Source: a virus
Virus record (IMG/VR): IMGVR_UViG_3300029121_000001
Reading direction: 5' to 3' (one strand)
Length of the DNA stretch: 64,000 nucleotides
In this document: piece by piece, positions 1 to 64,000 of the stretch
Layout of the letters: each line of letters opens with the position of its first letter
How positions within the stretch are numbered: the stretch's first letter is position 1
Translations under genes and position numbers: made by a program
The notes under the pieces: model-generated
Told to the model about the DNA's origin: nothing
Databases searched by the model: none
What the model saw: the letters and a program-made list of their open reading frames with translations, nothing else

Positions 1-471
1 ATCTTCCTGGTTAGCTTCATACAGTGGACTACATAAATATCTAATGGAGCATAATACATTAGATATATTAGAAAGAATAATAGCTTCTTTACATGGACCA
101 TTAGCATAAAAAATATGTTCATGTGAATAAATAATATCATCAATTAAGGTATACAAAATTGAATCAGTATGAACCAATGTATCTATATCATCTCTATATT
201 TAGCATTAAATAGTTCATATATAATAGCGGTTATAGAATCTTCTATAGCATTAATAGTAAATACAGGAGCTTGCTCAAAAGAAGTACAAAATATATTACC
301 ACATATAGCAGAGATATCATTATGATTAATTGCAGATAAAAAATCTATGCATTCATTTATAGATCCAAATACATGATCTGATTTAATTCTTTCATTGAAT
401 TCAAAATATCTATCTGATCTAGACTTAAATTTCTTTTGACAAAATGCATTAATTTGTCTATCAGTCATCAT
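1..471 (-). CDS. hypothetical protein (3' end beyond window edge)
   Basis: Minus-strand frame open from ATGATG (471-466) to position 1 (157 codons, no stop); AAAGGAGAG Shine-Dalgarno upstream. Absent from ORF track because no stop lies in the window. Confidence 0.5.
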   Translation of the reverse strand, partial: MMTDRQINAFCQKKFKSRSDRYFEFNERIKSDHVFGSINECIDFLSAINHNDISAICGNIFCTSFEQAPVFTINAIEDSITAIIYELFNAKYRDDIDTLVHTDSILYTLIDDIIYSHEHIFYANGPCKEAIILSNISNVLCSIRYLCSPLYEANQED

Positions 472-554
472 ATTCTTTCTCTCCTTTTTAATCATTTAAT
501 GTAACGTTGAATTAATAAAAATATCGGGATAGAGCTTCTACTCTATCCCAAATG

Positions 555-1088
555 TTAAAAATTAAATGCTATCTTATCTAAAGCTTTAGTCCAATTATAA
601 AAATACAAATTATAATCTGCATTCTTATATAAATAATATAACGTCTTGAAATAATACTTCCCCATTAGAAGTATCCAACCTTTTTCATAAAAATTTTCAT
701 TATGATTTTTTCTTACAATCTTAAGAAGAATTTTTATTATTCTTTTAAAATAGAAATAAAAAGAATAATCAATATTCATATTATCTACTTCAGATAAAGA
801 AACCATATAATAAATTACAGCAAGTTCTGCAATATTATTTTCTTTAATAGCTTTAAAAATAGTATTAATGATATAGCAAATGCCAAAGTCAATACTATTA
901 ATTGCTTTTATATCATTATTTCTTTTTCTATGTTTTTCATATTCTTTATCAGAAAGATATTTAAGAGAATCTTTAATATCTACTAAAGCATACTTTATAT
1001 CATCGTATTCACAGCTAGAAGTTTCTACTCTAAGTCCAAAATCCAAAGGTCTAGATTCTGGTGTATATATTCTATTTCTCATACTCAT
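555..1088 (-). CDS. hypothetical protein
   Basis: 177-aa ORF, TAA stop, hairpin terminator just downstream (526-549). Confidence 0.6.
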   Translation of the reverse strand: MSMRNRIYTPESRPLDFGLRVETSSCEYDDIKYALVDIKDSLKYLSDKEYEKHRKRNNDIKAINSIDFGICYIINTIFKAIKENNIAELAVIYYMVSLSEVDNMNIDYSFYFYFKRIIKILLKIVRKNHNENFYEKGWILLMGKYYFKTLYYLYKNADYNLYFYNWTKALDKIAFNF

Positions 1089-1159
1089 AGATAATAATCA
1101 CCCCTTATATAATATTATTATAAATGTGGGATAGAGAGTACATCTCTATCCCATTATTT

Positions 1160-2140
1160 TTATACAACGGTAAGATATTTCTTATCTACATATCCAGTCA
1201 GTGCACCGGTTTGATATACAGAAATTCCAATTTTATTTCCACTAATAGATCTTATATATAGTTTAGAAGTATAAACCCAAGATGCGAAAGTCTTAGTAGA
1301 ATTATAAATTGGAGCATTCTTAGTAATGGTAACTTGCTTTCCAACTACCAGTGTATTACTAGCAGGAAGAAGTTTTGCCCAAGAAGGATCATATGCAATC
1401 CAGTTATTATTAGCAATTCTATACCGAGTATATCCACCCATATTCTCAGTAGCAGTATAGTTATAATAACCTTGCTTAGCATGTCCTATAGCTTTGCCAT
1501 TATTATCTCTAATTCTTAGATTATTTGTCATAACTTGAATTTGATTAACATTGGTATTTCTAGCTACAGGAACAGCTATAACAGATGTAGTGGATTCTTT
1601 TACTACTGTTGTATCTTTTACAGCTGGATTATAAATAAATCCTCTAAAATGATATTTACCAGCAGTTCCCCAGTTACCATCAGATCCTTTACTTCTGACT
1701 CTATTTCTAAAAGCAAAAGAATTATATCCAGATTCAGAAGTTTTGACACTAGTAGAGCTTATAACAGATTCTACAACTGCTACATGACCAGCACCATCAC
1801 TACGCTTAAGTGTAGCACCTTTTTGCCAAACCATAATAGCTCCAGCTTTAGGAGTAAGTCCAACGGACAATCCATATGCTTTTGCTACTTCAATAAAGTT
1901 TTCTGCATTGCAGCAAAAATTAGGATATTTGATTCCATTAAATCCAGTAAGAAGATTATAAATATGATTAAATCTACCACAAGCCCAACCAACACAATTA
2001 CACAGCACATTGCAATCAGAATCGGCAGGCTTACCAGTAATACATCTAGATTTACCACCTTTAGATGCATTATTGTATAGATATGCATACCTATCTGTCT
2101 TCCTTGGCTTAGAAGTCAAAATAGGAAAAGGATTAGCCAT
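1160..2140 (-). CDS. endolysin: CHAP-type cysteine peptidase/amidase plus two SH3b-like cell-wall-binding repeats
   Basis: NCVGWACGRFNHIY (catalytic Cys context) and GAGHVAVVESV (His) typical of CHAP; C-terminal SH3b-like halves; AGAGGTGA RBS; directly downstream of the holin genes. Confidence 0.8.
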   Translation of the reverse strand: MANPFPILTSKPRKTDRYAYLYNNASKGGKSRCITGKPADSDCNVLCNCVGWACGRFNHIYNLLTGFNGIKYPNFCCNAENFIEVAKAYGLSVGLTPKAGAIMVWQKGATLKRSDGAGHVAVVESVISSTSVKTSESGYNSFAFRNRVRSKGSDGNWGTAGKYHFRGFIYNPAVKDTTVVKESTTSVIAVPVARNTNVNQIQVMTNNLRIRDNNGKAIGHAKQGYYNYTATENMGGYTRYRIANNNWIAYDPSWAKLLPASNTLVVGKQVTITKNAPIYNSTKTFASWVYTSKLYIRSISGNKIGISVYQTGALTGYVDKKYLTVV

Positions 2141-2162
2141 TGGTAATCACCTCTTTAAAGAT

Positions 2163-2525
2163 TTATCCCAAATCTTCATCATAATCTGGGACATTTGATT
2201 CATCCTGCACATCAATGGCTTTCTCTTCGGAAACTTGAGCAGTGATAGTTTCTGGAATATCCTGAATATCAAGTTCATTTGTGTAATCTGGCATGTCTTT
2301 ATATTCAGTACTAGGAGCGTCTTTACTTTTGACCTTAATGCCAAACAGTAAAGCTAACTCAATTGTCCAAGCTGCAAACCAAGCAGTGGTCAATTCAGCA
2401 GGAACAGTATGATCATAGAAAGATAGTACCAGTACTACAATAGTGTACCAAATGATATTCATGATTGCTAAAATAGTAAACTTTGTTCTCCGTTTCATGG
2501 GAACTTTCTTTTTAGCATGCTTCAT
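2163..2525 (-). CDS. membrane protein of lysis cassette (2 TM, acidic C-terminal tail)
   Basis: Two hydrophobic helices (FTILAIMNIIWYTIVVLVLSF, TAWFAAWTIELALLFGI); ATGA start/stop overlap with upstream holin. Confidence 0.6.
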   Translation of the reverse strand: MKHAKKKVPMKRRTKFTILAIMNIIWYTIVVLVLSFYDHTVPAELTTAWFAAWTIELALLFGIKVKSKDAPSTEYKDMPDYTNELDIQDIPETITAQVSEEKAIDVQDESNVPDYDEDLG

Positions 2526-2794
2526 TGATCATCACTCTTATCGTTCTTAATAGTGGTAGTAGTAATGGTATTATTAGCAGTAGTATTAGCGGAGATACGG
2601 CTAGAATCAACCAGACCTTCACCAATAATATATGCAATCAGAGTTGCACCTGCCATGATAATAGAAGTTGCTTCTGCAATTTGATTATCAGAGAATCCAA
2701 ATGCGATAAGCAAAGGAGTAACAAAGCCAACAACGGCTGCCCAAAATTTACGAGAAGTAAGCTTCTGTTTCCAATTAATCTTATTGTCACTCAT
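2522..2794 (-). CDS. holin (holin 4_1 / LL-H-like)
   Basis: MSDNKINWKQKLTSRKFWAAVVGFV...AYIIGEGLVD matches the N-terminal signature of Firmicutes phage holin family 4_1; AAAGGAGAA RBS. Confidence 0.8.
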   Translation of the reverse strand: MSDNKINWKQKLTSRKFWAAVVGFVTPLLIAFGFSDNQIAEATSIIMAGATLIAYIIGEGLVDSSRISANTTANNTITTTTIKNDKSDDQ

Positions 2795-2867
2795 AATATT
2801 ATTCTCCTTTTGTAGTAAAGATTATCAGAATTAAAAGTTTCTGATTTTATTAGAATGTAGGAATAAA

Positions 2868-2931
2868 TTAATCAAAAAAAAAATAAAGAGGAGTGGGCAA
2901 ATGAGACCCACTCCTCAATATCAAATTACTT
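2868..2931 (-). repeat. 64-bp terminator module, copy 1 (includes rho-independent terminator 2871-2916)
   Basis: ttaatcaaaaaaaaaataaagaggagtgggcaaatgagacccactcctcaatatcaaattactt; near-identical to 62541-62604 (4 mismatches). Confidence 0.8.
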
Positions 2932-3560
2932 TAACCCTTCATCTCATCGTTCGGAGTATAACTCCGTTTGCACATTTTCTCAGTAAATGCAACAATATGA
3001 ACAGTGTAATTCTTACCATCCTTGTTTTTATGAACCCTGATATTTGTAAGAATATCGTTATCACGATAGTAAACATTAGACAGGTTGTTACACTTCTTGA
3101 ACTCCTCCTTTGCAGATTCGATGATACTCTTCACAAGGAAGATAACACCGGTATATGCATCATTATGAAGATCAAGATAATCAAAGCCATGGATGCTATG
3201 ATTAAAGTTATCAGCATCCATTAGTGCAGATTTCATCTTATCATCAATGGTCTCATTGATAAGAGTTTCCATCTGAGTATTAAAAATACTAGGTGCATCA
3301 TCTGCAGCAAGTCTGATGATTGCATTACGGGCGGTTTTAATTGCCTTGAAATTGTATCCAAACTTTTTATCGAAGTCGGATACAATGCAAGCGTTGATAA
3401 GGCTAAAGAGCATCCCATTGATATGAGGCGCATTTTCCCCATATTTTACATTGAAATCCGTCGACATGGTCTGAATACCATAAACAGTTTCATCCAGATT
3501 GTATGTCCTGGTAATGGAATCCTCGAACATCGCGGGAGCAATAAATTTCATTTCTGCCAT
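2931..3560 (-). CDS. hypothetical protein, paralog family 1 (MAEMKFIAP... type)
   Basis: Clear paralog of 4022-4606 (shared F.V.Y..GN.P...G..FSLIN and GF.Y.DL.N.AY.GV.F motifs); own promoter box and terminator. Confidence 0.7.
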   Translation of the reverse strand: MAEMKFIAPAMFEDSITRTYNLDETVYGIQTMSTDFNVKYGENAPHINGMLFSLINACIVSDFDKKFGYNFKAIKTARNAIIRLAADDAPSIFNTQMETLINETIDDKMKSALMDADNFNHSIHGFDYLDLHNDAYTGVIFLVKSIIESAKEEFKKCNNLSNVYYRDNDILTNIRVHKNKDGKNYTVHIVAFTEKMCKRSYTPNDEMKG

Positions 3561-3592
3561 CGTAAATACATCCTTTCTGATTATAAATATAT

Positions 3593-3631
3593 AATGATGA
3601 GGAATACCTTATCCCTCATCATTATAATACC
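3593..3631 (-). promoter_or_regulatory. TATTATAA box plus immediate stem-loop
   Basis: Minus strand GGTATTATAATGATGAGGGATAAGGTATTCCTCATCATT upstream of 2931-3560. Confidence 0.6.
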
Positions 3632-3686
3632 TAATTATTTTACAAATTCATTTAAATCATCGCAAATCTATAATAAGCATCAGCAA

Positions 3687-4019
3687 TTACTTCATAATGC
3701 TTTTAGATGCTCTGGAATTGGTTTTACTTAATTGACTATGCTGACGTTCCATGATTGTATCAAAAGCACTGCATCCATCATTAGGATCCATATTAGAAGT
3801 ATTGCCACTAAGTGTAGTACAGGATGGATTAGGGTCAATGCTTCTTACACCAGTACCATAGTAAATACTAGGAACAGGCTGAGTAGGAAATTCATTGGCA
3901 GTAGCAATGATCTCTCCATTACCATTGATAGAAACTTTAACAGAACCATCTTTAAAACCATAGATTCTGCTCAACATTTTTTCGATGTCCGTAGTGCTTA
4001 ATTTAATATTGATTTCCAT
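3687..4019 (-). CDS. hypothetical protein
   Basis: ORF 3687-4037; ATG at 4019 preferred because AGGGAGG lies 7 nt upstream. Confidence 0.6.
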   Translation of the reverse strand: MEINIKLSTTDIEKMLSRIYGFKDGSVKVSINGNGEIIATANEFPTQPVPSIYYGTGVRSIDPNPSCTTLSGNTSNMDPNDGCSAFDTIMERQHSQLSKTNSRASKSIMK

Positions 4020-4021
4020 AA

Positions 4022-4606
4022 TTAAACCTCCCTGCATTTATCTGCATATGCTTTAATGGTGATATTGTAAATATTTGGAGAGAAAGAAATTCTACGTATA
4101 GAGATAGAAGTGAAGGCATCACTGGTAATAATTTTAATCAGAGAAAGGTCTTTTTCCATCTCAGAGATGCTTTCCTCGATAACGTGATTAATGATAAACA
4201 TAACGCCTTCATATGCGTTATTCTTTAAATCAAAGTACGTAAACCCATCGATTTTAGTATTATAATTATCATTATCAAAGAGAGCAACTTCGAACTGAGG
4301 CTCAATGGTACAAGCCTGAAGAGATTTAAAAATCTTTTCAAGTTTGTTCTCATAATGATGAGTATCGAAACTCATAATGCGGCTATACTTTTCAGAGCTA
4401 CAATGGTAATCATTATCATCATTACCGATTGCAGCCATGTTGATCAGAGAGAACGTTAGTCCACTAAAGCTAGGCACATTGCCAATACGATAGTTGACAT
4501 CAAAACCTTCAGACAAAGCGCCAACAATAGAGATCACATGCTGAAGATTATAGTACCGAGTAGTCTTATCCGTATATATGAGTGGCATCGCAAATTTCAG
4601 TTCCAT
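4022..4606 (-). CDS. hypothetical protein, paralog family 1
   Basis: MELKFAMPLIYTDKTTRYYNL...; paralog of 2931-3560. Confidence 0.7.
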   Translation of the reverse strand: MELKFAMPLIYTDKTTRYYNLQHVISIVGALSEGFDVNYRIGNVPSFSGLTFSLINMAAIGNDDNDYHCSSEKYSRIMSFDTHHYENKLEKIFKSLQACTIEPQFEVALFDNDNYNTKIDGFTYFDLKNNAYEGVMFIINHVIEESISEMEKDLSLIKIITSDAFTSISIRRISFSPNIYNITIKAYADKCREV

Positions 4607-4633
4607 GTTTTATTTCCTTTCTGGTTATAGAGA

Positions 4634-5326
4634 TTATTGTTTCCTATTAATCTCTGAAGAAATTGTGAAAACAGCTGAATTATTTAGATTATCAATTTCA
4701 AGTTTAAATGAAATCTTCTTACTACTATCAGTGATTTCATAAACCGTTGTAATCGGATATTCAGCTGCTACATGCTGTTGGATACCATTCTTCATTCCTG
4801 CTCCAATATTATAAAGGATACTATAAAGCAGGAAATTAATGCATCTACTAATAGTAGATTTTGCATATTCATATGACTTTCCAGCAATGTACGGATTAAA
4901 TCCTTTTGCTTTATTCAGGAAATATCCATATTTCTTAATAATTGCATCAATCGGATTTTCTTCACCTCCTCTTGTCTTATTGATAAGATCATAAAGATCA
5001 AGATAGTCTTTAAAGAGTCTCCTGATCTTAATAATATTACCAGTATCAGTAATATCAGGAATCACAATTTTCAGCTTAGCGATTCTTTTTGTATCGTAAA
5101 GATCTCTGTATACTGTATACAGGATACTGTTATATTTAGAGACTCTATTATCACGATATGCATAGTTACTGCATATCATGATAACACCATTGCATAGATC
5201 TGCTAAGCCAGGATCGATAAAATTAATGATAGCATATCCTTCATCATTTTCTTTAGGAACGAAGTTTATGATATCATATTCCTTTGTAGTAGTTTCCTTA
5301 AATGGAGCTACGAATAATTCTGCCAT
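4634..5326 (-). CDS. hypothetical protein, distant member of paralog family 1
   Basis: N-terminus MAELFVAPFKETTTKEYDIINF resembles the family-1 N-termini. Confidence 0.6.
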   Translation of the reverse strand: MAELFVAPFKETTTKEYDIINFVPKENDEGYAIINFIDPGLADLCNGVIMICSNYAYRDNRVSKYNSILYTVYRDLYDTKRIAKLKIVIPDITDTGNIIKIRRLFKDYLDLYDLINKTRGGEENPIDAIIKKYGYFLNKAKGFNPYIAGKSYEYAKSTISRCINFLLYSILYNIGAGMKNGIQQHVAAEYPITTVYEITDSSKKISFKLEIDNLNNSAVFTISSEINRKQ

Positions 5327-5357
5327 ATATTACCACTCTTTTCTTTTTAACGAATTC

Positions 5358-5933
5358 TCAATACAAAACTGTTCTATTGCCATCCTTATCTATAACATCG
5401 CAAACTGGATAAATGGATAATACAAATGAGATTTTATCGGTATCATCTATTCTAGAAGCTGTGAATATAATGCTATTTTGATATTCATATCCTCCAGTAA
5501 TCATAATTTTCCAGATTTCATCTCTATGATTATCTAACAATTTTGCACTTGCGATCAGCATAGTGTCAATTAATTGAATTGCTGGATAATAACACTCTGC
5601 ATATTTTTTCAACTTTTTAGATACGGCTTCATATAAAGCATCTGAATGAATAAGCTTTGAAAATTTAAATGATGAATCGACTCTAATTACATAATGACCA
5701 ATTGTTGATGCTGATACCATAAAATCTATTTGATCTATATTAATGATTTTACTATAATAGGCTTTATGATCATGAATTTCATCAGCAATAGATCTATATA
5801 TCAAATTTAAATTTCCAAAAGCACAATCAATATCATATTCGTTATATCTTTTTTCTTCACACTCCTCTTTAGCTTTATCAATAAACCAATCAATGTCATA
5901 CGTGATATCTAGAATCTTTGGCTTCGACTTCAT
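5358..5933 (-). CDS. hypothetical protein
   Basis: ORF 5358-6047; internal ATG at 5933 (MKSKPKILD...) avoids most of the overlap with the upstream gene. Confidence 0.55.
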   Translation of the reverse strand: MKSKPKILDITYDIDWFIDKAKEECEEKRYNEYDIDCAFGNLNLIYRSIADEIHDHKAYYSKIINIDQIDFMVSASTIGHYVIRVDSSFKFSKLIHSDALYEAVSKKLKKYAECYYPAIQLIDTMLIASAKLLDNHRDEIWKIMITGGYEYQNSIIFTASRIDDTDKISFVLSIYPVCDVIDKDGNRTVLY

Positions 5934-6627
5934 ATTTTGCCCTTTCCAACATCTTCTCTTCTCTAAAAGTATGCATCTTAGAAAAGAAATCTTTAGTAAT
6001 CGGAAAAGAATCTCCAGGCATTCTGATTGTACAAATACATCCTTCATGAGTTTTCCTCATAGAAATCTTATGAAGAGAATTTGGATACATATAAAGTATC
6101 ACTGATTTTACAGATGGAGTTTCGTCAAGCATATTATACATTGCTTTAAGACAAAAATCCAAAAGGCCGATGGTATAGATCCAATGAGGATCATAGTCAT
6201 CTGATGGATCAAAACTGTATCGTCCATTATAGATACCAGGAAGATGATTTCCAAGAGCATCATAGTTATGAACAAAATCTTGGAACACTTTATAAATACC
6301 TGGTGCGACAAGACTACCAAATCTGAAATTGTTATCGAATTCGATAGTCAAAGTTTCAAGATCTCTATCAGTAGTCATATACTGACAAATTTTTCTGCCT
6401 TTATCTGATAATCCTGATACCTCTTCAAGATTACTAGCAATATTGATCATTGAATCTTCCCATGTTCGAAGCATATTATATGGAGAAGGATCAGTCTTAG
6501 TGAATTCCACCTTTGCTTTAGAATATTTTTCTTCATATTGCTTCCGAAAATCTTCGATATTGAACCCATATTCAATAGGATAAATATGAGTATTGACGAA
6601 AGAAAAAGAAATATTCATATCTTTCAT
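5896..6627 (-). CDS. hypothetical protein
   Basis: 243-aa ORF, TGA stop, tight packing with neighbours. Confidence 0.6.
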   Translation of the reverse strand: MKDMNISFSFVNTHIYPIEYGFNIEDFRKQYEEKYSKAKVEFTKTDPSPYNMLRTWEDSMINIASNLEEVSGLSDKGRKICQYMTTDRDLETLTIEFDNNFRFGSLVAPGIYKVFQDFVHNYDALGNHLPGIYNGRYSFDPSDDYDPHWIYTIGLLDFCLKAMYNMLDETPSVKSVILYMYPNSLHKISMRKTHEGCICTIRMPGDSFPITKDFFSKMHTFREEKMLERAKYEVEAKDSRYHV

Positions 6628-6935
6628 TATACATTCTCCTTTGTAACAGTGAACTTCCGAATATGTCTGCGGCCATTACTAGTATACATGAGCGTAATAT
6701 AACGCTCAGTAGCAGTATATCCAATGCTTTTATATTTAACCGTAGGCATTGTTTCGATATACTCTGTAAAATCCATTCTCTTGATGGATTCTGTAAGCAG
6801 TGTATTGATATCATTGAGAACACCAACAATTGCATTACTACTATCAGATGTCAGAAGATCATCATCACAATAAGGAATAACATTTTTACCATCAACAAAG
6901 TTATCATAGCAGTGAATCTTATAAATTTCAGACAT
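6627..6935 (-). CDS. hypothetical protein
   Basis: 102-aa ORF, RBS AAGGAGGAAAA upstream. Confidence 0.6.
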   Translation of the reverse strand: MSEIYKIHCYDNFVDGKNVIPYCDDDLLTSDSSNAIVGVLNDINTLLTESIKRMDFTEYIETMPTVKYKSIGYTATERYITLMYTSNGRRHIRKFTVTKENV

Positions 6936-6949
6936 TTTTATTTTCCTCC

Positions 6950-7612
6950 TTAAATTGCTTCGATAAAAATTTCGATTACATTTTTATCACTTTTATTGAG
7001 GGTTCGAACTTTTCTTTCTGCCCTGATAACAATATTGCTCGGACTATTTGGATCATTCATGAAGATGCATTCAAGTGTTTTATATCTCATAAACATATTC
7101 CGAATCTCAGAAATAATCGAATAAATCATGTACCGAGCAACTTCATAATGCGGATCAATAGGATTAAAGATATCCCAGGAGCATGCTTTGGTGCCAAAGT
7201 ACCTTCTGTAAATATCACATTTATCTTTACTCTTAGAAAAGACAAATGCATTCTTCCATTCATCCGGAGTCATATCAACACCGAATTTAAGAAGATCATT
7301 AATCTTATTGATATCTTCGGTATTATCAATATTAACCCAATAGAACATAACCGAATAACCATTCATATTGCCACGGAAACCTTGGTAATTGCTAGTAAAT
7401 GGATTATCGCTTTCAACTTCAGAAGGCGAATGATCGGTGTTATTGGTAACTGCCAGACTCAACAAAGCTGATACAATTGCAGGCATAGTAGGATCATCGT
7501 TACCGAAATTGAGAGTCTGACCGATCTCATTAGTATTGATAAATCCATTAACAATAGAAGTGCTATTGTAAGAGATGGACTTAATGTCGGAATTATTAAA
7601 AACATACTTCAT
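6950..7612 (-). CDS. hypothetical protein, possible paralog family 1 relative
   Basis: ATG at 7612 preceded by GGAAGAGGAGA; NFGNDDPTMPAIVSALLSLAV resembles NVKYGENAPHINGMLFSLINA of 2931-3560. Confidence 0.55.
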   Translation of the reverse strand: MKYVFNNSDIKSISYNSTSIVNGFINTNEIGQTLNFGNDDPTMPAIVSALLSLAVTNNTDHSPSEVESDNPFTSNYQGFRGNMNGYSVMFYWVNIDNTEDINKINDLLKFGVDMTPDEWKNAFVFSKSKDKCDIYRRYFGTKACSWDIFNPIDPHYEVARYMIYSIISEIRNMFMRYKTLECIFMNDPNSPSNIVIRAERKVRTLNKSDKNVIEIFIEAI

Positions 7613-7616
7613 AATT

Positions 7617-7976
7617 TTATTTCTCCTCTTCCATTTCATCTAACAGCAGAATGTTATCATTCCACAACTTGTCATAGTCGATTTTAATGTCTGGATAAAA
7701 ATCTTCCATAAACTCTGCCAGGATTTTAGCATTTTTCCGAAGATCTCTATGCTTCACTACAAGTTTGTTCAAATTCTCATAGATCTGCCTCTTGCAACAT
7801 CCCAAGAAACAAGTGCCATTTTCATGAAACTTGTTTTTGCACATGAAGAAGATAATCCCAGTCTTTACCTCACTAAATTTGAAATAATCTTCATCATTAA
7901 CACCTGCAACATCATCGAAGAAGTAATCGAGTGCTCGCTGAAATTCAATATACCGTTGCTTTTCTGTCTTTACCAT
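7617..7976 (-). CDS. hypothetical protein
   Basis: ORF 7617-8063; ATG at 7976 (MVKTEKQRY) has AAAGAAAGGAAAA RBS and lies downstream of promoter box/hairpin 8006-8046. Confidence 0.6.
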   Translation of the reverse strand: MVKTEKQRYIEFQRALDYFFDDVAGVNDEDYFKFSEVKTGIIFFMCKNKFHENGTCFLGCCKRQIYENLNKLVVKHRDLRKNAKILAEFMEDFYPDIKIDYDKLWNDNILLLDEMEEEK

Positions 7977-8005
7977 TTTTATTTTCCTTTCTTTTTTTTT
8001 TGTTA

Positions 8006-8046
8006 TTGAGAGCAATACATTCATACTCTCAATTATATAATATCTA
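8006..8046 (-). promoter_or_regulatory. TATTATAA box plus immediate stem-loop
   Basis: Minus strand TAGATATTATATAATTGAGAGTATGAATGTATTGCTCTCAA upstream of 7617-7976. Confidence 0.6.
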
Positions 8047-8082
8047 TTCAAAAGAATAAACATTATTAAAATATTAGATTTA

Positions 8083-8125
8083 TAATAAAAAATAAATCCC
8101 GTAGAGAGTTAATCTCTACAGGATT
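8083..8125 (-). terminator. rho-independent terminator
   Basis: aatcccgtagagagttaatctctacaggatt plus T-run on the minus strand, after 8165-8947. Confidence 0.7.
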
Positions 8126-8164
8126 TTTAACTATGCTTGATATACTTTGCTGATAATATTGATA

Positions 8165-8947
8165 TTAGCTATTTTTCTCATTCTCCTTATGGATAAAGTA
8201 TTTGGTAAAGACACTAAGTGCCTTACCATGAATAAACAGGAATACATTATCGGTAGGAATACCATGTTCATTCATAAAATCAAGAGTATTGTCGTTATCC
8301 ATATCAGGATATTCTCCAATATAAATAGATTTATCAGCTCCAACAGAGCAGCCGCATTCTTCATCATATCCAATATAGAATTTACCAATACCAGTAATAT
8401 GCTTACTGCCATCATTACCATCGACGATATTAGAGGTAATGTTACCAGACAATTTATCAATATCGGCATTGATATAAACGCATGCAGTATATTTATGCCC
8501 ACAGATATAGAAATCGAATTCTACATATGCAGGCATATCACTGGTAGGCTCATTGAATTTGATATTATCGCTATTTACTTCAATTACTTCTTTCGCAATA
8601 TCATAGAAGTAAGTCTTAGATACATCAGTACCAAAATCAGCTTTAGACCTGATACTTGTAGTACTATCAGGAGTATTTCGATACATATCACAGAAAGCCT
8701 GAAATTCATGAAAGCAATCATTATACTCATCCTCATTATAAGCACGAGAATTATAAATAGGCATATACTCAGGATAGTATTTCAAAGTATTGCTATTAGG
8801 CTCAAGAACTGCGCTATGGGTATATACCGCATCCTGGAAAATATATCTACGATGATTGGTAATAGTGCAGTAGTTCAGCTCAAAAATGGTCAAATAGTGA
8901 CCATTGATAAAGGTGCTGTTAACGATATCAGTACGAGTGAAGTTCAT
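8165..8947 (-). CDS. hypothetical protein
   Basis: ATG at 8947 (MNFTRTD) with AAAAGGAGAA RBS; natural amino-acid composition, unlike the mirror plus-strand ORF 8147-8974. Confidence 0.65.
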   Translation of the reverse strand: MNFTRTDIVNSTFINGHYLTIFELNYCTITNHRRYIFQDAVYTHSAVLEPNSNTLKYYPEYMPIYNSRAYNEDEYNDCFHEFQAFCDMYRNTPDSTTSIRSKADFGTDVSKTYFYDIAKEVIEVNSDNIKFNEPTSDMPAYVEFDFYICGHKYTACVYINADIDKLSGNITSNIVDGNDGSKHITGIGKFYIGYDEECGCSVGADKSIYIGEYPDMDNDNTLDFMNEHGIPTDNVFLFIHGKALSVFTKYFIHKENEKNS

Positions 8948-8951
8948 AATA

Positions 8952-9746
8952 TTATTCTCCTTTTTTATAGATAGCCTTATTGTATTCATTAATAATCGTG
9001 GGAGTAGCTTGCGTAATTATATGCTGACAAAGATACCCCGGATCAATACGATATTTACCAATGAAGTCATTAGATGTTTCACATTTCTGATTATAAGGTG
9101 AATGGTAGTACTTTACTAAGATTGCATTAATGAAATATTTTCCCTTTGCTTCCTTAGGCTTAGCTTTAATGCGATCAACATCACATTCTGCAGAATTCTT
9201 TACAACAAGATTTCCATCCGCATCTGTGATATCAATGATGATATAATCATTAGCCACACATACATCATTTGATTTTGCAAAATTAAAGTAGATATTTACA
9301 TCATATTCTGTATTATCAAATGCTGTAATATTGCCACTGAGTAGCATCATAGCAGTAGGCTCAATCATAAAGAAGTCTACTTTAAATTCGCTACAGGTAA
9401 ACATTTCCTTTGCGGAAATCAAATCAAAGTCACTAGTTTCACCAAAGTATCTCTGAAAAGCATCCCTGAAAGTAATGAGGCTGATATTTGCATACTGAGA
9501 AATAGCCTCTTCATATTTCTTTTCTGCATCTTCGATCTTATCGAAGAACCCATATTTATTGCAGTTGAAAATTTCATACCTTTCATATTTAGGATTAGAA
9601 GTAATCTGTTTGTAATACACGATATCATCCAAGACAAGATATTTGCAAATATCCTTGTCAGTATTACTTACCCATTCCTGAAGGGTAATTCTGTGGCCTT
9701 TGACAAGTTTGCGCTTTAGATCTCGAGTTCTAACATCAGAAACCAT
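8952..9746 (-). CDS. hypothetical protein
   Basis: ORF 8952-9755; second ATG (9746) is correctly spaced from AGAAAGGA. Confidence 0.6.
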   Translation of the reverse strand: MVSDVRTRDLKRKLVKGHRITLQEWVSNTDKDICKYLVLDDIVYYKQITSNPKYERYEIFNCNKYGFFDKIEDAEKKYEEAISQYANISLITFRDAFQRYFGETSDFDLISAKEMFTCSEFKVDFFMIEPTAMMLLSGNITAFDNTEYDVNIYFNFAKSNDVCVANDYIIIDITDADGNLVVKNSAECDVDRIKAKPKEAKGKYFINAILVKYYHSPYNQKCETSNDFIGKYRIDPGYLCQHIITQATPTIINEYNKAIYKKGE

Positions 9747-9777
9747 AGTGTACATCCTTTCTGTTTATAAAATATAT

Positions 9778-9814
9778 ATGGTAAAGATATCTTCCTTACC
9801 ATTATTATAATATC
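9778..9814 (-). promoter_or_regulatory. TATTATAA box plus immediate stem-loop
   Basis: Minus strand GATATTATAATAATGGTAAGGAAGATATCTTTACCAT upstream of 8952-9746. Confidence 0.6.
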
Positions 9815-9825
9815 TGCTTAAGTTT

Positions 9826-9874
9826 AAAAATAAAAAATAAATCCCAGTGGGTTTGGGTTTTAACCCACTGGGAT
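9826..9874 (-). terminator. rho-independent terminator
   Basis: atcccagtgggtttgggttttaacccactgggat plus T-run on the minus strand, after 9909-10745. Confidence 0.75.
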
Positions 9875-9908
9875 TATACTATTTATTCAGCTTATTTCTA
9901 TATTCCTT

Positions 9909-10745
9909 TTAGCTCAAAATAGCAATAACGATGCTTGCAATGAAATAATCGATCATGCCTCCATTGAACATCTTGCTGATATGATCTTTTGCCTTATCAA
10001 AAGGCATATCTCCAACAATATCCATGGCCAAACGAACGCTAGTATTATTGTTCTGCATATGGTCATAGATATAATTTGATATCACTGCATAGATAGCATT
10101 GATAATGCTATCGTTAGCGACACCAAACGTATCTCTCAGGATATGATTGATTTCAGGGTCGGAGAGATATGCATTGTATGGGCCCTTCAGTTCAATGCTA
10201 TATCCGTTAACGGAAGGAATAGCACTGAACGTTAAGATCGTGTCATTCCTGTGATTGCTGTTGATGCAGATATCTCCAATGAATTCATATTTGCCATTGT
10301 GGGTATATTCGTTGAAGCGTGCCACATGGATGATATTTGCAACAAAGTTGCAAATATTCACGGATACAAATGTTTCTGCATAGTTCATGGACTTCCACCC
10401 ATAAAATCTGGGTAAGTTGTAATTGAACTCACGGATATAGGAAACATCCTTTTCCGTGTGCTTGTAGTCTGCAACATTCCAATTGAAAATTGCATTCTTG
10501 ATAGCTTCTTCTTCATTGCTAAAACTGAAGAAATAGTTATCGATATTGTTTGCATTTGTATCAGTGCTATTGAGAGATACATAGCAATGCTCCTGATCAA
10601 ATTCAGACTTGAAATTGATCAATTCACCAACGAAAACGGTCTTGAGATGATAATCATCAAAGATGAATTCTTTGAACATCCTAACCTTAATAGTCGGTGC
10701 TGCCATGGTCGCAGCTTTCACCATTTCCATTTTTTCATTACCCAT
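9909..10745 (-). CDS. hypothetical protein
   Basis: 278-aa ORF, AAAGGAGGT RBS, own promoter box and terminator. Confidence 0.65.
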   Translation of the reverse strand: MGNEKMEMVKAATMAAPTIKVRMFKEFIFDDYHLKTVFVGELINFKSEFDQEHCYVSLNSTDTNANNIDNYFFSFSNEEEAIKNAIFNWNVADYKHTEKDVSYIREFNYNLPRFYGWKSMNYAETFVSVNICNFVANIIHVARFNEYTHNGKYEFIGDICINSNHRNDTILTFSAIPSVNGYSIELKGPYNAYLSDPEINHILRDTFGVANDSIINAIYAVISNYIYDHMQNNNTSVRLAMDIVGDMPFDKAKDHISKMFNGGMIDYFIASIVIAILS

Positions 10746-10785
10746 AATTTTAACCTCCTTTATTATGGATCTTAGAAATAATATA

Positions 10786-10834
10786 TTGAAGACAAAGATA
10801 CATTTTCCTTCATCTTCTCATTATTATAATATCC
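10786..10834 (-). promoter_or_regulatory. TATTATAA box plus imperfect stem-loop
   Basis: Minus strand GGATATTATAATAATGAGAAGATGAAGGAAAATGTATCTTTGTCTTCAA upstream of 9909-10745. Confidence 0.55.
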
Positions 10835-10855
10835 AATTGATAATATAAATTTATA

Positions 10856-10897
10856 AAAAAATAAAAGGAGTGGGTTTCATTCACCCACTCCTTTTTT
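10856..10897. terminator. bidirectional-looking terminator
   Basis: aaggagtgggtttcattcacccactcctt flanked by an A-run and a T-run. Confidence 0.7.
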
Positions 10898-10898
10898 A

Positions 10899-12200
10899 TC
10901 ATCCTTCTTTCTTTTTATCAACGTAATCTTTAGGTTTAAACTCTTTATCTTTATTGCGAATATAGTGCTCAACCCAGATTACTTTACCAGATTTGTAGTG
11001 ACGAAAATGTCCCTTGACAGTAACAGCATACTGACAAGGAGTATATTTCCGTTTCTCTTTAGCTTCTGCTTCAGTAACAGGAGTTACTTTCTTAGTAATT
11101 CCATATACTTTATGAGAGCAGATACTAGTTTCAAAGCGAGGTTTATTATTTTCTTTGGGAGTATAGTTACTAGAAGTTTCTATAGATCCAATAACTACAT
11201 CCTTTTTGGAAACGAGTTCTATATGATAAGCCATATATTTCAACACATCAAGCGTGAACATTAGATTTGCATCTTTAAAATTATCTCTTGCATGATCTGT
11301 ATTTATACGTGGATCTATTGGATAGTATTCATAATGACCATATATGCCTTTCTCGTTTTGATATTCATAATCAAGAGTATAATTTGTAACTTTACATATA
11401 CTACCATCTGTATACAGCATATATGCATCAAGATGAATAGTAGATTTTCTTATCATGTTAAATACAATGGCTAATTTTGAATGATAGCAATCATCATTTA
11501 ATTTATCTATATTTTCCTTTCGCATAATATTTATTGTATCTGAAATAATAATACCAGATTTTAAAGGAAATATAGGATTAAGAAGATGCTTTGGATCATA
11601 TCTAATATATTCTCCTGATATTTTGATACGATCAAGTGACATATATTTTTCACCAATATAATCAGTGATAAAATATTGTTTATTAAATCTGTATTCAAGT
11701 ATTCTATGAGGAGTTTTATTTCCTTTTTTACTTGTATTTTTAATATATACAACTTTTTGATTAAAATATTCTGAATGTATAGCAAGAATTTTAAGTTGAA
11801 TAATTATATTTGATACCATGTATTTAATATAATTATTTATTTCTTTTTTACCAGCAATTAAAACTTTTGCATTAGTTATGCGATCAATATTTGTATCAAA
11901 TATATCAGATAGATAATATGTATTTTTATCAATAGATGATTCAATTTTATAATCGCTGCCAATATTAGAACCAACCATAATTGATACTTTTTCATCATCT
12001 AAATATGTAATGATGATAAATGATCTATTCTCAGTAATCGCAACGGTATTTCCAATAAATTGTTGTATACTAGATGAATTAAACAAATATGCAAGTCTAA
12101 CATTATCATCATTAGAATCAATTATTCTATGAAGTAATAATTCTCTATCATTATTTAATCCACCTGAAATAAAAAGTTTATTCATTTTACTGATGTCCAT
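10899..12200 (-). CDS. hypothetical protein (basic C-terminal TVKGHFRHYKSGKVIWVEHYIRN segment)
   Basis: 433-aa ORF, TAAGGAGGT RBS, flanked by terminators. Confidence 0.6.
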   Translation of the reverse strand: MDISKMNKLFISGGLNNDRELLLHRIIDSNDDNVRLAYLFNSSSIQQFIGNTVAITENRSFIIITYLDDEKVSIMVGSNIGSDYKIESSIDKNTYYLSDIFDTNIDRITNAKVLIAGKKEINNYIKYMVSNIIIQLKILAIHSEYFNQKVVYIKNTSKKGNKTPHRILEYRFNKQYFITDYIGEKYMSLDRIKISGEYIRYDPKHLLNPIFPLKSGIIISDTINIMRKENIDKLNDDCYHSKLAIVFNMIRKSTIHLDAYMLYTDGSICKVTNYTLDYEYQNEKGIYGHYEYYPIDPRINTDHARDNFKDANLMFTLDVLKYMAYHIELVSKKDVVIGSIETSSNYTPKENNKPRFETSICSHKVYGITKKVTPVTEAEAKEKRKYTPCQYAVTVKGHFRHYKSGKVIWVEHYIRNKDKEFKPKDYVDKKKEG

Positions 12201-12235
12201 AATCTTTGGACCTCCTTATAAAAGATTTTTATACT

Positions 12236-12278
12236 TTGATAAAGAAACTATTTGCCTTTATCAATTTTATAATATCTA
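12236..12278 (-). promoter_or_regulatory. TATTATAA box plus immediate stem-loop
   Basis: Minus strand TAGATATTATAAAATTGATAAAGGCAAATAGTTTCTTTATCAA upstream of 10899-12200. Confidence 0.6.
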
Positions 12279-12282
12279 ATTA

Positions 12283-12320
12283 AAATAAATAAAATCCGGA
12301 AGAGATTATACTCTTCCGGA
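12283..12320 (-). terminator. rho-independent terminator
   Basis: tccggaagagattatactcttccgga plus T-run on the minus strand. Confidence 0.7.
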
Positions 12321-12365
12321 ATATTTTATCATTAAAATTGTCTATAGATATATCTTGGTTCTAAT

Positions 12366-12728
12366 TTAATTTTCATTGTTAATTTCCATAAATCCTTTCC
12401 ATGCAGGATTATAATAAATATACATTAATAGAAATGCCATAAAATCTAGTTGACCAATATATTCATAAGGTAATTCTTTTATAATCTCATAAGATTTTTT
12501 ATTATAGCATATTTCATATTTAATCTCTCCAATGATATTATCATCGGCATCTCTAAATACAAAATTATCTAATGTATTTTTATATGTAGTATATTTGCTG
12601 GTATGTCTTTCAATGATACATTTTCTAGTATGCTCATCTTTAATAATACATTCGGCAAATTCTTCTACATAATCTACAGTAGAACATTTATGAAGTTCAT
12701 GTTTAATAGATTTAAGTTGTACTTCCAT
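12366..12728 (-). CDS. hypothetical protein
   Basis: ATG at 12728 (MEVQLKSIKH) preceded by TAAGGAGAA. Confidence 0.55.
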   Translation of the reverse strand: MEVQLKSIKHELHKCSTVDYVEEFAECIIKDEHTRKCIIERHTSKYTTYKNTLDNFVFRDADDNIIGEIKYEICYNKKSYEIIKELPYEYIGQLDFMAFLLMYIYYNPAWKGFMEINNEN

Positions 12729-13395
12729 TTTTATTCTCCTTACTCTTTTCACGAAAAGCATCTACTTTTTCATTTAGAATATTTTCAATAATGTTACCAA
12801 ATGTATCAGTATCATATCCATGCTTTTTAAATACATCATAATTATGAATATAGTTTCCATTTAGATCATAGCATTCAAGTATAAAATTATTAAGTAAATC
12901 TTTTAAATCATCAGCACTTGCTGTATCATAATCATATACAAAAATATACGTATCGCCATCGGCAAATTTCAGAGTTCCGGAATATACGTATTCATTACTA
13001 TCAGCACATTCATTTATAGAAACTTCAATATCATGCTCAATAGTTCCTCTTAACAGATAATATCCATTTGGAATATGAACTTTATCTTTATCTGAATCTA
13101 CATATTTAGGATATTCAAGAAATGCAATGGTATCGGAATCAATATCAATATTATTGATTTCTGTTACCCAATCTGCATAAGTATCAAGAATTTGTTTATA
13201 GTCTTCATTGAAGTTAGAATATCTATCAGCTGCAGAAATTGCAGTAGACGGATAATCTTTAAAGATTTGCTTAATTCCAGGTATGTGAAGATGAACTCTA
13301 TAAGTAGTATATTTTTCAGGTAAACTATACTCCTCTAGGACAACAATATATCCACGAATACTAGAAACCTTAAGTGCTTTAATTTTATATTCCAT
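12712..13395 (-). CDS. hypothetical protein
   Basis: 227-aa ORF with AAAAGGAGT RBS. Confidence 0.6.
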   Translation of the reverse strand: MEYKIKALKVSSIRGYIVVLEEYSLPEKYTTYRVHLHIPGIKQIFKDYPSTAISAADRYSNFNEDYKQILDTYADWVTEINNIDIDSDTIAFLEYPKYVDSDKDKVHIPNGYYLLRGTIEHDIEVSINECADSNEYVYSGTLKFADGDTYIFVYDYDTASADDLKDLLNNFILECYDLNGNYIHNYDVFKKHGYDTDTFGNIIENILNEKVDAFREKSKENKNGSTT

Positions 13396-13807
13396 TTTTT
13401 ATACTCCTTTTAAATTCTTCACAGTTATCAAATAGATCTATACCTCCATATGGATCTTTATAAAATTCTTTTCCTGCATTAAAAATATTATATTCTCTAT
13501 AATCATTTTTAATATCTTTATATTCTGTAATATCATCAATATCTGGAAGATTTTTTAATGCTAAGATTTGATCATTATAATTATTTTCTGCAGCATCTTT
13601 TAATGAAAACTCAGACCTTGTATATATTTTTAGCCAAGGCATATTATGTTCGATTCCCCAATTTGAATTTAAAAAATTTACATGCCCGATACAATATAAT
13701 TCTTTTCCATTTAATGACCATCTTTCTAAGAATATAGCATATCTCTTAATATTTATATGATATGCAAATGCCTTAATAATAGAAATTCTAAGAATATTAT
13801 CTTTCAT
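13385..13807 (-). CDS. hypothetical protein
   Basis: 140-aa ORF with TTAGGAGGT RBS. Confidence 0.6.
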   Translation of the reverse strand: MKDNILRISIIKAFAYHINIKRYAIFLERWSLNGKELYCIGHVNFLNSNWGIEHNMPWLKIYTRSEFSLKDAAENNYNDQILALKNLPDIDDITEYKDIKNDYREYNIFNAGKEFYKDPYGGIDLFDNCEEFKRSIKNGI

Positions 13808-13850
13808 ATTATAAACCTCCTAATTATTATAATGCTAAGTCAAAAATCAA

Positions 13851-13885
13851 AAATTAATAGAGGATAGAGAGTGATCTCTATCCTC
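13851..13885 (-). terminator. rho-independent terminator ending the tail-fibre/rSAM operon
   Basis: gaggatagagagtgatctctatcctc directly after the rSAM stop codon. Confidence 0.7.
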
Positions 13886-13924
13886 TATATTATATTTCAG
13901 TATTTATAAAATGGATATTATTCG

Positions 13925-15286
13925 TTACTTATTAAATGCTTCTTTTTCTAGATTAAATAGATAATCTGCTTCTTCTTTACCAAGAATATCTACTACCTCA
14001 TTATATGGAAGATTGATCTTCTTAGGTTCAACATCATTTAATTCCATATGCCGTTTATTATAATAATAACAAGATGACAATACTCTACCTTTATGTGCAT
14101 AGCAGATTCCAGTATATCTTTTATTTGCTGTCCCATAAAGTTCGTAATTATATCCAGAACACCAGCCACATCCCTGAGATACTGGGCAAATCATGCATTT
14201 TTCAGGAGATTGAGATTCTCTAGTGATAGAATCTAATTCTTCTTTTATTTTCTTTTCACTATCTCGTTGATAAATGCCATTAAAGCAATCTCCAATACAA
14301 ATTTTAGATGCTTTTTCATCACCAATGGATATAGGCGCATATCTAATACAAGGATATACTTTTCCATCAGGAGCAAATGCAAGCATTGCTCCAGTGCCTC
14401 CACAATAATTTCTTACAGAGATATCAATATCTCCTATATTGTCATTAATCATTGTGATATATCCATTATATTTAGATTTTATCAAATAATTAGATAATTT
14501 CTTTAATTCTGCATATATTTCATTTGCTGTTTTTATTGTATATTCTGGCTCATATGCAAAATTACAATGAATATTCATGCAGCCATTATTTATCATCATC
14601 TTAATAGAATCAGAAATATATTTAATAGACCCAGGAGTAAATGTCATTTTACTATCTATCCAGCCATATTTCTTTTTTCCATCAAGAAAAGCAGCATATG
14701 CTTTTTCAAATGATCCATTTCCGAATTGATCTATTCTATATTTATCATGTAATTCCTGTACCCCATCAATCGATACTGTACATCTTAAAAAATTATGATA
14801 TTTTTTAAATAGGTGTTGAGCATTTGGAGTAAACCATAAAAGTCCATTGGTTGCAAATGAAAATCTTGTAAATGGTGCTAGTGGTATATTTCTTTCTTCA
14901 CATTGGTAAAAATAATAATCGATAATCGATTCAATTAACTTTGCTTCTATCAAAGGCTCGCCACCAATAAAATCGATTATCAATCCTTTAGAAAAATCAC
15001 CAATAAAATCACCATTATTATACATATCTAAAAGTGTATCGACACACTTTCTAGCCGTATAAATGTTCATTGATCCACATTTCTTATTATGCTCATAACA
15101 ATATGAACATCTCAAATTGCATTGATTGGTGACTTGAAATGTTACTGTTCTACATTTAAAATAATTTTCATTGTTATTATTATCATTTCTAAAAATTCTT
15201 TCGATAAATTTAGAATAATCTTCAGATCGTTTAATCACTATATCGTACCTCACGATTTTCAAAATCAAAAATATATTCAATCTCAT
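13925..15286 (-). CDS. radical SAM enzyme with C-terminal SPASM domain (anSME/peptide-maturase-like)
   Basis: CNLRCSYC = CxxxCxxC radical-SAM cluster motif; auxiliary-cluster motifs CGGTGAMLAFAPDGKVYPC and CMICPVSQGCGWC. True start may be GTG at 15238 (GAGG 8 nt upstream, overlaps upstream stop). Confidence 0.8.
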   Translation of the reverse strand: MRLNIFLILKIVRYDIVIKRSEDYSKFIERIFRNDNNNNENYFKCRTVTFQVTNQCNLRCSYCYEHNKKCGSMNIYTARKCVDTLLDMYNNGDFIGDFSKGLIIDFIGGEPLIEAKLIESIIDYYFYQCEERNIPLAPFTRFSFATNGLLWFTPNAQHLFKKYHNFLRCTVSIDGVQELHDKYRIDQFGNGSFEKAYAAFLDGKKKYGWIDSKMTFTPGSIKYISDSIKMMINNGCMNIHCNFAYEPEYTIKTANEIYAELKKLSNYLIKSKYNGYITMINDNIGDIDISVRNYCGGTGAMLAFAPDGKVYPCIRYAPISIGDEKASKICIGDCFNGIYQRDSEKKIKEELDSITRESQSPEKCMICPVSQGCGWCSGYNYELYGTANKRYTGICYAHKGRVLSSCYYYNKRHMELNDVEPKKINLPYNEVVDILGKEEADYLFNLEKEAFNK

Positions 15287-15527
15287 GATCTAATTTTGGT
15301 AAGTGATTAGAAATAATTTTTCTACGGGCATAATCTAATTCAATAAAAGACAGTCTTAATTTATCTGAATATTTCTTTAGCACTTCTTCTTTTTTACTAT
15401 TAGATTCATTCTCTTGTAGTGAATCGAAAATAATTTTAACCATTATTTCATAGCTTTTATATATATAAAATAATCGTTCAATATATTCCAATTCTGCTTC
15501 TTGAATATCTTCAATTTTATGTTCCAT
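15231..15527 (-). CDS. small helical protein, candidate accessory factor of the radical-SAM system
   Basis: ATG at 15527 (TAATATG junction with upstream gene, GGAGAAAAC RBS); 98 aa, acidic and helical; sits directly before the rSAM gene. Confidence 0.5.
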   Translation of the reverse strand: MEHKIEDIQEAELEYIERLFYIYKSYEIMVKIIFDSLQENESNSKKEEVLKKYSDKLRLSFIELDYARRKIISNHLPKLDHEIEYIFDFENREVRYSD

Positions 15528-15528
15528 A

Positions 15529-16122
15529 TTAGTTTTCTCCATGGATTATATTATATTGAGTATTACTGATCTTTTCAAAAGATTCTTGAATATCCATTCT
15601 CATTTTTATTAATTTAATCATGGTTGAAAAATTATCATCAGTAGAATTTCTAAAAAATAAAATCATACTTGAAATTATATAATATAAAGAAAATATAATT
15701 TCATCAGATAATTCACTAAGATTAAGATTAATAATTGAATCTGTAAAATCTTTTGTAAAAACATTTTGAAAATATTTTTTATTATTATCTAAGATTTTGA
15801 AATAAAAAGTTCTTATTGCAAGTCCTAAAGAGATAATATATTTTTCATAATCATTATTAAATTTATAATTGCATCCATTTGCAATAATATCTATTTTCGA
15901 CTTTACATAATTTAGCCAAGAATTAAAAACATAATTACTATCTATTTTATTGAATTGACCCATATAATATAAAATATAAACTATATTATTTTTATTGATA
16001 TTTCCATTTATATGATTATAAATATCATTAACAGAGAAATCTTCTCTATTCAAAAAATGAAAAAGAGCTAGATCTTGATCAACAATTTTATCTGGATCTA
16101 TTGATTTTATATAATATTCCAT
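15529..16122 (-). CDS. hypothetical protein
   Basis: 197-aa ORF, TAAGGAGAT RBS, lies between the Cys-rich protein and the rSAM genes. Confidence 0.6.
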   Translation of the reverse strand: MEYYIKSIDPDKIVDQDLALFHFLNREDFSVNDIYNHINGNINKNNIVYILYYMGQFNKIDSNYVFNSWLNYVKSKIDIIANGCNYKFNNDYEKYIISLGLAIRTFYFKILDNNKKYFQNVFTKDFTDSIINLNLSELSDEIIFSLYYIISSMILFFRNSTDDNFSTMIKLIKMRMDIQESFEKISNTQYNIIHGEN

Positions 16123-16133
16123 ATTTTATCTCC

Positions 16134-16700
16134 TTAATTCAACCAAAATTTAGCATTTCCACAGGATCCACCACAATCTGCAGTACAATTACCTCCATCA
16201 CAATTTTCATAGCATGCTCCCATACAATTACCACTCATAAGTTGGCTAGCACATGCTACGTCACACATACCATCACAGCTTCCGCTGCAACCACCACTAC
16301 AGCCACTACAGCCACTATAGCATCCTGTATAGCACAATCCACTGCAGCTAGATTTACATCCTGTATCTGCCCTAGATGATGCTGTAACAGATTTAGAACT
16401 TAAACTAGAAACTGTACTAGTAGCAGTTGTGATTTGATTAGCATAAACAATAGTATCTGTATTAGGAGTTAATTTGCCTCCATTTACAGCATCTAGTGGA
16501 TTAGTAATCTTTTGAATGTGCTCTAGTTTTATATTTTTGCCTTTTGCAGGTGTAATAGTATAATCATATGAAGTTCCATTATAGGATTTCATACTTCCAA
16601 CACTTGCTGAATTTGATCTACGCGTAATCTCCGATTTTACAAGTTTCTTAAGTGCAGTAAAATCACTAGCACTAATTAATCCACCTTTATTAGTAGCCAT
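16134..16700 (-). CDS. tail-fibre-associated protein with CXXX-repeat cysteine-rich C-terminus
   Basis: ATG at 16700 with AAGGAG RBS. C-terminus GCKSSCSGLCYTGCYSGCSGCSGGCSGSCDGMCDVAC...NCMGACYENCDGGNCTADCGGSC has 16 Cys in about 75 aa, mostly spaced C-x3-C. Confidence 0.7.
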   Translation of the reverse strand: MATNKGGLISASDFTALKKLVKSEITRRSNSASVGSMKSYNGTSYDYTITPAKGKNIKLEHIQKITNPLDAVNGGKLTPNTDTIVYANQITTATSTVSSLSSKSVTASSRADTGCKSSCSGLCYTGCYSGCSGCSGGCSGSCDGMCDVACASQLMSGNCMGACYENCDGGNCTADCGGSCGNAKFWLN

Positions 16701-16707
16701 AATTATA

Positions 16708-17649
16708 TTACTCCTTTCCAATAATAATTCTTACTTTATGAATATTATTATTACTATTAGAAGATTCTATTACTCTGCCTACAGATAGATTAGAATATTC
16801 TTTACTAGACTTTCCAACTCCAGGAATATCAGAAGGGATAATATAATCTCCAATATCTACATTACCAATACACTTTACATATACACGTCCACATAATCCT
16901 ATGGGAATATATTTCTTAATATTCTTAGAAATATAATCATCTCCAGTATCTACTGTTTCTCCACCAATAATCATAGCATATTCATCAGAATGAACTCCTG
17001 CAATAATACTACTTTTATTAGTAGCTTTAATATATTTCTCTTCTTTATTATTTTCATCTAATGCAATAATATCTCCAGGTTCTGTATATTCTCCTCTAGG
17101 GAAGAACTCTGCATAGTCATTATATACAGCACCATAACATTTACTAAATTTTGCTACACCATTTTTATCTACATAATAACTAGCACTACCAAAATTAATA
17201 GTACCAGTCATTGTTCCTCCTGCTATAGGAAGATAAGCGTCATTTAGCGAAGTCAGAGTCTGATTCATAGAATAGATCAGAGCAGAGGTAGGAATGTAGT
17301 CATTGGAGTTAACTTGAGTACTAGAAGTAGGTAGTTGAGCAACCTTATGAGAGTGATTAGAAGGTGCTTTGCCATCAATTTGGCCCTTAACAGTAGAGCC
17401 AGTAGAGAAGCCAGTACCAAGAACATTGTACAGATAGCGGACATTTTTTGCCATCTGAGTAATCTTAGTAAAGATACTAGCATGGTTATCGGAAGTAGTA
17501 ATTTGACCTACATTAGTCCAAGATGTTGCACTTGCTTGGGCAACATCGCTAGAAGAGAATCCACCAGTACCTGTAGTAAGAGTACCAGTAGGGGAAGGAG
17601 ATATGTCGTAAGACGTAGATCCTACCTTAATATGATCAACATTAGCCAT
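16708..17649 (-). CDS. tail fibre protein with C-terminal autoproteolytic/chaperone-like domain
   Basis: LPIAGGTMTGTINF tail-fibre motif; C-terminal GLCGRVYVKCIGNVDIGDYIIPSDIPGVG resembles the phi29 gp12-type (Peptidase_G2) intramolecular chaperone domain. Confidence 0.7.
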   Translation of the reverse strand: MANVDHIKVGSTSYDISPSPTGTLTTGTGGFSSSDVAQASATSWTNVGQITTSDNHASIFTKITQMAKNVRYLYNVLGTGFSTGSTVKGQIDGKAPSNHSHKVAQLPTSSTQVNSNDYIPTSALIYSMNQTLTSLNDAYLPIAGGTMTGTINFGSASYYVDKNGVAKFSKCYGAVYNDYAEFFPRGEYTEPGDIIALDENNKEEKYIKATNKSSIIAGVHSDEYAMIIGGETVDTGDDYISKNIKKYIPIGLCGRVYVKCIGNVDIGDYIIPSDIPGVGKSSKEYSNLSVGRVIESSNSNNNIHKVRIIIGKE

Positions 17650-17751
17650 ATTTTTTAGTTTCCTTTCTCTAAATTTACCTGTTTTGGCTTGATTTTGAGT
17701 AACTATTTTAAAAAAGAAATTGCGGGGTGATCATAAAGACCACACCGAATA

Positions 17752-17904
17752 AGATCTTAAACGTAGCCTTCAATAAAATAAATTCAACGAAACCTTCAAA
17801 TTATCTGACGCTTCTTATAGTCTTCAATTACAATGGATAAATCTGTATATCGAAATCTTCAAAACATTTTAACGAATCGTTCATTCATTTTAACGCAATC
17901 TTCA
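17752..17904. repeat. six direct copies of a 12-mer (minus-strand TTGAAGRTTTCG), iteron-like array
   Basis: Plus-strand copies cgtagccttcaa 17752, cgaaaccttcaa 17778, tagtcttcaa 17818, cgaaatcttcaa 17851, cgaatcgttca 17873, cgcaatcttca 17894; followed by a nearly pure AT stretch 17905-17975. Confidence 0.6.
17804..17872 (+). other. short plus-strand cassette remnant starting at an inverted copy of the junction core
   Basis: tctgacgcttct at 17804-17815 opens SDASYSLQLQWINLYIEIFKTF*; no start codon. Confidence 0.4.
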
Positions 17905-17979
17905 TTATCATATTGTTACATATTTTTAAATTAAAAATGATATTATATGAAACATATACTAAATAAGATATAAAAATAT

Positions 17980-18009
17980 GAGGGTAGAAATCGTCAAATT
18001 TCTACCCTC
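17980..18009. terminator. strong stem-loop (gagggtagaaa/tttctaccctc)
   Basis: 11-bp perfect stem seen directly; followed by tandem ccattttag ccattttag. Confidence 0.5.
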
Positions 18010-18099
18010 TAAATACCCCATTTTAGGCCATTTTAGAGGCGTTTGGCAGATTTCTCAGACTACTTCGTAATAGCGTCATATTATTTAAAAAATAATAAA

Positions 18100-18137
18100 A
18101 ATAAAAAGAAAAGCCAATAGAGATTTCTCTCTATTGG
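18100..18137 (-). terminator. rho-independent terminator after cassette A
   Basis: Hairpin ccaatagagatttctctctattgg plus T-run on the minus strand. Confidence 0.7.
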
Positions 18138-18145
18138 TTTATAAT

Positions 18146-18373
18146 TTAAATATAGACAATGTTTGCATGATAATCTGTATTACCAGATACTGCACTATCA
18201 GAGTAGTGATTTATGTATTTGCAATATAATTTTCCATTTTCTTTACAAACCTAGTAGATTGTACTGCCGTATGTACTTAAATTCAATAATTCATATCCAA
18301 TCATTATATCATTTAATTTATATCCTTTAGTATCAATATAAATATTATTAAGTCTTTTTATAGAAGCGTCAGA
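18146..18373 (-). other. start-less ORF cassette A (type I, SDASIKRL...), with in-frame TAG
   Basis: Begins at junction core 18361-18375. Reads SDASIKRLNNIYIDTKGYKLNDIMIGYELLNLSTYGSTIY*VCKENGKLYCKYINHYSDSAVSGNTDYHANIVYI*; TAG at 18251-18253. Homologous to cassette D along its whole length. Confidence 0.6.
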
Positions 18374-18379
18374 TTGCTA

Positions 18380-18676
18380 TTATATAGAAATATAATAAAT
18401 ATTTATGGTTCCAACCATAGGTGATCTAATAAATGTAAAATTATTACTATTATTAATTTTACATGAATAAAATAAATAAATAATAAATCTTTCATTTGTA
18501 GATGTATATTGTGAATGTGCTACATTTACTAATATCATCGTAATATTGTCAGTCGTATCTGGAATTGCATTAATTAGATACTCACTAGAATAATCTGTTG
18601 AAGTCATTTTCACTTCAATCATATATGTATTATTTATACTCTGAGTTCGCTGCTTAATTTTAGTAGAAGCGTCAGA
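18380..18676 (-). other. start-less ORF cassette B (type II, SDASTKIK...)
   Basis: Begins at junction core 18664-18678 immediately after an in-frame TAA and a terminator. 98 codons ending INIYYISI*; no RBS, and the first in-frame ATG is 19 codons in. Confidence 0.6.
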
Positions 18677-18683
18677 TTAATAG

Positions 18684-18722
18684 AAAAAAAAATAAAGAGG
18701 AAGTAGTTTTATCTACTTCCTC
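18684..18722 (-). terminator. rho-independent terminator of 18731-19576, immediately upstream of cassette B
   Basis: Hairpin gaggaagtag...ctacttcctc followed on the minus strand by TTTATTTTTTTTT. Confidence 0.75.
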
Positions 18723-18730
18723 TTTTACAT

Positions 18731-19576
18731 TTATAGAGCAGATAATGGATTTATTACCATCATGATAGTAATCTTTCTATTTTCATCATCAATAGTAAAA
18801 CTTATATCATCGATATTATCTCCAAATGTTTTAATGCAAACATTTCTCACAAACAATTTAGTTTCGATATATACTTGTTTATTATTTATATTCATTGGTA
18901 TAAGTTCAAGATTACTAAAATATTTTATTTTACTAATATCAGTAATGCTATATCCAGCACATCCACATAGTTTAGCAAAATCTTCATATTGCATTTCGAT
19001 AGTATACCTTGTTTTTATGGCAGTATCTACTTTTGCACCAATCTTTTCATCATTTAAGAATTTGATAATTGGATCATTATCTGCTGGTTTATTATCCGAT
19101 TTTGCATTATCATCAATATGATCTGTATCAATAGTAATATTTTTCTTAGGTCTACCTCTTTTTGCTTTAGGTTGTTTGGGTACAATGATTTTATCATAAT
19201 CATCTATTTCAATATTCTTTAATTTGGGACGAACTTTTTCATTTTCATTATCTCCATAATCATCGTAGTTAAATGATTGATATGCTATAATTGTAACTTC
19301 TCCATTTTTATCATCAATAGAAAAAGAACAATTATAAAGATCATTTGCATCGAAAATACGTTTAGCTATTCTTTTTGTAATATAGATTAGATCCATACCA
19401 TTATGGCCATGGCTATCAATATCACTTGCAGATACTCCTAGCATATCTTGGATATAATAATTTGAAAATTTAAATCCAGATTGAAAGATAATGTTTGCAA
19501 ATGTATCCCAATCCAATATTGCAGTTCTTTTTATTTCGAACTTACATTCTTTTTTATATTTTATATTGTTATACAT
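18731..19576 (-). CDS. internally duplicated protein with central AT-hook (KAKRGRPKKN)
   Basis: ATG at 19576 with AGGAGAT RBS just after terminator 19590-19625. Two homologous halves (SFSIDDKNGEVTIIA / SFTIDDENRKITIMM) joined by a Lys/Arg-rich RGRP linker. Confidence 0.6.
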   Translation of the reverse strand: MYNNIKYKKECKFEIKRTAILDWDTFANIIFQSGFKFSNYYIQDMLGVSASDIDSHGHNGMDLIYITKRIAKRIFDANDLYNCSFSIDDKNGEVTIIAYQSFNYDDYGDNENEKVRPKLKNIEIDDYDKIIVPKQPKAKRGRPKKNITIDTDHIDDNAKSDNKPADNDPIIKFLNDEKIGAKVDTAIKTRYTIEMQYEDFAKLCGCAGYSITDISKIKYFSNLELIPMNINNKQVYIETKLFVRNVCIKTFGDNIDDISFTIDDENRKITIMMVINPLSAL

Positions 19577-19589
19577 ATATAAATCTCCT

Positions 19590-19625
19590 AAAAATAAATG
19601 GTGGTGAGCATTTCTACTCACCACC
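19590..19625 (-). terminator. rho-independent terminator
   Basis: ggtggtgagcatttctactcaccacc plus TTTATTTTT on the minus strand. Confidence 0.75.
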
Positions 19626-19631
19626 ACATAA

Positions 19632-20168
19632 TCAAAACAGAATAACGAAGATTCTATCAATAATATTGATCCGAATTGCGAATCCTTCCGATTCAGGATT
19701 CCATACAGGAATCAATACATGAATCTTCTTGATTTCACCAGAATCTTCATCCTTCATCGCTTTATCATAGGCTTTCTTACAGGCCTTGACAGCATTGTTG
19801 AGAATGATGTCAGGAACTTTATCAAGAGCCTCATTGATAGATCCAATGAAGTTGTAGATGGGCATCAGAACACCTTTGTCTCGACGAACATCAGTCAACA
19901 CAGTTTTAATATTCTGACTCTTCAAAGACTTATCTTTCCTGATAAAAATCTTAGGAAGTCTTCTATCAAATACATTGATATAGTCTTTGTGCCGTTCAGG
20001 AATGTTTTGAACGCCTTCTTGCTGCTGGTGATCTTTATAGTCACCAACATAGATGACATAATCGCCATCATCTACGCTTTCAATTGTATAGTCGATCAGC
20101 ATATTAACGTCACGACCATCGTCATGAGTATCAACATTGATACGGATTGCAGAGATAAATTTTTTCAT
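19632..20168 (-). CDS. hypothetical protein
   Basis: 178-aa ORF, GAAAGGAAG RBS, promoter box upstream. Confidence 0.6.
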   Translation of the reverse strand: MKKFISAIRINVDTHDDGRDVNMLIDYTIESVDDGDYVIYVGDYKDHQQQEGVQNIPERHKDYINVFDRRLPKIFIRKDKSLKSQNIKTVLTDVRRDKGVLMPIYNFIGSINEALDKVPDIILNNAVKACKKAYDKAMKDEDSGEIKKIHVLIPVWNPESEGFAIRINIIDRIFVILF

Positions 20169-20177
20169 AATAAATAC

Positions 20178-20267
20178 TACTTCCTTTCAATTGATAAGTA
20201 CGTCTTGATCCAATAATAGTCTACTATCGGATTCAATTATATAATATCTTATTGAAAGGAAGTAAAT
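20178..20267 (-). promoter_or_regulatory. TATTATATAA box plus stem-loop, enclosed by a 14+4-nt inverted repeat that includes the RBS of 19632-20168
   Basis: Box/hairpin at 20207-20248. Arms acttcctttcaa..taag (20178-20199) and cttattgaaaggaagt (20248-20267); the GAAAGGAAG RBS lies in one arm. Confidence 0.5.
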
Positions 20268-20274
20268 ATTGAAA

Positions 20275-21153
20275 TTAATCTACCTTAATACCCATACTCT
20301 CAACTTCATCAATGGCTTTGCAAATATGATAATAATTTCCAAAGCTAATAGATCTCAAAGAGAATCTACCAGAAACACCAGACTTCTTTAATTCGTCTTC
20401 ATATTCAATAATGATATCCTTAATTTCATCCTCATCCATAGTATTGAGAATATCAAGAATAGCATTTGATACTGTAGAATATACATACCTTTCATTCTCG
20501 TCATCAAAGGTATCAAATCTATCAGTCATAATGGAGATGAATAAATTAGTAAGTTGATCATTAAATGTCTTAGAGAAGATATTAATGATCATTTGTTCAT
20601 CCATAATACCAGGATCAACATGTTGCATAGTTCTTACCATGCGTCTGATATTTCTACGTTCATCTGTACTAGAATTTCTATTTACAGAAATCCATAATGC
20701 ATGATTGTCAGGTAAACCAATCTCGACGAGAATATTAACGAGATCATCATTAAACTTATATGCAATCTTACCAAGTAATTTTGCATTCTCTTCATTATAG
20801 ATAACATTATTAGCTGGATTAATTACATAAGCACGATAAACTCTATTAAATCTATTGGTATACTCTCTATTCAAAGTAATACCAGACATATCTAAAGCTG
20901 TTAAGAAATCAATGTCTGTAATTGTTTTTAAAGCTTTAGGCTGTTTATCAACAGCAGAAGATAATAGAATCATAATGTTTTGTGTAACATAATCAATCAT
21001 TTTAGTATATCCTTCATAAGGAATACTAGATTTGATTTCCATGAATCTTTCATAAATTCTATTAGGATTAGAAAATCTCTCAATATTAGTGCTTACATTT
21101 CCATCATCAATAAGAGAGCTCATATTGATAATTACATTATTCAGTTCCATCAT
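20275..21153 (-). CDS. hypothetical protein
   Basis: 292-aa ORF starting ATGATG; shares the junction sequence with the DHFR start. Confidence 0.6.
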   Translation of the reverse strand: MMELNNVIINMSSLIDDGNVSTNIERFSNPNRIYERFMEIKSSIPYEGYTKMIDYVTQNIMILLSSAVDKQPKALKTITDIDFLTALDMSGITLNREYTNRFNRVYRAYVINPANNVIYNEENAKLLGKIAYKFNDDLVNILVEIGLPDNHALWISVNRNSSTDERRNIRRMVRTMQHVDPGIMDEQMIINIFSKTFNDQLTNLFISIMTDRFDTFDDENERYVYSTVSNAILDILNTMDEDEIKDIIIEYEDELKKSGVSGRFSLRSISFGNYYHICKAIDEVESMGIKVD

Positions 21154-21166
21154 AGCGAATTATTTC
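21148..21166 (-). repeat. 19-nt gene-junction repeat, copy 1 (downstream flank of DHFR)
   Basis: catcatagcgaattatttc; minus strand GAAATAATTCGCTATGATG = stop TAA + 5 nt + ATGATG start. Confidence 0.75.
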
Positions 21167-21810
21167 CTCTTATAAGTCATAAATTTAAAGGTGAAGTCAT
21201 ACTTACCATGGACATTTCTCCAAGCCTCTGTTTCAGCAACTCTCCAATTATCATCTTCATCCAGATTAGGAAATACTGCATCATATTCAGGAGCAATAGC
21301 AGCAACCTTAGTTACATATACAGTATCACAATAAGGAAGAAGAAGTCTATAGATTTGTTCTCCACCACATACAATAGTATTTTCACTGTCTCCAATGATT
21401 TCTACTGTATCTAGTAGACCACGAAGATTTTCTACCCAGAAAATCATGGTTCTATTGTTAGGAGTTTTAACTTCAGGATTACTTCTAACAGCAAAAGAAG
21501 ATCTATACTCTGCTTCATCTATATCAGGATTACGAATTCCACCTTCAGGAGCTAAGAAAAATCCCGCATACTTAGCGCCAAATAAAGATTTATGGTCAAG
21601 TTTATCCCAATGCTTAGTCATGACAATATTTTTTCTTCCAGGAAGAGGTTTCTTTCCAGGAAACGATTCTAATGTCTTACGACCACATACAATAGTTTTA
21701 CCCATTGTAATATCCTTGAATCGAGCCATATCCTCTTTGATATTAAAAAGAAGGCTATTATTATTTCCAATTGCCCAATTTTTATCTACGCACACAATAG
21801 CTTTCATCAT
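21160..21810 (-). CDS. folA: dihydrofolate reductase
   Basis: VDKNWAIGNNNSLLFNIKEDMARFKDITMGKTIVCGRKTLESFPGKKPLPGRKNIVMT matches the DHFR N-terminal signature; adjacent to ThyA. Confidence 0.8.
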   Translation of the reverse strand: MMKAIVCVDKNWAIGNNNSLLFNIKEDMARFKDITMGKTIVCGRKTLESFPGKKPLPGRKNIVMTKHWDKLDHKSLFGAKYAGFFLAPEGGIRNPDIDEAEYRSSFAVRSNPEVKTPNNRTMIFWVENLRGLLDTVEIIGDSENTIVCGGEQIYRLLLPYCDTVYVTKVAAIAPEYDAVFPNLDEDDNWRVAETEAWRNVHGKYDFTFKFMTYKRK

Positions 21811-21823
21811 AGCGAATTATTTC
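21805..21823 (-). repeat. 19-nt gene-junction repeat, copy 2 (upstream flank of DHFR)
   Basis: Identical catcatagcgaattatttc; similarity extends to about 28 nt including the AGGAGA/AGAGGA RBS. Confidence 0.75.
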
Positions 21824-22080
21824 TCCTTATTAAATTCAGTAAAGCGAGTTACTCCAGGTTTTACTTCATCGAACCACATACTTTCAGGTCTTACCCAAAT
21901 AGTATCACCAGGCTTGGTAAAGAATAAATTAGGATCTGTGTTTTCTTTTCTTGCATTATATACATGAATATATGCAATCATATTTTCACTAGTTTCAGTA
22001 TGCTTACATTTAGCAAGTACTTTTACATAGTTACCTTTATGATGTACATAGATTTCTCCTACATGAATCTCAGTATTCAT
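21817..22080 (-). CDS. DUF1653-like protein
   Basis: ATG at 22080; YVHHKGNYVKVL...WVRPESMWFDEV...RFTEF resembles the DUF1653 pattern. Confidence 0.5.
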   Translation of the reverse strand: MNTEIHVGEIYVHHKGNYVKVLAKCKHTETSENMIAYIHVYNARKENTDPNLFFTKPGDTIWVRPESMWFDEVKPGVTRFTEFNKEK

Positions 22081-22084
22081 TTTA

Positions 22085-22318
22085 TCATGTCCTATCTGCT
22101 CTATGAGCAATTTTTCTCCATTGTGAAATAGGCATTAATCTCACATTATCTGTAGTATCACTAGATTTACAATCTTCTTCAATATAATTAAAAGGACAAT
22201 ATGCAACAAGATATTCACCAGTGTCATTACGCTGAGCAATATACAATACTCGCACAACATCATTACCTACTCGGTAATCTTCACCAACCTTGGCTCCACG
22301 GACAGCTAGTTTTTCCAT
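22085..22318 (-). CDS. small protein, possibly DUF1653-related
   Basis: 77-aa ORF, TGA stop, tandem with 21817-22080. Confidence 0.45.
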   Translation of the reverse strand: MEKLAVRGAKVGEDYRVGNDVVRVLYIAQRNDTGEYLVAYCPFNYIEEDCKSSDTTDNVRLMPISQWRKIAHRADRT

Positions 22319-22345
22319 TTTGATGTATTCTCCTTTTAATTTATA

Positions 22346-23278
22346 TTAAATTGCTACAGGGAATTTTACATTAGGACCAGCATTATAATTTTCAATGTGA
22401 ATATTATCTACTGTAAAATCATAAAAACTATCTACTTTATCAATCCATACTGTAGGAGCATCAAGAATAGGTCTCTCAATAAGTTTCTGTACTACAGGAA
22501 CATGACGATCATAGATATGGCAATCAGAAATTACGTGAACCAATTCACCAGGATACATATCACATACCTTAGCAAACATCATCACTAGAGCCGCATACTG
22601 AACCACGTTCCAGTTACTAGCAGTAAGCATATCCTGAGAACGCTGATTTAGAATAGCGTTCAACGTCATACGACCATCTTCCTTATCTCTAGTAACATTA
22701 AAAGTCATAGAGTAAGCACAAGGATAAAGATTCATTTCATGAAGGTCATTGAAATTATAAATATTGGTCATGATACGGCGAGAGAAAGGATTATGCTTCA
22801 GATCCCATAGAACTCCATCGACCTGATCAAGAGCAACATAGTATTTACCGTTCTTCATAATAACAGAAGAACTAGGATAAGCAGCTAACTCTTCATACAA
22901 TTCATGGGTAGGATAATCAGGGATAGTATGATGAAGATACTTTTTACCAAGCTGGTATCCATAAGCTTTGCCAATAGTACTATTTTCATCAGCCCAAGAA
23001 TCCCAAATATGAGAATTAAGATCTTTCACATTGTTACTCTTCTTCTGCCAAATCCAAAGGAGTTCATCAATAGCAGCTTTAATATTAATCTTGCGTAGAG
23101 TAAGTGCAGGAAACTCTTTCTGAAGATTATATCGATTAACTACACCAAATTTCTTAATGGTATATGCAGGCTCATTAGTATCGGCCCATTTTGCACGAAC
23201 CTCTTCACCTGTAGTATCAATACCATTTTCAATAATATCGGTACAAGTTTTAATAAAAATATTATCCGCCTGAGACAT
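22346..23278 (-). CDS. thyA: thymidylate synthase (ThyA family)
   Basis: ATG at 23278 with TAGGAGGT RBS. ELLWIWQ, IWDSWADE, YPCA (active-site Cys), QRSQD, DCHIYDRH and C-terminal FPVAI align with ThyA; Firmicutes-type insert present. Confidence 0.85.
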   Translation of the reverse strand: MSQADNIFIKTCTDIIENGIDTTGEEVRAKWADTNEPAYTIKKFGVVNRYNLQKEFPALTLRKINIKAAIDELLWIWQKKSNNVKDLNSHIWDSWADENSTIGKAYGYQLGKKYLHHTIPDYPTHELYEELAAYPSSSVIMKNGKYYVALDQVDGVLWDLKHNPFSRRIMTNIYNFNDLHEMNLYPCAYSMTFNVTRDKEDGRMTLNAILNQRSQDMLTASNWNVVQYAALVMMFAKVCDMYPGELVHVISDCHIYDRHVPVVQKLIERPILDAPTVWIDKVDSFYDFTVDNIHIENYNAGPNVKFPVAI

Positions 23279-23376
23279 AGTTGGAAACCTCCTATATAAT
23301 AAGTAATTATATAAAAGTGCTTCATCTAGTAAAAAATAAAGAGGGATTGGAGTTAAATCCAATCCCTCTTTAATTG

Positions 23377-23790
23377 TCAACTAATCATGAAGTAACAAAG
23401 TTCAATGAAACTCTCAACATCTGAGAGCTTTGAAGTTACTTTATGAGGAAATACTCTAGGAGTATCAATAAACCCTTTATAGAGATCATTGATAATGCAG
23501 CAATAATCATTAATTGCATACATGATCTGGCATTTCATAATGCCGATGATTTCCATTTTAGGAATTTTATATTCCTTTACGTATTTCTCATACTGGACTT
23601 CTGGCGAAGCCCCAATCATAGATTGGGTTTCTTCACCGTTATAAACGCGATAAATTTCAAATCGCGTTCCTGTGAATTTTAACATCCCCTGATAGATCTT
23701 CTTGGTTGCAGAATGAGTAGAATAAACATTAATCTCAACCATAGGAAGCTCACTATCTTTATGGACTTTTTCAACGACCAAATGATTCAT
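23377..23790 (-). CDS. hypothetical protein
   Basis: ORF 23377-23898; ATG at 23790 abuts the stop of the upstream gene (23792). Confidence 0.55.
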   Translation of the reverse strand: MNHLVVEKVHKDSELPMVEINVYSTHSATKKIYQGMLKFTGTRFEIYRVYNGEETQSMIGASPEVQYEKYVKEYKIPKMEIIGIMKCQIMYAINDYCCIINDLYKGFIDTPRVFPHKVTSKLSDVESFIELCYFMIS

Positions 23791-23791
23791 T

Positions 23792-24748
23792 TTATTCTTT
23801 AGCCTCTTCTTTCTTCTCAGGAATTTCAAATTCATTATGGTGCTTGATAAAGAACTGTTTTGCAGTTTTCTTATCATTAAAAGTTGCCATAAATCCACCA
23901 GGATGGCAGAAGGTCATTCCAGACTCAGAATGAAGTTCCTCGAAATTGGGGCTCTTGATAGAAAGTCCACGATACTTATTAGGGAACAACTTCTTGTTTA
24001 CTCCATCGGTATCTTTTGCTGCAATGACATTGTATTTGCCAATGTCACGATTAGATGGAGAACCATAGAATTCAAGCCCATCAACGTCGCTCATGAATTT
24101 GCCAATAGGAGCGTAATAGTCAAGATATACAACTCCATATTCGATATCTTGAGCGTTCTCCAGAACTGCCTTGGCTCTGTAATCGGATCTAATACGTTCA
24201 AGCTTATAGCTTAACGTATCCTTAGCTTTAGAGATTGCCAAAGCAACTCGAATATTGATATTGGGATCAGGACAATCCCATGTCGGATTCATACAACTGA
24301 TTTCATCACTGATACCATTATATGCACCAGTGTTATCAGTATAATCAATTGTCTTAACCCACTTATCAAATTCCTGATATTCGTAATCGTTCAAGAATCC
24401 ATCATGAAATTCTCGAACGATTAGTCCAAATGCAGCATAAGGACTGCCATCAGGACGACGCTGCTTAAGCTCCTCTCTAAAGTGATGATCAAAACGACCA
24501 CCGCCTACATCGTAGACGAGGTAGCCGTTCTGCTCTGTCATTTCATCAGAAATGACGTTCTTCCTTTCCCATTTGGGGAAAGGAATTCCAAGCCAATCAT
24601 AGACCAGCATAAGATATGCTGATGCGAAAACTTCATCAGCATGGAATACACCGCTATGGAATATAATGTGATCATACTTTTCAAGTTTGCTCTTAAGGAT
24701 AAGAGCTTCATTAGAAAGTGAATAATCGATAAGTGCACTGTTGTTCAT
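23792..24748 (-). CDS. MYG1/UPF0160-family metal-dependent hydrolase (exonuclease-like)
   Basis: FHSGVFHADEVFASAYL and YDVGGGRFDHHF match the MYG1 family His/Asp motifs. Confidence 0.7.
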   Translation of the reverse strand: MNNSALIDYSLSNEALILKSKLEKYDHIIFHSGVFHADEVFASAYLMLVYDWLGIPFPKWERKNVISDEMTEQNGYLVYDVGGGRFDHHFREELKQRRPDGSPYAAFGLIVREFHDGFLNDYEYQEFDKWVKTIDYTDNTGAYNGISDEISCMNPTWDCPDPNINIRVALAISKAKDTLSYKLERIRSDYRAKAVLENAQDIEYGVVYLDYYAPIGKFMSDVDGLEFYGSPSNRDIGKYNVIAAKDTDGVNKKLFPNKYRGLSIKSPNFEELHSESGMTFCHPGGFMATFNDKKTAKQFFIKHHNEFEIPEKKEEAKE

Positions 24749-24762
24749 AATACAATCTCCTT

Positions 24763-25350
24763 TTAATTGTCAATATTTTTCTTAATGGTGATAGTTACTT
24801 CACCACTGAAGCCATTGCTTTTCAGCATCTTTACAATATCGTCTGTATCGATGTTGAAACTTACCTCCATGCTCATGGAATTGATGTGAATATTGCCGTT
24901 TGTTTTTTCTTCTTTCTTGACACTATTCTTATACTCCACACCAAAGTCCTTATAAAACTGCTCAATGCTTTCTTTGGCTGTTTTATAAGGGTTGCCAGAT
25001 TTGCCGATGGGAATAATGTTTCCTAGATCAATATTGATCTTATAGAAAGTTTTGTAACAGCAATGCATCATATTGGCAATAGCAGCCACAGTGACAGAAG
25101 GATATTTATTAATAATACCAGTGAGATATTTAATTTGAATATCCTTAGGCCAATGGATAAAGTCTGCATACGATACTTTCCTATCCATAGAATATGTTTT
25201 GCAAACCCCCTCTTCATCAGTAATCCTGAAGGTGCGATTGTACTTCCTCTTCTGTCGAGGAAGAGATTGACGCTTTTCCTTGGTGTCCTCGAAAAATTCT
25301 TCGCGAGGAGTGATATCGAAAGTTCCTTTGCCGATAGTTTTGTTGTCCAT
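24763..25350 (-). CDS. hypothetical protein
   Basis: 195-aa ORF, AAAGGAGGT RBS, promoter box upstream. Confidence 0.6.
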   Translation of the reverse strand: MDNKTIGKGTFDITPREEFFEDTKEKRQSLPRQKRKYNRTFRITDEEGVCKTYSMDRKVSYADFIHWPKDIQIKYLTGIINKYPSVTVAAIANMMHCCYKTFYKINIDLGNIIPIGKSGNPYKTAKESIEQFYKDFGVEYKNSVKKEEKTNGNIHINSMSMEVSFNIDTDDIVKMLKSNGFSGEVTITIKKNIDN

Positions 25351-25387
25351 AATATTGGACCTCCTTTAAATAAAATATAGAATACTT

Positions 25388-25428
25388 CTGATAAGGAAAT
25401 CATTTATCCTCATCATTGTTATAATACC
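25388..25428 (-). promoter_or_regulatory. TATTATAA box plus immediate stem-loop
   Basis: Minus strand GGTATTATAACAATGATGAGGATAAATGATTTCCTTATCAG upstream of 24763-25350. Confidence 0.6.
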
Positions 25429-25447
25429 TATTTGAATTTAAGTATTG

Positions 25448-25484
25448 TAAAAAAAAATAAAGGGATAGACGAAAAGTCTATCCC
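25448..25484 (-). terminator. rho-independent terminator after PolB
   Basis: agggatagacgaaaagtctatccct plus T-run on the minus strand. Confidence 0.75.
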
Positions 25485-25495
25485 TTTCTTAAAAT

Positions 25496-27318
25496 TTACA
25501 TTCGAACAGAATTAGAGAAGTTTGCTCTCTTTGCACCGAATTGGCCAATACCAGCAGACGATGCAGGGAAATTACCAAGATTATCAGAAATGATCTGTTC
25601 ATAATCAATCAATTTTCTCAACCAATCAGGAACAGGAAGATCTTTAGGTAGTGCAATAGTATCAAGCTTTCCTTTGAAAACTTTATTAATTGTTCTACCT
25701 TCTACTAATCCTGTATTATTAAGATCAATCAATTCACAGATCTTTACATACTGCATTGGATAATCTTCTCTAATAGTTTCCAAGGTATATTTATCAACTT
25801 TAACCTTGATTACATCAATGGCATTTCTATCATTCAAATCAAATCCAGGAAGATCACACTTGATATAATTCCATGCCATTGCTGCTTTAACACCTTGAAT
25901 TCTAGTAGGATCATCATAGTTATCCATAGACTTAATAGTTGCAGGCTTGTAATATTTCTTAGATCCGGAAACAAGATCATTATAAATGGTCTTTTCAAGA
26001 ATAGCAATGTCTTTGATCAACTTCAATTGATCAATAGAATCTCCAGTAAGCATATCTTCAAGAAGAATCTTTTTCAATGCTTTCTGGGTATCTTTAGAAG
26101 TAGAAGATTTAGTTAGACAATCAATACCCTTGACATCCAATACGCCACTTCCAAGATAATTGCCTTCCTGCAGAATCTGAAGACTTGCATAATGTTTCTT
26201 TGCATCTGTCAACATGATTCGAGACATATAGAACTCATTCTTCATGTTGATCTTACATTTATCAGCTCCTCTAAAAGATTTAGATTCCTTAGTAAAATCA
26301 ATCATATACTGATTAATTACAGAAGAGAGAATATAACACATGATATTGATCAATGCAAATTTTACATTATCCTGAGGAATAATCTTCGTAGCATCAATCA
26401 TTCTCTTTTGCTCAATAATCTCTTCATTAAAGAAATCATAATCTTTTTTATTTTCCAGAAATTCAATAGCTGCTAATTCATCAGGGTTTGCAATGTCACC
26501 AAAACTATCAGTTTTTAAGAAACTTATTGCAACCTGTTTATCTACAGCATTATACCAATCTGGGGTTTCTGTATCTTTCCAGAAATAATCTTCTTTCTTC
26601 TTTTCAGCTTCTAGATACTTAAATACATCAATCTGTTGATGCATAATAGGACAGTCATAATTCTGAAGATACTGGATATTATAATTATACCAAGCATCCA
26701 AAGAAATGAAAGACGAGTCAGTATCAGATACAATAGATACTGTCTTAATCATTTCTTTATTTCTAATCATTCTATCCATATATTGATGACAGTAGAAGAC
26801 ATATTCCATCAATAGATCACGAAGCTGATCAAGATATCCGATTATTTCTTTCGGAGGTTTAGCAGGTTCAATATAAGGAGTTTTCATTCCAGTAATAATC
26901 TTTATCATCAAATCTCTTGCAATAGGCAAGTCCATAAAACAATAAAGATTATTCTTATAGAACAATCTATTCAATTCAATCTGATTACAATTTTGAATAA
27001 TTCTCCATACAGTTTCCATATCCTGTTCTGTAGGAACATATTTAAAACCACAATTTAGAATGATCTTATTAAAACATTCATCTGGAGAAATAAAACCATT
27101 AAATCCAAGAACTTCATAATCATTATATTTCCAGTCATTTCCCTCCATTCTTACATTGTCAATAAAGATGAGAACATCATTAAGACTTCCAAACTTAACA
27201 TTGTTCCCAAGGAATCCTTCAAAGCAAAGAATTGCAGAACTAATTAGAGATCTACCGATAGATGTTACAGAAGGTGCAATGTTGAGGTCGAACAAAATCG
27301 ATACATACAAACCAACCA
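25496..27318 (-). CDS. family-B DNA polymerase, exon 3 (second half of motif B, motif C, KKxY, thumb)
   Basis: VSDTDSSF (motif C, DTDS), KKHYASL (KKRY-type motif). Exon start set at 27318, directly after the omega-G of intron 2. Confidence 0.8.
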
Positions 27319-27653
27319 CAAAATCTTCACGTAGCTCGTTGGAGTTAATCAATGGATTAATCCTCTCTTCTACGCAGTTCTCTTATGAACTTCTCTAGGT
27401 GTTGCCTAGAAGTTGTGACTATATAATAGTCTATATAAATTATTTTATATAGACCCAGGATTTTCGAATTAAACGGTCTTACGTTTACAAGACAGCCGTC
27501 CCCACTTGGGGCCTACTCCTCTTAAGAGGATAGTCGATAAGCGTCTCTTATGATTTCTCATAAGCTTTCGCAATTGATTAGAGCCGTAGCCCTTTCCCAA
27601 TTTTAACCCTTGTTATCATTCTTGACTCACATCAAGAAGGGGCAGTTTAGTTT
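27319..27653 (-). ncRNA. group I intron 2 (ORF-less, 335 nt)
   Basis: P-like AAAUUGGGAAAGGGCU with UACG-capped hairpin (27588-27603), R-like CUUAUCGACUAUCC (27528-27541), S-like UAUUAUAUAGUCAC (27415-27428). Preceded by U, ends in G; GCCC near the 5' end can pair with exon GGGU. Confidence 0.7.
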
Positions 27654-27665
27654 ACCCGTATATCG
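27654..27665 (-). CDS. family-B DNA polymerase, 12-nt micro-exon (encodes part of SIYG in motif B)
   Basis: CGAUAUACGGGU between the two introns; needed to restore NGSIYGLVG and to keep the frame (442+12+1823 nt). Confidence 0.65.
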
Positions 27666-28041
27666 CAATATTCATGTAAGTCGTTGATATTATCTCTCAC
27701 TTACACAGTTCTCTAATGAACTTCCCTAGATTATCTCTAGGATACTAGACTATATCACTACCATATCATATTTCTATGACTTAGGTACACCAGATTTCGA
27801 GACTCACTTGAGCTCTACAACTAGTCGTTGAACCTATTAGAGAATTATTTCTCTAAGCTGGATGCTGATTGTCTATTTTGGTTTAAAAATACTTAGGCTT
27901 ACTATCACCATATATCATCCTAATTATTATTTCTGCTTTCGCTCTAATATCTACACATATTAGCAATTAGGCTTTAAGACTTCCCAGCAATTTCTTGGTG
28001 TTACCATTTGACCGTTTCCAGCCTAATGGGGCTATATAGTT
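27666..28041 (-). ncRNA. group I intron 1 (ORF-less, 376 nt)
   Basis: P-like AAAUUGCUGGGAAG (27980-27993), R-like GGUUCAACGACUAGUUG (27818-27834), S-like GAUAUAGUCUAG (27745-27756). Preceded by U, ends in G; 5' end and roughly 80-nt 3' tail homologous to intron 2. Confidence 0.7.
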
Positions 28042-28483
28042 AACCATTTACATCTATCTTGTCCAAAGCTTGTAATAGATTATATTTCTCAAATTGTTCT
28101 GATCCTTTAGGATATTTAAACATTTCCTTTTTATGAATTTTTCGAAGGTCTAGGAAGTTTTGAATGACTCTCGCCATAGGATTAGGAACTACATCATGTC
28201 TTCTAAACATAGTTCCATAACTTGTCAGAATTGGTTCTCTTCGTGCAATATAATCAATCAACTCTAGCATTGTTAGTTGAGGATCAGAGTTTGTATAATT
28301 ATTTTTTACAGTCAGAGTAAAATTCTGAAATCGCTTAGCTATCGAATATTCTACACCAGCATAAATGTCTCTAATATCCATTTCTGGATGAATAGAGTGA
28401 ATTATTCTAGACATAGTATCTCGATAATGCATAAGCATCTCGTGATCTTTCGGATTTACTGTTCCATTAATGTCTCTTATCAT
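28042..28483 (-). CDS. family-B DNA polymerase, exon 1 (motif A region to first half of motif B)
   Basis: ATG at 28483 with AAAGGAGAA RBS (track start 28504 is a TTG). DIRDIYAGV (motif A-like), VVPNPMARVIQNFLDLRKIHKKEM, QALDKIDVNG (start of Kx3NSxYG). Confidence 0.75.
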
Positions 28484-28571
28484 TCCATATAGTTCTCCTT
28501 TCAAAATGTTATATTACTAAAATATTGACCCAGAGGTAACTTTATACCTCTGGGCCGATATTCAAGTCAAG

Positions 28572-29054
28572 TTAACAATTGGGACACTCATTGCAACATC
28601 CAGGACAGGTATTATCAAATTCAGTAGGTATAAAAGGATTCTTTGTATAGATTCCAAACATTTCACCGAATTCGATTACCTTGTTCTTTAGACCAGCATA
28701 AGGGATCTGATCTACTTCTACAGGATTGTAAGTAATAATCAGATTAGGTGCACCTTGCTGATCAGGATCGAATTTAAACTGACCAGAGAAAGATCTGCAG
28801 AGTTTATAAGAATTCTCTACAATATTCTTGTTCAGTTCTTCATCGAATTTTTCTTTATAGAAGTCTCTCAGATTGATATAATGAAGATATGGCATAAAAA
28901 TCTGAAACTTTTCAAGTATGGACATTTGATCCCATCCAGATAGAAGCCAATCCCATCTATCAAGAGCATCATTCTTATAAGTATCGTCAGTTACAACGGT
29001 AGTGTTAGAAGATGAGCATGAGCAATCATCTTCGCGTTCGATGTAATTAGCCAT
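28572..29054 (-). CDS. hypothetical protein with C-terminal CPGCCNECPNC cluster
   Basis: ATG at 29054 (ATGGCTAA overlap with upstream stop); Cys-rich at both termini. Confidence 0.55.
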   Translation of the reverse strand: MANYIEREDDCSCSSSNTTVVTDDTYKNDALDRWDWLLSGWDQMSILEKFQIFMPYLHYINLRDFYKEKFDEELNKNIVENSYKLCRSFSGQFKFDPDQQGAPNLIITYNPVEVDQIPYAGLKNKVIEFGEMFGIYTKNPFIPTEFDNTCPGCCNECPNC

Positions 29055-29508
29055 TCTTCTTTTCTTCCATAACAGTCTTGTAGCCCTCACCGTTGGTGTC
29101 AACCCATTTTAGCAGAGCAGGATAGTTCTTCATCATATTCTCAATACGCTCATGAAGTTCCTTCTTAAAAGTAGTCTTCATACGCTCATGGAAATACAGA
29201 ACACGAATGTTCATACGATCATCGGAGATATACTTATTCATACGGCCATTGGCAATATCAATGATGATATCATTGAGACGAGAAACAGAACGAGTCTCGT
29301 CTGCGCTATATCCCTTTTCACCGTTCAGATAAGCAAGCAGATCACGCATAGCGATCTTGTGAACACTTGCATCAGAGATCTTCTTCTCAAGGAAATCACA
29401 AGTTGCTTCAATGATCTCAACACTCTTAGTCTGGAAAGCTAGCTTCTCAGCCTTAATCTTTGCATATTCTTCATTGGACATACGAGGCTTACCGTTGTAA
29501 TTGTTCAT
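29047..29508 (-). CDS. hypothetical protein
   Basis: 153-aa ORF; AGAAAGGAT RBS; first gene after the divergent promoter region. Confidence 0.6.
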   Translation of the reverse strand: MNNYNGKPRMSNEEYAKIKAEKLAFQTKSVEIIEATCDFLEKKISDASVHKIAMRDLLAYLNGEKGYSADETRSVSRLNDIIIDIANGRMNKYISDDRMNIRVLYFHERMKTTFKKELHERIENMMKNYPALLKWVDTNGEGYKTVMEEKKNG

Positions 29509-29644
29509 AACTTTATTATCCTTTCTAAATTAAAAAGAGAGCTTTCTACTCTCATTGATTAATATAAAGTATACAAAATTATCAATTATAAATGTAACTT
29601 TACATTTTTTATAATTGAACTATTTTATAATACCTCATAATAGA

Positions 29645-29696
29645 GATTATAAAATGAGGATGGAGAGCTCGATCTATCATTTTTATAATATCTATC
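29645..29696. promoter_or_regulatory. bidirectional pair of TTATAA boxes flanking one shared stem-loop
   Basis: Plus strand GATTATAAAATGAGGATGGAGAGCTCGATCTATCATTTTTATAATATCTA; read on either strand it gives ATTATAAAA(A)TGA + hairpin. Sits between divergent genes 29047-29508 and 29737-30186. Confidence 0.55.
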
Positions 29697-29736
29697 TATT
29701 ATGAAAATTCTACATGTAGAAAGGACTTATATTATT

Positions 29737-30186
29737 ATGGGCATTTATTCTGAAAACGGATATAACGATGAATTTGGAATCGATATGGATGCTCTGGTTG
29801 AAGCATTCTTGGTTGATGATCTGACTCATCATTATAGTAATAATGTTATCCAGGAGTTCTGCGCTCCTAATGGTGTTGGCGAATCTCTGCTTGAAGCTAA
29901 GGTTCTGTCTAATAAGCGTACTATGGTTCGTCTGTCTAAGGCAACTGACCTGCAGCGTCGTAAGACTATTGCTGCTATCATGATGGCTAAGGCTAAGAAC
30001 GATCCTCTGTATAAGAAGCTTGTTAAGTATCAGCTGCTTCGTAAGCAGACTCGTGCAAAGATTATGGAGAAGTATGGTAATAAGGCTGCTCGTGCTGCTA
30101 CGATTGCTCAGAAGCAGTATCTGAAGACCATGAGAAATGTTAACCTGACTAACACCAGCTTTATTACTGCTGATCCTAATCGTTAA
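29737..30186 (+). CDS. hypothetical, probably very highly expressed basic helical protein
   Basis: ATG at 29737 (MGIYSENGY) with AGAAAGGAC RBS. Codon usage switches to CTG/CGT/GCT/AAG, unlike neighbouring genes; strong terminator at 30231. Confidence 0.65.
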   Translation: MGIYSENGYNDEFGIDMDALVEAFLVDDLTHHYSNNVIQEFCAPNGVGESLLEAKVLSNKRTMVRLSKATDLQRRKTIAAIMMAKAKNDPLYKKLVKYQLLRKQTRAKIMEKYGNKAARAATIAQKQYLKTMRNVNLTNTSFITADPNR

Positions 30187-30230
30187 TTAAGTCATTATCT
30201 CATAGTCGAGATTCCTTTTCTTTCTATATA

Positions 30231-30263
30231 CCCGGTAGGGCAATAGCTCTACCGGGTATTTTT
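30231..30263 (+). terminator. rho-independent terminator
   Basis: cccggtagggcaatagctctaccggg + tattttt after 29737-30186. Confidence 0.8.
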
Positions 30264-30300
30264 AACTTCATAATAAAAATATTCAAGGAGGTTAAGTATC

Positions 30301-30609
30301 ATGCATGTACCTAATCCGCTAGGATCATATCCTCTAGTTCTAAGAAGCAAAGATGCAGCAAATCCTAGAAATAATGAGCTAATGTATGATTACGTTAGCA
30401 ATGATTTATATTTTGTGAATAATGGCAAAAAAGATAAACTTGCTAAAGATATATATGATAAAATGATTAGATCTAAAATTGAAAATGCAAATATTATTGT
30501 ATGCAAAAGCGATAAAGAAGGAACTGAATCTACTGCTCCAGATATTAAAAATCGTGAAATGAATTATTGGTATATAAATATACAAAGCAGATCAAATGCT
30601 GTAGGATAA
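30301..30609 (+). CDS. hypothetical protein
   Basis: 102-aa ORF with CAAGGAGGT RBS. Confidence 0.6.
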   Translation: MHVPNPLGSYPLVLRSKDAANPRNNELMYDYVSNDLYFVNNGKKDKLAKDIYDKMIRSKIENANIIVCKSDKEGTESTAPDIKNREMNYWYINIQSRSNAVG

Positions 30610-30610
30610 A

Positions 30611-30650
30611 TAAAAATGGAGAAGGATTTAGAAATCCTTCTCCTATAATT
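30611..30650. terminator. bidirectional terminator between convergent genes
   Basis: ggagaaggatttagaaatccttctcc flanked by A- and T-runs. Confidence 0.7.
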
Positions 30651-31280
30651 TTAACTAATTGTAATACTAAATACTCCATTAGATTGAGAATGCCTTGCTT
30701 TTAGTATTCTGGTAGAAGTAGCAAGATCCACTTTACCAAATCTAGATTTATAGACAATATTATTGTCCCTTGTTCTAATAACACAACAAGGGCTTTTATC
30801 ACATACCTTAATAGCTTCTTCTTTATTAGGAGTTTTTATAATGATTTCACCATTACGAGTATTTTGCACACTATACATTTCTACAGGTTTAATATTTCTT
30901 TTATTGAATTCATCAACTTTGTGAAGATATGTAGTAAGAATAGCTGTAATATCTGCTAATAGAAAATCACAAGTATCAGAAATAATAATATTTCTATCTG
31001 CATTTTCAGAATACCAAATACTATCTTTTACAGCTACAATTTCTTTTCTCTTTGTGAAATTAAGAATTCCTTGAATAAAATCTTTATCCTGTTGAGTAGG
31101 AACAGCAATGTCACAATCAGCCAGATGAGTATAAACCACATATAATTGGCAATTGTTAATTCTTGCTTTAACTTCTGACATAGTATTTCCAAAGATTACA
31201 TCAACAGGATATGTATTAATCTTCTTTGGAATATCAAAATTTGTATGATTGTTATAAAAGAATATCTTGATATGCTTCAT
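30651..31280 (-). CDS. hypothetical protein
   Basis: 209-aa ORF, AGAAAGGAT RBS. Confidence 0.6.
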   Translation of the reverse strand: MKHIKIFFYNNHTNFDIPKKINTYPVDVIFGNTMSEVKARINNCQLYVVYTHLADCDIAVPTQQDKDFIQGILNFTKRKEIVAVKDSIWYSENADRNIIISDTCDFLLADITAILTTYLHKVDEFNKRNIKPVEMYSVQNTRNGEIIIKTPNKEEAIKVCDKSPCCVIRTRDNNIVYKSRFGKVDLATSTRILKARHSQSNGVFSITIS

Positions 31281-31294
31281 CTTAATATCCTTTC

Positions 31295-32323
31295 TTATTG
31301 ATTGATATTAATATATCCAAGAATATAACTAGGATTCTTCTTAATCATATGCTGTGTAGCAGTAATCTTTGCACGACCATTTACAATAGTCTCATCATAA
31401 AAATAGAATCTACCAGAAATCTGCTTAAAATACATTTTATCAGAAGCATTTCTATATACAGGAGTATTATGAAGATCAATAACTCTACCCTGGAAAGGAT
31501 GGATAACATCTTTAACACCAGGAATATTTGTAGGCATTGTAACAGGTTTTACTTCTTCTTTCTTAATCCAAGGATCTTCAAATAGTTCTCCATCGTCATC
31601 GATATAAATCTTATATCCTTCATGTTCTAGAGCCTTTGATTTAGCAGCTTCATAGTTAGGACTTGCAAAGATCTGAGTATCAGGCTTGTCCCAATCAAGA
31701 CGAACACGATACATATGAGAAACATATTCTTCAGCAGAAATAGATTGTACAGCTGATTGAGGAGCTCTATTGCTACGTTTCTTTCTAGACATATTTTCTT
31801 TAACCTCATTATCCCAATCATATAGCTTCGCATTCTCAATAATACTTACACATGTATTAAAGAAATAAGAAGTTGTTGTATACATAAATTCTTTTACGAA
31901 TCCAAGTCTACTAAGTTTATTAATAGTATTTTTATAATCCATATCTCCTACAATTGAATTATATTTAAGAGGACCATTCTCAGATCTTCTAGATGTATTA
32001 ATAAACTCAATAAATTGGCTAATAGATTCTCCAGTATTAGAAAATACTTTAAGTAGTGTAGTAGAATGCTCTTTACAATCTTTTACATTATCATAGATAC
32101 AATTAGAATCAAAAGAATAACATCTTCCAACCCAATTATCATCTACTTTAAGCATAAATAAATTATTAGTAACTTTATAGACATTAGAGTTACCATAATT
32201 AGAAATGAGAGCTGCAATTCCTCCAATTATAGAAGGAAGAATATTATTCTGAGTAGATATTTTAATGCAATCATCTTTAATTCCATTAAAGAATTCTTGC
32301 TGTTCAATTGTAATATTTCCCAT
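31295..32323 (-). CDS. peptidoglycan-binding/hydrolase-like protein (glucosaminidase-like N-terminus, SPOR/SH3-like C-terminus)
   Basis: ILPSIIGGIAALISNYGNSNVYKVTNNLFMLKV resembles the glucosaminidase motif I.PS..IAQA.LESGWG.S...NNLFGIK, but LES is replaced by ISN. C-terminal YRVRLDW...GYKIYIDDDG is SPOR-like. Confidence 0.4.
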   Translation of the reverse strand: MGNITIEQQEFFNGIKDDCIKISTQNNILPSIIGGIAALISNYGNSNVYKVTNNLFMLKVDDNWVGRCYSFDSNCIYDNVKDCKEHSTTLLKVFSNTGESISQFIEFINTSRRSENGPLKYNSIVGDMDYKNTINKLSRLGFVKEFMYTTTSYFFNTCVSIIENAKLYDWDNEVKENMSRKKRSNRAPQSAVQSISAEEYVSHMYRVRLDWDKPDTQIFASPNYEAAKSKALEHEGYKIYIDDDGELFEDPWIKKEEVKPVTMPTNIPGVKDVIHPFQGRVIDLHNTPVYRNASDKMYFKQISGRFYFYDETIVNGRAKITATQHMIKKNPSYILGYININQ

Positions 32324-32389
32324 AACGGTGCCTCCTTATAATTTTATAATGATGTTTTGCCGTATTTTATTTTCATCAATCGTCAAAAA

Positions 32390-32449
32390 GATATTATAAC
32401 AATGAGAGAATAAAAGATTATTTTATTTTCTCGGAATTATAATATAAGG
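32390..32449. promoter_or_regulatory. bidirectional pair of TATTATAA boxes flanking one shared stem-loop
   Basis: Plus strand GATATTATAACAATGAGAGAATAAAAGATTATTTTATTTTCTCGGAATTATAATATAAGG, between divergent genes 31295-32323 and 32464-32688. Confidence 0.55.
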
Positions 32450-32463
32450 ACTGGTAAAACAAA

Positions 32464-32688
32464 ATGTTCAACTTCAGAAAAAAGACTGCAAATTTTAAAC
32501 ATCGTACTTGTGGTGAAGATACTACAACATATGGAAGAGCATTTACAGAAGTAGAAGAAAGTACAGCTCAAAATAATAGACCATTGCATGATTATATTCA
32601 AGATATGAGAGATGAATATGAGATTTCACATCAGCAATCTGTAGAAACATCAGGATTTATATCTTATAATAATAAATATAGATATTAA
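32464..32688 (+). CDS. hypothetical small protein
   Basis: 74-aa ORF downstream of plus-strand promoter box 32390-32400. Confidence 0.5.
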   Translation: MFNFRKKTANFKHRTCGEDTTTYGRAFTEVEESTAQNNRPLHDYIQDMRDEYEISHQQSVETSGFISYNNKYRY

Positions 32689-32748
32689 AATAAAATATAA
32701 GAATAAAAAAGATGAGTAAGGCATAAAGCCTTACCCACCTTTTATTTT

Positions 32749-33303
32749 TTATCGTCTACCGTTTCCGTGGCGCTTCTTATTGTTGTTATGATAATTCTGA
32801 TTGTAATTATTCTGCTGAACAGGCTTCACTTCAGGAGGAGTAGTATCTGTAACTTCTTCCTGTTCATCTTCAATTACATCAGATTCTTGAACATCTTCTT
32901 CAGATGTATCTTCATTTTCAATTACTTCTTCTTCCATAGGAGACTCTTCAACAGTCTCAACAGTAGGTTCAGGATCTGCAACTTTACGAACATCATACTC
33001 TACAATGTTAGATTCAACTACAGGAATAGGCTTAATAGGTTCTTTAACAGGATCTGTATACGCTTCATCCAATGCCTTATAATTACCACTACTAATAGCA
33101 ATCCATTCATTGGTAAGATTATTCAGAACTTCAATATCTGTCCAATCAAAGATTCTTTTAGTAATAGGATAAGGAGTATCTTCTAGAGTAATGACATCAG
33201 TACCTTTAAGATATTCTTCTCTAGAAATTAGACCTTTATTAAAAATTAGATCTGCCTTGGTAGAAGGAAACTTAATGGTACGACAATTATTAATATAATT
33301 CAT
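32749..33303 (-). CDS. hypothetical protein with acidic Glu/Asp/Val-rich C-terminal half
   Basis: 184-aa ORF, AAAAGGAGAA RBS. Confidence 0.6.
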   Translation of the reverse strand: MNYINNCRTIKFPSTKADLIFNKGLISREEYLKGTDVITLEDTPYPITKRIFDWTDIEVLNNLTNEWIAISSGNYKALDEAYTDPVKEPIKPIPVVESNIVEYDVRKVADPEPTVETVEESPMEEEVIENEDTSEEDVQESDVIEDEQEEVTDTTPPEVKPVQQNNYNQNYHNNNKKRHGNGRR

Positions 33304-33395
33304 TAAAAGTTCTCCTTTTATTTTTTTTTTGATTATTACAAGGTTCTTTTAATTAAAAGCCATAGAGAATTGACTTCTCTATGGCAATTATTTAA

Positions 33396-35057
33396 TTACT
33401 CTTTGACAACTTCAAAAGTTCCAGTGAAGTTCTTTTCAGCCTTATATCCCTTAGCAAGATACTTTTCATCAGGCTCTTCTGCACAACGAGCATCATAAAT
33501 GAAATTCTTGCAATCATTCTCAGGATCAAGAGTTAGAACCTTACCATTTAGAGTAGTGCCATTCTTAATAATAATGGTAGTCTGATTGGTAGCTTCAGGA
33601 TTCTTCTGAGGATTGCCTTCCATAAATGCTGCAGAACCGGTCAGAATGCAATTATTAATAATTGCATTGACATTCTTCTTAGTGGTATGCTGAGCAACAG
33701 CAAATGCAATATTCGTTGCAGTAGTACCATTACCATTAGGAGTCATAATAGGCTCACCTGCATTGGTAGAAATAACCTTACTGTTACAAATATCAACGGT
33801 ACCAGCACGAAGTTCAATACCACTATCTGTACCTTCGATAATAGAATTACTAATGGTAGCTCCAATATTACCAGCTAGATACATACCAGTGCCAACAGTT
33901 CCTTCAGTACTACCAACGAAGACCATAGATGCCTGAAGAACATTACCATTGCAGTAAACACCAGCACCATTATCGGATCCATCGTTATTACCAACGACAT
34001 GACCACAGCATCTAGCATTCAGATTGACAGATTTACCATCAAACATCAATCCAGCCCAGCCCCATAGAGTAATACCACTGCCAATATGAACATTAGCAGA
34101 AACATTTTCATCGGTATTCTTCAGAATAACAGGAGCAAAGTAAGGTTTAGCTTCCTTAACAGTACCTTCACCAGTAATGGTTAGGCTACCATTAGTAACC
34201 ATGAAATATCCATTGATAGTAACAGTAATTCCATGGACCAGCTTCAGAACAACATTCTTACCACTATTAATGGTAATAGTCTTAGGAACTGTAATGGACT
34301 TGTAAATATCAATAACATCACCAGAGGAAGCTGCTGCAATAGCCATGCTCAGTTCCTCATACTGGATACCATTTAGCATACAATTAGGCAGATCATCTGT
34401 ATCAATCAGTACTTTACAGATCAGAGAATTATCAAAGATTGTTAGATTATCTCCAGATTCACCATCGACAGTTAGAGTGCTATCGATGCCGAAGAATGTA
34501 GAATTCAGAGAAGCATCATCGGTACCAAAGTAAATATAGTTAGTACCATCAACTAGTTCCTCAGTCTCACAAAGAATATGAGCCTTAGAATATCCTTCTG
34601 CTTCTGCTTCAGCCTTATCATACTCGAACATCATCCAGAAACCATTCTTATCGATCTTCTCATCGCCAATCTTCTTAAAATCTGTGACCTTAAATAGCTG
34701 GCCAGTAAGAATACCATTATAAATAGCACAATCCTGAATCTTCTTTGCTGTTTCAGAAGTACTAGCAGTAATAAAGTTTTCCATCTTCTTGACACCGAAC
34801 TTTTCATCAGCATCAACTGTAGGAGCTTCTCCAGCAACAGCCAGAGCAAACTGCTCCTTGTAGTTATCCTTATTGACAGGATAATACTTACCAGCAGTAT
34901 CAATAAGTGCTACATGTGCAGTATCCAAGATGGAAAGAATATGCCGATCAGAATACTCGTCAATAACATCGAGGAAGTTTCCTTCATTAAATAGTACCTT
35001 ATCAGTAGCACGACGAGTAGGATACTTAGGCTTAATCGCAATACGAATATTAGACAT
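33396..35057 (-). CDS. tail spike / depolymerase-like protein with right-handed beta-helix repeats
   Basis: Repeated Gly/Asn/Thr-rich rungs (GAGVYCNGNVLQASMVFVGS, GTGMYLAGNIGATISNSIIEGTDSGIELRAGTVDICNSKVIS) typical of pectate-lyase-fold spikes. Confidence 0.6.
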   Translation of the reverse strand: MSNIRIAIKPKYPTRRATDKVLFNEGNFLDVIDEYSDRHILSILDTAHVALIDTAGKYYPVNKDNYKEQFALAVAGEAPTVDADEKFGVKKMENFITASTSETAKKIQDCAIYNGILTGQLFKVTDFKKIGDEKIDKNGFWMMFEYDKAEAEAEGYSKAHILCETEELVDGTNYIYFGTDDASLNSTFFGIDSTLTVDGESGDNLTIFDNSLICKVLIDTDDLPNCMLNGIQYEELSMAIAAASSGDVIDIYKSITVPKTITINSGKNVVLKLVHGITVTINGYFMVTNGSLTITGEGTVKEAKPYFAPVILKNTDENVSANVHIGSGITLWGWAGLMFDGKSVNLNARCCGHVVGNNDGSDNGAGVYCNGNVLQASMVFVGSTEGTVGTGMYLAGNIGATISNSIIEGTDSGIELRAGTVDICNSKVISTNAGEPIMTPNGNGTTATNIAFAVAQHTTKKNVNAIINNCILTGSAAFMEGNPQKNPEATNQTTIIIKNGTTLNGKVLTLDPENDCKNFIYDARCAEEPDEKYLAKGYKAEKNFTGTFEVVKE

Positions 35058-35078
35058 GATAGAATATCCTCCTTAAGT

Positions 35079-35450
35079 TTAAATTTCAGAAATGTCATCA
35101 TCGTCATCAAGATCATCTGCTGCTACATCAATACCATCATCTACATTCATAGCAATATCAATCAGCTCATCGTCCTCAAAAGGATCCATTGCAATATCTC
35201 TTTCAGCAGCAATGATTTCATCAGCATCTGCACCTTCAATATTGAGATCTGTCATATCTTCAGAATAATCTTGATTAGTATCGACAGGAATATCCTCATC
35301 GTCATCTACAAGATCATCATCGGAGATACCTTCAGACTCAATATCATCGAGTGCATCCTCAACAGAATCATCATCGAGAATTGCACAATCTTCAGGGTCT
35401 TCAATAGAATTCACACAATCAAAGACCTCAGGATCAATAATCTTTTGCAT
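35079..35450 (-). CDS. extremely acidic protein
   Basis: 123 aa, roughly 40% Asp/Glu by eye (DDDSVEDALDDIESEGISDDDLVDDDEDIPVD). Confidence 0.6.
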   Translation of the reverse strand: MQKIIDPEVFDCVNSIEDPEDCAILDDDSVEDALDDIESEGISDDDLVDDDEDIPVDTNQDYSEDMTDLNIEGADADEIIAAERDIAMDPFEDDELIDIAMNVDDGIDVAADDLDDDDDISEI

Positions 35451-35461
35451 ATTTTATCTCC

Positions 35462-35746
35462 TTATAGGTCATCAATGTCATCGTCATCTAGCAAATCTGC
35501 AACTTCAGAATCAGGAGCATTAAGCATTGCTACCATAATTTCCTGCTCTTCATCAGCTGTAAGCCCATCATCATTAACAGGCTTTGCATTTTCAAATAGA
35601 TGAACCTTACCATCATCAACAGGATTTCTATCTTCCATTACTCCAATAATGATATCTTCAGTTTCATCAGCAATTCCACCGAGACTAGCTTCTAGAGTAA
35701 CTTGATCTTCAATATCTTCTGCAAAAAGAGAAGTCAATCGTTCCAT
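35462..35746 (-). CDS. acidic protein
   Basis: ATG at 35746 (MERLTSLF) with AAAGGAGG RBS; Asp/Glu-rich. Confidence 0.6.
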   Translation of the reverse strand: MERLTSLFAEDIEDQVTLEASLGGIADETEDIIIGVMEDRNPVDDGKVHLFENAKPVNDDGLTADEEQEIMVAMLNAPDSEVADLLDDDDIDDL

Positions 35747-35767
35747 TGATCTATACCTCCTTTTCAT

Positions 35768-37039
35768 TTAATTAGGAATTCTTGCCATAGTATTCTTAAT
35801 ATTTCTTTCGATAATATAAATAATCATTGGAATTAAGAAATAATTTTCCATATTATTCTCGGTTTCAATGATTCTTTCGAGAGGTAGAATATCTTCAGTT
35901 CCAATAGTATCATCAAAGTTAAAATACTTAATGAGTAAATTATACTTAGCATATTTACTATCAGAAGGAAAGATTTGATTTTCTAGAATATGACCAATCA
36001 TTTGGTTATCTAGAATATTAAGTGCAGGAGCATATACTTCTTGAGCTGGATCTGGATTAACATAAGTTAATTCAAAATAATTCTCATATCTTGTTCCAAA
36101 GATAGTTCCAGGATCGCTTATATAAACAGCAGTAGACGCATGTTTACATCCAGGAAGTAAATCCTTTTCTCTATTTTCTATGACTTTCCAGATAGACTTA
36201 TTATACTTGATATTGAAATCAGGTTTTAAATTAGTCTTATGATCAATAAAGTCATATTTTTCTCCAGAATTAGATAGAATCTTATGTCTAATACAAAATT
36301 CTATCATATACGGATCATAGAAAAAATCTGAATTCATGCCTGTTTGACAGACATGATATAGATGAACAAAAGTATATGTTTGCACTTTATCATTGAAGTA
36401 TAATCCTTTAAACAGTTGCTTAAGATTTACACAAACATCATCAAGATGCTTACATACATCATATTTAGACTGCTGTAGAATAGGAGTATACTCGGTGCCA
36501 ATATTACCAGAAACAAATCTGAATTCATCCACAATGTTATTGACCATTCTAGAATCATCATTGTGAATAAGTGCATATTCGATTCTATAATAATTGGCTC
36601 CATTATCGAAAGTGTCAGGAGTTACACTTGTAACCTCAAACTGATACCGCTGCTTAATCATCTTGATAACAAATTGATCTCCAGGATATGGAGTAATAGT
36701 ATCAGGAAGAATATAAGCATCTCCAGAAACATCTCCTCCAGCAACACCGAAATCATTGTTTTCTAGAGCAACGGTAATACGATCTAATCCATATAGATAC
36801 ATATCATGAATCAGATTAAATCTAAATGGAGTATCCTTACCATCATCAGCATAGTTAATTTTAAGAGATTTATCAAGTGTAGATTTGTTTTTATTGATAT
36901 TATAATAATCTACAGGGAGTGCTTTCTTGTCATTGAACAAATAAAATGGATTTTTGAGTAGATCTCCCTGTAGATCAATTACTGATTGAGTCATCTGAGA
37001 ATGACTTATATTAAGCAATCCCACAGTATCTACCTCCAT
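35768..37039 (-). CDS. hypothetical (probable virion) protein
   Basis: 423-aa ORF. ATG 37039 has no RBS, and GGAGG sits inside codons 1-3, so GTG at 37024 is a plausible true start. Confidence 0.6.
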   Translation of the reverse strand: MEVDTVGLLNISHSQMTQSVIDLQGDLLKNPFYLFNDKKALPVDYYNINKNKSTLDKSLKINYADDGKDTPFRFNLIHDMYLYGLDRITVALENNDFGVAGGDVSGDAYILPDTITPYPGDQFVIKMIKQRYQFEVTSVTPDTFDNGANYYRIEYALIHNDDSRMVNNIVDEFRFVSGNIGTEYTPILQQSKYDVCKHLDDVCVNLKQLFKGLYFNDKVQTYTFVHLYHVCQTGMNSDFFYDPYMIEFCIRHKILSNSGEKYDFIDHKTNLKPDFNIKYNKSIWKVIENREKDLLPGCKHASTAVYISDPGTIFGTRYENYFELTYVNPDPAQEVYAPALNILDNQMIGHILENQIFPSDSKYAKYNLLIKYFNFDDTIGTEDILPLERIIETENNMENYFLIPMIIYIIERNIKNTMARIPN

Positions 37040-37065
37040 TTAAATAATTATATGGATGTTTTTGA

Positions 37066-37593
37066 TCAGCCTTTGTTGTTAGAATCCCAAATTACGGGCA
37101 TGTGGTTATAGAAAGTGATAAATGCAGCTTTCTGAACAGCATTATCAAATGTAGGAAGAATCTCATTTATTACAATCTTATTGATATCATCGATATTTGT
37201 ATTATTCACAAGACGTGTATTTGTTGAATCAAGGAAAGCTTTTTCTCTATCAAGAACGTCTGCATCTGAATAACCATTAAAATGAGGAGCATGAGGAATT
37301 TCAGGAACTTTAAAATCATTCCAGTATTCATTATCGCAATGATAAGTTACCATTCCATTAGGTGTAGGGAATCCAACAACAAACATTCCATCGAACATTG
37401 TTCCATCTTCATGTTTTCTTGCCTTCCAAGCATAAGGAAGATGAATCATTGCAAGGGCAAGTAGATAAGTACGATGTTTATAAAGATCACCAAAAGTATG
37501 ATATCCATCAGAAATATCATCTGCAGAGTTTTTAGTACGGTCTTTATATTCTTTGATCTCATTATTGATCTTTTCAATTATTGCATTTGTCAT
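37066..37593 (-). CDS. hypothetical protein
   Basis: 175-aa ORF, TAAGGAGTA RBS. Confidence 0.6.
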   Translation of the reverse strand: MTNAIIEKINNEIKEYKDRTKNSADDISDGYHTFGDLYKHRTYLLALAMIHLPYAWKARKHEDGTMFDGMFVVGFPTPNGMVTYHCDNEYWNDFKVPEIPHAPHFNGYSDADVLDREKAFLDSTNTRLVNNTNIDDINKIVINEILPTFDNAVQKAAFITFYNHMPVIWDSNNKG

Positions 37594-37613
37594 GTTTATT
37601 TACTCCTTATAAA

Positions 37614-38093
37614 TTAAATAATATCAGAAAGATTAGTACTCTGAATAATTTGTTTAAATTGAGCATCAGAATCTTGATAAATCTTTATCAAGAATTTACA
37701 GTAGTGATAATAATCATGGAAAATTTGTTCAGCTTTTTGTCTATTGTTTACGATAGAATTGATATTAGGAATATTGATAGAATCCATATCAATTGTGATA
37801 TTTCCATTATCACAATTACCAAATGGGAAATCATTAATCCATCCAGTATCATTATCTTGATCAATTATACTATCAATCAAATCATTGAAGAATTCTATAA
37901 ATTCAGGTGCTTTTGCTTTTAGAGAATTAAACCAAAATACAGAATTAATAGGTCTTATTCTTTGTGTAAGATAGTTGTACTCATATCCAAGACTTGACGA
38001 ATAAAGAATAACCTTATGTTTAAGGTTATTAAATTTCAAACGTTCATCAAGGATATTAACCATTGCTTTAGTATAAACATCTTGATCCATCAT
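37614..38093 (-). CDS. hypothetical protein
   Basis: 159-aa ORF, AGAAAGAGGT RBS. Confidence 0.6.
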   Translation of the reverse strand: MMDQDVYTKAMVNILDERLKFNNLKHKVILYSSSLGYEYNYLTQRIRPINSVFWFNSLKAKAPEFIEFFNDLIDSIIDQDNDTGWINDFPFGNCDNGNITIDMDSINIPNINSIVNNRQKAEQIFHDYYHYCKFLIKIYQDSDAQFKQIIQSTNLSDII

Positions 38094-38146
38094 TATTACC
38101 TCTTTCTAAAAATAATTTAATATACAAAGAGTATATTATTAATAAG

Positions 38147-38965
38147 TCAAAGATCGAAAATATGCTTTTTATAAGCATTCGTATTTTTAGATTGTTTAAT
38201 AGATACAGATTCATTAGAATTACAGATATCATCCGGATCTTCATAATATGGAGCATATCTAGACGATCCTTTATATCCACTATCTATATCAGAAACAGCA
38301 TTTCCAGGAAGCATTGATAGAAATGATTGAATCATTTGAAATCCCAACATTGTTAGATCACATCTACTCAATCTATAGATAATCTCCAACCATGTATTAT
38401 CTGCATCTACAATAAATGAATATTCTTTATTCATTGTAAATCTAACTCCAGGACATTTACCATATTGACTATGAACATAAACATCTGGAGTTACTTCAAT
38501 AGAAGAACCATTATATGGATTTGAGAAAATCTCAACTGATTTTACTTTATCTGAATATATGATGAGATTATTATTATTAATGCCAAAACAACGATTCAAT
38601 ACCTTTGAATTAAAGTATTTCATATTGTTTACGATATCATCAATCGCATATCCATTAATATAAATACCAGTTGATCTTAACTCATCTCCAGGATGATCTT
38701 TCGAATAATTCGGATTGGGATACTCAAAAAATAAATAAGTGTTGAGTTTATATGAAGCACTGATAAGATGATCTACATTCTTATATTTATCAGATCTATA
38801 TCTGATTTCATTATAAAATCTATGCTTATTTCCTTGAGGATCCTTCCAGCTTAGATCTGCTACTACTTTTAAATTTACCCCAGGAGCAATATATGGTACA
38901 AGATATGATTTTATATTCTCTAATTCAAATAAAAGATTTAATCTTTCTTTTTCTTCTTTAGTCAT
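38147..38965 (-). CDS. hypothetical protein
   Basis: 272-aa ORF, AGAGAGGT RBS. Confidence 0.6.
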   Translation of the reverse strand: MTKEEKERLNLLFELENIKSYLVPYIAPGVNLKVVADLSWKDPQGNKHRFYNEIRYRSDKYKNVDHLISASYKLNTYLFFEYPNPNYSKDHPGDELRSTGIYINGYAIDDIVNNMKYFNSKVLNRCFGINNNNLIIYSDKVKSVEIFSNPYNGSSIEVTPDVYVHSQYGKCPGVRFTMNKEYSFIVDADNTWLEIIYRLSRCDLTMLGFQMIQSFLSMLPGNAVSDIDSGYKGSSRYAPYYEDPDDICNSNESVSIKQSKNTNAYKKHIFDL

Positions 38966-39068
38966 TTATATATACCTCTCTAGCGAATTCTTTTATATAT
39001 AAAAGTCTCATAAAAAATAAAAGTCTAGCAGAGGGAGGAACCCTCCACCAGACTTTTAAATTTACTTG

Positions 39069-41000
39069 TTACTTACTATTCTTCTTATTGGTGCGAATAG
39101 AGTAACGAACTTCACCCTCCTTATGAGGCTTAGTGTTATCAACAGAGACAGTAAGTTCATCAGCTGCTGCATTCGTGTTCTGCACACAGCTCATGATCTT
39201 GCTGGGGAACGGATAATTCACACGACTATCCGCGACCATGATAAACTTATCAGGATTGGTATAAGAGCTAATCCGGAAACGAATATTATCAAGGCTCTTG
39301 TTTCCGAGAACCTTGTAAATATTCTTGACCAATTTCACCCAATCATCATAAGTGATCTCAGGAAGATTGCTCATGTCCATTCTATCAGCAAACATGAATC
39401 CATTGTTAATGGCGATAATCTCAGGAGGAATCTGAGCATTGAGCATACGATTGTCTTCCTGAGTAATAGTACCAAGAATAAACTTAGTTACCATTGCCTG
39501 ATCATGCAAGCAGATGCTCGGTTCACGACGAATATCATGACCTTTGATCAGGGGCATGACCCGGATATCATCGCCATAGATCGTCTTATAATCTACGCCA
39601 ATGATCTTAAGCAAGATCCAATTGCCATGCTGATCAAGCAAGGCAGGATTATAGATTCCTGCTGCAATGACACCAGGATAATCGGAGCTACCATAACTCA
39701 CGACCAGACCGAAACTATTGATCAAATTGGTCAACCGTTCAATGCCAGGATAAGTTCTGGCAAAGAGCTCGTTGTTTCCAGCCTCAACAGCAGCAATCTG
39801 AGGAGGCTTATTGGAAACAGGCTGTGCAGGAGCAGTAGGAGTTGCAGGAGCAGGCTGATTAGCCTCAGGAGCAGGAGTTACAGGAATAGCTTTTGCGACC
39901 CCATTGCCAGCAAGAACATCATCAAAAGTGATGTTCTGCTCATTGGGATCGGTGCCAGGCAAAGTAATTGCCTGAACCATCTGGACCTGACCTTCCGGAG
40001 GATCAACAACATGGAGATCAGTCACAGGAGTTACATTTCCTGCACTCTGAGGAGGCTGAGAAATTGCAGACGACACACGACGAATGGCTGCTGCGATAGG
40101 TTGTTCATTCGGACGAACAATCTCAGGAGCTCCATTATTGTTGTTTGCAATCGGCGCTGCTCCTTTAGGATTCTGTTGAGGAACAACAGCTTCCATGGGC
40201 TTTGCTGCATTCGCATCCAAGCTAATATCCTCTTCGGAATTATTAGCAGATGGCGTTACAATTGGCGTATCATCTGTAGGAGCTCGATAATCTACAGGGT
40301 CATCAAAATGACCTGCCTCAACATAGCCATTCTTTTCTGCGATGAACATATTGCGGACTTCTTCAGGAATGTCAGTCTGCATATCCACAGCCTCATTCCA
40401 GGCCTTGATCTTCTTATGGTCAATCCCATTGGCTTCATTATAGAAGTCGGGGATAAATTCCATAATAAGATCAAAATCCATGGTCCCGGTAATGAAGCCA
40501 TGGACGATGCCAAACGCAATAACTTTATAAACGTTGGCATTGCCTTGTTCATAAAGTTTCTTCGCGTTGCGGATGGTCTCCTTCTCATCTTCAGCGGATC
40601 CAATGTTGGTAAGAATAACTCTACCCAACACATTGAAATATCTATGAATAGTCATCATAGAGATTTCAGGTGCGCTATCATTGAAAGGAAGCTGGAACCA
40701 TCTATTTGCGATAGAGAATACGTGTCCATCAGCCGGAGTATACATGTTTGTGAATTGTCCCATCTCGAATTTGTCAATATAATTATTCACATAACGAGAT
40801 GCTTGATCACAAACATCCTGATCAATGCAGCTATCTGCAAGGAGCGTACTGAAGCAAATTTTGTGTTCAGGATCTTTCCCATACTCAGGGCACAGTCTGT
40901 CCATAGATTCCCAAAATTTTTCTTCATCGATAACGATACCGTATTTCTTGTTGAATTCAACAATGTCTTTAGGAATTTCACGATTTCTAGTTGCGGCCAT
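39069..41000 (-). CDS. hypothetical abundant protein with central Pro/Ala/Gln-rich linker
   Basis: 643-aa ORF, AAAAGGAGAT RBS, terminator downstream, GC-richer 'optimal' codons. About 190 aa of low-complexity linker (PAPEANQPAPATPTAPAQPVSNKPPQ). Confidence 0.7.
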   Translation of the reverse strand: MAATRNREIPKDIVEFNKKYGIVIDEEKFWESMDRLCPEYGKDPEHKICFSTLLADSCIDQDVCDQASRYVNNYIDKFEMGQFTNMYTPADGHVFSIANRWFQLPFNDSAPEISMMTIHRYFNVLGRVILTNIGSAEDEKETIRNAKKLYEQGNANVYKVIAFGIVHGFITGTMDFDLIMEFIPDFYNEANGIDHKKIKAWNEAVDMQTDIPEEVRNMFIAEKNGYVEAGHFDDPVDYRAPTDDTPIVTPSANNSEEDISLDANAAKPMEAVVPQQNPKGAAPIANNNNGAPEIVRPNEQPIAAAIRRVSSAISQPPQSAGNVTPVTDLHVVDPPEGQVQMVQAITLPGTDPNEQNITFDDVLAGNGVAKAIPVTPAPEANQPAPATPTAPAQPVSNKPPQIAAVEAGNNELFARTYPGIERLTNLINSFGLVVSYGSSDYPGVIAAGIYNPALLDQHGNWILLKIIGVDYKTIYGDDIRVMPLIKGHDIRREPSICLHDQAMVTKFILGTITQEDNRMLNAQIPPEIIAINNGFMFADRMDMSNLPEITYDDWVKLVKNIYKVLGNKSLDNIRFRISSYTNPDKFIMVADSRVNYPFPSKIMSCVQNTNAAADELTVSVDNTKPHKEGEVRYSIRTNKKNSK

Positions 41001-41025
41001 AATAAATATATCTCCTTTTATTCGT

Positions 41026-41061
41026 AAAAATAAAGACCGTAGGAATTTTATCCTACGGTCT
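41026..41061 (-). terminator. rho-independent terminator
   Basis: agaccgtaggaattttatcctacggtct plus T-run on the minus strand. Confidence 0.75.
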
Positions 41062-41072
41062 GGCTAACACTA

Positions 41073-41255
41073 TTACTTCTTCTGATTCTGTGACGCTTTA
41101 GTATTGGATACTGTGCTCCAGAATTTTGCGCCACTTCCTGCAAAGAAGCAGACTACCACCATTTCGATGAAGCACAAGATCAACCGTGCATAGTCAGAAA
41201 TACCTTTGCATTTCTTTTTGAGAAACGCAAAATATACCATGCTATAAGTCAGCAT
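41073..41255 (-). CDS. small membrane protein
   Basis: 60-aa ORF, AAAGGAGGT RBS, one or two hydrophobic helices. Confidence 0.55.
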   Translation of the reverse strand: MLTYSMVYFAFLKKKCKGISDYARLILCFIEMVVVCFFAGSGAKFWSTVSNTKASQNQKK

Positions 41256-41270
41256 ATTTTTACCTCCTTT

Positions 41271-41735
41271 TTATGCTAACACATTTTCCTTCCGAGGGAT
41301 GTCCTCAAAAACCTTTTCAACACTGTTTGCAGCTTTGAGGATCTTAGCAAACTGCCGCAGCTTGAAGATGTCTGCATGCAGAAGCTCAATGCGGTAATTC
41401 GCTAACCCATCAGGACGATTGATCTTTCTGATGGAGATGCGTGCGTGATCCCATACCCAGAAAGTACTGCATGCGTCCTGAATCGTCCTTGCGATATCAT
41501 CGCCTTTAGATCCGCTCACCATGCCCTGAAAAATGAAGGCACGAACATATTTGCTTTCAACGCCAGTGCTGGTGCAAGCAACATCATTGCCATGAGAGAT
41601 GATCGATTTCCCCTCAAAGGTATTACGGATATCGTAATCCGCGGGATTCCAGTCGATTTTGGCCTGAATGAGTTTCTTGATTTCAGACTTATCGAAATTG
41701 TTGATAGACTTCTTCTCATTGTTGTTACTAGTCAT
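41271..41735 (-). CDS. hypothetical protein
   Basis: ATG at 41735 (MTSNNNEKK) with TAAGGAGGT RBS, downstream of promoter box/hairpin 41787-41829. Confidence 0.6.
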   Translation of the reverse strand: MTSNNNEKKSINNFDKSEIKKLIQAKIDWNPADYDIRNTFEGKSIISHGNDVACTSTGVESKYVRAFIFQGMVSGSKGDDIARTIQDACSTFWVWDHARISIRKINRPDGLANYRIELLHADIFKLRQFAKILKAANSVEKVFEDIPRKENVLA

Positions 41736-41786
41736 AATTTTGTACCTCCTTAAAAGTACGTTTAAAAAGTGTGAATAAAATGTTTT

Positions 41787-41829
41787 GATGGAAGATATTT
41801 CTACTTCCATTCACTATTATTATATCTAC
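41787..41829 (-). promoter_or_regulatory. TATAATAA box plus immediate stem-loop
   Basis: Minus strand GTAGATATAATAATAGTGAATGGAAGTAGAAATATCTTCCATC upstream of 41271-41735. Confidence 0.55.
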
Positions 41830-41895
41830 TCAAATTTAAGAGAAATTAAAAAAAAATAATGAGTAAGGTATTTCTACCTTACTCATTATTATCAT

Positions 41896-42228
41896 TTACT
41901 TAATCTCAATAGAATTCTCATACAAAGGATACTCATAGATATTAAATCTATAGATATATTTGGGTCCTTGTGGATTATCACTCTTAGGAATAACGTTTAC
42001 AAAAGCACTATAAATAAGATGATTTTTAATATCTTTCTCACTCATATCACTATTGTAAATATTAACCTTTATGTCATTATTCTTTTCAAATTTCTTTGAA
42101 ATTTCTCCACATTTAGTCCCAATATAAAATATAGCACTATCTAAGCTAGTGAAGCAAATACCTGCTTCAACATCCATTTCAGTACCACAAATTACATTTT
42201 GACTATTTACATAATAAACATTTGGCAT
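41896..42228 (-). CDS. hypothetical protein
   Basis: ATG at 42228 immediately after the helicase stop (TAATATG). Confidence 0.55.
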   Translation of the reverse strand: MPNVYYVNSQNVICGTEMDVEAGICFTSLDSAIFYIGTKCGEISKKFEKNNDIKVNIYNSDMSEKDIKNHLIYSAFVNVIPKSDNPQGPKYIYRFNIYEYPLYENSIEIK

Positions 42229-42229
42229 A

Positions 42230-43882
42230 TTAATCATCCTTTCTGTTTTGAGTTTCTGATGCAAAATATATAGCTGGCATATCTTTTTGTTTAATAAACT
42301 CAATTGCTTGAATATTCTTTGGACAATTATATTCAATGGGATATTTAAATCTGTCTCGCATCTGAATGCGAGTCTCTTCATCTATATTAGCCAATTTCGG
42401 ATTATCTACAAACATCACTTTTGTTTTTGAGGCGTATTTATTAAATATAGGTCTCTTAGCATTGAAGTATGATGTAAGTTGCTTAAATCCGACATCTACT
42501 AGCTCAATATATGATGTATTATGATTTCTTGTTCTACCAAGTGTCTGTCTTGTAATAACTTCAGATTTAAAAGGTTCTGCTAAAACAACAGAATATTTCA
42601 GATCTGGAATATCCTCACCTGCACCTGCAGATTTAGTAGTTGTAAGAATATACTTCTTAAGTTTTTCATTTTGTTTATCATCACTAATAGAAGTATAAAT
42701 TCCAACATCATTCCACAGTTCAGGATAGTTGAACATAATCCTTTCATAAACTTTTTGAATTGCAGAATTGGTTCCAATATAAAATAATGCTTTGCCTCCA
42801 GTTCTATATATCAAAGAGAAGATATAATCAAACATTATCCAGAATCTATTATTCTTCATCAGATATTCAATATATAATGGATTACTCAATCCATATACAC
42901 TATTCTTACAATAGTTAATATCTGAAGGTTTAGGATAAGAATTATATTTAATAGCAATATAATTTGTATGAGCATCTACATCCGGATTAAACAAATTGAT
43001 AGATGGCACATTCTTCATATATAGCTTATAAATAATATCTTCTTGTCTATCAGATCTAGAAGGAGTTGCCGTGATATAATAAGTTCTCCATACGTCTTTT
43101 GTAGCAAAATCTATCAAAGCCATATTTTGAAAATTCTGATGAGCTTCGTCAAAAAACTTAATTCCGATTTTAAGTTTTTCAAATAACAATCCTACCTTAT
43201 CCCATCCATGAGTAGATCCATACGTCTGTAAAGTAGAATGTGTACAAAGATAAAGAGACTTATTGCTTATCATAGTAGAACCACTAATGATTCTACTAAT
43301 CATAGATCCTCCCTCAATCTTAACAATTTCAGAATCTTCTATATCTGTATATTCTTTAAACTTCTCTCTCCATTGATCAAGAATACCAGATTGAGAAGTA
43401 ATTACCATAGACCTTATTCCCAAATAACTAAGAGCACAAGCGGCAATAAAAGTCTTTCCTTTACCAGTAGTAAGATTCAATGAAAATTGTGATTTACTAC
43501 TATTCACATAATACTTATCCTTACAAAGAACAAACTTTAAAGATTCAGTTTGTACATCATCTCTAGGAAGCATTTTCATTCTAATAGATTTAGTTACTTT
43601 TGCGTATTGATGTGCATGAACAACAGAAGAACTAAAAGATCCATCATCGATAGTAGATTCTACTTTTCTTCGTACAAAATCTACATCAATTCCTCTAGGA
43701 AGATATAATCTTCTATTCTCTTTATCATAATAAATTCCAATGTATTCAATTCTATGGCAGAGTTTATTCCATATTCCAAATTGTCGTAATAGTGTAGGAA
43801 AATCAGATGGATCACAATCATTAATTACTATAGCAGAATTATGAAGAACCATCTTACATTCATTAGCTGATTTAAGTCCCAT
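42230..43882 (-). CDS. superfamily-2 DEAD/DEAH-box helicase
   Basis: Walker A TTGKGKT, DEAH box FDEAHQ, motif III ITATP, motif VI QTLGRTRN. ATG at 43882 lies after terminator 43899-43933. Confidence 0.8.
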   Translation of the reverse strand: MGLKSANECKMVLHNSAIVINDCDPSDFPTLLRQFGIWNKLCHRIEYIGIYYDKENRRLYLPRGIDVDFVRRKVESTIDDGSFSSSVVHAHQYAKVTKSIRMKMLPRDDVQTESLKFVLCKDKYYVNSSKSQFSLNLTTGKGKTFIAACALSYLGIRSMVITSQSGILDQWREKFKEYTDIEDSEIVKIEGGSMISRIISGSTMISNKSLYLCTHSTLQTYGSTHGWDKVGLLFEKLKIGIKFFDEAHQNFQNMALIDFATKDVWRTYYITATPSRSDRQEDIIYKLYMKNVPSINLFNPDVDAHTNYIAIKYNSYPKPSDINYCKNSVYGLSNPLYIEYLMKNNRFWIMFDYIFSLIYRTGGKALFYIGTNSAIQKVYERIMFNYPELWNDVGIYTSISDDKQNEKLKKYILTTTKSAGAGEDIPDLKYSVVLAEPFKSEVITRQTLGRTRNHNTSYIELVDVGFKQLTSYFNAKRPIFNKYASKTKVMFVDNPKLANIDEETRIQMRDRFKYPIEYNCPKNIQAIEFIKQKDMPAIYFASETQNRKDD

Positions 43883-43898
43883 GATTAATACCTTCTTA

Positions 43899-43933
43899 AA
43901 AATAAAGACCGGAGAGTATTTAGCTCTCCGGTC
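43899..43933 (-). terminator. rho-independent terminator after the RNAP beta-prime-like gene
   Basis: gaccggagagtatttagctctccggtc plus T-run on the minus strand. Confidence 0.75.
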
Positions 43934-43940
43934 CATTTAA

Positions 43941-46067
43941 TTATTCTTGCTGATCTCCTTTATCATTAGATACAAAATAAATTGCATCTACATTACCCTT
44001 CATATCATATTCATCATTAGAACGGAATTCATCAGAAACCATTTCATCATTAACCATGAATTTCTGAGGTTGTTCCATAAAGTAAAGATCAAAGATACTG
44101 GGTTTATGCTTTTTAGTAGACAAAGGAGAAACCAGAGTCTTACCAACACGCTGATATTCGAAGTTAACAGTAATACTCGGAGAATAATTTAATGCAGAAC
44201 TTAGAGTGAGGATCTTATAAGGTGCATTCTCAATAGCCCAATTAGGCATTTCAAGAATATTATCAGGATCTCTCATCTGATTTGCAAGAATAGTCTCCAA
44301 ATGAACAGCAGAAATTACCAGACCACCTTCAAGGTTTGCATTGATAAATTCTGCAACGATACTATCCTTATCAAAGGAAGAAGTATCTTTCTTTCTATCA
44401 ATGATATGCTTAGATCTTTCAAGAGTTCTCTGAAGTTCCTTATTCTGAATCTTGACACTAAAGATACTAGGCAAACCTTTAATAGCATCAAGAGGAATAG
44501 TATATACTCCATCATCTTCTTTAGCTTTCTTAGATTTAAGAATTCTATTAAGATCTTCTGTTAGATAGATATTATCTTCATCCACTGTATGGAATGTTAC
44601 AATTCTACCATCAGGATACAGCACATCAAAAGATGGAGTGAATTCTTCATAAATAATTCCATCACTGTCATCATCGTCATCAGAATCAAATTTACTAGAA
44701 TCCAAAACCAGATAATATCCAGATACATCCGTATCTTCATCGATATTGATAGAATTCAATTCGATTTTAAAGATATCAAAGAACTCAGGATTCCACTTCA
44801 TTTCGATGACTGCAGATTCAAGCAAATGCTTTGCGGACAGAAGCATCTGTGTATATTTCTCAGACAGAAGCTCAGCAGCCAACTTGCCAGGATTGATATC
44901 TCTATTAGTATAATAAAGATCACCATAGCATTTATGGCAAATGCCATGACCTCTAGCATAAGACTGACATGTGATAGGAGATCTGAAATATAGAGTCTTT
45001 CCAATAAGATCAGTATCTTTATCAGAATCCAAAAGATAATCAGGACCATGAGGATTAAACTTATAATATCTCTTATCATAGAGCTTTAAAAGTTTAGCAT
45101 CCTTGATAGTCATCTTAATGAAGTTTGCAGTATCACAGCAATAATTAGGATCATCGTTCAAGAATGTATCCAGATTATTAGTTTCCAGTAAACGTGCAAA
45201 TGCACCAGAGGTACCGACATTCATCTTCTGCAGAATCTGGGCAATTCTACCGACAGAGGAGTCAATAACATAAGATTCAGGATTCTCGACACCACCATTC
45301 ATGAAAGAATTATTAATGATATATGGGAAAATTCCTCCCTGACCATCAGGTTTAGTGCCAATATTGACAGACACTTCCTTAAACTGTTTCGGAGAAATAG
45401 CTTCACCTGAAGTAAAAGAGTCTCTCAAGCAATGATCATTTGCTTTGATATATTTGATCTGCATATTGGTATAATCCATGCCAATAGCTTTTACATCTTC
45501 AATAGGTGTATTAGACAGATCAGCATGGATAGACTCATTAAAATCAGGATACCTTTCCATCAGTTTAATGGTATCAGTGAAATTGACAGTATTTGCTAGA
45601 TACATAGCAAATTCATCAATATACTTCATCTTGGAAATCATATCATCAAAAAGATTATTGAGCACCATAAAGTTAATATCTTTTCTATGTGCTTTAATAA
45701 GCTTATTACAATAAGCTTCAATATTCTTTTTGGTAATAGCTGTCGTATTAAAGATATACCTTACGGTAATAATATCTCCAATGCAAATCGAGAATGTCCA
45801 GAAAATTAGATTATACCAATAATCTACCAAAGTAAATGTTACAAACTCATCAGAAGGATCAAGTCTATACTCAGGATCATGATTAAAATGAACTCCAATC
45901 TTATATGCTTGAACATCAGGTTGCTCAATGCCATCTCTCATTATATTGAGAATTCCATTAAAGTGATCCATAAAATTATCAGGATTAATTGTGTTTACAT
46001 CAATCTCCTGATATCCAGTTTGTGCGAGTTGAACATATGGGCCATAGTTTTCATAATAAGTAACCAT
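43941..46067 (-). CDS. multisubunit RNA polymerase beta-prime-like subunit (C-terminal half)
   Basis: FRSPITCQSYARGHGICHKCYGDL aligns with beta-prime RSPLTC..G.C..CYG.DL. Upstream DSSVGRIAQILQKMNVGTSGAFARLLE is bridge-helix-like; downstream LSEKYTQMLLSAKH is trigger-loop-like. Confidence 0.55.
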   Translation of the reverse strand: MVTYYENYGPYVQLAQTGYQEIDVNTINPDNFMDHFNGILNIMRDGIEQPDVQAYKIGVHFNHDPEYRLDPSDEFVTFTLVDYWYNLIFWTFSICIGDIITVRYIFNTTAITKKNIEAYCNKLIKAHRKDINFMVLNNLFDDMISKMKYIDEFAMYLANTVNFTDTIKLMERYPDFNESIHADLSNTPIEDVKAIGMDYTNMQIKYIKANDHCLRDSFTSGEAISPKQFKEVSVNIGTKPDGQGGIFPYIINNSFMNGGVENPESYVIDSSVGRIAQILQKMNVGTSGAFARLLETNNLDTFLNDDPNYCCDTANFIKMTIKDAKLLKLYDKRYYKFNPHGPDYLLDSDKDTDLIGKTLYFRSPITCQSYARGHGICHKCYGDLYYTNRDINPGKLAAELLSEKYTQMLLSAKHLLESAVIEMKWNPEFFDIFKIELNSINIDEDTDVSGYYLVLDSSKFDSDDDDDSDGIIYEEFTPSFDVLYPDGRIVTFHTVDEDNIYLTEDLNRILKSKKAKEDDGVYTIPLDAIKGLPSIFSVKIQNKELQRTLERSKHIIDRKKDTSSFDKDSIVAEFINANLEGGLVISAVHLETILANQMRDPDNILEMPNWAIENAPYKILTLSSALNYSPSITVNFEYQRVGKTLVSPLSTKKHKPSIFDLYFMEQPQKFMVNDEMVSDEFRSNDEYDMKGNVDAIYFVSNDKGDQQE

Positions 46068-46123
46068 TTATAATTCTCTCCTTTTATAGAACTATAATAT
46101 GTATCCATCAGTAATATTGAGTT

Positions 46124-46354
46124 TCAGAAACTATCAGTTTTAAAATAATCTCCTGCTGGAGTACTGATCTTATCTTCATCCAATACTGCTAGTATACAAT
46201 AATACAATTCAGGAAATTGTTTCTTTAAAGCTTCTTTATCAATATCAAATATTGCTTGAAGCTTTTCTTTATTAGATAAAGATTCCATTTTCATAATATT
46301 TTGCTTTGAGCTAGGATCTGCATGATAGACATGCATTTCAAGGAATTTATTCAT
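46124..46354 (-). CDS. hypothetical small protein
   Basis: ATG at 46354 with TGGAGGT RBS. Confidence 0.5.
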   Translation of the reverse strand: MNKFLEMHVYHADPSSKQNIMKMESLSNKEKLQAIFDIDKEALKKQFPELYYCILAVLDEDKISTPAGDYFKTDSF

Positions 46355-46384
46355 AATACAACCTCCATTTATTAATTGATAATT

Positions 46385-46434
46385 AGAATAATAAAATATC
46401 ACTTCTGGTATTCTATTCATAGTTATAATATCTT
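46385..46434 (-). promoter_or_regulatory. TATTATAA box plus imperfect stem-loop
   Basis: Minus strand AAGATATTATAACTATGAATAGAATACCAGAAGTGATATTTTATTATTC upstream of 46124-46354. Confidence 0.5.
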
Positions 46435-46501
46435 ACTAAGCAAAAAATTAAAAGGAGTTGCATGGGAGGCATATGCCTCCCATGTACTTTCCTTTCAAAT
46501 T

Positions 46502-46942
46502 TCATTTGACTGCATTGGGAGACATACAATCTTCCTTCAGCTCATATTTATAAATAGGTACAAGTATGACGCTATCATATTGAAGAATGCTAGCATCATT
46601 TTCGAGGCAATCATTTGCCTCTATGATGGCATACATCTCAAAACGATAATCCTTTGAATCAGTCATATCGAATCGAGATGCAATACTACTAAGAGTATCA
46701 CCATCCTTAACCCTGTAGCTGACATAGTGATCAACCACGAGTTTGCGGCTGGTGATCTTATCAACCCAACCTCCAAGCTTGAAGGTCATCATCAATACAA
46801 TGATGGCGGCAATGCAGTAAAGAATGCAACGATTACGACGTGCATTCTTGCGAGCCTTAGCAGCGGCACGCTTGTTACGGCGATACTCTGCATCGCTTAC
46901 GTAATTGTAATCCTTCTTCATACCAGTAGTCATAGTAGCCAT
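46502..46942 (-). CDS. membrane-anchored LysM-domain protein
   Basis: TM helix ILYCIAAIIVLMMTF followed by YRVKDGDTLSSIASRF (LysM signature). Confidence 0.65.
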   Translation of the reverse strand: MATMTTGMKKDYNYVSDAEYRRNKRAAAKARKNARRNRCILYCIAAIIVLMMTFKLGGWVDKITSRKLVVDHYVSYRVKDGDTLSSIASRFDMTDSKDYRFEMYAIIEANDCLENDASILQYDSVILVPIYKYELKEDCMSPNAVK

Positions 46943-46980
46943 AGTTCATAACTCCTTTATTTTTTACATCATTTATTTTT

Positions 46981-47027
46981 CGAAAGACTATAATCTAAGT
47001 CCTTCTTTCAATTTTATACTATACAAG
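46981..47027 (-). promoter_or_regulatory. variant TAGTATAAAA box plus stem-loop
   Basis: Minus strand TTGTATAGTATAAAATTGAAAGAAGGACTTAGATTATAGTCTTTCG upstream of 46502-46942. Confidence 0.45.
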
Positions 47028-47080
47028 TGAAATTTTGAATTATTAAAAAGCGGAAGGGACATGAATCCCTTCCGCAATTA

Positions 47081-49621
47081 TTAATCTTGACTATTGGCAA
47101 GAATAAACTTTTGTCCATCTTTGACGTCTTCTGTATCAGCAACAAGATCAGTAGCAATATAATTGAGTAGTTTATCCTTATCGGGGAATAGACGTACAAT
47201 CTTAGTATTACTACCTTCTGCTTCGTTATCAAAATACTCAGGATGGAAGTCATAGACGAATTTATCTCCAGTGCTGACATCATTACGACCCAGATAGAAG
47301 TCAATAATAACATCATAGAGAATTGTCTTAAGACTAGCAAAGTTATCCTTATAATTTTCAGCAGGAGTTTCGAGTTCATAGATAGTGCCAAAGATCTTCT
47401 GAAGTCCAGCATAAGATTTACCAGATTCAGCATAAGTAGTAAGTAGAGTATTGATAAATGTTTTCCAAGTATCAGTAATAGACTTACCATTCTTATATAA
47501 ATATTTAGCTATCTCAGAATTTCCTGTAATATATTCCATAATGGTTACATTATCTACAGAATCTGCATAATGTCTACTTTCGGATTTATTATTAGTACCA
47601 TCAATAACAATATTTCCATTAGCATCTCTGACATACTTATCCATATTGATCAAAAGAGTATTTAGATCAATATCTTTAATATCCATAGGATTAACTTTGA
47701 GACCATTAATAAATAGCATGCAAGTATCTTTGGATAGAGGATATGTAGTAGGATAATTTACATCAGTAGGAGTATCTGTTAGAGTAAGTAATCCACTCTT
47801 AGGAATAGATACTTGTTTATATTTTTCTACTAGTATTTCAGGAATATAGAAGATATCAATATAATCTCCTTTATCTAGAATAGTAGTAAAATACAAAATA
47901 AGTTTATCAAAAGGCCGATACTTATTCATGAAAGTGATTGCATACTCAGTCTTATCAATCTTCTTACCATTAATAAAGATCATATATTGATCTGGATTAT
48001 GACAATAGTTGAACTGAGTTGGAAGTATAACTTTATACTGATTATCTTTTTGCTTGAATCGATAATATCTGAATTGCTTCTTAGGAACTATCTTAAGCTT
48101 TCTACCATAATATTCAGTATTAGTGAATTTAATCTTATAGTAGTCTTCTTTAGTATTCTCAAAAGTAAATTCTACAATGTAATTCTTTCTATCTTCATTG
48201 CTATCAGGAACTTCATATGTAGAATCAGGGCAATATTCAGACATTAGATAACAATCATTGAGATTATATTCAGAATGAAGATATACAGAAGTATTAGCAT
48301 CTGGAACTGTAACTTCAAGAATCTTATTATTACAATTTGTAAACATAAGAATCTCAACATGATCATCATCTAGAATTCCAAATATAGGAATATTAATAGT
48401 ATTTGTAGTATAAACTACATCAATCATATATTGATATAGCCTATTATTTACAAATACCATTACTACACTTTGGATAATATCTCCATATCTTCTTGATAGA
48501 TGTATGTATCCATCAGAATCTGCAAGCTCTTTGAAATCATGCCCTTCATAAGTAAAAGACTTGATATTTGATTCATCCACGAATACATCTTTCCACATGC
48601 TAAAATCATATTGAGTAATATATTCTGCTGCATTACTAATATTCTTTTCATAAGAAAGATTTCTGGAATGATCAAAATCAAAGCTCTGCAATAGAGGAGA
48701 TATAATAGCTTTCCAATCAGTACTAGAAGTATTGTTTTTATTTTTATCAATAATAGCTTTTACAAGATCTTTATTTACATCTTCTCTATTAAACAGAGAT
48801 TTATATTCAGTACAATGCTTTGTATTGTACATGCATATAGCCCATTTAATAGGAGTTGTAGTTGAAAGAACTTCGAATAATCCAAAAGTTCCTTTATAAA
48901 TATCATCAATTTTCTTATCTGTTCCAGTCATATTGAATAGACCAGTATCCATAAATGTGATAATATTATCCAATGTAGGAATATATCCATCAGGAAGATC
49001 GTCTAATTTCATTAATCCATTAGGAACTTCATACAGATTAATTTCTTTATAATAAATATCTGGATCTAGAATCTCAAGTCTCATATCAATCTGTACAAAA
49101 TCTGTGGATTCTAGTCTCTTACCATCTCTAAAATAAAATCCTTTTCTATCATGATCTAGAAGAACATCGCTATCTTCACCATATCTAATATATTTAGAAG
49201 CAATAGGGAAGATAACTATCTTAGCATCAAAATGAGTAGCGCCTTTCTTGAAACCATCAATTCTTAAATAGCTATAATCATAATCATGAATAATAGTTAT
49301 TTTACTCCATGGAATTGCAGATCCTTCAACGAATAGGATGAAAGGCCATACCTTATCTTCATTCACTAGATTATCTAGTCTATCCATAAATACAGTATTA
49401 TTCAATTCATTATCATAGCAATAAGGAATATCATTTACTGCATATACCTGAACATCTGTTTCCCAAACATTATACTTATATCCATCATACCAATATTCCC
49501 ATTGATGACGCATATAAAGATTTCTAACCATTGGACACAGATTTCTCTGCAATTCTGTAATACGAGAATATGTATGATGTCTCAAGTCTTCAATTTTATC
49601 AATGAATTTTTGATCCATCAT
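47081..49621 (-). CDS. large hypothetical (probable virion structural) protein
   Basis: 846-aa ORF, TAATG overlap with upstream gene, within the tail/baseplate gene block. Confidence 0.65.
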   Translation of the reverse strand: MMDQKFIDKIEDLRHHTYSRITELQRNLCPMVRNLYMRHQWEYWYDGYKYNVWETDVQVYAVNDIPYCYDNELNNTVFMDRLDNLVNEDKVWPFILFVEGSAIPWSKITIIHDYDYSYLRIDGFKKGATHFDAKIVIFPIASKYIRYGEDSDVLLDHDRKGFYFRDGKRLESTDFVQIDMRLEILDPDIYYKEINLYEVPNGLMKLDDLPDGYIPTLDNIITFMDTGLFNMTGTDKKIDDIYKGTFGLFEVLSTTTPIKWAICMYNTKHCTEYKSLFNREDVNKDLVKAIIDKNKNNTSSTDWKAIISPLLQSFDFDHSRNLSYEKNISNAAEYITQYDFSMWKDVFVDESNIKSFTYEGHDFKELADSDGYIHLSRRYGDIIQSVVMVFVNNRLYQYMIDVVYTTNTINIPIFGILDDDHVEILMFTNCNNKILEVTVPDANTSVYLHSEYNLNDCYLMSEYCPDSTYEVPDSNEDRKNYIVEFTFENTKEDYYKIKFTNTEYYGRKLKIVPKKQFRYYRFKQKDNQYKVILPTQFNYCHNPDQYMIFINGKKIDKTEYAITFMNKYRPFDKLILYFTTILDKGDYIDIFYIPEILVEKYKQVSIPKSGLLTLTDTPTDVNYPTTYPLSKDTCMLFINGLKVNPMDIKDIDLNTLLINMDKYVRDANGNIVIDGTNNKSESRHYADSVDNVTIMEYITGNSEIAKYLYKNGKSITDTWKTFINTLLTTYAESGKSYAGLQKIFGTIYELETPAENYKDNFASLKTILYDVIIDFYLGRNDVSTGDKFVYDFHPEYFDNEAEGSNTKIVRLFPDKDKLLNYIATDLVADTEDVKDGQKFILANSQD

Positions 49622-50592
49622 TATGCATTCTCCCCTCCGATTCTAAGTAGCTCATTAGTGAAGTTAAGAACAGTTTTACTACCAGCAACTTTTTCAATAG
49701 TATTCTGCTGATTAATAAATGCACCATTATAACAGTCTGTCAGTATCTGAGAAAAAGGTACAAAGCATTCTAGACCAAGGAAAGTACTAGGGCCATATGC
49801 ATACATCCATCGCTGAACAAAAGAATCAACTGTAAGCTTAGCTCTATTCTTAGGGCTTATAGATCCTTCTTTTTGATCAAGAAATACTTCTGCAAATTTC
49901 ATAAGGAATTGATTAAAGTCAGCTGCTCCATCTTCAAATGTAAAAGAAAATAGTGTATGTAGATAGTCACAAACCTTTTTATCTTTAATGCCAGAAATTT
50001 GTTTTGCTACATTATAAATTGTTTCTCCAGGAGCAACACCTTCTACGCATAGCAAATAATATTCTGCTAGAACAAAAGACATTCTTTCCTTATTATCAGC
50101 ATAAGTAATAGGCACTTTAAGATATCCAAATACATAGAGCATCATATCTGCAAATGCTCCAGCACCATTCTTCATTAGAGTTACACTGCCAGTAATTAGC
50201 TTAGGATTATTATAGTATATAATATAAGTCATAGCAGCTGTCAAATAAGATATAAGAACTCCAACTTTCTTACACTTATAAACGCCATTTTCAATAGAAA
50301 TAATTCCAGAGCAATCGATAAATACTTTCTTTACATCTTTATCTTCTTTGATATCTTTTACATAGATTACCTTAAATGCTCTAGAAATTCCATTCTCTCT
50401 TACCATTAAAACAACTTTGTTGCTCAATAGAACCTTTAATAGAACTGAAGTAGCCTGTTGCTTAACCGCATAAACTATATCTTGAAAACTAGAGTTATTC
50501 TTATCTACTCGATCAGCTTCCATAAGGTATTTAAAAATTTCCTTATTATAATCGGTGACCTTATATAGATAAGAGTCAGATATTGCCTTCAT
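49621..50592 (-). CDS. hypothetical (probable structural) protein
   Basis: 323-aa ORF, GTGGAGGG RBS. Confidence 0.6.
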   Translation of the reverse strand: MKAISDSYLYKVTDYNKEIFKYLMEADRVDKNNSSFQDIVYAVKQQATSVLLKVLLSNKVVLMVRENGISRAFKVIYVKDIKEDKDVKKVFIDCSGIISIENGVYKCKKVGVLISYLTAAMTYIIYYNNPKLITGSVTLMKNGAGAFADMMLYVFGYLKVPITYADNKERMSFVLAEYYLLCVEGVAPGETIYNVAKQISGIKDKKVCDYLHTLFSFTFEDGAADFNQFLMKFAEVFLDQKEGSISPKNRAKLTVDSFVQRWMYAYGPSTFLGLECFVPFSQILTDCYNGAFINQQNTIEKVAGSKTVLNFTNELLRIGGENA

Positions 50593-50679
50593 AATCGGCC
50601 CTCCACTATATTAATTTATATTGATGTTTAATTTTGAAGAAATAACCACTACTTGGATATCCAAGTAGTGGTTATTATT

Positions 50680-51297
50680 TTACGGTAAAACAACAGTTGT
50701 CTTATCAATATAAGCCTTATTAGCTGCATCTGCAGACATAGCAGCTGTAGTTACATATAGGCTATCAAAGTATATAGTTGCACCAGTATCAGGTAGAACA
50801 ATTAGTTCAATCTTAATCATATAAGATCCAGTAGCAGATCCCTTGAAATCAACAGTATGTCCAAGACTTACATACTTATTTGCAGTTCTAATCTGATCTC
50901 CATTAATTGTTTGAGTATCAATCTTAGTTTCCTTAGGATTAGTTGCAGAAGTATCCACAAAATAGGTATTAATTTCAAGTAGATTCTGAACACCAGATGC
51001 AATAGAAGACTTAATACGATAAACAATAGAAGTATTTCCAAAAGGAATATTAGCAATCTTTGTAGAAAATAGAATCTTTCTTACACTAGATGAACTTACA
51101 ATAATAGACTCACCATTATTTGCATCTCCATCAGCTGTCTTGATTCCTTCTGTATGAGTATTATCATTTTTATCTGTCGAAGCATTAGTAGAATCTAATA
51201 CTATTCCACCACCAGAATTTTCAGATGTTCCAATAGGGAAATATCTATTTCCTTGCCAGTCTTCGATTCTTATATGTCGATTTTCAATTTTGGCCAT
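50680..51297 (-). CDS. hypothetical (probable tail/baseplate) protein
   Basis: 205-aa ORF, AAAGGAGAC RBS, directly downstream of the large tail fibre gene. Confidence 0.6.
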   Translation of the reverse strand: MAKIENRHIRIEDWQGNRYFPIGTSENSGGGIVLDSTNASTDKNDNTHTEGIKTADGDANNGESIIVSSSSVRKILFSTKIANIPFGNTSIVYRIKSSIASGVQNLLEINTYFVDTSATNPKETKIDTQTINGDQIRTANKYVSLGHTVDFKGSATGSYMIKIELIVLPDTGATIYFDSLYVTTAAMSADAANKAYIDKTTVVLP

Positions 51298-51355
51298 AAT
51301 GAATCGTCTCCTTTAATTAGAAATTTAAATCAAATCTTTTATTATCATGTTTTGA

Positions 51356-54300
51356 TTACATTATTATATCTGCTGTAATAACTAGATCAGTATTTGTATC
51401 GATATAGCCATCATCATTAGGTAATAGAGATTGAGTAGGAGCTTCATATTCAGCACTAGTACCAGTAAGATCAAGAACATTATTACCATACAAACTGTAA
51501 ATATGAACAGGGCTAGCATAATATCCAGCAGGTAGAATAATATCATTACCAGCAACTATTCTAAGTTTAGAAGTGGTATATGTAGGTATATTGCCTGTAA
51601 TCTTTTGGCCATTAACCCAAGCAGTCTTAGGAGCAAGTATATCAGAAGATGTAGCATCAGATACTGTTTGTTCTGCTAGAGATTGTGTAGAAATAATACC
51701 AGATCCATTATGGAATCCACTAGGAACAGTAATTTGAACTCCAGCAGGTATTTCCAATTCAGACCAGTCCATATTATTAGGCATGGTACCGATAACTTTT
51801 TTACCATTAACCCATGCAGTCTTTGCTGTGAGAATATTATATGCAATTGCAGTACCATCTGTTTGACTAGAAAGATCTTTCAAAACAATCTTTCCATTAC
51901 CATCATGATATCCCTTAGGAATAGCAATAGTAGAACCTGCTGTAACATCATCTTTTCCAAAACCAGTATTATCAGGCATAGTGCCCGTAATCTTTTTACC
52001 ATTAACCCAAGCTGTTTTATTAATCAAAAGATTAGCAGATACAGCATCAGATACTGTTTGTTCTGCTAGAGCCTGAGTAGTAATAGTACCATATCCAGAA
52101 TAATAGCCTTCAGGAATTTGAACAGTAGTTCCGGCTGCTAGATTGATAAAAGAAGTAGAACTCTTATTAGGCATTGTACCATCTACTTTTTTACCATTAA
52201 CCCAAGCGGATTTACTAATCAAAATATCATTAGCTGTAGCATCTGCTTTTGTTTGTGTAGCTAGGTCAACAGCAGATACAATAGATTTACCACTATGATA
52301 TCCAGCAGGAATTGTATAAGAATCTCCAGCATATAGAGAAGTCATTGTATCGGGAGATTGATACATTGTACCAATAAGCTTCTGCTTAAGATTATCACTA
52401 TAGAATGTAACTCCAGAAACTACTTTATCTGCTGTAGCATTACCGGTTAATTCCAAAGTGCCAACAACTTTTTCACCGTTAACCCATGCAGTAGATCCTT
52501 TGACAATATCATCAGCAGATGCAGTGCCAGAAGTCTGTCCTCCTAATCCTTTTGCAGTAATAACACCAGATCCATCATGATATCCCTTAGGAATCTTATA
52601 TGATTCATTTGCTTCTAGTGTAGCAGACACAGCACCATTATTAGGCATTGTACCAACTATCTTAGCCTTAGGATTTGTACTATAGAAAGTTTTATCTTCT
52701 AGAACATTCTCAGATTTTGCAGATCCAGTAAAAGTAAGTGAACCAACTTGTTTCTTCTTAGGATCTGTAGTATAGAATGTAGAGCCAGCAACTACATCAT
52801 CAGATAGAGCATTGCCAGTAAGTGCAAGAGTACCAGTTCTCTTAGTCTTTGAATCAATATTGTAGAAAGTCTTTCCTACTAATACATCATCAAGAGCTGC
52901 ACTACCTGTCAATTCAAGTGTGCCTGTTACCTTTTTACCATTCACCCAAGCTGTTCTATTTTTTAGAATATCAGTATTATCTGCATTGGCTATTGTCTGA
53001 GAAGCTAGATCTTTAGATATAATAATACCAGATCCATTATGATATCCTTTAGGAACAGTATAAGATTCTCCTGCTAGTAGAGTAGAAGATACAGCACCAT
53101 TATTAGGCATTGTACCATCTACCTTTTTACCATTAACCCATGCATTCTTAGTAATAAGAATATCAGGAGATGTAGCATTAGCTTGAGTATAATCAGATAG
53201 AGGTTTTACCCAAACATTACCAGTACCATCATGATATCCTTTTTTAATTTCATAAGATTCGCCAGGACCAATAGTTACAGAAGATCCTCCATTGTTAGGC
53301 ATAGTGCCAACAATCTTTTTGCCATTAACCCAAGCAGAAGATCCTTCTAGAATAGAGTCAGAAGTTGCTGTACCAACAGTTTCAGAAGAAAGTGTTTTTG
53401 CTTTTACTTTTCCATTACCAGTATGAAATCCTTTAGCAATATCAAATATTTCTCCTTCACCAAGTTCAACAACTTTAGGATCAATCATTGGTACAGTACC
53501 AACAATCTTTTGACCATTAACCCAAGCAGTTCTATCTGCAACGAGTGAATCTGGAGTAGCACTACCAACAGTAGCATCTTTTAAAGATTGAACTTTGATT
53601 GTTGTGCGTCCAGAATAATATCCCTCGGGAATAGTAAATGTAACACCATTTCTAAGAATCCTTTCAGGATCATTACTGTGATCTGGCATAGTACCAGATC
53701 GTACTTCTGCATATACAGAAGAATAAAAATTCTTACCACTCAGAACCTGATTCTGAGTAGCATTTGTAGTTTTTAAATATTCTTTTGTATTTTGTGCAAT
53801 ATCGAATGTACCAACAATCTTTTGACCATTAACCCAGGCTATTTGTCCTTTAATAATTTGACTAGACAAAGCATTGCCTACAGTTTGAGATGCTAGATCT
53901 GCAGCTGAAATAACTGTAGTACCAGCAGATAATCCATAAGGAAAAGTATAAGACTCTCCTGCAAGAAGATTCTTATCTTTTCTAGGTAATTTAGGAATAG
54001 TACCAGTAACTTTTTTGCCATTAACCCATGCTGTTCTAGGAGAAACAATATCAGAAGCAGTAGCATCTGCTTCTTGAGTAGCTTGTTTAATATCAAGAGT
54101 ACCGGTAACCTTCTTACCATTTACCCAGAATGTCTTAGTATTGATAACATCAGCAGCTGTTGCTGTGCCAGGTGTATACTCACTAAGATCTCCTACATAT
54201 ACAGATCCTGTTCCATCATGATATCCACGTGGAATGATATATCTATTATTAGTATGGCCATCATACTTAGGATCTATCTTTATCTTTTCTGCAGTATTAA

Positions 54301-54529
54301 GAGGCATTGTACCTACCAATACATCTCTTGTTACTGCATCTTTATATGCATATTTATCTTTAACTGACGATGGAGTAGCAATAGATTCGTCAGGCTCTTG
54401 TTGTGCTAATGCATCAAGATTGTTTGCACTAGATGTATCAAAATACATTTTGCCAGCCATATGTTGATCCAACTCCTCTCCTTTAATAATATTAATATAA
54501 TGTGCGAAAGCTCCTAAGTTCAACTTCAT
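51356..54529 (-). CDS. large tail fibre protein built of about 17 tandem repeats
   Basis: Repeated [ST]AWVNG[KQ]K[IV].GTMPN...AGESY.IP.GYH.GSG units plus short TFY..D.K.K..GTL variants. ATG 54529 lacks an RBS; the alternative ATG at 54460 follows AAAGGAGAGGAG. Confidence 0.75.
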   Translation of the reverse strand: MKLNLGAFAHYINIIKGEELDQHMAGKMYFDTSSANNLDALAQQEPDESIATPSSVKDKYAYKDAVTRDVLVGTMPLNTAEKIKIDPKYDGHTNNRYIIPRGYHDGTGSVYVGDLSEYTPGTATAADVINTKTFWVNGKKVTGTLDIKQATQEADATASDIVSPRTAWVNGKKVTGTIPKLPRKDKNLLAGESYTFPYGLSAGTTVISAADLASQTVGNALSSQIIKGQIAWVNGQKIVGTFDIAQNTKEYLKTTNATQNQVLSGKNFYSSVYAEVRSGTMPDHSNDPERILRNGVTFTIPEGYYSGRTTIKVQSLKDATVGSATPDSLVADRTAWVNGQKIVGTVPMIDPKVVELGEGEIFDIAKGFHTGNGKVKAKTLSSETVGTATSDSILEGSSAWVNGKKIVGTMPNNGGSSVTIGPGESYEIKKGYHDGTGNVWVKPLSDYTQANATSPDILITKNAWVNGKKVDGTMPNNGAVSSTLLAGESYTVPKGYHNGSGIIISKDLASQTIANADNTDILKNRTAWVNGKKVTGTLELTGSAALDDVLVGKTFYNIDSKTKRTGTLALTGNALSDDVVAGSTFYTTDPKKKQVGSLTFTGSAKSENVLEDKTFYSTNPKAKIVGTMPNNGAVSATLEANESYKIPKGYHDGSGVITAKGLGGQTSGTASADDIVKGSTAWVNGEKVVGTLELTGNATADKVVSGVTFYSDNLKQKLIGTMYQSPDTMTSLYAGDSYTIPAGYHSGKSIVSAVDLATQTKADATANDILISKSAWVNGKKVDGTMPNKSSTSFINLAAGTTVQIPEGYYSGYGTITTQALAEQTVSDAVSANLLINKTAWVNGKKITGTMPDNTGFGKDDVTAGSTIAIPKGYHDGNGKIVLKDLSSQTDGTAIAYNILTAKTAWVNGKKVIGTMPNNMDWSELEIPAGVQITVPSGFHNGSGIISTQSLAEQTVSDATSSDILAPKTAWVNGQKITGNIPTYTTSKLRIVAGNDIILPAGYYASPVHIYSLYGNNVLDLTGTSAEYEAPTQSLLPNDDGYIDTNTDLVITADIIM
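51530..54170 (-). repeat. coding tandem repeats (about 180-nt and 60-nt units) inside the tail fibre gene
   Basis: Recurring plus-strand ccattaacccaagc/ccattaacccatgc (reverse of GCTTGGGTTAATGG) roughly every 180 nt. Confidence 0.8.
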
Positions 54530-54569
54530 AGTAATTTAGAGACATTTCCATACAGGGAGGTAAAACATT

Positions 54570-55883
54570 ATGCCCTTTACTGATTCTATTAATATCGTAA
54601 ATGTAGTTGTTACAGATAGATCTTTACTAAATGCTACACCTTCTGATGTTGCACAAGGTAAACAATTTATTGGTTCTACTCAGCATGTAGAAACAGGTAC
54701 AGTTCCTGTAAATAATCCTATCTCTGATATGACACTTCCTGCTGGTAGTACTCTTACAGTACCTTATGGTATCAATCCCAAACAATTTACTATCACTGCA
54801 CAAAGTATTGGAAGTGTAACTGCTGATGCAGATGCTACAGATGAAGACATCCTATGGGGAAAGACTGCTTGGGTTAATGGCCAAAAAATAAAAGGAGCTA
54901 TGCCTAACATTGGAGCAGAAAATGATATTATCCTATGTGATAACGTTCATACTATCTCTAGAGGATATCATGATGGCAATGGTGTTATTAGAGCCGAATC
55001 TCTAATGAAACAAACTCCTGCTTCAATTGTAGCTAAAGATATCATTGTTGGCTCTACATGTTGGGCAAATGGTAAGAAGATTACAGGAACAATGCCTGTA
55101 ATTAAAGATAATAGTGTTACTCGTGCATTGTATGCAGGAGAATCTTATACAGTTCCTGAAGGATATCACAGTGGTAAAGCTGTAATAAGTGCTGCTTCTC
55201 TAGCATCTCAAACTGGTGGTAATGCTATACCTGAAACCATTATTGAAGGATATACTGCTTGGGTTAATGGTCAGATGGTTAATGGTACAATTAAAAAGAT
55301 TAATCCAGAAAAAATTACTCTAGAAACTAATAAAACTTATTATATTCCTGCTGGATATCATACAGGAAAAGGATATGTAACTCAAAATGTTCCTAATATG
55401 GATGGTCAAACTGTTGCTCCTGGAAAGGATGCTCAGACCATTGAATGTGGCGGTTACTACATGAATAGTGATATTATTATTTCTGGAGTAGATGCTCTAA
55501 ATTATAGATTTCTCAATAATGATCCAGTAATAAATTCTTCTAATAAAGAGATTACTAATTATAATCTTACAGTAGAAAATAATTATGCTAGTGTTAAAGT
55601 CAATGTCGATAACTGGCATGATAATGCTACATTAAATGTATATAATTTGATATTTGATAATCTAATTGATTCTAATGGTAATAGAGTTAATCTAAATACC
55701 ACAGTTGTATTTAACTGGAAAGATCAATCCACAAATATTTATACATTAGGAAATATCACCATTGGTACTAAATATGAAGAAAATACTAATGCTCATATGA
55801 TCATTATTGGTGGTATTAAGAGTGGTATTCTAACTATGACTGAAGTTTTCTCTGCTCGTCAATTTGGTGTTATAAAAGAATAA
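54570..55883 (+). CDS. second tail fibre protein with the same repeat type (about 4 copies)
   Basis: TAWVNGQKIKGAMPN, TCWANGKKITGTMPV, TAWVNGQMVNGTIKK; AGGGAGGT RBS; divergent from 51356-54529. Confidence 0.7.
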   Translation: MPFTDSINIVNVVVTDRSLLNATPSDVAQGKQFIGSTQHVETGTVPVNNPISDMTLPAGSTLTVPYGINPKQFTITAQSIGSVTADADATDEDILWGKTAWVNGQKIKGAMPNIGAENDIILCDNVHTISRGYHDGNGVIRAESLMKQTPASIVAKDIIVGSTCWANGKKITGTMPVIKDNSVTRALYAGESYTVPEGYHSGKAVISAASLASQTGGNAIPETIIEGYTAWVNGQMVNGTIKKINPEKITLETNKTYYIPAGYHTGKGYVTQNVPNMDGQTVAPGKDAQTIECGGYYMNSDIIISGVDALNYRFLNNDPVINSSNKEITNYNLTVENNYASVKVNVDNWHDNATLNVYNLIFDNLIDSNGNRVNLNTTVVFNWKDQSTNIYTLGNITIGTKYEENTNAHMIIIGGIKSGILTMTEVFSARQFGVIKE

Positions 55884-55885
55884 AA

Positions 55886-55916
55886 TTTGGGAGTAGGATT
55901 TTATCCTACTCCCATT
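55886..55916. terminator. bidirectional terminator between convergent genes
   Basis: gggagtaggattttatcctactccc. Confidence 0.7.
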
Positions 55917-55919
55917 TGT

Positions 55920-56318
55920 TTACTTAATCTTATTCAGAAGACAATTAATAGTTGCATATAGAGTATAAGATAGCTTAGGTACTGTACCATTTACAGTATA
56001 TTTATAATGTGCTTTAATGCTTTCTTTAGCATTATTAAGAGTTTTTAATATATCATCTTTTAGATTATATCCATCATCTATCCATACCATATTTGTTTCT
56101 CTAAAATATGTACTACATAATTTTGTAAATCCTCTGGAAATTGCATATGCATCAATAGTCTCATTGTCAATCTCTACTCTAGGAGTTTCAATAGCAGTGA
56201 ACATATCACTCGTTGTTGAAATAAAAATTCCTAGTGATTCAATATACAAGAGATAGCAATACTTGTTATAATCTGCATATAGATCATTATAATAGATTCT
56301 TATATTCATATTATTCAT
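55920..56318 (-). CDS. hypothetical protein
   Basis: 132-aa ORF, AAGAGGT RBS. Confidence 0.55.
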   Translation of the reverse strand: MNNMNIRIYYNDLYADYNKYCYLLYIESLGIFISTTSDMFTAIETPRVEIDNETIDAYAISRGFTKLCSTYFRETNMVWIDDGYNLKDDILKTLNNAKESIKAHYKYTVNGTVPKLSYTLYATINCLLNKIK

Positions 56319-56412
56319 TAATATTACCTCTTATTAAATACTAGGTGATGGATTATCTATATGTTTTGTACCAGAAAAACATCCTTATAAACTTATAAAG
56401 GAGGTAACCACG

Positions 56413-57606
56413 GTGGCTAAAAAGAAAAAAGAATATCTTATCGAAGATACTATTATTATAGATAATATATATCCTCTTGTAGAATCTAATCTAAATACTA
56501 GAGTTTCATCACTAAAGAAATGTATTGAGCGATTCATTAATTCTAGGCAAGCTGCTCTATATGATTATGCTCCAGTAGATAGAATCTATTTTAAGAAAAG
56601 TGATGTCAATGATTTCTTCAAGAGCATTAATGTAGATCTGAAAACTGTCACCAATATTCTTCCTAATTTGTATTATTGGAAAGAGGATGAACTTCAGGCA
56701 TGTAAAGATGAATTTTCTCTTACAGCTTTAATGGCTCTTAGGTATCTACTTAGAGAAAAGAAAGATAAGAATATTATTGAACTTACTGCAATTTATATTG
56801 CATTTTCTGGTAAATTCTATGCATCTTGTCATTATCAACAATGGCCTCATTATACTCCTAAAAGAGAAGTCATGGATTATGTTGTTAATTATATGCTTTC
56901 TCAGAAATATGATCTTGTTAAAGAGAAATCGGTATTTGGAGCTATAAGAAATCTAGTTCTTACTTGGCTTGGCAGATATAAAGATGAATTAGCATCTGAT
57001 ATTACTGATGAAAGATTATGCTATATAATTCATCAATTACATAATAGAATTCAAGCATCTCTTAGAAATATAGCAAATCTTTATTATAAAGCTTATGACA
57101 ATAAACTTTATTTGAATAAAGAGTCTGATAATTATGATAAAGAAGATTACAGAATAGCTAATAATAATTCTACTGTTATTTCTAATATCACAGAAAGAAC
57201 AATGAATTATTTTGTTAGTACTCAAATCAGTATTAATGTATGCTATAGTGTATCTGGATCTGGTGTTGATCCTTATGATGTAAAAGCAATCTTTGAAAAT
57301 ATTCTTAATAGTAATGAAGCTCTTGATGATCTTAGAACTGTTATTAATACTCTACTTACAGATTTCTGTAGTAAGTATCCTGAAGAAAAAGATCTTACTG
57401 GAACCAATTTCATTGCTAATAGTATTACAATGAAGCCTAATACTAAAGATAAAAATATTATTGAAATGAAGAATATTATTCTAGGCTGGCTTAACACTAG
57501 TGATAGATATAGACATATTAAAACTCAAGCTACAAAAAATAATTACTATAAAGCTATTCTTAGTTATATTGCAATCACTGTAAATATAGCTAATAAACAA
57601 TCTTAA
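56413..57606 (+). CDS. hypothetical protein
   Basis: 397-aa ORF with GTG start 7 nt after AAAGGAGGT. Confidence 0.6.
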   Translation: MAKKKKEYLIEDTIIIDNIYPLVESNLNTRVSSLKKCIERFINSRQAALYDYAPVDRIYFKKSDVNDFFKSINVDLKTVTNILPNLYYWKEDELQACKDEFSLTALMALRYLLREKKDKNIIELTAIYIAFSGKFYASCHYQQWPHYTPKREVMDYVVNYMLSQKYDLVKEKSVFGAIRNLVLTWLGRYKDELASDITDERLCYIIHQLHNRIQASLRNIANLYYKAYDNKLYLNKESDNYDKEDYRIANNNSTVISNITERTMNYFVSTQISINVCYSVSGSGVDPYDVKAIFENILNSNEALDDLRTVINTLLTDFCSKYPEEKDLTGTNFIANSITMKPNTKDKNIIEMKNIILGWLNTSDRYRHIKTQATKNNYYKAILSYIAITVNIANKQS

Positions 57607-57623
57607 AGGAGAAAGAAGTAACT

Positions 57624-58367
57624 ATGCCAAAAACTATAACTCCTGAAATTCGTCAAAAATGTGAAGAGATTATTTATAAAACATTTTCTGCAATTGATCC
57701 TACTGGTGCTAATACAGAATATTATCAAAAACTATTTGCAGATATGTCTGATGCTGAATTCACTAAACTAATTTCTGGTAGACTTCCTTTTAGATATCAT
57801 GTAGCTCCTTTTGATAATGAGCCTAAGATGCCTGATATATTTAAGGCATTTAAAGTTCTTGGTAAACCTCTAATGGAAACTGTTAAGCTTCCTTATCTAG
57901 CAAAAAATGCTGATGGTACACCTATCGAAAGTCAAGAGTGTATGGTAGGATATTTAAATATCAAACGTCTAAAGCAGATGCTTACCAAAAAGAATAATAC
58001 TGCTATTGAAATTGCTAAGCGTGATATGAAACTAACTGGCAGACTTCAGAGTACAGATAAGGGTGGTCTAGAATCAAATAAGGAATTCGAGGGAGCAATG
58101 GCTCTAAACCTAGAGAATACTACTGTAGAATATGCTCGTGTTAAAGCTGCTGCTATGAAATCTAAAGCGGAAGCTTATAATACAATCAATGTTAAGGGTG
58201 AAGTTAGTTTCAATGATATTGATATGGATAAAAATGATAGTATTCCTAAGAATGCTATGAATGTGTATCTAATCGGTGCTAATATTCATAGTAATCTTAT
58301 TGATGAAAATTATTATACTCCATATACATTGGAACGTCATGCTAAACGTCTAGAAAGAAATAATTAA
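57624..58367 (+). CDS. possible multisubunit RNA polymerase beta-like C-terminal fragment
   Basis: Weak resemblance only: MVGYLNIKRLKQMLTKK versus beta G.MYMLKLHHLVDDK, and DKGGLESNKEFEGAMAL versus GGQRFGEMEVWAL. AAAGGAGAA RBS. Confidence 0.35.
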   Translation: MPKTITPEIRQKCEEIIYKTFSAIDPTGANTEYYQKLFADMSDAEFTKLISGRLPFRYHVAPFDNEPKMPDIFKAFKVLGKPLMETVKLPYLAKNADGTPIESQECMVGYLNIKRLKQMLTKKNNTAIEIAKRDMKLTGRLQSTDKGGLESNKEFEGAMALNLENTTVEYARVKAAAMKSKAEAYNTINVKGEVSFNDIDMDKNDSIPKNAMNVYLIGANIHSNLIDENYYTPYTLERHAKRLERNN

Positions 58368-58370
58368 AAA

Positions 58371-58415
58371 AAAAATAAAACCGGTAGAGGATTAAATCCT
58401 CTACCGGTCTTTTTA
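58371..58415. terminator. bidirectional terminator closing cassette locus 2 and gene 57624-58367
   Basis: ccggtagaggattaaatcctctaccgg flanked by an A-run and a T-run. Confidence 0.75.
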
Positions 58416-58513
58416 GGAGAAAATATTATGCCAACCAATATCCATCGTAGCAATGATATCGGCTAAATAAGATATCCAACCAGCACCGAAATCAGATATC
58501 TTTAATATTATGT

Positions 58514-58774
58514 TTAAATATAAAGTATTTTAGAAGTGACTTTTCCTGAATATTCAGCTTGTAGACGTATCAATATAAAATAGCCTTTATTATCTTCATT
58601 ACGCTCCATATAAATGCCTGATATTGTAAATGGATGACTAGTATTATCACTAACATCTTTTATATATATTATTTGTAATGGAATTTTTGGATCTGGTACA
58701 TAATATATTGCTAACGTGCCACGCTGTACAGTAGTAATTGCGTCATCTATTTTAATTTTAGTAGAAGCGTCATT
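58514..58774 (-). other. start-less ORF cassette C (type II, NDASTKIK...)
   Basis: Begins at variant junction AATGACGCTTCTA (58762-58774), 7 nt after the stop of cassette D. 86 codons ending SKILYI*; no RBS or start codon. Confidence 0.6.
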
Positions 58775-58780
58775 ATGCTT

Positions 58781-59014
58781 TTAAATATATATTATATTTG
58801 CATAGGTGCTATATTTATCAAAATAAAATGTATCATTACCACTACCATGTGCATATGCAGCATATAGTTTATTATTATATTTATATATACCAGAATATTC
58901 TTCTCTAATTGATGGTGAATTTAATAAATCGTATCCTATTATTATACCTGCTAGTACATATCCTTTGGTTGCATCGATATATATTCCATCAAGCCTTTTT
59001 ATAGAAGCGTCAGA
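58781..59014 (-). other. start-less ORF cassette D (type I, SDASIKRL...)
   Basis: Begins at junction core 59002-59016 directly after an in-frame TAA and terminator 59019-59060. 77 codons with no Met at all, ending ANIIYI*. Differs from cassette A partly by synonymous changes. Confidence 0.6.
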
Positions 59015-59018
59015 TTAT

Positions 59019-59060
59019 AAAAAAAAATAAAAAGGAGTGAAGAGTAAAATCTTCACTCCT
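59019..59060 (-). terminator. rho-independent terminator immediately upstream of cassette D
   Basis: aggagtgaagagtaaaatcttcactcct followed on the minus strand by TTTTTATTTTTTTTTT. Confidence 0.75.
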
Positions 59061-59066
59061 TTTATC

Positions 59067-59237
59067 TTATTTGAAGAATATATTAAATGTGTCCATGTCT
59101 GGACCGTTGACCATTACACGTACATTTCGTGCACACACACAACATGGTCCGATGCAGTATTGTTCTCTGCAAGAGCAGTGGCAGCTCTTTTCATCTGCAG
59201 CAATTGCATAATTGCTACCATATGTATAAACTACTTT
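59067..59237 (-). other. Cys-rich 56-codon ORF in frame with, and directly after, the TGA of 59238-59402
   Basis: KVVYTYGSNYAIAADEKSCHCSCREQYCIGPCCVCARNVRVMVNGPDMDTFNIFFK*. No in-frame ATG before codon 42, no RBS; the terminator follows this ORF, not the TGA. Confidence 0.45.
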
Positions 59238-59402
59238 TCATCCTTTAAAAGGAGGAATATAGTTCTCAACATCGATCGGGACAAATGCTCCGGATAGGAA
59301 ATCCAGTTCATTGATCCCGAGGATCTTGCACCTCCTAATATATTCTTCTTTACCGATTTTAAAATCGATGGGTTTACGACTCATGCGTAATACGTCAGCC
59401 AT
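59238..59402 (-). CDS. small hypothetical protein ending in TGA
   Basis: ATG at 59402 (MADVLRMSRK) with TAAGGAGGA RBS, downstream of promoter box/hairpin 59443-59491. Confidence 0.6.
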   Translation of the reverse strand: MADVLRMSRKPIDFKIGKEEYIRRCKILGINELDFLSGAFVPIDVENYIPPFKG

Positions 59403-59442
59403 AATAGTCCTCCTTAAGACTTTCAATATAATGAATATTCTT

Positions 59443-59491
59443 TCTAAGAAGGAATACATTTATCCTTCTTATCACTTTTATAATATATCAG
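59443..59491 (-). promoter_or_regulatory. TATTATAA box plus immediate stem-loop
   Basis: Minus strand CTGATATATTATAAAAGTGATAAGAAGGATAAATGTATTCCTTCTTAGA upstream of 59238-59402. Confidence 0.6.
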
Positions 59492-59540
59492 TGAAATATT
59501 AAAAAATGAAATAGGATATAAAATCCTATTTCATTTATAT

Positions 59541-60185
59541 TTAATTTCCTTTAGTACTCTTAACACCAAAGCTTATAGCATCATCTTCCCTATCAGGTCC
59601 TACCATGAACTTAGCTTTGATATTCCTATCTTCAAGAATTTCATTAACTTTCTTTACATAGTTATGAGCATCCTTTTCATAATTCTCACTACCGTGATCC
59701 TTAAAATCAGGATATCCACTATAAGTATCACCATTCATAAGTTCGATAAATGCTTTCGGAGAACTACTGTAGTATTTACCAAAAGAAGATTCTCGTTCAC
59801 CCTCATCATTAATATGATCTTTATCATTAAGATCAACATAATCACAACATCTTTTCAACTTTGGAAAATCCATTAAAGTAGATGTAGCAATTGTCATGAT
59901 TCTACGAATTTCTTCTTTTGTCAAATGCTCAGGAGTTTGTTCTTTTTTCTCTTCACTTTTGTTCTTATCAGATTCAGACTTTGAATCTGAAGAAGATGAT
60001 TTCTTATCGTTTGATTTAGAAGAAGTTTTTTCTTTTTTATCGTCTTCTTCATCATCTTCCTCGTCGTCATCCTCATCTTCGTCATCATCATTATCTTCAT
60101 CTTTATCATCGTCATCATCCAAATATTGTGCATATTTAGAAACATATTTTTCATTCAAGATAAACTTTTTGTTGAATATAGACAT
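59541..60185 (-). CDS. protein with poly-acidic and Ser/Lys-rich N-terminal half
   Basis: DDDDDKDEDNDDDEDEDDDEEDDEEDDKKEKTSSKSNDKKSSSSDSKSESDK; TAGGAGAA RBS. Confidence 0.6.
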   Translation of the reverse strand: MSIFNKKFILNEKYVSKYAQYLDDDDDKDEDNDDDEDEDDDEEDDEEDDKKEKTSSKSNDKKSSSSDSKSESDKNKSEEKKEQTPEHLTKEEIRRIMTIATSTLMDFPKLKRCCDYVDLNDKDHINDEGERESSFGKYYSSSPKAFIELMNGDTYSGYPDFKDHGSENYEKDAHNYVKKVNEILEDRNIKAKFMVGPDREDDAISFGVKSTKGN

Positions 60186-60211
60186 AATATATTCTCCTAA
60201 AAATAAAAGAA

Positions 60212-60721
60212 TTATTCAAGAAAATTATTATTTCTATCTCTAGTCATATAATCTTCTTTAATTCTTTCAGCCGTCATTTTAGTCATATCATTCTTAAATT
60301 CTTTATGGTTAAGACAATAATTATTATAATTGGTAATATCAAATAGTACTTGTTGGAAATGATCACGAGAATGATTCTTTCCATGACTAACTTCATCACC
60401 GAATCTTAAAATACGAGTTCTAGCTTCAACTGCTTTATTTTCATCAATAGTATAATCTATTTTATCGATCTTAGATTCTATACTATCAATTTGTTTTTGG
60501 ACCCTTTTGTTATTTTCATCTATCTTATTATTCATTCCATCAATCTTTTCTGATAAATCTTTAGTAATTGTACTCACTAGCCAATTATTAATATGGCCAA
60601 TAGGATCTATCTTTAAAGGATTAATTTTAATAAGAGTTCCGATAACAATAAGAATTCCAATTACAAGTCCAAGGTCTCCAGGCTTAGCAGTTATAGTTGT
60701 AAAGATCTCATATATAGACAT
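60212..60721 (-). CDS. membrane-anchored coiled-coil protein
   Basis: N-terminal TM (LGLVIGILIVIGTLI) followed by a heptad-rich segment; AAAAGGAGAT RBS. Confidence 0.6.
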   Translation of the reverse strand: MSIYEIFTTITAKPGDLGLVIGILIVIGTLIKINPLKIDPIGHINNWLVSTITKDLSEKIDGMNNKIDENNKRVQKQIDSIESKIDKIDYTIDENKAVEARTRILRFGDEVSHGKNHSRDHFQQVLFDITNYNNYCLNHKEFKNDMTKMTAERIKEDYMTRDRNNNFLE

Positions 60722-60784
60722 CTGGAAAAATCTCCTTTTATAATAAATATATTTGGTGCTTAACCAGAGCTATTAATGAGAACG

Positions 60785-62278
60785 CTATTTGTTAACAATA
60801 AATCTTGCTTTGTTCCCTCGTTTCAGATTTGTAGTAGTTTGAGGTTTACTATCTTCTATGATATGTCCATCATAGTAACATTTTTTCATGGACTCTTCAG
60901 TATCATGATCAGAAGTCCGTTCACTTTCTACAATTCTATTGCTCTGTGCTTTTGTCTTTTCGATAATCTTCTCATTTACATAACCACGGTCAATATAAAT
61001 TGCAATATAGAAATAGGTGTTAGGCGTATTAGAAGGAAGAATAATTTTTCTTTTTTTCCAATCCATTTGAATTGGTAACCGTCCAGTACCATCTATTGCT
61101 AAATCATTGGTATATATAGCGACTTCTATAAATACATCGGGATTTATGAATTGATTAATAGCATCTTGAATAAGATCATCCAAAGATGTACCAACCTTAA
61201 TATCTACCGGAGCTTTGAAAAGTTCTGTAATGTCTATGGATTCTATGCATTCTCCATCATCATTATCAGATGTATAATTACTATGACCATAGATAGGCCA
61301 ATGCTTATAATTTTCTTCAGGAATATCAAATACCTTCATAGAAACAACTTTAATAGCATCGTCTTTCTCAAGCTTAATAAATTCCTGAGTGTGCATTTCA
61401 TCATACAATGCAAATGTACGTACTGCAGGGAATCTAACTGCTATTTGAAATTCGATCATAAAGTTATTCTGAATCATTCCTACCTGATTTCCATCATCAA
61501 CATCAAGTTGATCTTGAAAATCAAGATGCACAGGAAGATTCCTCATTCTAAGAAAGTATTCATATTTCTGATTAATTTCTCTAAGCTTATATAGTATAGG
61601 CATCTGAGAATATTGATTAAGAAATCTTGTAAAATTCCATGGATCACTTACTTCTGTATTTGCAGCATCAACCATAAAACCAGAAGCTTTAGCCATCTCA
61701 ATAATCATGTCATTATCGAGATGAAAATCGCAATCTATATCTACTGTTTCTGTGCATCCTAAACGAAATACTTTACGAATTCTATTAAATAAATCTAACT
61801 GCTGAGCCTTTGTACTTACTCTAAATCTGAAGTTATAATTAATCATCATAGCTTCAAGATCCATACCAAGGTATACGCCTTTATGTGGACATTTAAAGAA
61901 GCTTCTCTGCCACTGAGACTTCTTTAAATACTTATTGGTACTAAGCAGATTCATATCGATATTATTGTCATTATAATCATATTGCACAGTGTAAGAAATT
62001 GCAACTGCAGGGTTATCCCTAATAGGGAAATTACCCTTCTGCAGTCTTCTGAAATCCTCAAATGGATGCTTACCTGAAACATGAATCGTAGTGAAATAAT
62101 TCTTAGGAAATCTACTCAAGACGTAATTGTAAATAAACTCAGTAGCTATAGATAAGGAGTGCACATAAGACGGTATAAAAAGATCACACTTTAGTGATGG
62201 ACGAAATCTATCTACATTAACTATATTTAGCATTTCTTCATCACTGATTTCCTGCTTAGAATCTATACTACTCGGCAT
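60785..62278 (-). CDS. hypothetical (possibly structural) protein; the only gene in the window ending in TAG
   Basis: 497-aa ORF, GAAAGGAGT RBS. TAG stop is followed 3 codons later by an in-frame TAA. Confidence 0.65.
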   Translation of the reverse strand: MPSSIDSKQEISDEEMLNIVNVDRFRPSLKCDLFIPSYVHSLSIATEFIYNYVLSRFPKNYFTTIHVSGKHPFEDFRRLQKGNFPIRDNPAVAISYTVQYDYNDNNIDMNLLSTNKYLKKSQWQRSFFKCPHKGVYLGMDLEAMMINYNFRFRVSTKAQQLDLFNRIRKVFRLGCTETVDIDCDFHLDNDMIIEMAKASGFMVDAANTEVSDPWNFTRFLNQYSQMPILYKLREINQKYEYFLRMRNLPVHLDFQDQLDVDDGNQVGMIQNNFMIEFQIAVRFPAVRTFALYDEMHTQEFIKLEKDDAIKVVSMKVFDIPEENYKHWPIYGHSNYTSDNDDGECIESIDITELFKAPVDIKVGTSLDDLIQDAINQFINPDVFIEVAIYTNDLAIDGTGRLPIQMDWKKRKIILPSNTPNTYFYIAIYIDRGYVNEKIIEKTKAQSNRIVESERTSDHDTEESMKKCYYDGHIIEDSKPQTTTNLKRGNKARFIVNK

Positions 62279-62311
62279 TATTCTACTCCTTTCTCTATAG
62301 AGATTATTATA

Positions 62312-62488
62312 TTAAAGTTCTGGATCACCAACAACGCACTCAGGACATTTTCTTTTATCAAGGCAATACTTGCAATCATATTTAAACTCACATGATTCTA
62401 TACACTTAGAATATGTAATCATGCAAAACATTTCTCCATCTTCTGATATAGATGAATAAATACAATTAAACTTAGATTTGTGTTCCAT
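62312..62488 (-). CDS. small Cys-rich protein (58 aa), not in ORF track
   Basis: MEHKSKFNCIYSSISEDGEMFCMITYSKCIESCEFKYDCKYCLDKRKCPECVVGDPEL*; AACAGGAGGT RBS 7 nt before the ATG; 9 Cys. Confidence 0.6.
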   Translation of the reverse strand: MEHKSKFNCIYSSISEDGEMFCMITYSKCIESCEFKYDCKYCLDKRKCPECVVGDPEL

Positions 62489-62540
62489 AATAAAACCTCC
62501 TGTTTATTAAAGTTTTAATATGGTGTTTTAAAATATGTAT

Positions 62541-62604
62541 TTAATCAAAAAAAAAATAAAGAGGAGTGGGCAAATGGAACCCACTCCTCAATATCGGATT
62601 ACTT
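62541..62604 (-). repeat. 64-bp terminator module, copy 2 (includes terminator 62547-62589)
   Basis: ttaatcaaaaaaaaaataaagaggagtgggcaaatggaacccactcctcaatatcggattactt. Confidence 0.8.
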
Positions 62605-62979
62605 CTTATCGATATTGGTATCGGTATCAGTAGTCTTGCCCGTTTCGCCCAATGCCAATGCTGAGTCAGTCATAAACCCAACATGATACGATGCCATCTG
62701 AAGTCTCATGATATTATCGAGCATATTGATACACACATCGATGATTGCGATCTGTGTATCAAGATCGCAATGCTTTTCGGTGATCTCCTGAATGCCATCG
62801 ATATTTTTGCAGATGGCATTGACAAGCTTATCACGATCAACACGGGCATTGATATATGCAAGATACTTCTTCCCTTCACGAGAACTGAGAAGCATCTCAG
62901 CAGCAACGTCTTCAATGCTCATGTTAACATTCTTATCACCATCCTGATGAATAAATCCGCGTCCTTTGTTCATGTCCAT
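62599..62979 (-). CDS. hypothetical protein
   Basis: ATG at 62979 (MDMNKGRG) with TTGGAGGT RBS (track start is a TTG inside the RBS). Confidence 0.6.
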   Translation of the reverse strand: MDMNKGRGFIHQDGDKNVNMSIEDVAAEMLLSSREGKKYLAYINARVDRDKLVNAICKNIDGIQEITEKHCDLDTQIAIIDVCINMLDNIMRLQMASYHVGFMTDSALALGETGKTTDTDTNIDKK

Positions 62980-63003
62980 AGTTTTAACCTCCAAAAATTA
63001 TTT

Positions 63004-63048
63004 CTAACAAAGGATCCATTTCCCTTTGTTTCATCTTTATAATATCTA
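63004..63048 (-). promoter_or_regulatory. TATTATAA box plus immediate stem-loop
   Basis: Minus strand TAGATATTATAAAGATGAAACAAAGGGAAATGGATCCTTTGTTAG upstream of 62599-62979. Confidence 0.6.
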
Positions 63049-63064
63049 TTTAAGATAATATAAA

Positions 63065-64000
63065 TTACAATTTATCGAGATCTATCGGAGTATTGTAATA
63101 ATATCTCGAGATGATATTTTTTAATCCTTGTACATCTTCAAGATCAAACAACTGATAATCTACCAATTCAGGTTTCTCGATAGGAAGAATATACATAGAT
63201 TGAAACTGAGTAGAGATAGCCTTGTATCTCATATCAAATTCTATAGGATTGTATCCTGATACATCCATAACTGCAAGTGCAGTATTTACAGATGCTTGAT
63301 TATAGAATTTAGTAGGATCAAGAAATCCATTTTGAATAGCCATAGATAGAATCTTCATAGCTTTAGGAATAGTAAATATAGCACTAATTCCTCTCTCAGT
63401 CACATTAGTCATTGTAAGAATATTTGATATAAAATTATTAGGAATATTATCTATTGGTGTAGATTTAAGTTTTCTATAAAATCCATAGAAATGAATCCAT
63501 AGATTACTATTATCTACAATAATAGAGCAATCTCCATCTTTATTCTTTATAGGCCTTAAAATTCTTACATTATACTCAGGAACCAATTGAAGCATTAAGA
63601 TATCTTTACTAATAACTATATTTTCAAAGCCATTAGCTATAGCATTTGATTTCTTAATAATGTGAGCTATCATAGATGATACTTCACATTGTCCAATATT
63701 AAAGAAATATATTTTAGGAAGATATTGTGTTATAACATTCAAGATTGCAAGATTATCATCTATAAGATTAGTAATTGGCTCTTTCTTCATATAGGATCTC
63801 ACAAATTTGCTGTTATATCCAGATACATAAGTCGAATTGGATTTAGGACAATTCAATCCATAAATAAGATATATTGTTGTACTTACACCAAGTCTTCTAA
63901 AGAATTGTCTATAATGTCCACACATATTCAATATAATAGCAGACATTTCATATCTACTTACAGATTTATATCCCCAAGCATCGATACTGTATAGACCTTT
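63065..64000 (-). CDS. possible FEN/RNase H-like 5'-3' exonuclease (5' end beyond window)
   Basis: Frame stays open upstream of ATG 63946 to the window edge. Loose colinearity with T4 RNase H (CEVSSMIAHIIKK versus YEADDHIAVLVKK; IVISKDILMLQL versus ILIISSDGDFTQL), with several acidic residues not conserved. Confidence 0.35.
   Translation of the reverse strand, partial: KGLYSIDAWGYKSVSRYEMSAIILNMCGHYRQFFRRLGVSTTIYLIYGLNCPKSNSTYVSGYNSKFVRSYMKKEPITNLIDDNLAILNVITQYLPKIYFFNIGQCEVSSMIAHIIKKSNAIANGFENIVISKDILMLQLVPEYNVRILRPIKNKDGDCSIIVDNSNLWIHFYGFYRKLKSTPIDNIPNNFISNILTMTNVTERGISAIFTIPKAMKILSMAIQNGFLDPTKFYNQASVNTALAVMDVSGYNPIEFDMRYKAISTQFQSMYILPIEKPELVDYQLFDLEDVQGLKNIISRYYYNTPIDLDKL

Follow-up and report, generated by a model that had tools for sequence, protein, structure and literature searches.

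A phage gene cassette pairing a CXXX-repeat Cys-tail protein with a radical-SAM/SPASM enzyme beside a fibre-like gene

RiPP-type radical-SAM (rSAM) maturases are usually regarded as makers of small secreted peptides. As a precedent of another kind, the rSAM/SPASM enzyme QhpD introduces several Cys-to-Asp/Glu thioethers into a subunit that is retained within a larger complex, not into a released peptide. The bacterial CXXX-repeat system is delimited by models for a target (TIGR04114/TIGR04117), an rSAM enzyme (TIGR04115), an associated protein (TIGR04116) and a second maturase (TIGR04119), and is exemplified here by locus L002 (MT837480.1); to our knowledge, the function and chemistry of its maturases have never been determined, and we know of no description of the chemical stapling of a tail-associated phage protein. 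PapB installs six thioethers at repeated CXXXD motifs and recognizes its leader through an RRE (PMC12373016). Here we analyze a stretch of viral DNA of 64,000 nucleotides (the window) in which a fibre-like gene, a gene for a Cys-rich repeat protein and an rSAM gene occur together, and we compare this locus with its relatives and with these described systems.

The gene block and its radical-SAM/SPASM enzyme

The source of the window is a large gut phage, and the window encodes a phiKZ-type RNA polymerase beta subunit. On its minus strand, five coupled genes are bracketed by two terminator-like hairpins and follow the order fibre-like protein, 188-aa Cys-tail protein, 197-aa protein, 98-aa protein and rSAM/SPASM enzyme. 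The upstream hairpin (17980–18009, minus strand; 13-bp stem, then a T-run) closes the preceding transcription unit and forms the upstream edge of the block. The downstream hairpin (13857–13888, minus strand; 14-bp stem, then a T-run) lies 37 nt past the rSAM stop codon and ends the operon; seven terminator-like sites were observed in the region versus 1.6 expected. All ORFs of the original prediction are present on the minus strand, and the operon terminator that it placed downstream of the rSAM gene corresponds to the hairpin at 13888–13857. The fibre-like gene and the cassette lie together in the window, apart from other structural genes.

The rSAM/SPASM gene (13925–15238, minus strand; the longest ORF reaches 15286) probably starts at a GTG (15238) that follows a GAGG Shine-Dalgarno sequence and agrees with the N-terminus of the L001 homologue. 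All Cys positions of the predicted motifs could be located in the enzyme, both for CxxxCxxC (C56-N-L-R-C60-S-Y-C63) and for the SPASM set (C295..G..C313, C364-x2-C367-x5-C373-x2-C376 and C395, using the pattern C-x9-15-G-x4-C ... C-x2-C-x5-C-x2/3-C ... C). Against Pfam the enzyme scored 28.4 bits for Radical_SAM (cutoff 29.5) and 25 bits for Fer4_12 (cutoff 22). TIGR04115 was its best NCBIfam family by a wide margin, at 283.2 bits over model positions 2–359 of 359, followed by scores of 149.3 for PapB, 83.8 for SCIFF, 77 for QhpD/QhpC (TIGR03906) and 49.7 for the anaerobic sulfatase-maturing family anSME (TIGR03942). The HMM search that had been proposed for 13925–15286 thus returned the anticipated maturase family as top match, at 283 bits, but under the trusted cutoff of 350 bits. 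Cassette homologues scored 301 (L001) and 428 bits (L008, a Vallitalea prophage), the latter clearing that cutoff, and the bacterial L002 enzyme scored 630. By its profile scores, the window enzyme falls in a divergent phage clade of the TIGR04115 family and outside the curated equivalog.

The thioether synthase CteB (5WGG; E 3e-19) is the nearest solved structure, with an alignment that begins at CteB residue 97, after the CteB RRE, and runs through the SPASM region; the phage enzyme carries no fused RRE domain. Assignment as a PapB-family maturase (NF047865) was rejected at 149.3 bits versus a cutoff of 340, with only 5 Asp/Glu in the tail of the neighboring protein versus CXXXD/E motifs, and assignment as a SCIFF maturase (TIGR03974), an enzyme of six-Cys substrates of ~45 aa, at 83.8 bits versus 425 and with no N-terminal RRE.

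The fibre-like, Cys-tail and accessory proteins

The first gene of the block encodes a fibre-like protein of 313 aa (16708–17649, minus strand). It matched the tail fiber family PHROG 8443 weakly (E 1e-3), scored 21.9 bits against Pfam Peptidase_G2/IMC, under the cutoff of 25, and gave no match in a profile search of the PDB. Its C-terminal ~165 aa make up a conserved domain similar to intramolecular-chaperone (IMC) domains, which was found in 74 of 74 evaluable IMG/VR loci and shares 50–82% identity with the protein encoded immediately before the Cys-tail protein in L001, L004, L009 and L018. The domain ends a 474-aa protein located after baseplate-wedge genes in L018, and in L001 a 369-aa protein that follows ORFs judged by inspection to be baseplate-like. 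Two unrelated fibre-like classes occupy this upstream position; the first has the IMC-type C-terminus, the second a 'WIDT..KY.NG.W' tip. The label of tail fibre given to 16708–17649 by the original prediction therefore finds weak direct matches but supportive context in related loci, and it is mainly this context that supports the ORF as a candidate tail fibre.

The Cys-tail gene (16134–16700, minus strand) encodes 188 aa, divided into a Cys-free N-domain of 114 aa and a tail of 74 aa. Its ATG at 16700 has an AAGGAG Shine-Dalgarno sequence inside the final codons of the fibre-like gene, an arrangement that points to translational coupling of the two genes. The TTG at 16721 that opens the longest ORF is unlikely as the true start because homologues start MA(T/E/A).... 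The N-domain (residues 1–114; 16359–16700, minus strand) constitutes the phage family's conserved signature and is predicted to form roughly three helices, with AF2 pLDDT of 70–80 for helices 11–28, 59–73 and 87–101. Residues E24, R27 and R28 are invariant in alignments A1 and A4, while Y40 is invariant in A1 and present in at least 90% of A4. What had been described as a normal-looking N-terminal domain of about 115 aa is confirmed as a conserved, phage-specific domain.

The CXXX-repeat tail (residues 115–188 and stop codon; 16134–16358, minus strand), the presumed substrate region, contains 16 Cys separated by gaps of 3,3,3,3,2,3,3,3,3,8,3,3,4,3,3. Twelve of these 15 spacings are C-x3-C, a count that none of 100,000 composition-preserving shuffles attained (p < 1e-5), in line with the mostly C-x3-C tail originally noted. 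The tail also has a single 8-residue loop, contains five acidic residues (4 Asp, 1 Glu) and ends in the hydrophobic sequence FWLN, and the conserved junction CKSSCSGLCYTGCYSGCSGCSG between N-domain and tail is present in 106 of 113 family members. Family-wide, 78% of Cys spacings are C-x3-C and 19% are C-x2-C, and acidic residues make up ~5% of inter-Cys positions. The Cys periodicity resides at the protein level; the tail DNA has just one 9-bp unit, repeated 3.1 times. TIGR04117 matched the Cys-tail protein weakly (E 0.005, 16.9 bits; cutoff 50), PF27846 'tSAM_targ_Cxxx_rpt' has precomputed matches on many family members, and by direct spacing count the protein is a target with Cys-Xaa-Xaa-Xaa repeats adjoining an rSAM enzyme. 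The AF2 model of the tail had no usable fold (pLDDT ~30). The tail is ~90% identical among relatives whose N-domains are >90% identical, and at greater distances its sequence and length change more quickly than those of the N-domain; this combination is the pattern expected of a folded but adaptable distal module.

The 197-aa accessory protein (15529–16122, minus strand) contains a single Cys and is clade-specific, with homologues at the same position in L001, L004, L009 and L018. It had no match in Pfam, NCBIfam or PHROG and no detectable relatedness to the proteins at the same position in L006 and L012. The gene was correctly predicted, but it is no universal component, as it is absent from the L010 cassette and no homology is detectable between clades.

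The 98-aa partner protein (15231–15527, minus strand), whose start is placed at M6 of the ORF on the evidence of P0113, gave no direct NCBIfam match, nor did the other phage small proteins. A profile of 11 phage small proteins aligned over the full length with the TIGR04116-positive L002 protein, both by hmmsearch (E 3.8e-7, single comparison) and by hhalign (probability 81%). The 98-aa protein is thus most likely related, at a remote level, to bacterial TIGR04116 ('CXXX repeat peptide modification system protein'); the associated-protein search proposed for 15231–15527 gave remote profile homology and no direct match. Its AF2 model (pLDDT 76, from an alignment of two sequences only) has two long helices followed by a C-terminal beta-hairpin, and a Foldseek search of the PDB gave no match with E below 2. 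We rejected its identification as an RRE, since the modelled fold differs from the PqqD-like winged helix of three strands and three helices.

Distribution of the cassette and candidate explanations

Proteins with the N-domain and CXXX tail form a family of 557 clusters (50% identity, E <= 1e-3), in which the N-domain almost always begins at residue 1; among the 150 best matches, 104 of the 111 full-length N-domain proteins carry a CXXX tail. Sampling from the substrate side recovered the Cys-tail gene, small protein and rSAM together in 14 of 14 diverse loci. With the enzyme as starting point, we recovered the small protein in 80/80 IMG/VR loci, a CXXX ORF in 77/80 and the order fibre, Cys-tail, small protein, rSAM in 74/74 evaluable loci; these 80 loci are a fairly close clade (54–68% rSAM identity) and therefore not independent observations. 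The cassette stands next to tail genes in 13 of the 14 diverse loci, sometimes between fibre genes. It is flanked by baseplate-wedge and beta-helix tailspike genes in L018, and by a fibre gene and collagen-like fibre genes in L100, a Neglectibacter timonensis prophage. In L006, L008 and L010 it lies just ahead of lysis genes, and L015 is the single exception, with the cassette apart from recognizable tail genes and in a different gene order. The prediction of a repeat fused to a tail-adjacent phage protein is borne out by the conserved N-domain and by tight linkage of the cassette to tail and fibre genes. The pairing of CXXX protein and rSAM extends beyond the window phage; the family is large, and cultured SPN3US-like jumbo phages are among its members.

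The gene content, the family assignments, the strict co-occurrence and order of the genes, and their embedding in tail modules are direct observations. The explanation that we consider probable is that the block encodes a CXXX-repeat rSAM system in a phage-specific version, which is built into the tail-fibre gene block and modifies a protein associated with the tail. The five genes would be transcribed late as one translationally coupled unit, and the 188-aa protein would be the substrate; we are strongly confident that the rSAM acts on it. Its conserved Cys-free N-domain would serve as recognition handle for the TIGR04116-like 98-aa partner, a role that we assign with moderate confidence and because the rSAM has no fused RRE, and would probably also dock the product onto the fibre. 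Using 5'-deoxyadenosyl radical chemistry, the enzyme would lay covalent cross-links along the C-x3-C ladder. With moderate confidence, and by analogy with CteB, PapB and QhpD, its closest characterized relatives, these would be Cys-S-to-carbon thioethers. The tail-module embedding (13/14 loci) and the translational coupling suggest, again at a moderate level, that the Cys-tail protein is in the virion. The outcome would be a compact, non-reducible and protease-resistant module that operates together with the tail fibre, whether as a distal tip, as an adhesin or as decoration. Such a module would suit anaerobic, reducing gut habitats where disulfides are unreliable. Counting against this explanation are the scarcity of acidic acceptors of the PapB type (5 in the window tail), an enzyme score under the TIGR04115 cutoff, a small protein without RRE fold, the L015 exception, and the fact that cargo genes (morons) are classically found downstream of fibre genes.

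That last point could be turned into a different account, in which the post-fibre position is simply a permissive site for cargo genes and the product is RiPP-like and non-virion, with the N-domain as a long leader and the Cys tail as core; released at lysis, whole or as a cleaved fragment, the modified protein would serve as bacteriocin, metal chelator, signal or anti-defence factor. RiPPs typically pair a conserved 'leader' with a more variable 'core', the L002 counterpart is a TAT-exported, stand-alone, Cys-rich protein beside the same enzyme family, the L015 cassette is distant from tail genes, and the L006, L008 and L010 cassettes directly precede lysis genes. We nevertheless think such a product unlikely, and a merely permissive location improbable. 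A protease or exporter gene was found in the cassette at no locus, and a helical, highly conserved 114-aa leader, invariably at the exact N-terminus of a ~190–340-aa protein, would be unusual. The cassette also occurs in strictly lytic-looking jumbo phages, the L018 and L100 cassettes are embedded between tail genes and not at the module end, the Cys-tail gene is translationally coupled to the fibre gene, and in the window the cassette is accompanied by the fibre-like gene at a distance from the remaining structural genes.

The Cys-tail protein might alternatively be a fibre assembly factor or metal-binding scaffold, such as an Fe/Zn-thiolate rod or a discarded chaperone, with the rSAM performing another modification or the Cys remaining metal ligands. 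Dense C-x3-C/C-x2-C arrays do resemble metallothionein-like metal binders, a gene immediately after a fibre gene often encodes a fibre chaperone, acidic acceptors for PapB-type chemistry are few and AF2 cannot fold the tail alone. However, 16 to >50 cysteines are rare in chaperones, and the Cys-tail gene is inherited strictly together with that of a peptide-modifying rSAM/SPASM enzyme from the thioether-forming neighborhood, which argues for covalent modification of the repeat, so that we regard this role as quite unlikely. A further account, which we consider extremely improbable, makes the rSAM an anaerobic sulfatase-maturing, cofactor or nucleotide-modifying enzyme whose adjacency to a Cys-rich neighbor is coincidental. 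Some database records do label phage homologues 'arylsulfatase regulator' or 'AlbA', but the enzyme scored 49.7 bits for TIGR03942, against a cutoff of 349, and 283 for TIGR04115, a sulfatase gene occurs nowhere nearby, and a CXXX ORF accompanies the enzyme in 77/80 loci from the enzyme side and 14/14 from the substrate side. Family scores and co-occurrence counts effectively refute coincidence, and the CXXX-type identity first proposed for the enzyme stands over a sulfatase-maturing one.

Returning to the phage variant of the CXXX system, the recurrence of the cassette in hundreds of phages suggests that phages chemically staple a tail-associated protein. A more specific version, which we put forward only tentatively, is a fibre-tip protein with a distal ladder of rSAM-installed thioether or other carbon-sulfur staples that substitutes for disulfides in anaerobic, reducing and protease-rich habitats, with the variable inter-Cys residues as host-range or adhesion determinants; it might, just as tentatively, span hundreds of gut phages and Clostridia prophages and take a second form in the SPN3US-like and Erwinia jumbo phages. 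Were this version true, it would mark the first case of a viral structural protein cross-linked enzymatically by radical chemistry. A maturase hard-wired into phage tail modules, with a 190–340-aa target, would extend rSAM cross-linking to virus structural and assembly biology, give the uncharacterized CXXX-repeat system its first biological context and account for long-unexplained 'radical SAM' genes in SPN3US-like and Erwinia jumbo phages. Because Cys-repeat ORFs resemble low-complexity sequence, current annotation misses real CXXX genes or reads them in the wrong frame. Tractable systems are SPN3US, for which an amber-mutant collection and virion proteomics exist, and the prophage in the cultured anaerobe Neglectibacter timonensis SN17, and genetically encoded, thioether-stapled Cys ladders would be of interest to peptide and protein engineers.

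Comparison with known systems

SPN3US-like jumbo phages have analogous, mostly unannotated CXXX ORFs upstream of rSAM genes; in SPN3US, two CXXX ORFs stand in tandem directly behind the genes for the baseplate-periphery tail protein gp168 (PMC5105663) and the virion structural protein gp167. As these ORFs are unannotated, mass spectrometry could not have found them to date. The SPN3US-like and Erwinia phages have a gp163/gp164 rSAM pair; the rSAM/SPASM enzyme that follows the CXXX ORFs also has TIGR04115 as best family (126 bits), and these phages are phiKZ-related, as is the type of the window's RNA polymerase beta subunit. They differ in the shorter (~50 aa), unrelated N-terminal region of the CXXX ORFs, in having two tandem targets and two rSAM genes, in an rSAM only ~28% identical to the window enzyme, and in that no recognizable TIGR04116-like small protein was identified in them.

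The bacterial CXXX system shares its rSAM family with the phage cassette, TIGR04115 being the best match of the window enzyme and L008 scoring above the cutoff. It also shares a target whose C-x3-C/C-x2-C Cys ladder has a high content of Ser, Gly and Thr, a ~95-aa partner of helix-helix-beta-hairpin pattern and probable remote homology, and adjacent, co-oriented genes. The phage target, however, has a conserved 105–115-aa N-domain where the L002 target has a TAT signal, and the phage cassette is embedded in tail modules and often carries an inserted clade-specific protein of ~170–200 aa. The fourth component, TIGR04119, a SPASM-only protein (CXXX_matur) that scored 235 bits in L002, matched none of seven window proteins in the scan, which covered the products of the five operon genes and of two neighbors, and is missing from the examined phage-locus gene sets; the 197-aa protein sits at the corresponding position. 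The window enzyme and small protein also fall under curated thresholds. The view that the locus mirrors the CXXX system accordingly holds for the enzyme family and the repeat target, probably holds for the TIGR04116-like partner, and fails for TIGR04119 and for the score relative to the cutoff.

PapB (freyrasin) and CteB (SCIFF/thermocellin) have the same rSAM/SPASM architecture and Cys-rich substrates, and the CXXXD repeat logic of PapB is close to the phage C-x3-C. Their substrates, however, are short peptides of ~40–50 aa with leaders recognized via an RRE, whereas the phage enzyme has no fused RRE, scores far under the two family cutoffs (340 and 425) and faces repeats most of which lack the Asp/Glu acceptor of PapB. 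QhpD/QhpC, which matures the gamma-subunit of quinohemoprotein amine dehydrogenase, is a detectable relative (TIGR03906, 77 bits) but serves a bacterial periplasmic enzyme, on a substrate without a repeat ladder and with no phage context.

For the possible deployment of the Cys-tail product, a suggestive comparison is with gp38 of T-even phages, which is encoded right after the fibre gene, binds the fibre tip through its N-terminal part and carries short Gly-rich repeats between variable segments in its C-terminal part. This is analogy only, since the two have no sequence or fold relation and gp38-type adhesins have neither cysteines nor enzymatic maturation, but it suggests how a stapled module could be mounted on a tail fibre.

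Gene block and cysteine-rich protein

Between 13.8 and 18.1 kb of the window every gene lies on the minus strand, and five of them form a block flanked by minus-strand terminator-like hairpins at 18009-17980 and 13888-13857, in a region with seven terminator-like sites where shuffles give 1.6. The block encodes a fibre-like protein of 313 aa (16708-17649), the Cys-tail protein of 188 aa (16134-16700), proteins of 197 aa (15529-16122) and 98 aa (15231-15527), and a radical SAM/SPASM (rSAM) enzyme (13925-15238, longest ORF to 15286); the Cys-tail, 98-aa and rSAM genes are referred to here as the cassette. The five genes are tightly coupled at their junctions: the Cys-tail gene has its AAGGAG ribosome-binding site inside the final codons of the fibre-like gene, the Cys-tail stop codon is overlapped by the AAGGAG of the next gene, and the stop of the 98-aa gene is overlapped by GTG, the probable rSAM start. 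The ~1 kb upstream of the fibre-like gene (17650-18700) has hardly any convincing ORF, three minus-strand terminator-like hairpins (18725-18694, 18137-18114 and 18009-17980) and a 21-bp tandem repeat (17854-17906), and may be a regulatory or promoter region of the cassette operon.

The Cys tail with C-x3-C spacing described in the original prediction is borne out: residues 115-188 contain 16 Cys, 12 of whose 15 spacings are C-x3-C, a number that 100,000 shuffles of the tail never produced, and residues 1-114 (the N-domain) contain no Cys. The DNA encoding the tail is not a tandem repeat, holding a single 9-bp unit in 3.1 copies, so DNA slippage was rejected as the origin of the Cys repeat and the periodicity is ascribed to selection at the protein level. 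Plus-strand ORFs across the tail, such as 16101-16379, were rejected as antisense translations of the Cys repeats.

The Cys-tail protein defines a large phage family. Word-indexed searching returned 112 clusters of 171-266 aa, while a profile of the N-domain alone, run against 1.84 billion representative proteins, matched 557 clusters at E <= 1e-3, 317 of them at E <= 1e-10, with the N-domain starting at residue 1 in nearly all matches; among the 150 best of these, 104 of the 111 full-length proteins carry a CXXX tail. Residues E24, R27 and R28 are invariant in both family alignments (A1 and A4), Y40 is invariant in A1 and at least 90% conserved in A4, and the junction GC..SC(S/T)G(L/M)C recurs in 106 of 113 members. 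Family tails span 26 to 160 residues with 6-36 Cys, spaced as C-x3-C (78%) or C-x2-C (19%); Gly is the usual residue in the middle of the repeat, with chiefly Ser, Thr or Gly on either side, Asp accounts for only ~5% at any inter-Cys position across the family, and the C-terminal residues of many tails are hydrophobic or aromatic (FWLN, LWLY, PIFI). Tail conservation equals N-domain conservation among close relatives; once N-domain identity is down to 70-80%, tails vary in length and share only ~39% identity over their non-Cys columns.

AF2 predicts about three helices for the N-domain (pLDDT 70-80); the tail stayed unmodelled, and a Foldseek search of the model against BFVD gave uncharacterised homologues only. 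Pfam, NCBIfam and PHROG scans yielded no match to the N-domain. Some family members carry a precomputed match to Pfam PF27846 ('tSAM_targ_Cxxx_rpt'), which shows that curators had identified this repeat as an rSAM target before. Three divergent members had no match among cultured-phage GenBank records, the sole matches being to the uncultured contig MT835573. Three database proteins that could pass for Rosetta-stone fusions were left out as evidence, being likely or possible joining artefacts: P0219 looks like a fusion of Cys-tail and small protein but is probably a read-through product, since ...PPFI, a C-terminal ending typical of the family, stands in its linker ahead of the Met with which the small protein itself starts, and P0185 and P0146, whose extra N-terminal domains match nothing in Pfam, may be upstream genes joined in frame.

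The radical SAM enzyme and its companions

The rSAM enzyme carries the motifs first ascribed to it, with the cluster motif C56-x3-C60-x2-C63 and a complete SPASM set (C295..G..C313, C364-x2-C367-x5-C373-x2-C376, C395). Its top NCBIfam model is TIGR04115, 'radical SAM peptide maturase, CXXX-repeat target family', matched over the full model at 283 bits, so that the proposed assignment to the CXXX-repeat maturases stands as a best match, although this score falls below the trusted cutoff of 350 bits. Runner-up models score 149 (PapB), 84 (SCIFF maturase), 79 (CcpM) and 77 (QhpD), and the anaerobic sulfatase maturase model only 50. Cassette homologues score 301 (locus L001) and 428 (L008, a Vallitalea prophage, above the cutoff), against 630 for the canonical bacterial CXXX locus (L002, MT837480.1), a gradation that places the window enzyme in a divergent phage clade of the TIGR04115 family. 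Among solved structures the thioether synthase CteB (5WGG, E 3e-19) comes nearest; because the alignment begins at CteB residue 97, past the CteB RRE, the phage enzyme has no fused recognition domain. Campylobacter phage rSAM proteins were set aside as too distant for comparison. In locus L011 (10001-13414) the cassette rSAM is a 1137-aa ORF with two LAGLIDADG/HINT inteins, the first splitting the CxxxCxxC motif (...DDCNLA/CFAAGTKIL...FAVHN/CNYCYQ) and the second a SPASM Cys motif (...CPISEGCSW/CFKAGTLIT...AIVHN/CTAYNYQ).

The 98-aa protein has no direct match in NCBIfam, Pfam or PHROG. A profile of 11 phage small proteins nevertheless aligns end to end with the corresponding protein of the bacterial locus, a clear member of the small associated protein family TIGR04116 (E 2e-30), at an hmmsearch E value of 3.8e-7 for that one single comparison and an hhalign probability of 81%. 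Its AF2 model, built from a shallow two-sequence alignment (pLDDT 76), has two long helices and a C-terminal beta-hairpin, a predicted fold that differs from an RRE; Foldseek against the PDB returned nothing significant, only generic helical hairpins.

The 197-aa gene is present as described but is no universal component. The nearest clade (L001, L004, L009 and L018) has homologues of it at the equivalent position, the proteins at that position in L006 and L012 have no detectable relation to it, and L010 has none, so the universal core comprises three genes. The 197-aa protein has no family match, word-indexed searches with it and with the 98-aa protein gave near-identical copies only, and a profile search of the fibre-like protein against the PDB was empty.

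Two loci show further variation. The cassette of L007 (7608-13981) is duplicated, in the order small protein (93 aa), Cys-tail (205 aa), 446-aa protein, Cys-tail (210 aa), 433-aa protein, small protein (100 aa) and rSAM; the 446-aa and 433-aa proteins are paralogues, 58% identical, that match nothing in Pfam and share a GS...D.D motif resembling, by eye, that of nucleotidyltransferases. Seven nucleotides past the L011 Cys-tail gene, a 231-aa ORF (8545-9240), at which the metagenome gene caller picked the wrong frame (8624-9292), consists purely of CXXX repeats without an N-domain and may represent another target or the 3' portion of a longer gene that was split.

Conserved gene order within tail modules

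All 14 diverse loci sampled from the substrate side (L001, L004/L005, L006-L012 and L015-L018) combine a Cys-tail gene with homologues of the small protein and of the rSAM enzyme. A search for related loci with the single rSAM protein as query returned nothing; searching with the rSAM alignment recovered more than 504 relatives in IMG/VR. The best 80 of these loci are not independent of one another, coming from one rather tight clade (rSAM identity 54-68%). All 80 have the small protein, 77 a run of eight or more regularly spaced Cys, 75 the N-domain, which invariably shares an ORF with the Cys run, and 74 an IMC-type fibre domain. All six incomplete loci end less than 2 kb upstream of the rSAM gene, and the order fibre, Cys-tail, ~0.5-0.6-kb middle gene, small protein, rSAM holds in 74 of 74 evaluable loci.

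The fibre-like gene lies directly upstream of the cassette or next but one, and belongs to one of two unrelated classes, with an IMC-like C-terminal domain (window, L001, L004, L009, L018) or a '...WIDT..G.IKY.NG.AWV...' tip (L006, L007, L010, L016, L100). In the Vallitalea prophage the cassette follows genes for sheath, tube, tape measure, baseplate J, Mu gp48 and a 272-aa protein and precedes an M23 lysin; in the temperate siphovirus L010 it follows a tape measure, a collagen-like fibre and a 172-aa protein and precedes holin and integrase; and in L018 it is flanked by baseplate-wedge genes and a 474-aa fibre on one side versus pectate-lyase/beta-helix tailspikes on the other. L100, a prophage of the cultured gut anaerobe Neglectibacter timonensis SN17 (NZ_LT160640.1, roughly 928.8-946.2 kb), has its cassette (L100:6093-11633) between a short fibre and collagen-like fibres, with a Cys-tail ORF of 342 codons stop to stop and a run of 53 regularly spaced Cys, and is a possible experimental system. 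The exception is L015, in which the order is small protein, rSAM, Cys-tail, 193-aa protein, away from tail genes. Its rSAM, Cys-tail and 193-aa genes (L015:5413-8194) each contain a single in-frame TAG, TAA ends all four cassette genes, the small-protein gene included, and in database protein P0089 the TAG corresponds to Gln; the in-frame TAGs and this Gln indicate that the phage recodes TAG as Gln.

The window has a low GC content (~32%) and encodes a phiKZ-type multisubunit RNA polymerase beta subunit (43941-46067; phrog_3015, E 1e-46), a DNA polymerase (25496-27352; phrog_2927) and a helicase, and on the strength of the two polymerases its genome looks jumbo-phage-like. Near-identical copies of the cassette proteins are carried by a 260,671-bp metagenomic contig. 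Elsewhere in the window, the N-terminus of a 216-aa minus-strand ORF (21160-21810) resembles dihydrofolate reductase by eye (MMKAIVCVDKNWAIGNNNSLLF...). In GTDB, every one of the closest enzymes with N-domain targets belongs to a Clostridia-type MAG or isolate (among them Papillibacter, Neglectibacter, Eubacteriales, Clostridium and one MAG labelled Mollicutes), which points to anaerobic Firmicutes as hosts.

Proposed role and relation to known systems

The gene set, with its family relationships, is strictly co-inherited in fixed order and embedded in tail modules, and we propose the following mechanism for it. The evidence argues strongly that the Cys-tail protein serves as the rSAM substrate. 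With moderate confidence, we take the conserved N-domain to be the recognition handle, recognised with mediation or help from the TIGR04116-like 98-aa protein; this role is suggested by the missing RRE of the rSAM enzyme; the predicted fold of the small protein is no RRE either. The enzyme would then install several covalent links along the Cys ladder, most likely thioethers by analogy with CteB, PapB and QhpD. PapB forms six thioethers at CXXXD motifs (PMC12373016); acidic acceptors are scarce in the phage tails, and the acceptor residue, even the bond type, may therefore differ. The product would act together with the tail fibre, serving as a distal tip, an adhesin or a decoration, its N-domain docked on the fibre and its stapled, variable tail exposed. 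A module whose cross-links withstand reduction is a sensible design for particles that are shed into anaerobic, reducing, protease-rich surroundings, and the rSAM enzyme itself depends on the reducing cytoplasm.

The cassette might instead be cargo behind fibre genes, yielding a non-virion RiPP-like product released at lysis. We consider this rather unlikely: in L018 and L100 the cassette has tail genes on both sides, its translation is coupled to that of the fibre gene, the fibre-like gene of the window travels with it, it is found in genomes resembling lytic jumbo phages, and no locus examined has a protease or exporter gene. That the Cys-tail protein acts as an assembly factor or metal-binding scaffold we judge improbable, a step below the cargo reading. 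An rSAM enzyme that is an unrelated sulfatase maturase or cofactor enzyme is scarcely credible; this role was rejected on the NCBIfam scores, which together with the co-occurrence at IMG/VR loci effectively exclude it.

A parallel is found in cultured jumbo phages. The PHROG of the window enzyme (phrog_1802) includes 'radical SAM' proteins of SPN3US-like Salmonella/Escherichia phages and of Erwinia jumbo phages, and in SPN3US (L003, NC_027402) the order is gp168, gp167, two CXXX-repeat ORFs, gp165, rSAM gp164 and rSAM/SPASM gp163. [quoted passage not shown] The two minus-strand CXXX-repeat ORFs are of 130 and 134 aa (L003:2094-2486 and L003:2497-2901; NC_027402 143413-144220): the first lacks annotation in most of the 70 SPN3US-like and Erwinia records carrying it, and for the second the annotation follows a wrong frame (SPN3US_0166 / ACQ60_gp100, L003:2570-2905), so published virion proteomics was unable to detect these proteins.

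The phage cassette is of considerable interest, being widespread, plausibly of unprecedented structural role and directly testable in cultured systems. CXXX-repeat-type systems were reportedly introduced by Haft & Basu in 2011, and our literature search found no paper on a CXXX-repeat cassette in phages. The bacterial system of target, rSAM enzyme and small protein is known as a purely bioinformatic NCBIfam definition. Compared with it, the phage form is built into tail modules, does without the fourth bacterial component (TIGR04119, a SPASM-only maturase) and carries a conserved N-domain instead of the signal peptide.

Follow-up and report, generated by a model that had tools for sequence, protein, structure and literature searches.

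Probable spare tail-fibre tips without start codons kept in store by a gut phage of about 259 kb: a putative tip change resembling bacterial antigenic variation

Which function can be fulfilled by reading frames that follow each other in tandem, are each opened by the same short sequence and possess neither a start codon nor a ribosome-binding site? This question is raised by a locus (locus 1) in the window, the whole 64,000-nucleotide stretch of a viral record (IMGVR_UViG_3300029121_000001) analysed here. The answer developed below is that start-less spare tips of a tail fibre are kept in store by a gut phage of approximately 259 kb, with a proposed change of the fibre tip that resembles bacterial antigenic variation. 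In the best explanation as a whole, to which we assign a probability of about 0.72, locus 1 and a second locus at 58.5-59.0 kb (locus 2) are arrays of silent, promoter-less and start-less C-terminal fibre modules, served by one movable unit that carries the start of the gene. The modules are probably the receptor-binding tips of one tail-fibre protein and as such would set receptor specificity. A description of such a system was not found in the open-access literature; equally, a DNA search with locus 1 against 50,697 GenBank phage records gave no match, and a search for the locus-1 neighbourhood in IMG/VR with a 197-aa neighbour protein found nothing.

The 15-nt core AATCTGACGCTTCTA occurs exactly on the minus strand at 18664-18678 in front of cassette B (core copy 1, attB-like) and at 18361-18375 in front of cassette A (core copy 2), the positions at which a sequence-only reading had placed it, and the inverted copy reported in that reading is present with slightly different limits, as TATCTGACGCTTCTT at 17802-17816 of the plus strand, where 13 of 15 positions agree and two are mismatched. 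A third exact copy at 59002-59016 marks locus 2, which also holds the variant ATAATGACGCTTCTA at 58762-58776. With up to two mismatches allowed, the core has four matches in the window versus 0.16 expected, a number reached in 0 of 100 shuffles. As had been read before, both direct copies of locus 1 come directly after in-frame stops (TAA and TAA-TAG-CAA), each direct copy opens a start-less frame, and no ATG, GTG or TTG and no Shine-Dalgarno sequence is present at the openings of the two locus-1 cassettes. The part TGACGCTTCT of the core is invariant or nearly so, and always in the same frame, in 70 distinct cassettes, and in these cassettes from related loci the shared SDAS.K start and I.YI* end first noticed in the window recur as (S/N)DAS(I/T)K and I.YI*. 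No conserved 3' palindrome accompanies the cassettes, the sole common element being the 10-15-nt core at the 5' edge. The four cassettes of the window and the fibre junction described below all have one, direct, orientation. As a search pattern in IMG/VR, a 14-nt core gave at least 118 matches, mostly by chance, and a 20-nt cassette-A pattern gave 0 matches.

In locus 1, the gene upstream (281/309 aa) ends in an intrinsic terminator at 18694-18725 (minus strand) with a 13-bp stem and a T-run, and the array opens with cassette B 15 nt past this stem, hence right behind the terminator, as previously described. The length of 98 codons given for silent cassette B (18380-18676, minus strand) likewise holds: followed by TAA and devoid of a start codon, it reads SDASTKIKQRTQ…INIYYISI*. 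At a stop probability of 0.081 per codon in this composition, 98 open codons have a chance of 2.6e-4, and over its whole length the cassette shares 47-52% identity with the C-terminal parts of three expressed fibres, P0007, P0041 and P0026. Silent cassette A (18146-18373, minus strand), which has 75 codons, had been taken for an intact frame, but its codon 41 is TAG (18251-18253), with 34 further codons in the same frame up to TAA. Since TAG is an ordinary stop in the window and the orthologous codon in the related genome L164 is TGG, cassette A carries a nonsense mutation; recoding of this stop codon was considered and rejected, as genes ending in TAG have no long open frames behind them and L164 has TGG. 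Ten expressed fibres (P0015, P0021, P0016, P0012, P0020, P0045, P0036, P0055, P0044 and P0002) have C-termini with 44-54% identity to cassette A, which is followed by a terminator, T1 (18114-18137, minus strand), conserved in the relatives L119 and L164. Locus 2 is built in the same direction on the minus strand: a terminator with a T-run (59017-59065) stands immediately 5' of the first silent cassette L2_A (58781-59016 including its core, 77 codons, 51% identical to the C-terminus of P0002), and the variant core opens the silent cassette L2_B (58514-58776, 86 codons, 36% identical to the C-terminus of P0011).

An expressed gene with the junction in frame had been expected outside the window, but it is the next gene directly downstream of the cassettes, a fibre gene at 16708-17649, in which the junction stands in frame (…SLNDA|, TGACGCT at 17236-42). 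The constant N-terminal part of this fibre (17236-17649, minus strand, 138 codons) ends with …SMNQTLTSLNDA and is 80-98% identical in 59 proteins with different C-termini. Inside the gene lies the attR-like junction AAATGACGCTT (17235-17245, minus strand), and its TGACGCT (17236-17242), the heptamer with which all cassettes begin, always in one frame, is the predicted crossover site. Behind it follows the module now expressed, C167 (16708-17235, minus strand; YLPIAGGTMTG…IIIGKE*), which has a weak Peptidase_G2 match (21.9 bits versus a cut-off of 25), has several homologues with PF11962 in their precomputed annotation, and is present in related genomes as a silent cassette called as ORFs of 164-169 aa. 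No core or other homology was found 3' of the expressed module.

Read upstream from this junction, the start of the gene belongs to a discrete expression unit of 836 bp (17236-18071, minus strand), which extends from the base after the GACGCT of a left-end block, core', to the end of the GACGCT of the junction and is thus flanked by TGACGCT at both ends; the unit of L119 measures approximately 945 bp. It contains a conserved block, a terminator, a spacer, the inverted core, an upstream region, the RBS and fibre codons 1-138. The left end, core' (18042-18082, minus strand), forms the attL-like junction AATATGACGCT|ATTACGAAGTAGTCTGAGAAATCTGCCAAA, includes two more A(A/G)TCTG motifs and is identical in 12 units over the 38 nt from TGACGCT onward; it was not found in GTDB genomes and therefore gives no clue to the host. 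The terminator inside the unit, T2 (17980-18009, minus strand), is a hairpin kept in both lineages with a stem sequence that differs between them. The inverted cassette-type core is conserved in the units compared, unlike the ORF stub behind it, and 13 distinct contexts of the inverted core were classed as short or inverted stubs. Approximately 60 nt upstream of the fibre RBS, a conserved hairpin, CGGTGTGGTC-TTTAT-GATCACCCCG with a T-run (17709-17747, minus strand), is almost identical in the L119 lineage; it may have a regulatory or promoter-region role, and a promoter would be located in this upstream region of the unit. No Rfam family was found in a search of the whole window. A small RNA in the core' block was considered and is not claimed; the folding is due mainly to its terminator.

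The same modules are observed in two states, silent in arrays and fused in the DNA to the fibre N-terminus, which supports the earlier proposal of silent donor cassettes for the recombinational replacement of the C-terminus of a fibre gene. A search with the N-terminus recovered 85 related proteins, mostly of 205-242 aa, each consisting of the N-terminus and one short module ending in I.YI, and between the fibre of the window and its L119 homologue an identity of 85% stops at NDA, their C-termini showing no relationship. The C-termini of such fusions can be aligned with all four window cassettes, beginning at the first cassette residue (best matches 36-54% identity); with these full-length homologues fused to the fibre N-terminus, the view that the cassettes are exchangeable variants of a single small C-terminal domain of the fibre is supported. 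Among fetched loci and proteins, 133 modules group into 44 families, 14 of which have both fused and silent members; in one cluster at 90% identity, for example, one module is fused in P0342 and silent in P0340, P0341, P0343 and P0344. In the 70 distinct silent cassettes the median length of the open frame is 93 codons, with a chance of 0.006 for each to reach at least 60, and their dN/dS of 0.5-2.2, from small counts, fits relaxed constraint no less than diversifying selection. In an AlphaFold model, the junction coincides with the boundary between a helix and a beta domain, and the module is predicted to be a small all-beta domain with block-mean pLDDT values of 67-88; the mean pLDDT of the model is 51.9 overall, only the C-terminal beta module being confident. 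No fold was assigned, since no PDB entry matched the model below E=0.35 in a Foldseek search. The protein P0056, with the N-terminus and an odd tail of 27 aa, was examined as a product of inversion at the inverted core and dropped, as no convincing match was found.

Across related genomes the unit is observed at five different cassette arrays: the array adjacent to the gene fib1 (L119, L156, L160), the S77-protease locus (L133, L134), locus 1 of the window in this genome, a position after the SDATKNFG module (L159, L161) and locus 2 of the window (L155, 94.6% identical to window 50172-62561). In other genomes the S77 locus has silent cassettes only, or none. An exact empty site is found in L164, where the unit is precisely missing from locus 1 with flanks otherwise collinear with the window (DHFR dS of 0.06 between the two). 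The empty site reads …T1…AATAATTTGACGCT|TATCTTC…C167, and the occupied site of the window reads …T1…AATAATATGACGCT|ATTACGAAG…[836 nt]…CTAAATGACGCT|TATCTTCC…C167; the empty site, the occupied site and the junction of the unit ends have TGACGCT alone in common. L164 is located together with L134 on one contig of 257,858 bp, and L134 has the unit near the prohead-protease gene. The joined unit ends are observed in one contig only, L135, a k141 contig of 1085 bp with the same 141 nt at both ends, which makes it either a circle of 944 bp or a tandem repeat, composed of the unit and nothing else, with the junction …SLNDA|ITK*; a search of IMG/VR for an attP-type junction of the unit ends gave no match. 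In one assembly, two contigs with coverages of 161x and 164x sum to 259.5 kb and together contain a single core' block and at least 23 silent cassettes. Furthermore, the same strain is represented by a JGI contig that falls short of its ENA counterpart by 948 bp and ends at window positions ~18072 and ~17243, the two unit boundaries; such breaks could, however, stem from several related strains in a sample instead of from rearrangement.

As to an enzyme, the sequence-only reading had recognised no recombinase gene nearby, which holds within the 64-kb window, where tblastn found none, but not for the relatives, in which an Xer-like enzyme is encoded beside another cassette array. In L119, L132 and L137 a tyrosine recombinase gene is situated two genes upstream of fib1 and its array (Pfam Phage_integrase 1e-39; NCBIfam XerA-type 3e-65), with best matches to XerA, XerC and XerD types and with 103 and 66 bits in the NCBIfam integron-integrase models versus cut-offs of 265 and 435. 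Judged from related genomes of the same size, the gene is presumably present in this genome as well, and the Xer-like recombinase beside the fib1-adjacent array, outside the window, would be the enzyme that acts on the cores.

In the movable-unit model, each genome would possess a single expression unit, in this window the 836 bp at 17236-18071, which conservative site-specific recombination within TGACGCT would place in front of one cassette. The cassette thus chosen would be translated as the N-terminus followed by (S)(I/T)K…I.YI*, and the others would remain silent behind terminators; with core three of the B–A–C167 array occupied by the unit, C167 would be expressed and B and A would be silent. 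The conserved inverted core is given no part to play in this scheme. Relocation might proceed by excision of the unit as a circle and subsequent re-integration, and switching would take place during infection and not merely over evolutionary time. The boldest version of this scheme, in which a minicircle-forming 'first exon' of 0.84-0.94 kb without a recombinase of its own is excised and re-integrated by the Xer-like enzyme at dozens of 7-bp cores in at least five arrays, so that each progeny genome shows one of some 25 or more tips, is offered tentatively, with the odds somewhat against it. Gene conversion of the pilS/vls type, initially suggested for these cassettes, gives way to reciprocal site-specific exchange at the 7-bp TGACGCT, which the junctions fit. 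An invertible module of promoter and N-terminus with two local inversions had also been contemplated and was dropped after the precise empty site and the dispersed sites had become apparent.

The alternative that survives best, albeit an unlikely one, retains the same parts and the recombinase and lets the enzyme act by shufflon-like inversion only, with paired inversions between opposite cores that move the unit or bring cassettes to it, and with no circle. Two nested inversions would, by our own reasoning, yield exactly the end state observed; arrays do occur on both strands (in L119 at 16701-18499 on the minus versus 18647 on the plus strand, and in L137 and L159), the DHFR array of the scaffold_29 contig is opposite in orientation to the unit at the S77 locus, and the conserved inverted core inside the unit suits inversion, which is the working mode of the relatives Rin, R64 Rci, vsa/HvsR and Vpma/Xer1 (PMC6109161; PMC2268961). 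Against this stands that the intermediate required, a large inverted segment or a unit with one old and one new flank, is seen in no assembly, and that the 944-bp circular or tandem contig is a product of direct-repeat recombination which an inversion-only enzyme should avoid. The cores within each window array, moreover, are all direct and the fetched loci include no inversion isomer, so that the inversion which the inverted copy had been thought to enable receives no backing from either.

Considerably less probable is the absence of any programmed system, with the cassettes as relics of occasional illegitimate or homologous recombination between co-infecting phages, unused by the genome that carries them. 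The nonsense mutation of cassette A and the high dN/dS of the cassettes would agree with decay, phages commonly exchange fibre tips as modules at conserved motifs (as in T-even gp37/gp38), and all unit states come from different samples or assemblies. Decaying relics do not, however, lead one to expect that 70 cassettes have their start precisely at TGACGCTTCT, share one frame and remain open to the median length given above, that the two ends of the unit break at an identical 7 bp in all five loci, where the flanks offer no homology to homologous recombination, that a 38-nt block is 100% conserved across lineages with coding parts that differ by 5-20%, that one unit faces at least 23 cassettes per genome and that a recombinase gene is linked to an array. 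Scarcely credible, finally, is that the cassettes are joined by splicing, trans-splicing or ribosomal bypass, or are independent autocleaving chaperone domains of the Peptidase_S74 type, both of which had been entertained at the outset: the S-x4-K spacing of SDAS(I/T)K does resemble the Ser-Lys dyad of S74 domains, and the inverted core upstream of the fibre start could pair with cassette cores if transcribed with the fibre mRNA, but an RNA-level joining is unneeded because the fusions are contiguous in the DNA in dozens of assemblies, terminators precede the cassettes, which in locus 1 are themselves located upstream of the fibre gene, Rfam gave no hit, and Pfam gave no S74 or other hit at E<=10 for the four cassettes and four fused fibres, the predicted module being all-beta and not a helical S74 chaperone.

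The host range of phages is largely set by fibre tips, and the known ways to vary tips on demand are diversity-generating retroelements (DGRs) and small invertible segments with two to seven alternatives. If the movable-unit model is true, a gut jumbo phage would hold a library of dozens of tips, one of which is shown at a time according to the position of an 836-bp unit, and the logic of antigenic variation in bacteria and parasites would operate in a virus. The model would also explain why metagenome assemblies break at these fibre loci, and a 7-10-bp core, an armless Xer-like recombinase and short beta-domain modules might provide a toolkit for programmable swaps of receptor-binding domains. 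A DGR, that is, a reverse transcriptase with a TR/VR pair, was not seen around locus 1 of the window; in the relative L119, a DGR accompanies one long module.

The locus can be compared with several known systems. With pilE/pilS and vlsE it shares one expressed gene and a silent store of start-less cassettes for the variable part; those systems, however, rely on non-reciprocal copying with RecA-type homology on both sides and unchanged donors, whereas reciprocal junctions (attB-, attL-, attR- and attP-like) at a 7-bp core and no 3' homology are found here. With Mu Gin, P1 Cin, p15B Min and R64 Rci it has in common alternative C-termini of a fibre or pilus tip joined by an in-frame crossover, which in those systems occurs by inversion among 2 to 7 alternatives in one segment and alters host or recipient specificity. 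Gin, Cin and Min, as serine invertases, act on sites of 26 bp with the help of an enhancer; neither a serine invertase nor an inverted cassette pair is present in the window. Promoter-less cassette arrays with recombination sites in between, one promoter-bearing platform that decides on expression, a tyrosine recombinase of the Xer/IntI branch and circles from direct-site recombination recall integrons, in which the mobile cassettes are complete genes with a folded attC and the platform (attI, Pc, intI) is fixed. Here, unlike in integrons, the start-bearing unit would move, the cassettes are gene fragments fused in frame and the core is a plain 7-10 bp, and there is no IntI-type score (103 versus 265 bits), no complete ORF and no attC palindrome; if the model is true, the arrangement is the reverse of an integron: the cassettes keep their places and the platform travels.

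Of the systems known, the Rin shufflon and the Mycoplasma vsa system come nearest. The Rin shufflon of Bifidobacterium prophages joins the constant N-terminal part of a receptor-binding protein to variable C-terminal segments that lack a start and have a short asymmetric 11-bp repeat in front of each; it occupies one compact locus beside the gene of an armless XerD-like tyrosine recombinase, and its predicted mode of action is inversion between opposite sites (PMC6109161). Phage-borne as Rin, the system described here equally has a constant N-terminus, start-less alternative C-terminal segments with a short repeat and in-frame crossover site at the 5' edge of each, and, as its presumed enzyme, a recombinase of the XerD-like type. 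Unlike in Rin, the variable segments are not inverted relative to the constant part, opposite-strand arrays occurring elsewhere in relatives; the cassettes are tandem and direct and are distributed over at least five arrays of a ~259-kb genome of virulent type, the recombinase gene is far from most arrays, and the constant part with its upstream region forms a discrete unit of 0.84-0.94 kb between direct cores, found at different arrays. In the vsa system of M. pulmonis (HvsR), as in vpma of M. agalactiae and vsp of M. bovis (Xer1, Mbr), lipoproteins are switched by demonstrated inversions in one locus (PMC2268961). A single expression site with an RBS and a 5' coding part (714 nt in vsa versus 414 nt here, where the promoter is presumed), many silent genes without a 5' part (here one N-terminal unit and at least 23 silent 5'-truncated copies in a 259.5-kb genome), an in-frame recombination site within the gene and an Xer-like tyrosine recombinase near a locus, here in relatives, are common to both. 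The present system differs from vsa in belonging to a virus and a virion fibre, in its dispersed arrays and direct repeats, and in the apparent signs of precise insertion or excision of the unit.

Read along the minus strand, locus 1 begins with the end of a 281/309-aa gene and a strong terminator (18694-18725), followed by the 15-nt core AATCTGACGCTTCTA (18664-18678) opening cassette B, a start-less frame of 98 codons (18380-18676), by TAA-TAG-CAA and a second copy of AATCTGACGCTTCTA (18361-18375) opening cassette A (18146-18373), and by terminator T1 (18114-18137). Beyond T1, the core-like AATATGACGCTATTA (18068-18082) leads into a conserved block with terminator T2 behind it (17980-18009), an AT-rich spacer, an inverted core on the plus strand (17802-17816; 13 of 15 positions match), a conserved minus-strand hairpin with T-run (17709-17747) and, last, a fibre-like gene of 313 aa with its RBS (gene 16708-17649). 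A second array, locus 2, is headed by a core at 59002-59016 and holds the cassettes L2_A (77 codons) and L2_B (86 codons), the latter with the variant core ATAATGACGCTTCTA. This head is the fourth match of the 15-mer core in the window at up to two mismatches, as compared to 0.16 expected and with four matches reached in none of 100 shuffled windows; equally, the five occurrences of the 9-mer GACGCTTCT all lie in cassette or junction contexts. The sequence-only reading, which took cassette A for a 75-codon ORF, had overlooked that its codon 41 is an in-frame TAG (18251-18253). Ahead of locus 2 lies a small gene (59100-59459, minus strand) that forms one 111-aa ORF in the relatives L122 and L123 and is TGA-interrupted in the window; in strain L124 its place is taken by a 140-aa gene with no relation to it, and the first cassette differs too, with the terminator stem kept.

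We regard it as established that the cassettes are alternative C-termini of the adjacent fibre, kept in store, because full-length homologues are found fused elsewhere and 14 of 44 families contain silent as well as fused members, which bears out the initial view of interchangeable C-terminal versions. The expressed partner, suspected to lie outside the window, is instead the next gene (16708-17649), which reads …SMNQTLTSLNDA joined to YLPIAGG… with the in-frame junction CTAAATGACGCTTATC. Its homologue in L119, a 271-kb IMG/VR contig, shares 85% identity with it in residues 1-138, has an unrelated sequence beyond them and reads SLNDASNK at the junction. With the 138-aa N-terminus as query against 5.8 billion proteins, 85 proteins were returned, most of them 205-242 aa long and composed of this N-terminus, (S)(I/T/L)K and a 60-100-aa module ending in I.YI. 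All four window cassettes align from residue 1 to C-termini of such N-terminus-bearing proteins, cassette B to P0007, P0041 and P0026 (47-52% identity), cassette A to ten proteins (44-54%), L2_A to P0002 (51%) and L2_B to P0011 (36%). The families were formed from 63 fused modules and the 70 distinct silent cassettes of the fetched loci, which have a median of 93 open codons; at a stop probability of 0.081 per codon, the chance of at least 60 open codons is thus 0.006. In AlphaFold models of eight A-type fibres, residues 121-137 form a helix right in front of the junction, and behind it lies a beta domain of seven strands (block-mean pLDDT 67-88), with a poorly modelled N-terminus; comparison of the fibre model with the PDB gave no matching fold.

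The constant part of the fibre gene belongs to a discrete unit. The source contig of the window (259,028 bp) has a close relative in ERZ28658480 scaffold_29 (DHFR dS 0.06), where locus 1 shares its genes, cassettes B and A and T1 with the window; cassette A is intact there, with TGG in place of the TAG, and T1 is directly followed by AATAATTTGACGCT joined to TATCTTC…, the silent form of C167, the module expressed in the window. The difference at locus 1 is a precise 836-bp insertion in the window (17236-18071, minus strand), with AATAATATGACGCT joined to ATTACGAAG… at the left and …CTAAATGACGCT joined to TATCTTCC at the right junction. Scaffold_29 carries its own unit about 100 kb from locus 1 in the opposite orientation (L134); this unit follows a 258-aa gene close to the prohead protease and has another module fused to it. 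Among related genomes, five array sites hold the unit: next to the fibre paralogue fib1, before a long module targeted by a diversity-generating retroelement (L119, L156, L160), which in L137 is silent with no unit at that site; the protease locus (L133, L134), with silent cassettes only, or none, in L144-L146 and L165-L174; window locus 1; a position behind the SDATKNFG module (L159, L161), of which P0342 is a fused and P0340, P0341, P0343 and P0344 are silent examples; and window locus 2, where L155 has it, a sequence with 94.6% identity to window 50172-62561. A genome seems to carry one unit alongside many cassettes, as one assembly of two equal-coverage contigs totalling 259.5 kb contains a single block with core', the core-like left end of the unit, and at least 23 silent cassettes. 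Furthermore, the 1085-bp k141 contig L135 begins and ends with the same 141 nt, so that it represents a circle or tandem repeat of 944 bp; its content is exactly the unit, about 945 bp in this lineage, closed at …SLNDA and ITK with a stop (CTAAATGACGCT joined to ATTACGAAG). For the strain of the window itself there is also a JGI contig; its ends coincide with the two unit boundaries, and its length falls 948 bp short of that of the ENA contig.

The four junction types have only TGACGCT in common, in one reading frame everywhere, so that every exchange is an in-frame fusion. The overlap region of tyrosine recombinases is typically 6-8 bp, which the heptamer matches. From TGACGCT onward, 38 nt (…ATTACGAAGTAGTCTGAGAAATCTGCC…) are identical in 12 units, with coding parts there differing by 5-20%. 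We consider it probable (about 0.72) that conservative recombination at TGACGCT would select the cassette placed behind the single expression unit. The unit would be excised and then re-integrated at another core, a route favoured by the contig that is a circle or tandem repeat and by the precision of the empty and the occupied site. A mechanism by inversion only, using oppositely oriented arrays, is still viable because two inversions yield the same end states, and is regarded as unlikely. Passive shuffling over evolutionary time, which fits poorly with the exact, recurring 7-bp boundaries, the intact frames and the invariant 38-nt block, is very improbable. RNA-level joining by splicing or bypass and an S74 identity of the domain, both raised by the sequence-only reading, are contradicted.

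Besides the preferred excision and re-integration of the unit, arrays too get rearranged, as a 450-bp segment lies between two near-identical LKTMT cassettes in L133 (9495-11326), where a 33-bp stretch is present in duplicate, and upstream of the unit in L134 (9133-9579). The 1374-bp contig L136 carries a chimeric gene in which a fib1-like upstream region and approximately 35 likewise fib1-like first codons are joined to a unit-type N-terminus, ending in NDAITK with a stop and continuing into the core' block; from this arrangement, recombination between the fib1 and unit copies is evident. Two further A(A/G)TCTG motifs in the 38-nt block are candidate protein-binding sites, and the block might conceivably act as a conserved RNA; an Rfam search gave no match in support of such an RNA in the unit. 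Across the units compared the inverted core is conserved, unlike the stub ORF that follows it; this core could allow the upstream region and N-terminus to adopt an OFF or flip state, of which P0056 (912-bp contig) might be a product.

No recombinase gene is present within the 64-kb window, in line with the initial observation. In L119, L132 and L137, a 324-329-aa tyrosine recombinase (Pfam Phage_integrase, 1e-39; NCBIfam XerA type, 3e-65, 220 bits, then XerC and XerD) is encoded two genes upstream of fib1 and its cassette array. Its scores against the integron-integrase and invertase models lie far under the cut-offs of these models. Since the 258-260-kb genomes with silent C167 also have fib1 (P0019, P0072 and P0092, for example, for each of which the longest contig is listed at 258,193 bp), we infer that the window's genome encodes the recombinase beyond the window. 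Linkage and enzyme family suggest that this Xer-like recombinase acts on the cores. Always between recombinase and fib1 lies a CxxC-rich protein of 399-408 aa (L119 6871-8079; L132 7928-9154; L137 8682-9881), without a family match and a candidate accessory DNA-binding factor. fib1 itself (L119 8209-9047; L137 10001-11835) is intact in L132 (789 aa; 9280-11649) and split after …YAGGG in very many assemblies, with 121 members in the P0071 cluster alone; a G-run frameshift, sequencing error, phase variation or programmed frameshifting could be the cause.

Directly 3' of the window's fibre gene, a 188-aa protein (16134-16721, minus strand) has an extremely cysteine-rich C-terminus (…CSGLCYTGCYSGCSGCSGGCSGSCDGMCDVAC…), and two genes further a radical-SAM enzyme is encoded (13925-15286, minus strand; phrog_1802, 2.8e-57); the two may be a peptide-maturation pair tied to the fibre locus. 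In the 271-kb relative L119, the retroelement adjoins the fibre (10001-13767), with its reverse transcriptase at 12481-13767 (RVT_1; GIGNQTSQ and HMDD motifs), the VR at the 3' end of a 419-aa fibre and the TR near 12252-12491; in L137 (13641) the long module that it targets is found as a silent cassette, so that one stored tip is additionally open to hypermutation. L137 (15310-17968) also has an HNH endonuclease gene (HNH_3, NUMOD4) directly after an RNA polymerase beta'-like gene fragment; the endonuclease gene may belong to a homing element by which the polymerase gene is split.

No account of such a system was found in the open literature. Among phages, the nearest precedent is the Rin shufflon (PMC6109161), whose Rv segments accompany a constant Rc part, with asymmetric sites of 11 bp and a XerD-like recombinase. 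Closest in logic is the vsa system of M. pulmonis, where promoter, RBS and the first 714 nt are put before silent 3' genes (PMC2268961). In contrast to both, the arrays described here differ in scale and dispersal, the cassettes are in direct orientation, the constant part is a discrete relocating unit and the setting is a phage of about 259 kb with multisubunit RNA polymerase genes.

Follow-up and report, generated by a model that had tools for sequence, protein, structure and literature searches.

The catalytic subunit gene of an AR9/PBS1-type divergent family-B DNA polymerase (PolB) is very probably broken by two group I introns in the DNA of an uncultured human-gut jumbo phage, and both introns sit inside the 16 nt coding for N-G-I-Y-G-L in motif B, leaving an exon of only 10 nt between them. 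The gene lies on the minus strand of a 64,000-nt stretch of viral DNA (IMG/VR record IMGVR_UViG_3300029121_000001), the whole of which was analysed and is called here the window. The two introns are in all likelihood independent of each other and subgroup-IA-like. We also hold with high confidence that the motif B site is a recurrent insertion hot-spot, with versions of the introns bearing HNH endonucleases circulating in related gut jumbo phages.

The interrupted polymerase gene

The minus-strand frame of PolB is open until a TAA at 28042..28040, which follows ...QALDKIDVNG, and it is picked up again in a 618-aa ORF (27352..25496) at ...GLYVSILFDLNIAPSVTSIGR, as seen from the list of ORFs and their translation. 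At the nucleotide level, ...LLQALDKIDVNG precedes the TAA and ...VVGLYVSILFDLNIAPSVTSIGR is reached about 720 nt further on. The frame break had been placed exactly there by an earlier interpretation made from the letters alone (the sequence-only reading), and the ORF frames agree with it. The same reading described the gap as GC-richer than its surroundings and devoid of ORFs. The first holds, though the difference is modest (34.8% and 38.8% in the introns vs 31.8% in the exons), and so does the second: no ORF of at least 60 aa, and with it no endonuclease ORF, was found inside either window intron, and from 40 aa upwards the gap contains just one, a 43-aa TTG ORF (27469..27600, minus strand), which lies inside intron 2 across P4-P7.2 of the ribozyme and is regarded as spurious. 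Stop codons in every frame of the gap, together with its ribozyme core, led to the rejection of an intein or a programmed frameshift as explanations.

Exon 1 (28043..28483, minus strand; 441 nt, 147 codons) starts with the ATG at 28483..28481 and ends ...AAU GGU. Its homologue in uninterrupted PolB relatives is their N-terminal part, and the same 147-aa gene is called on an identical contig, L038. Exon 3 (25496..27318, minus strand; 1823 nt including the stop) starts UG GUU GGU, which is the (L)VG of YGxxG. The downstream ORF matches the Pfam family divDNApol (PF20286, divergent family B DNA polymerase) with an E-value of 1.6e-26, and the upstream 154-aa ORF alone has no Pfam match. Joined through the micro-exon, the mature coding sequence is 441+10+1823 = 2274 nt and encodes 757 aa. 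The spliced protein is matched by Pfam DNA_pol_B (PF00136) over residues 98-179 (E 1.8e-12); this match spans both junctions and appears only after splicing, neither ORF alone having one. The product is colinear with PolB motif B, Kx3NSxYGxxG, with Gly in place of Ser, and the profile of its homologues, LdKidvNgiYGviG, aligns with KIvaNSvYGlmG of poxvirus PolB without a gap.

Architecture of the two introns

The identity of the inserted RNA was examined with a covariance-model scan of the kind that the sequence-only reading had proposed. In the region 27200..28150 (951 nt; the E-values hold for a search of that size), two separate matches to Rfam Intron_gpI (RF00028) were obtained, each covering the full model (1-253): 28051..27724 with 31.5 bits (E 5.3e-6) and 27663..27395 with 31.0 bits (E 7.3e-6), both under the Rfam gathering score of 50 bits. 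Because both scores lie below gathering, neither the scan of the whole window at the gathering threshold nor its E-value scan lists them; the latter missed both introns since the filters are stricter on 64 kb. An E-value scan of the relatives L001-L003 taken whole likewise gave nothing. The core-like strings P, R and S picked out by eye in the sequence-only reading are all present and fall on J3/4-P4, J6/7-P7 and J8/7-P7' of the Rfam alignments. Its main claim, that motif B of a family-B DNA polymerase is interrupted by two group I introns a tiny exon apart, is upheld by the Rfam matches, the structure and the alleles of relatives.

The secondary structures were drawn by hand from P1 to P10 and checked pair by pair with a script, and every proposed pair is standard in both introns. 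The P3-P8 and P4-P6 domains, the P3/P7 pseudoknot and the P/Q/R/S elements are present in both, and the peripheral hairpins are GNRA- or UNCG-capped. Both introns also have extra hairpins between P7 and P3', a signature of subgroup IA, and a long P9, P9.1 and P9.2 tail. The extra hairpins, of P7.1/P7.2 type, form one composite in intron 1 (27820..27797) and number three in intron 2 (27529..27473). The guanosine-binding helix P7 of intron 1 (27748..27826, minus strand) pairs GACUA (27826..27822) with UAGUC (27752..27748), matches the Rfam consensus AGACUA / AUAGUC and forms a pseudoknot with P3 (28000..27996 / 27792..27788). P7 of intron 2 (27417..27535, minus strand) pairs GACUA (27535..27531) with UAGUC (27421..27417), as found both by Rfam and by the pair check.

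The P1 hairpin of intron 1 (28030..28045, minus strand) is formed by exon GGU (28045..28043) and intron UA with the guide UAGCC (28034..28030), and that of intron 2 (27640..27657, minus strand) by exon GGGU (27657..27654) and intron A with UGCCC (27644..27640). Each places a U.G wobble at the 5' splice site (U28043.G28032 and U27654.G27644), in agreement with the intron-less alleles; for intron 2, the GGGU/GCCC pairing with such a wobble had been predicted beforehand and passed the pair check. A candidate P10 exists in intron 1, where the guide UAUAU (28038..28034) can pair with exon AUAUA (27663..27659), and an AUAUAGC guide occurs as well in the divergent introns found at the intron 1 site of L024 and L025. 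In intron 2 the loop AACUA (27652..27648) can pair with UGGUU of exon 3 (27318..27314), but this helix lies 3 nt out of register with the P1 guide and is therefore only a candidate. Both introns end with the omega G (G27664 and G27319), and both have an in-frame UAA at their start (28042..28040 and 27654..27652). In a search of the window for more group I introns, the conserved P9.1 string turned up only in introns 1 and 2, the core-motif regular expressions gave only isolated matches elsewhere, and two long ORF-poor gaps (17500..18900 and 58200..59700) contained no intron match.

The two introns had been called paralogous on the strength of a shared 3' tail of about 80 nt. Such a tail does exist, 72 of 93 nt agreeing in the module from P7' to P9.2; the introns are alike only there, and BLAST found nothing significant between their 5' two-thirds. 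Sequences 86-90% identical to this 3' module over 50-57 nt were found in unrelated phages, namely Listeria phage LPJP1, Enterococcus, Brochothrix and Staphylococcus phages and Vibrio phage JA-1, where the matching stretches are read as putative introns. Because the module recurs in unrelated phages and only the module is alike, the word "paralogous" is too strong. By their sequences, introns 1 and 2 are members of one broad phage intron lineage, or have a module in common, rather than recent duplicates.

Splice boundaries and the micro-exon

Intron 1 (27664..28042, minus strand) is 379 nt long and ORF-less; it starts with the in-frame UAA and ends at the omega G. It is followed by the micro-exon AUAUACGGGU (27654..27663, minus strand; 10 nt), which is defined by the alignment of homologues, by intron-less and single-intron alleles and by the P1 and P10 pairings. 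Intron 2 (27319..27653, minus strand) is 335 nt long and also ORF-less, and its in-frame UAA spans the 5' splice site. The micro-exon supplies the Ile and Tyr codons and the first bases of the Gly(-Leu) of motif B, giving the spliced motif KIDVNGIYGLVG.

Two splice maps that keep the frame were compared. In the map of the sequence-only reading, exon 1 ends at 28042, intron 1 is 28041..27666, the exon between the introns has 12 nt (CGAUAUACGGGU, 27665..27654), the product reads NGSIYG and the predicted junction is ...AATGGTTCGATATACGGG...; in the corrected map, exon 1 ends at 28043, intron 1 is 28042..27664, the exon has 10 nt and the product reads NGIYG. The earlier map, which not only keeps the frame but also, for the window and L004 with their G27666, obeys the rule that the exon ends with U and the intron with G, is nevertheless almost certainly wrong, by 1 nt at the 5' end of intron 1 and by 2 nt at its 3' end. 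It inserts a Ser that is absent from PolB motif B of solved structures, and alignment with uninterrupted homologues, by which the proposed SIYG micro-exon could be judged, shows that 14 of 14 read KIDxN(G/A)-IYGxxG with no extra residue. In the intron-less L001 there are 16 nt between the flanking blocks of similarity, as predicted by the corrected map (1+10+5 = 16), whereas the earlier one predicts 19. Locus L002, which is without intron 1, reads AATGGT|ATATACGGGT, that is AAT GGT ATA TAC GGG T, and then passes directly into intron 2; L004 and L005, which have intron 1 only, read ...TTGCG|ATATATGGCCTTGTTGG. Excision of 28042..27664 is the sole one that reproduces the alleles of L002, L004 and L005, and the boundaries are also fixed by L001 and L006, neither of which has intron 1. 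All of these intron-1-less alleles read GGT|ATATAC, with no TCG.

The terminal nucleotides also differ between the two maps. The G at 27666, with which intron 1 would end in the earlier map, is shared by the window and L004 alone; five relatives (L005, L012, L014, L015 and L017) have A there, and in three (L003, L020 and L021) the base is deleted. The last G of the corrected map (27664) is invariant while neighbouring bases vary, among 23 extracted intron copies, one of which is cut by the contig end and has no 3' terminus. The earlier map has a U-A pair at the 5' splice site and no P10, whereas the corrected one has the U.G wobble and P10; the P1 of intron 1 that had seemed "less clean" thereby turns into an ordinary GGU/GCC helix with the U.G at the splice site, and a P10 of 5 bp appears. 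Altogether, five independent lines of comparison favour the corrected map. The micro-exon is thus taken as 27663..27654, as read from the homologues and the intron-1-less alleles, and the message as 2274 nt in place of 442+12+1823 = 2277 nt. The boundaries of intron 2 (27653..27319) stand as first proposed: in the alleles without intron 2 (L004, L005 and L014), a run of 18 nt corresponds to the 10+8 nt of exon in the window.

Covariation and the split-gene alternative

The structure of intron 1 was laid on 11 introns from the same site, nine of them close copies and two more divergent ones from L033 and L034. It was obtained with RNAalifold and by hand drawing, and the mispairing of the 5' guide with the P7 3' strand in the RNAalifold output was replaced by the canonical P7. 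In this alignment 95.2% of cells are paired, vs 32-38% after a shift of the 3' partners by 1-3 columns, although a structure derived from the window's own sequence is favoured over such shifted controls. Compensatory pairs, in which both sides changed, number 11 in intron 1 vs 0-3 in the controls, and include UA to CG twice in P5, and AU<->GC and UA to CG in P9.2; those in P5 and P9.2 occur among copies with 97-99% identity elsewhere. Across all 11, no change is seen in P4 or P7. Because most copies of intron 1 are 97-99% identical, independent covariation events are few, and they come largely from L033 and L034; the figures concern intron 1, intron 2 having few variants. The pattern suggests that the RNA helices of intron 1 are maintained by compensatory changes, as would be expected under selection as a ribozyme.

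These data bear on another explanation, in which the polymerase is simply split, the 147-aa and 618-aa ORFs being translated separately and the RNA of the gap being a dead intron remnant or a non-splicing spacer. In some T4-related phages gp43 is reportedly split, automatic gene calls give two ORFs for the window and for many relatives, and the Rfam scores of both introns are sub-gathering. Against this, an enzyme made in two parts would lose the Ile-Tyr-Gly of motif B, which is encoded by the 10-nt exon alone, and the start of the 618-aa "ORF" is a TTG inside helix P9.2a of intron 2. Moreover, the helices of intron 1 are maintained by compensatory changes, the elements of the catalytic core are all intact in both introns, and the presence/absence alleles excise to the nucleotide. 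We regard a split enzyme as very unlikely and retain the interpretation of one gene with two introns.

Intron configurations and mobility in related phages

The window is 100% identical over 1001 nt to the human-gut metagenome scaffold L038, and the exact exon-3 ORF occurs on five contigs, three of which exceed 200 kb, so the arrangement is no assembly error. The relatives, gut contigs too, are about 269 kb long. Among cultured phages the nearest are AR9 and PBS1, with about 31% protein identity in PolB, in which the catalytic subunit of the polymerase is likewise a stand-alone gene; the 16 kb around the gene gave no match to GenBank phages by megablast, so that no close relative in culture is present in that set.

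The motif B site was compared across 38 loci, among which seven configurations were found. No intron is present in L001, L006, L007, L009, L011, L023 and others. Intron 1 only is present in L004 (whose protein is 98-99% identical to that of the window), L005, L012, L013, L015 and L017, and it is combined with an upstream intron, here called intron 0, in L014. Intron 2 occurs alone, with a 272-aa HNH ORF, in L002, L016 and L019. Introns 1 and 2 occur together in the window and L038, and, with a 219-aa HNH ORF in intron 1, in L018. In L003, L020 and L021 all three introns are present, with exons of 23 nt and 10 nt. The 272-aa ORF starts in the P1 loop of intron 2 (2913..3731 in L002; also in L016 and L019) and extends about 28 nt into the P1 3' strand and P2. 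The intron-borne ORFs match the PHROG phrog_59 HNH endonuclease (L002, E 5e-19; L018, E 1e-20), and the 219-aa ORF of L018 also matches Pfam HNH_3 (E 2.6e-7). The absence of homing endonuclease genes, which had been judged unusual, is therefore true of the window introns, but HNH-carrying versions of both introns exist in L018 and L002. More distant polymerases have other introns at the same places, at the intron 0 site in L030-L032 and at the intron 1 site in L024, L025, L033 and L034, and L027 has an intron one base from the intron 2 site and L010 one at a fourth position.

Between lineages with only 76-84% identity in their exon DNA, introns 1 and 2 keep 97-98% identity, and exon identity climbs to 93-98% within the 60-90 nt adjoining the introns. 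Presence/absence polymorphism at a fixed site is thus accompanied by a signature of exon co-conversion, as in mobile introns, and this pattern points to recent lateral transfer with short co-conversion tracts. The ORF-less introns of the window are most simply seen as derivatives of HNH-bearing forms, or as passengers that such forms would mobilise in trans. It might further be proposed that stacked ORF-less introns persist because each destroys the target site of its neighbour's HNH enzyme, giving immunity in co-infection over a 33-nt battleground in motif B, and that the 10-nt exon couples both splicings, so that polymerase output would need an ordered, GTP-dependent double splicing; we think this improbable.

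Proposed splicing mechanism

Self-splicing of both introns, and the order in which they would leave the transcript, we infer from the nucleotide anatomy. In the proposed mechanism each intron folds independently and would bind exogenous GTP in P7; cleavage would follow the U of the P1 U.G wobble (U28043 and U27654), and exon ligation would occur after the terminal G (G27664 and G27319). The micro-exon would be used twice, its AUAUA as the P10 partner of intron 1 and its GGGU as the 5' strand of P1 of intron 2, so that the two ribozymes would fold back to back. Double splicing would yield the 2274-nt mRNA for a 757-aa protein reading ...LDKIDVNGIYGLVGLYVS..., with predicted junctions ...GTAAATGGT|ATATACGGGT|TGGTTGGTTTG... 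and a double-spliced read AAGATAGATGTAAATGGTATATACGGGTTGGTTGGTTTGTATG. On unspliced RNA, translation would end at the in-frame UAA found where each intron begins. In evolutionary terms, the window introns would be ORF-less forms of mobile introns whose HNH-bearing versions exist in related gut jumbo phages.

It is worth noticing that an exon of 10 nt leaves little room between two folded ribozymes, which was counted against the preferred explanation.

If the two introns interact, either as a composite ribozyme or by use of the distal splice sites, then exon 1 would be joined directly to exon 3, and polymerase output would be lowered or regulated. Such skipping predicts the junction GGT|TGGTTGG (...AATGGTTGGTTGGTTTG...). 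The 3' modules are identical at 72 of 93 nt and P7' is identical, and PMC10136302 documents exon skipping for the 23-nt exon between similar IA2 introns of phage Twort and for engineered tandem introns; skipping was also seen in the SIOphi terminase gene (PMC11878797). However, without the 10 nt the reading frame changes and the protein is cut off at 164 residues, so skipping can only be a loss. In addition, the P1/P10 guides differ, being UAUAUAGCC in intron 1 and AACUA..UGCCC in intron 2, and differing guides favoured exon inclusion in the engineered tandem system (PMC10136302). By analogy, they should favour inclusion of the micro-exon here. An interaction of the introns is considered rather unlikely, and independent splicing of the two is preferred.

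Comparison with known systems

The closest known arrangement is that of Twort orf142, where introns 2 and 3 are similar IA2 introns flanking a 23-nt exon, with exon skipping (Landthaler and Shub, 1999, via PMC10136302). In both cases two similar introns of subgroup IA type surround a very short exon in one phage gene, there is a risk of skipping, and host factors would in principle not be needed. Unlike in Twort, the exon of the window has 10 nt and not 23 nt, the host gene encodes a family-B DNA polymerase and the site is its catalytic motif, the introns are alike only in the 3' third, relatives add a third intron 23 nt upstream, and splicing is predicted. The shortest exons between tandem introns quoted for phages and bacteria in the literature searched are 23 nt (Twort) and 34 nt (Coxiella) (PMC10136302), and much smaller exons are known in organelle genes (PMC5436844). 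That literature yielded no tandem group I introns of phages or bacteria with as little as 10 nt of exon between them, and the same search returned no description of the arrangement in this lineage.

Introns in phage DNA polymerase genes are themselves well documented. The genes of SPO1, Bastille and Bastillevirinae contain self-splicing introns in conserved parts, often with HNH or other homing endonucleases; two or three interrupt some of these genes, and a small exon flanked by introns was seen (PMC11878797). Those polymerases belong to family A, whereas that of the window is a divergent family-B enzyme (PF20286) of AR9-like jumbo phages; here, unlike in those genes, three or four insertion points fall within about 33 nt and the window introns are ORF-less.

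In crAss-like gut phages, essential genes including that of the DNA polymerase are reportedly fragmented by introns and endonuclease genes. The same is described for Jug gut jumbo phages, whose essential genes, the DNA polymerase among them, are broken by many group I introns and endonuclease genes (PMC12880540). The phage of the window resembles both as an uncultured human-gut phage with intron-split essential genes, but its lineage, with genomes of about 269 kb and a PolB nearest to AR9/PBS1 (about 31% identity), differs from Jug and from crAss-like phages. The portion of the Jug text searched describes no tandem micro-exon arrangement (PMC12880540). In phage PhiPA3, an intron-encoded HNH endonuclease is used in competition between co-infecting jumbo phages (PMC11620839). 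That system shares with the present one a jumbo phage, a group I intron in an essential gene, an HNH homing endonuclease (here in relatives) and strains differing in intron content; unlike in PhiPA3, the window introns lack an endonuclease, and a competitive role would hinge on HNH-bearing relatives of the L002 and L018 type.

Phage DNA polymerase introns, genes with several introns, small exons between introns, HNH-driven mobility and intron-rich gut phages are all already known. The case described here is an extreme example of a known phage-intron habit, built of canonical group I introns, and no new kind of element. What stands out is the unusually tight arrangement, together with an insertion hot-spot that is well resolved. 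For annotation, it means that the polymerase of an abundant group of gut jumbo phages has been called as two unrelated ORFs and that a 10-nt exon is invisible to gene finders; with the corrected map the true 757-aa enzyme is recovered. For RNA biology, the locus offers a test case for how closely two group I introns can pack and for exon skipping. For phage ecology, seven co-circulating configurations with and without HNH genes provide a natural system for homing and endonuclease competition in the human gut.

Introns and interruption sites in PolB relatives

Four of the related loci (L003 2933..3289, L014 3728..4084, L020 1499..1872, and L021 3907..4280) have a third intron of group I-like character at the PolB motif B site: intron 0, with a length of 357-374 nt. 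It is inserted in a Leu codon, after GCC U, and 23 nt separate it from intron 1, which lies downstream. Intron 0 has a GCCU/GGGC P1, the U.G wobble included, and its last nucleotide is G. Since it lies beside the other introns in L003, L020, and L021, three introns fall within 33 nt of PolB coding sequence in these loci. The window is without intron 0.

The introns at motif B also differ in their coding content. An HNH ORF in intron 2 (L002 2913..3731, likewise in L016 and L019) was seen only in fetched loci without intron 1, and intron 2 is ORF-less in every fetched locus where intron 1 is present, a pattern that comes from a small sample and may reflect lineage alone. The intron 2 HNH ORF begins within the P1 loop; at the other end, the final ~28 nt of the ORF overlap the P1 3′ strand and P2. 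An HNH ORF of intron 1 is found in locus L018 (4144..4803).

In 13 relatives uninterrupted at motif B, every PolB ORF stops right after the conserved ...CKI..KNEF, upstream of the KKxYA motif (alignment A1). This common end points to a further site of recurrent insertion in those 13 phages; the window PolB reads through the motif. L010/L029 also has a 1.2-kb gap in PolB at query residue 352 (L010 4294..5500).

Two stretches of the window, 17650..18730 and 58367..59541 (~1.1 kb each), are without an ORF of at least 90 aa, and Rfam E-value scans of both revealed no intron, the only matches being weak and implausible.

The PolB neighbourhood

Downstream of PolB, a MYG1-type exonuclease homologue is encoded on the minus strand (window 23792..24748; PF03690, E 5.8e-16), and thymidylate synthase and DHFR genes follow PolB in related loci (L002, L038). 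Therefore, the phage probably makes dTMP, in contrast to the uracil-DNA phages AR9 and PBS1. Directly upstream of PolB exon 1 lies a Cys-rich 176-aa ORF (window 28572..29102, minus strand), ending C-terminally in CPGCCNECPNC, conserved in L002 (1759..2313), and weakly matching DUF7516 (E 0.007).

Possible introns in other phages

The P9/P9.1 module common to intron 1 (window 27756..27705) and intron 2 (27424..27368), GAAGUUCAUNAGAGAACUG, matches short stretches in Listeria, Enterococcus, Brochothrix, Staphylococcus, Pseudoalteromonas, and Vibrio phages with 86-90% identity. In Listeria phage LPJP1, the matching stretch is located directly 3′ of an rpoB fragment. These matches hint that P9/P9.1 is an intron module of wide distribution, and that the matching phage records contain unannotated introns. 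In AR9 (KU878088.1; locus L036, 7272..7909), g145, the virion RNA polymerase beta′ gene, is annotated as a join of three pieces; thus, the nearest cultured relatives, too, have essential genes that are split or carry introns.
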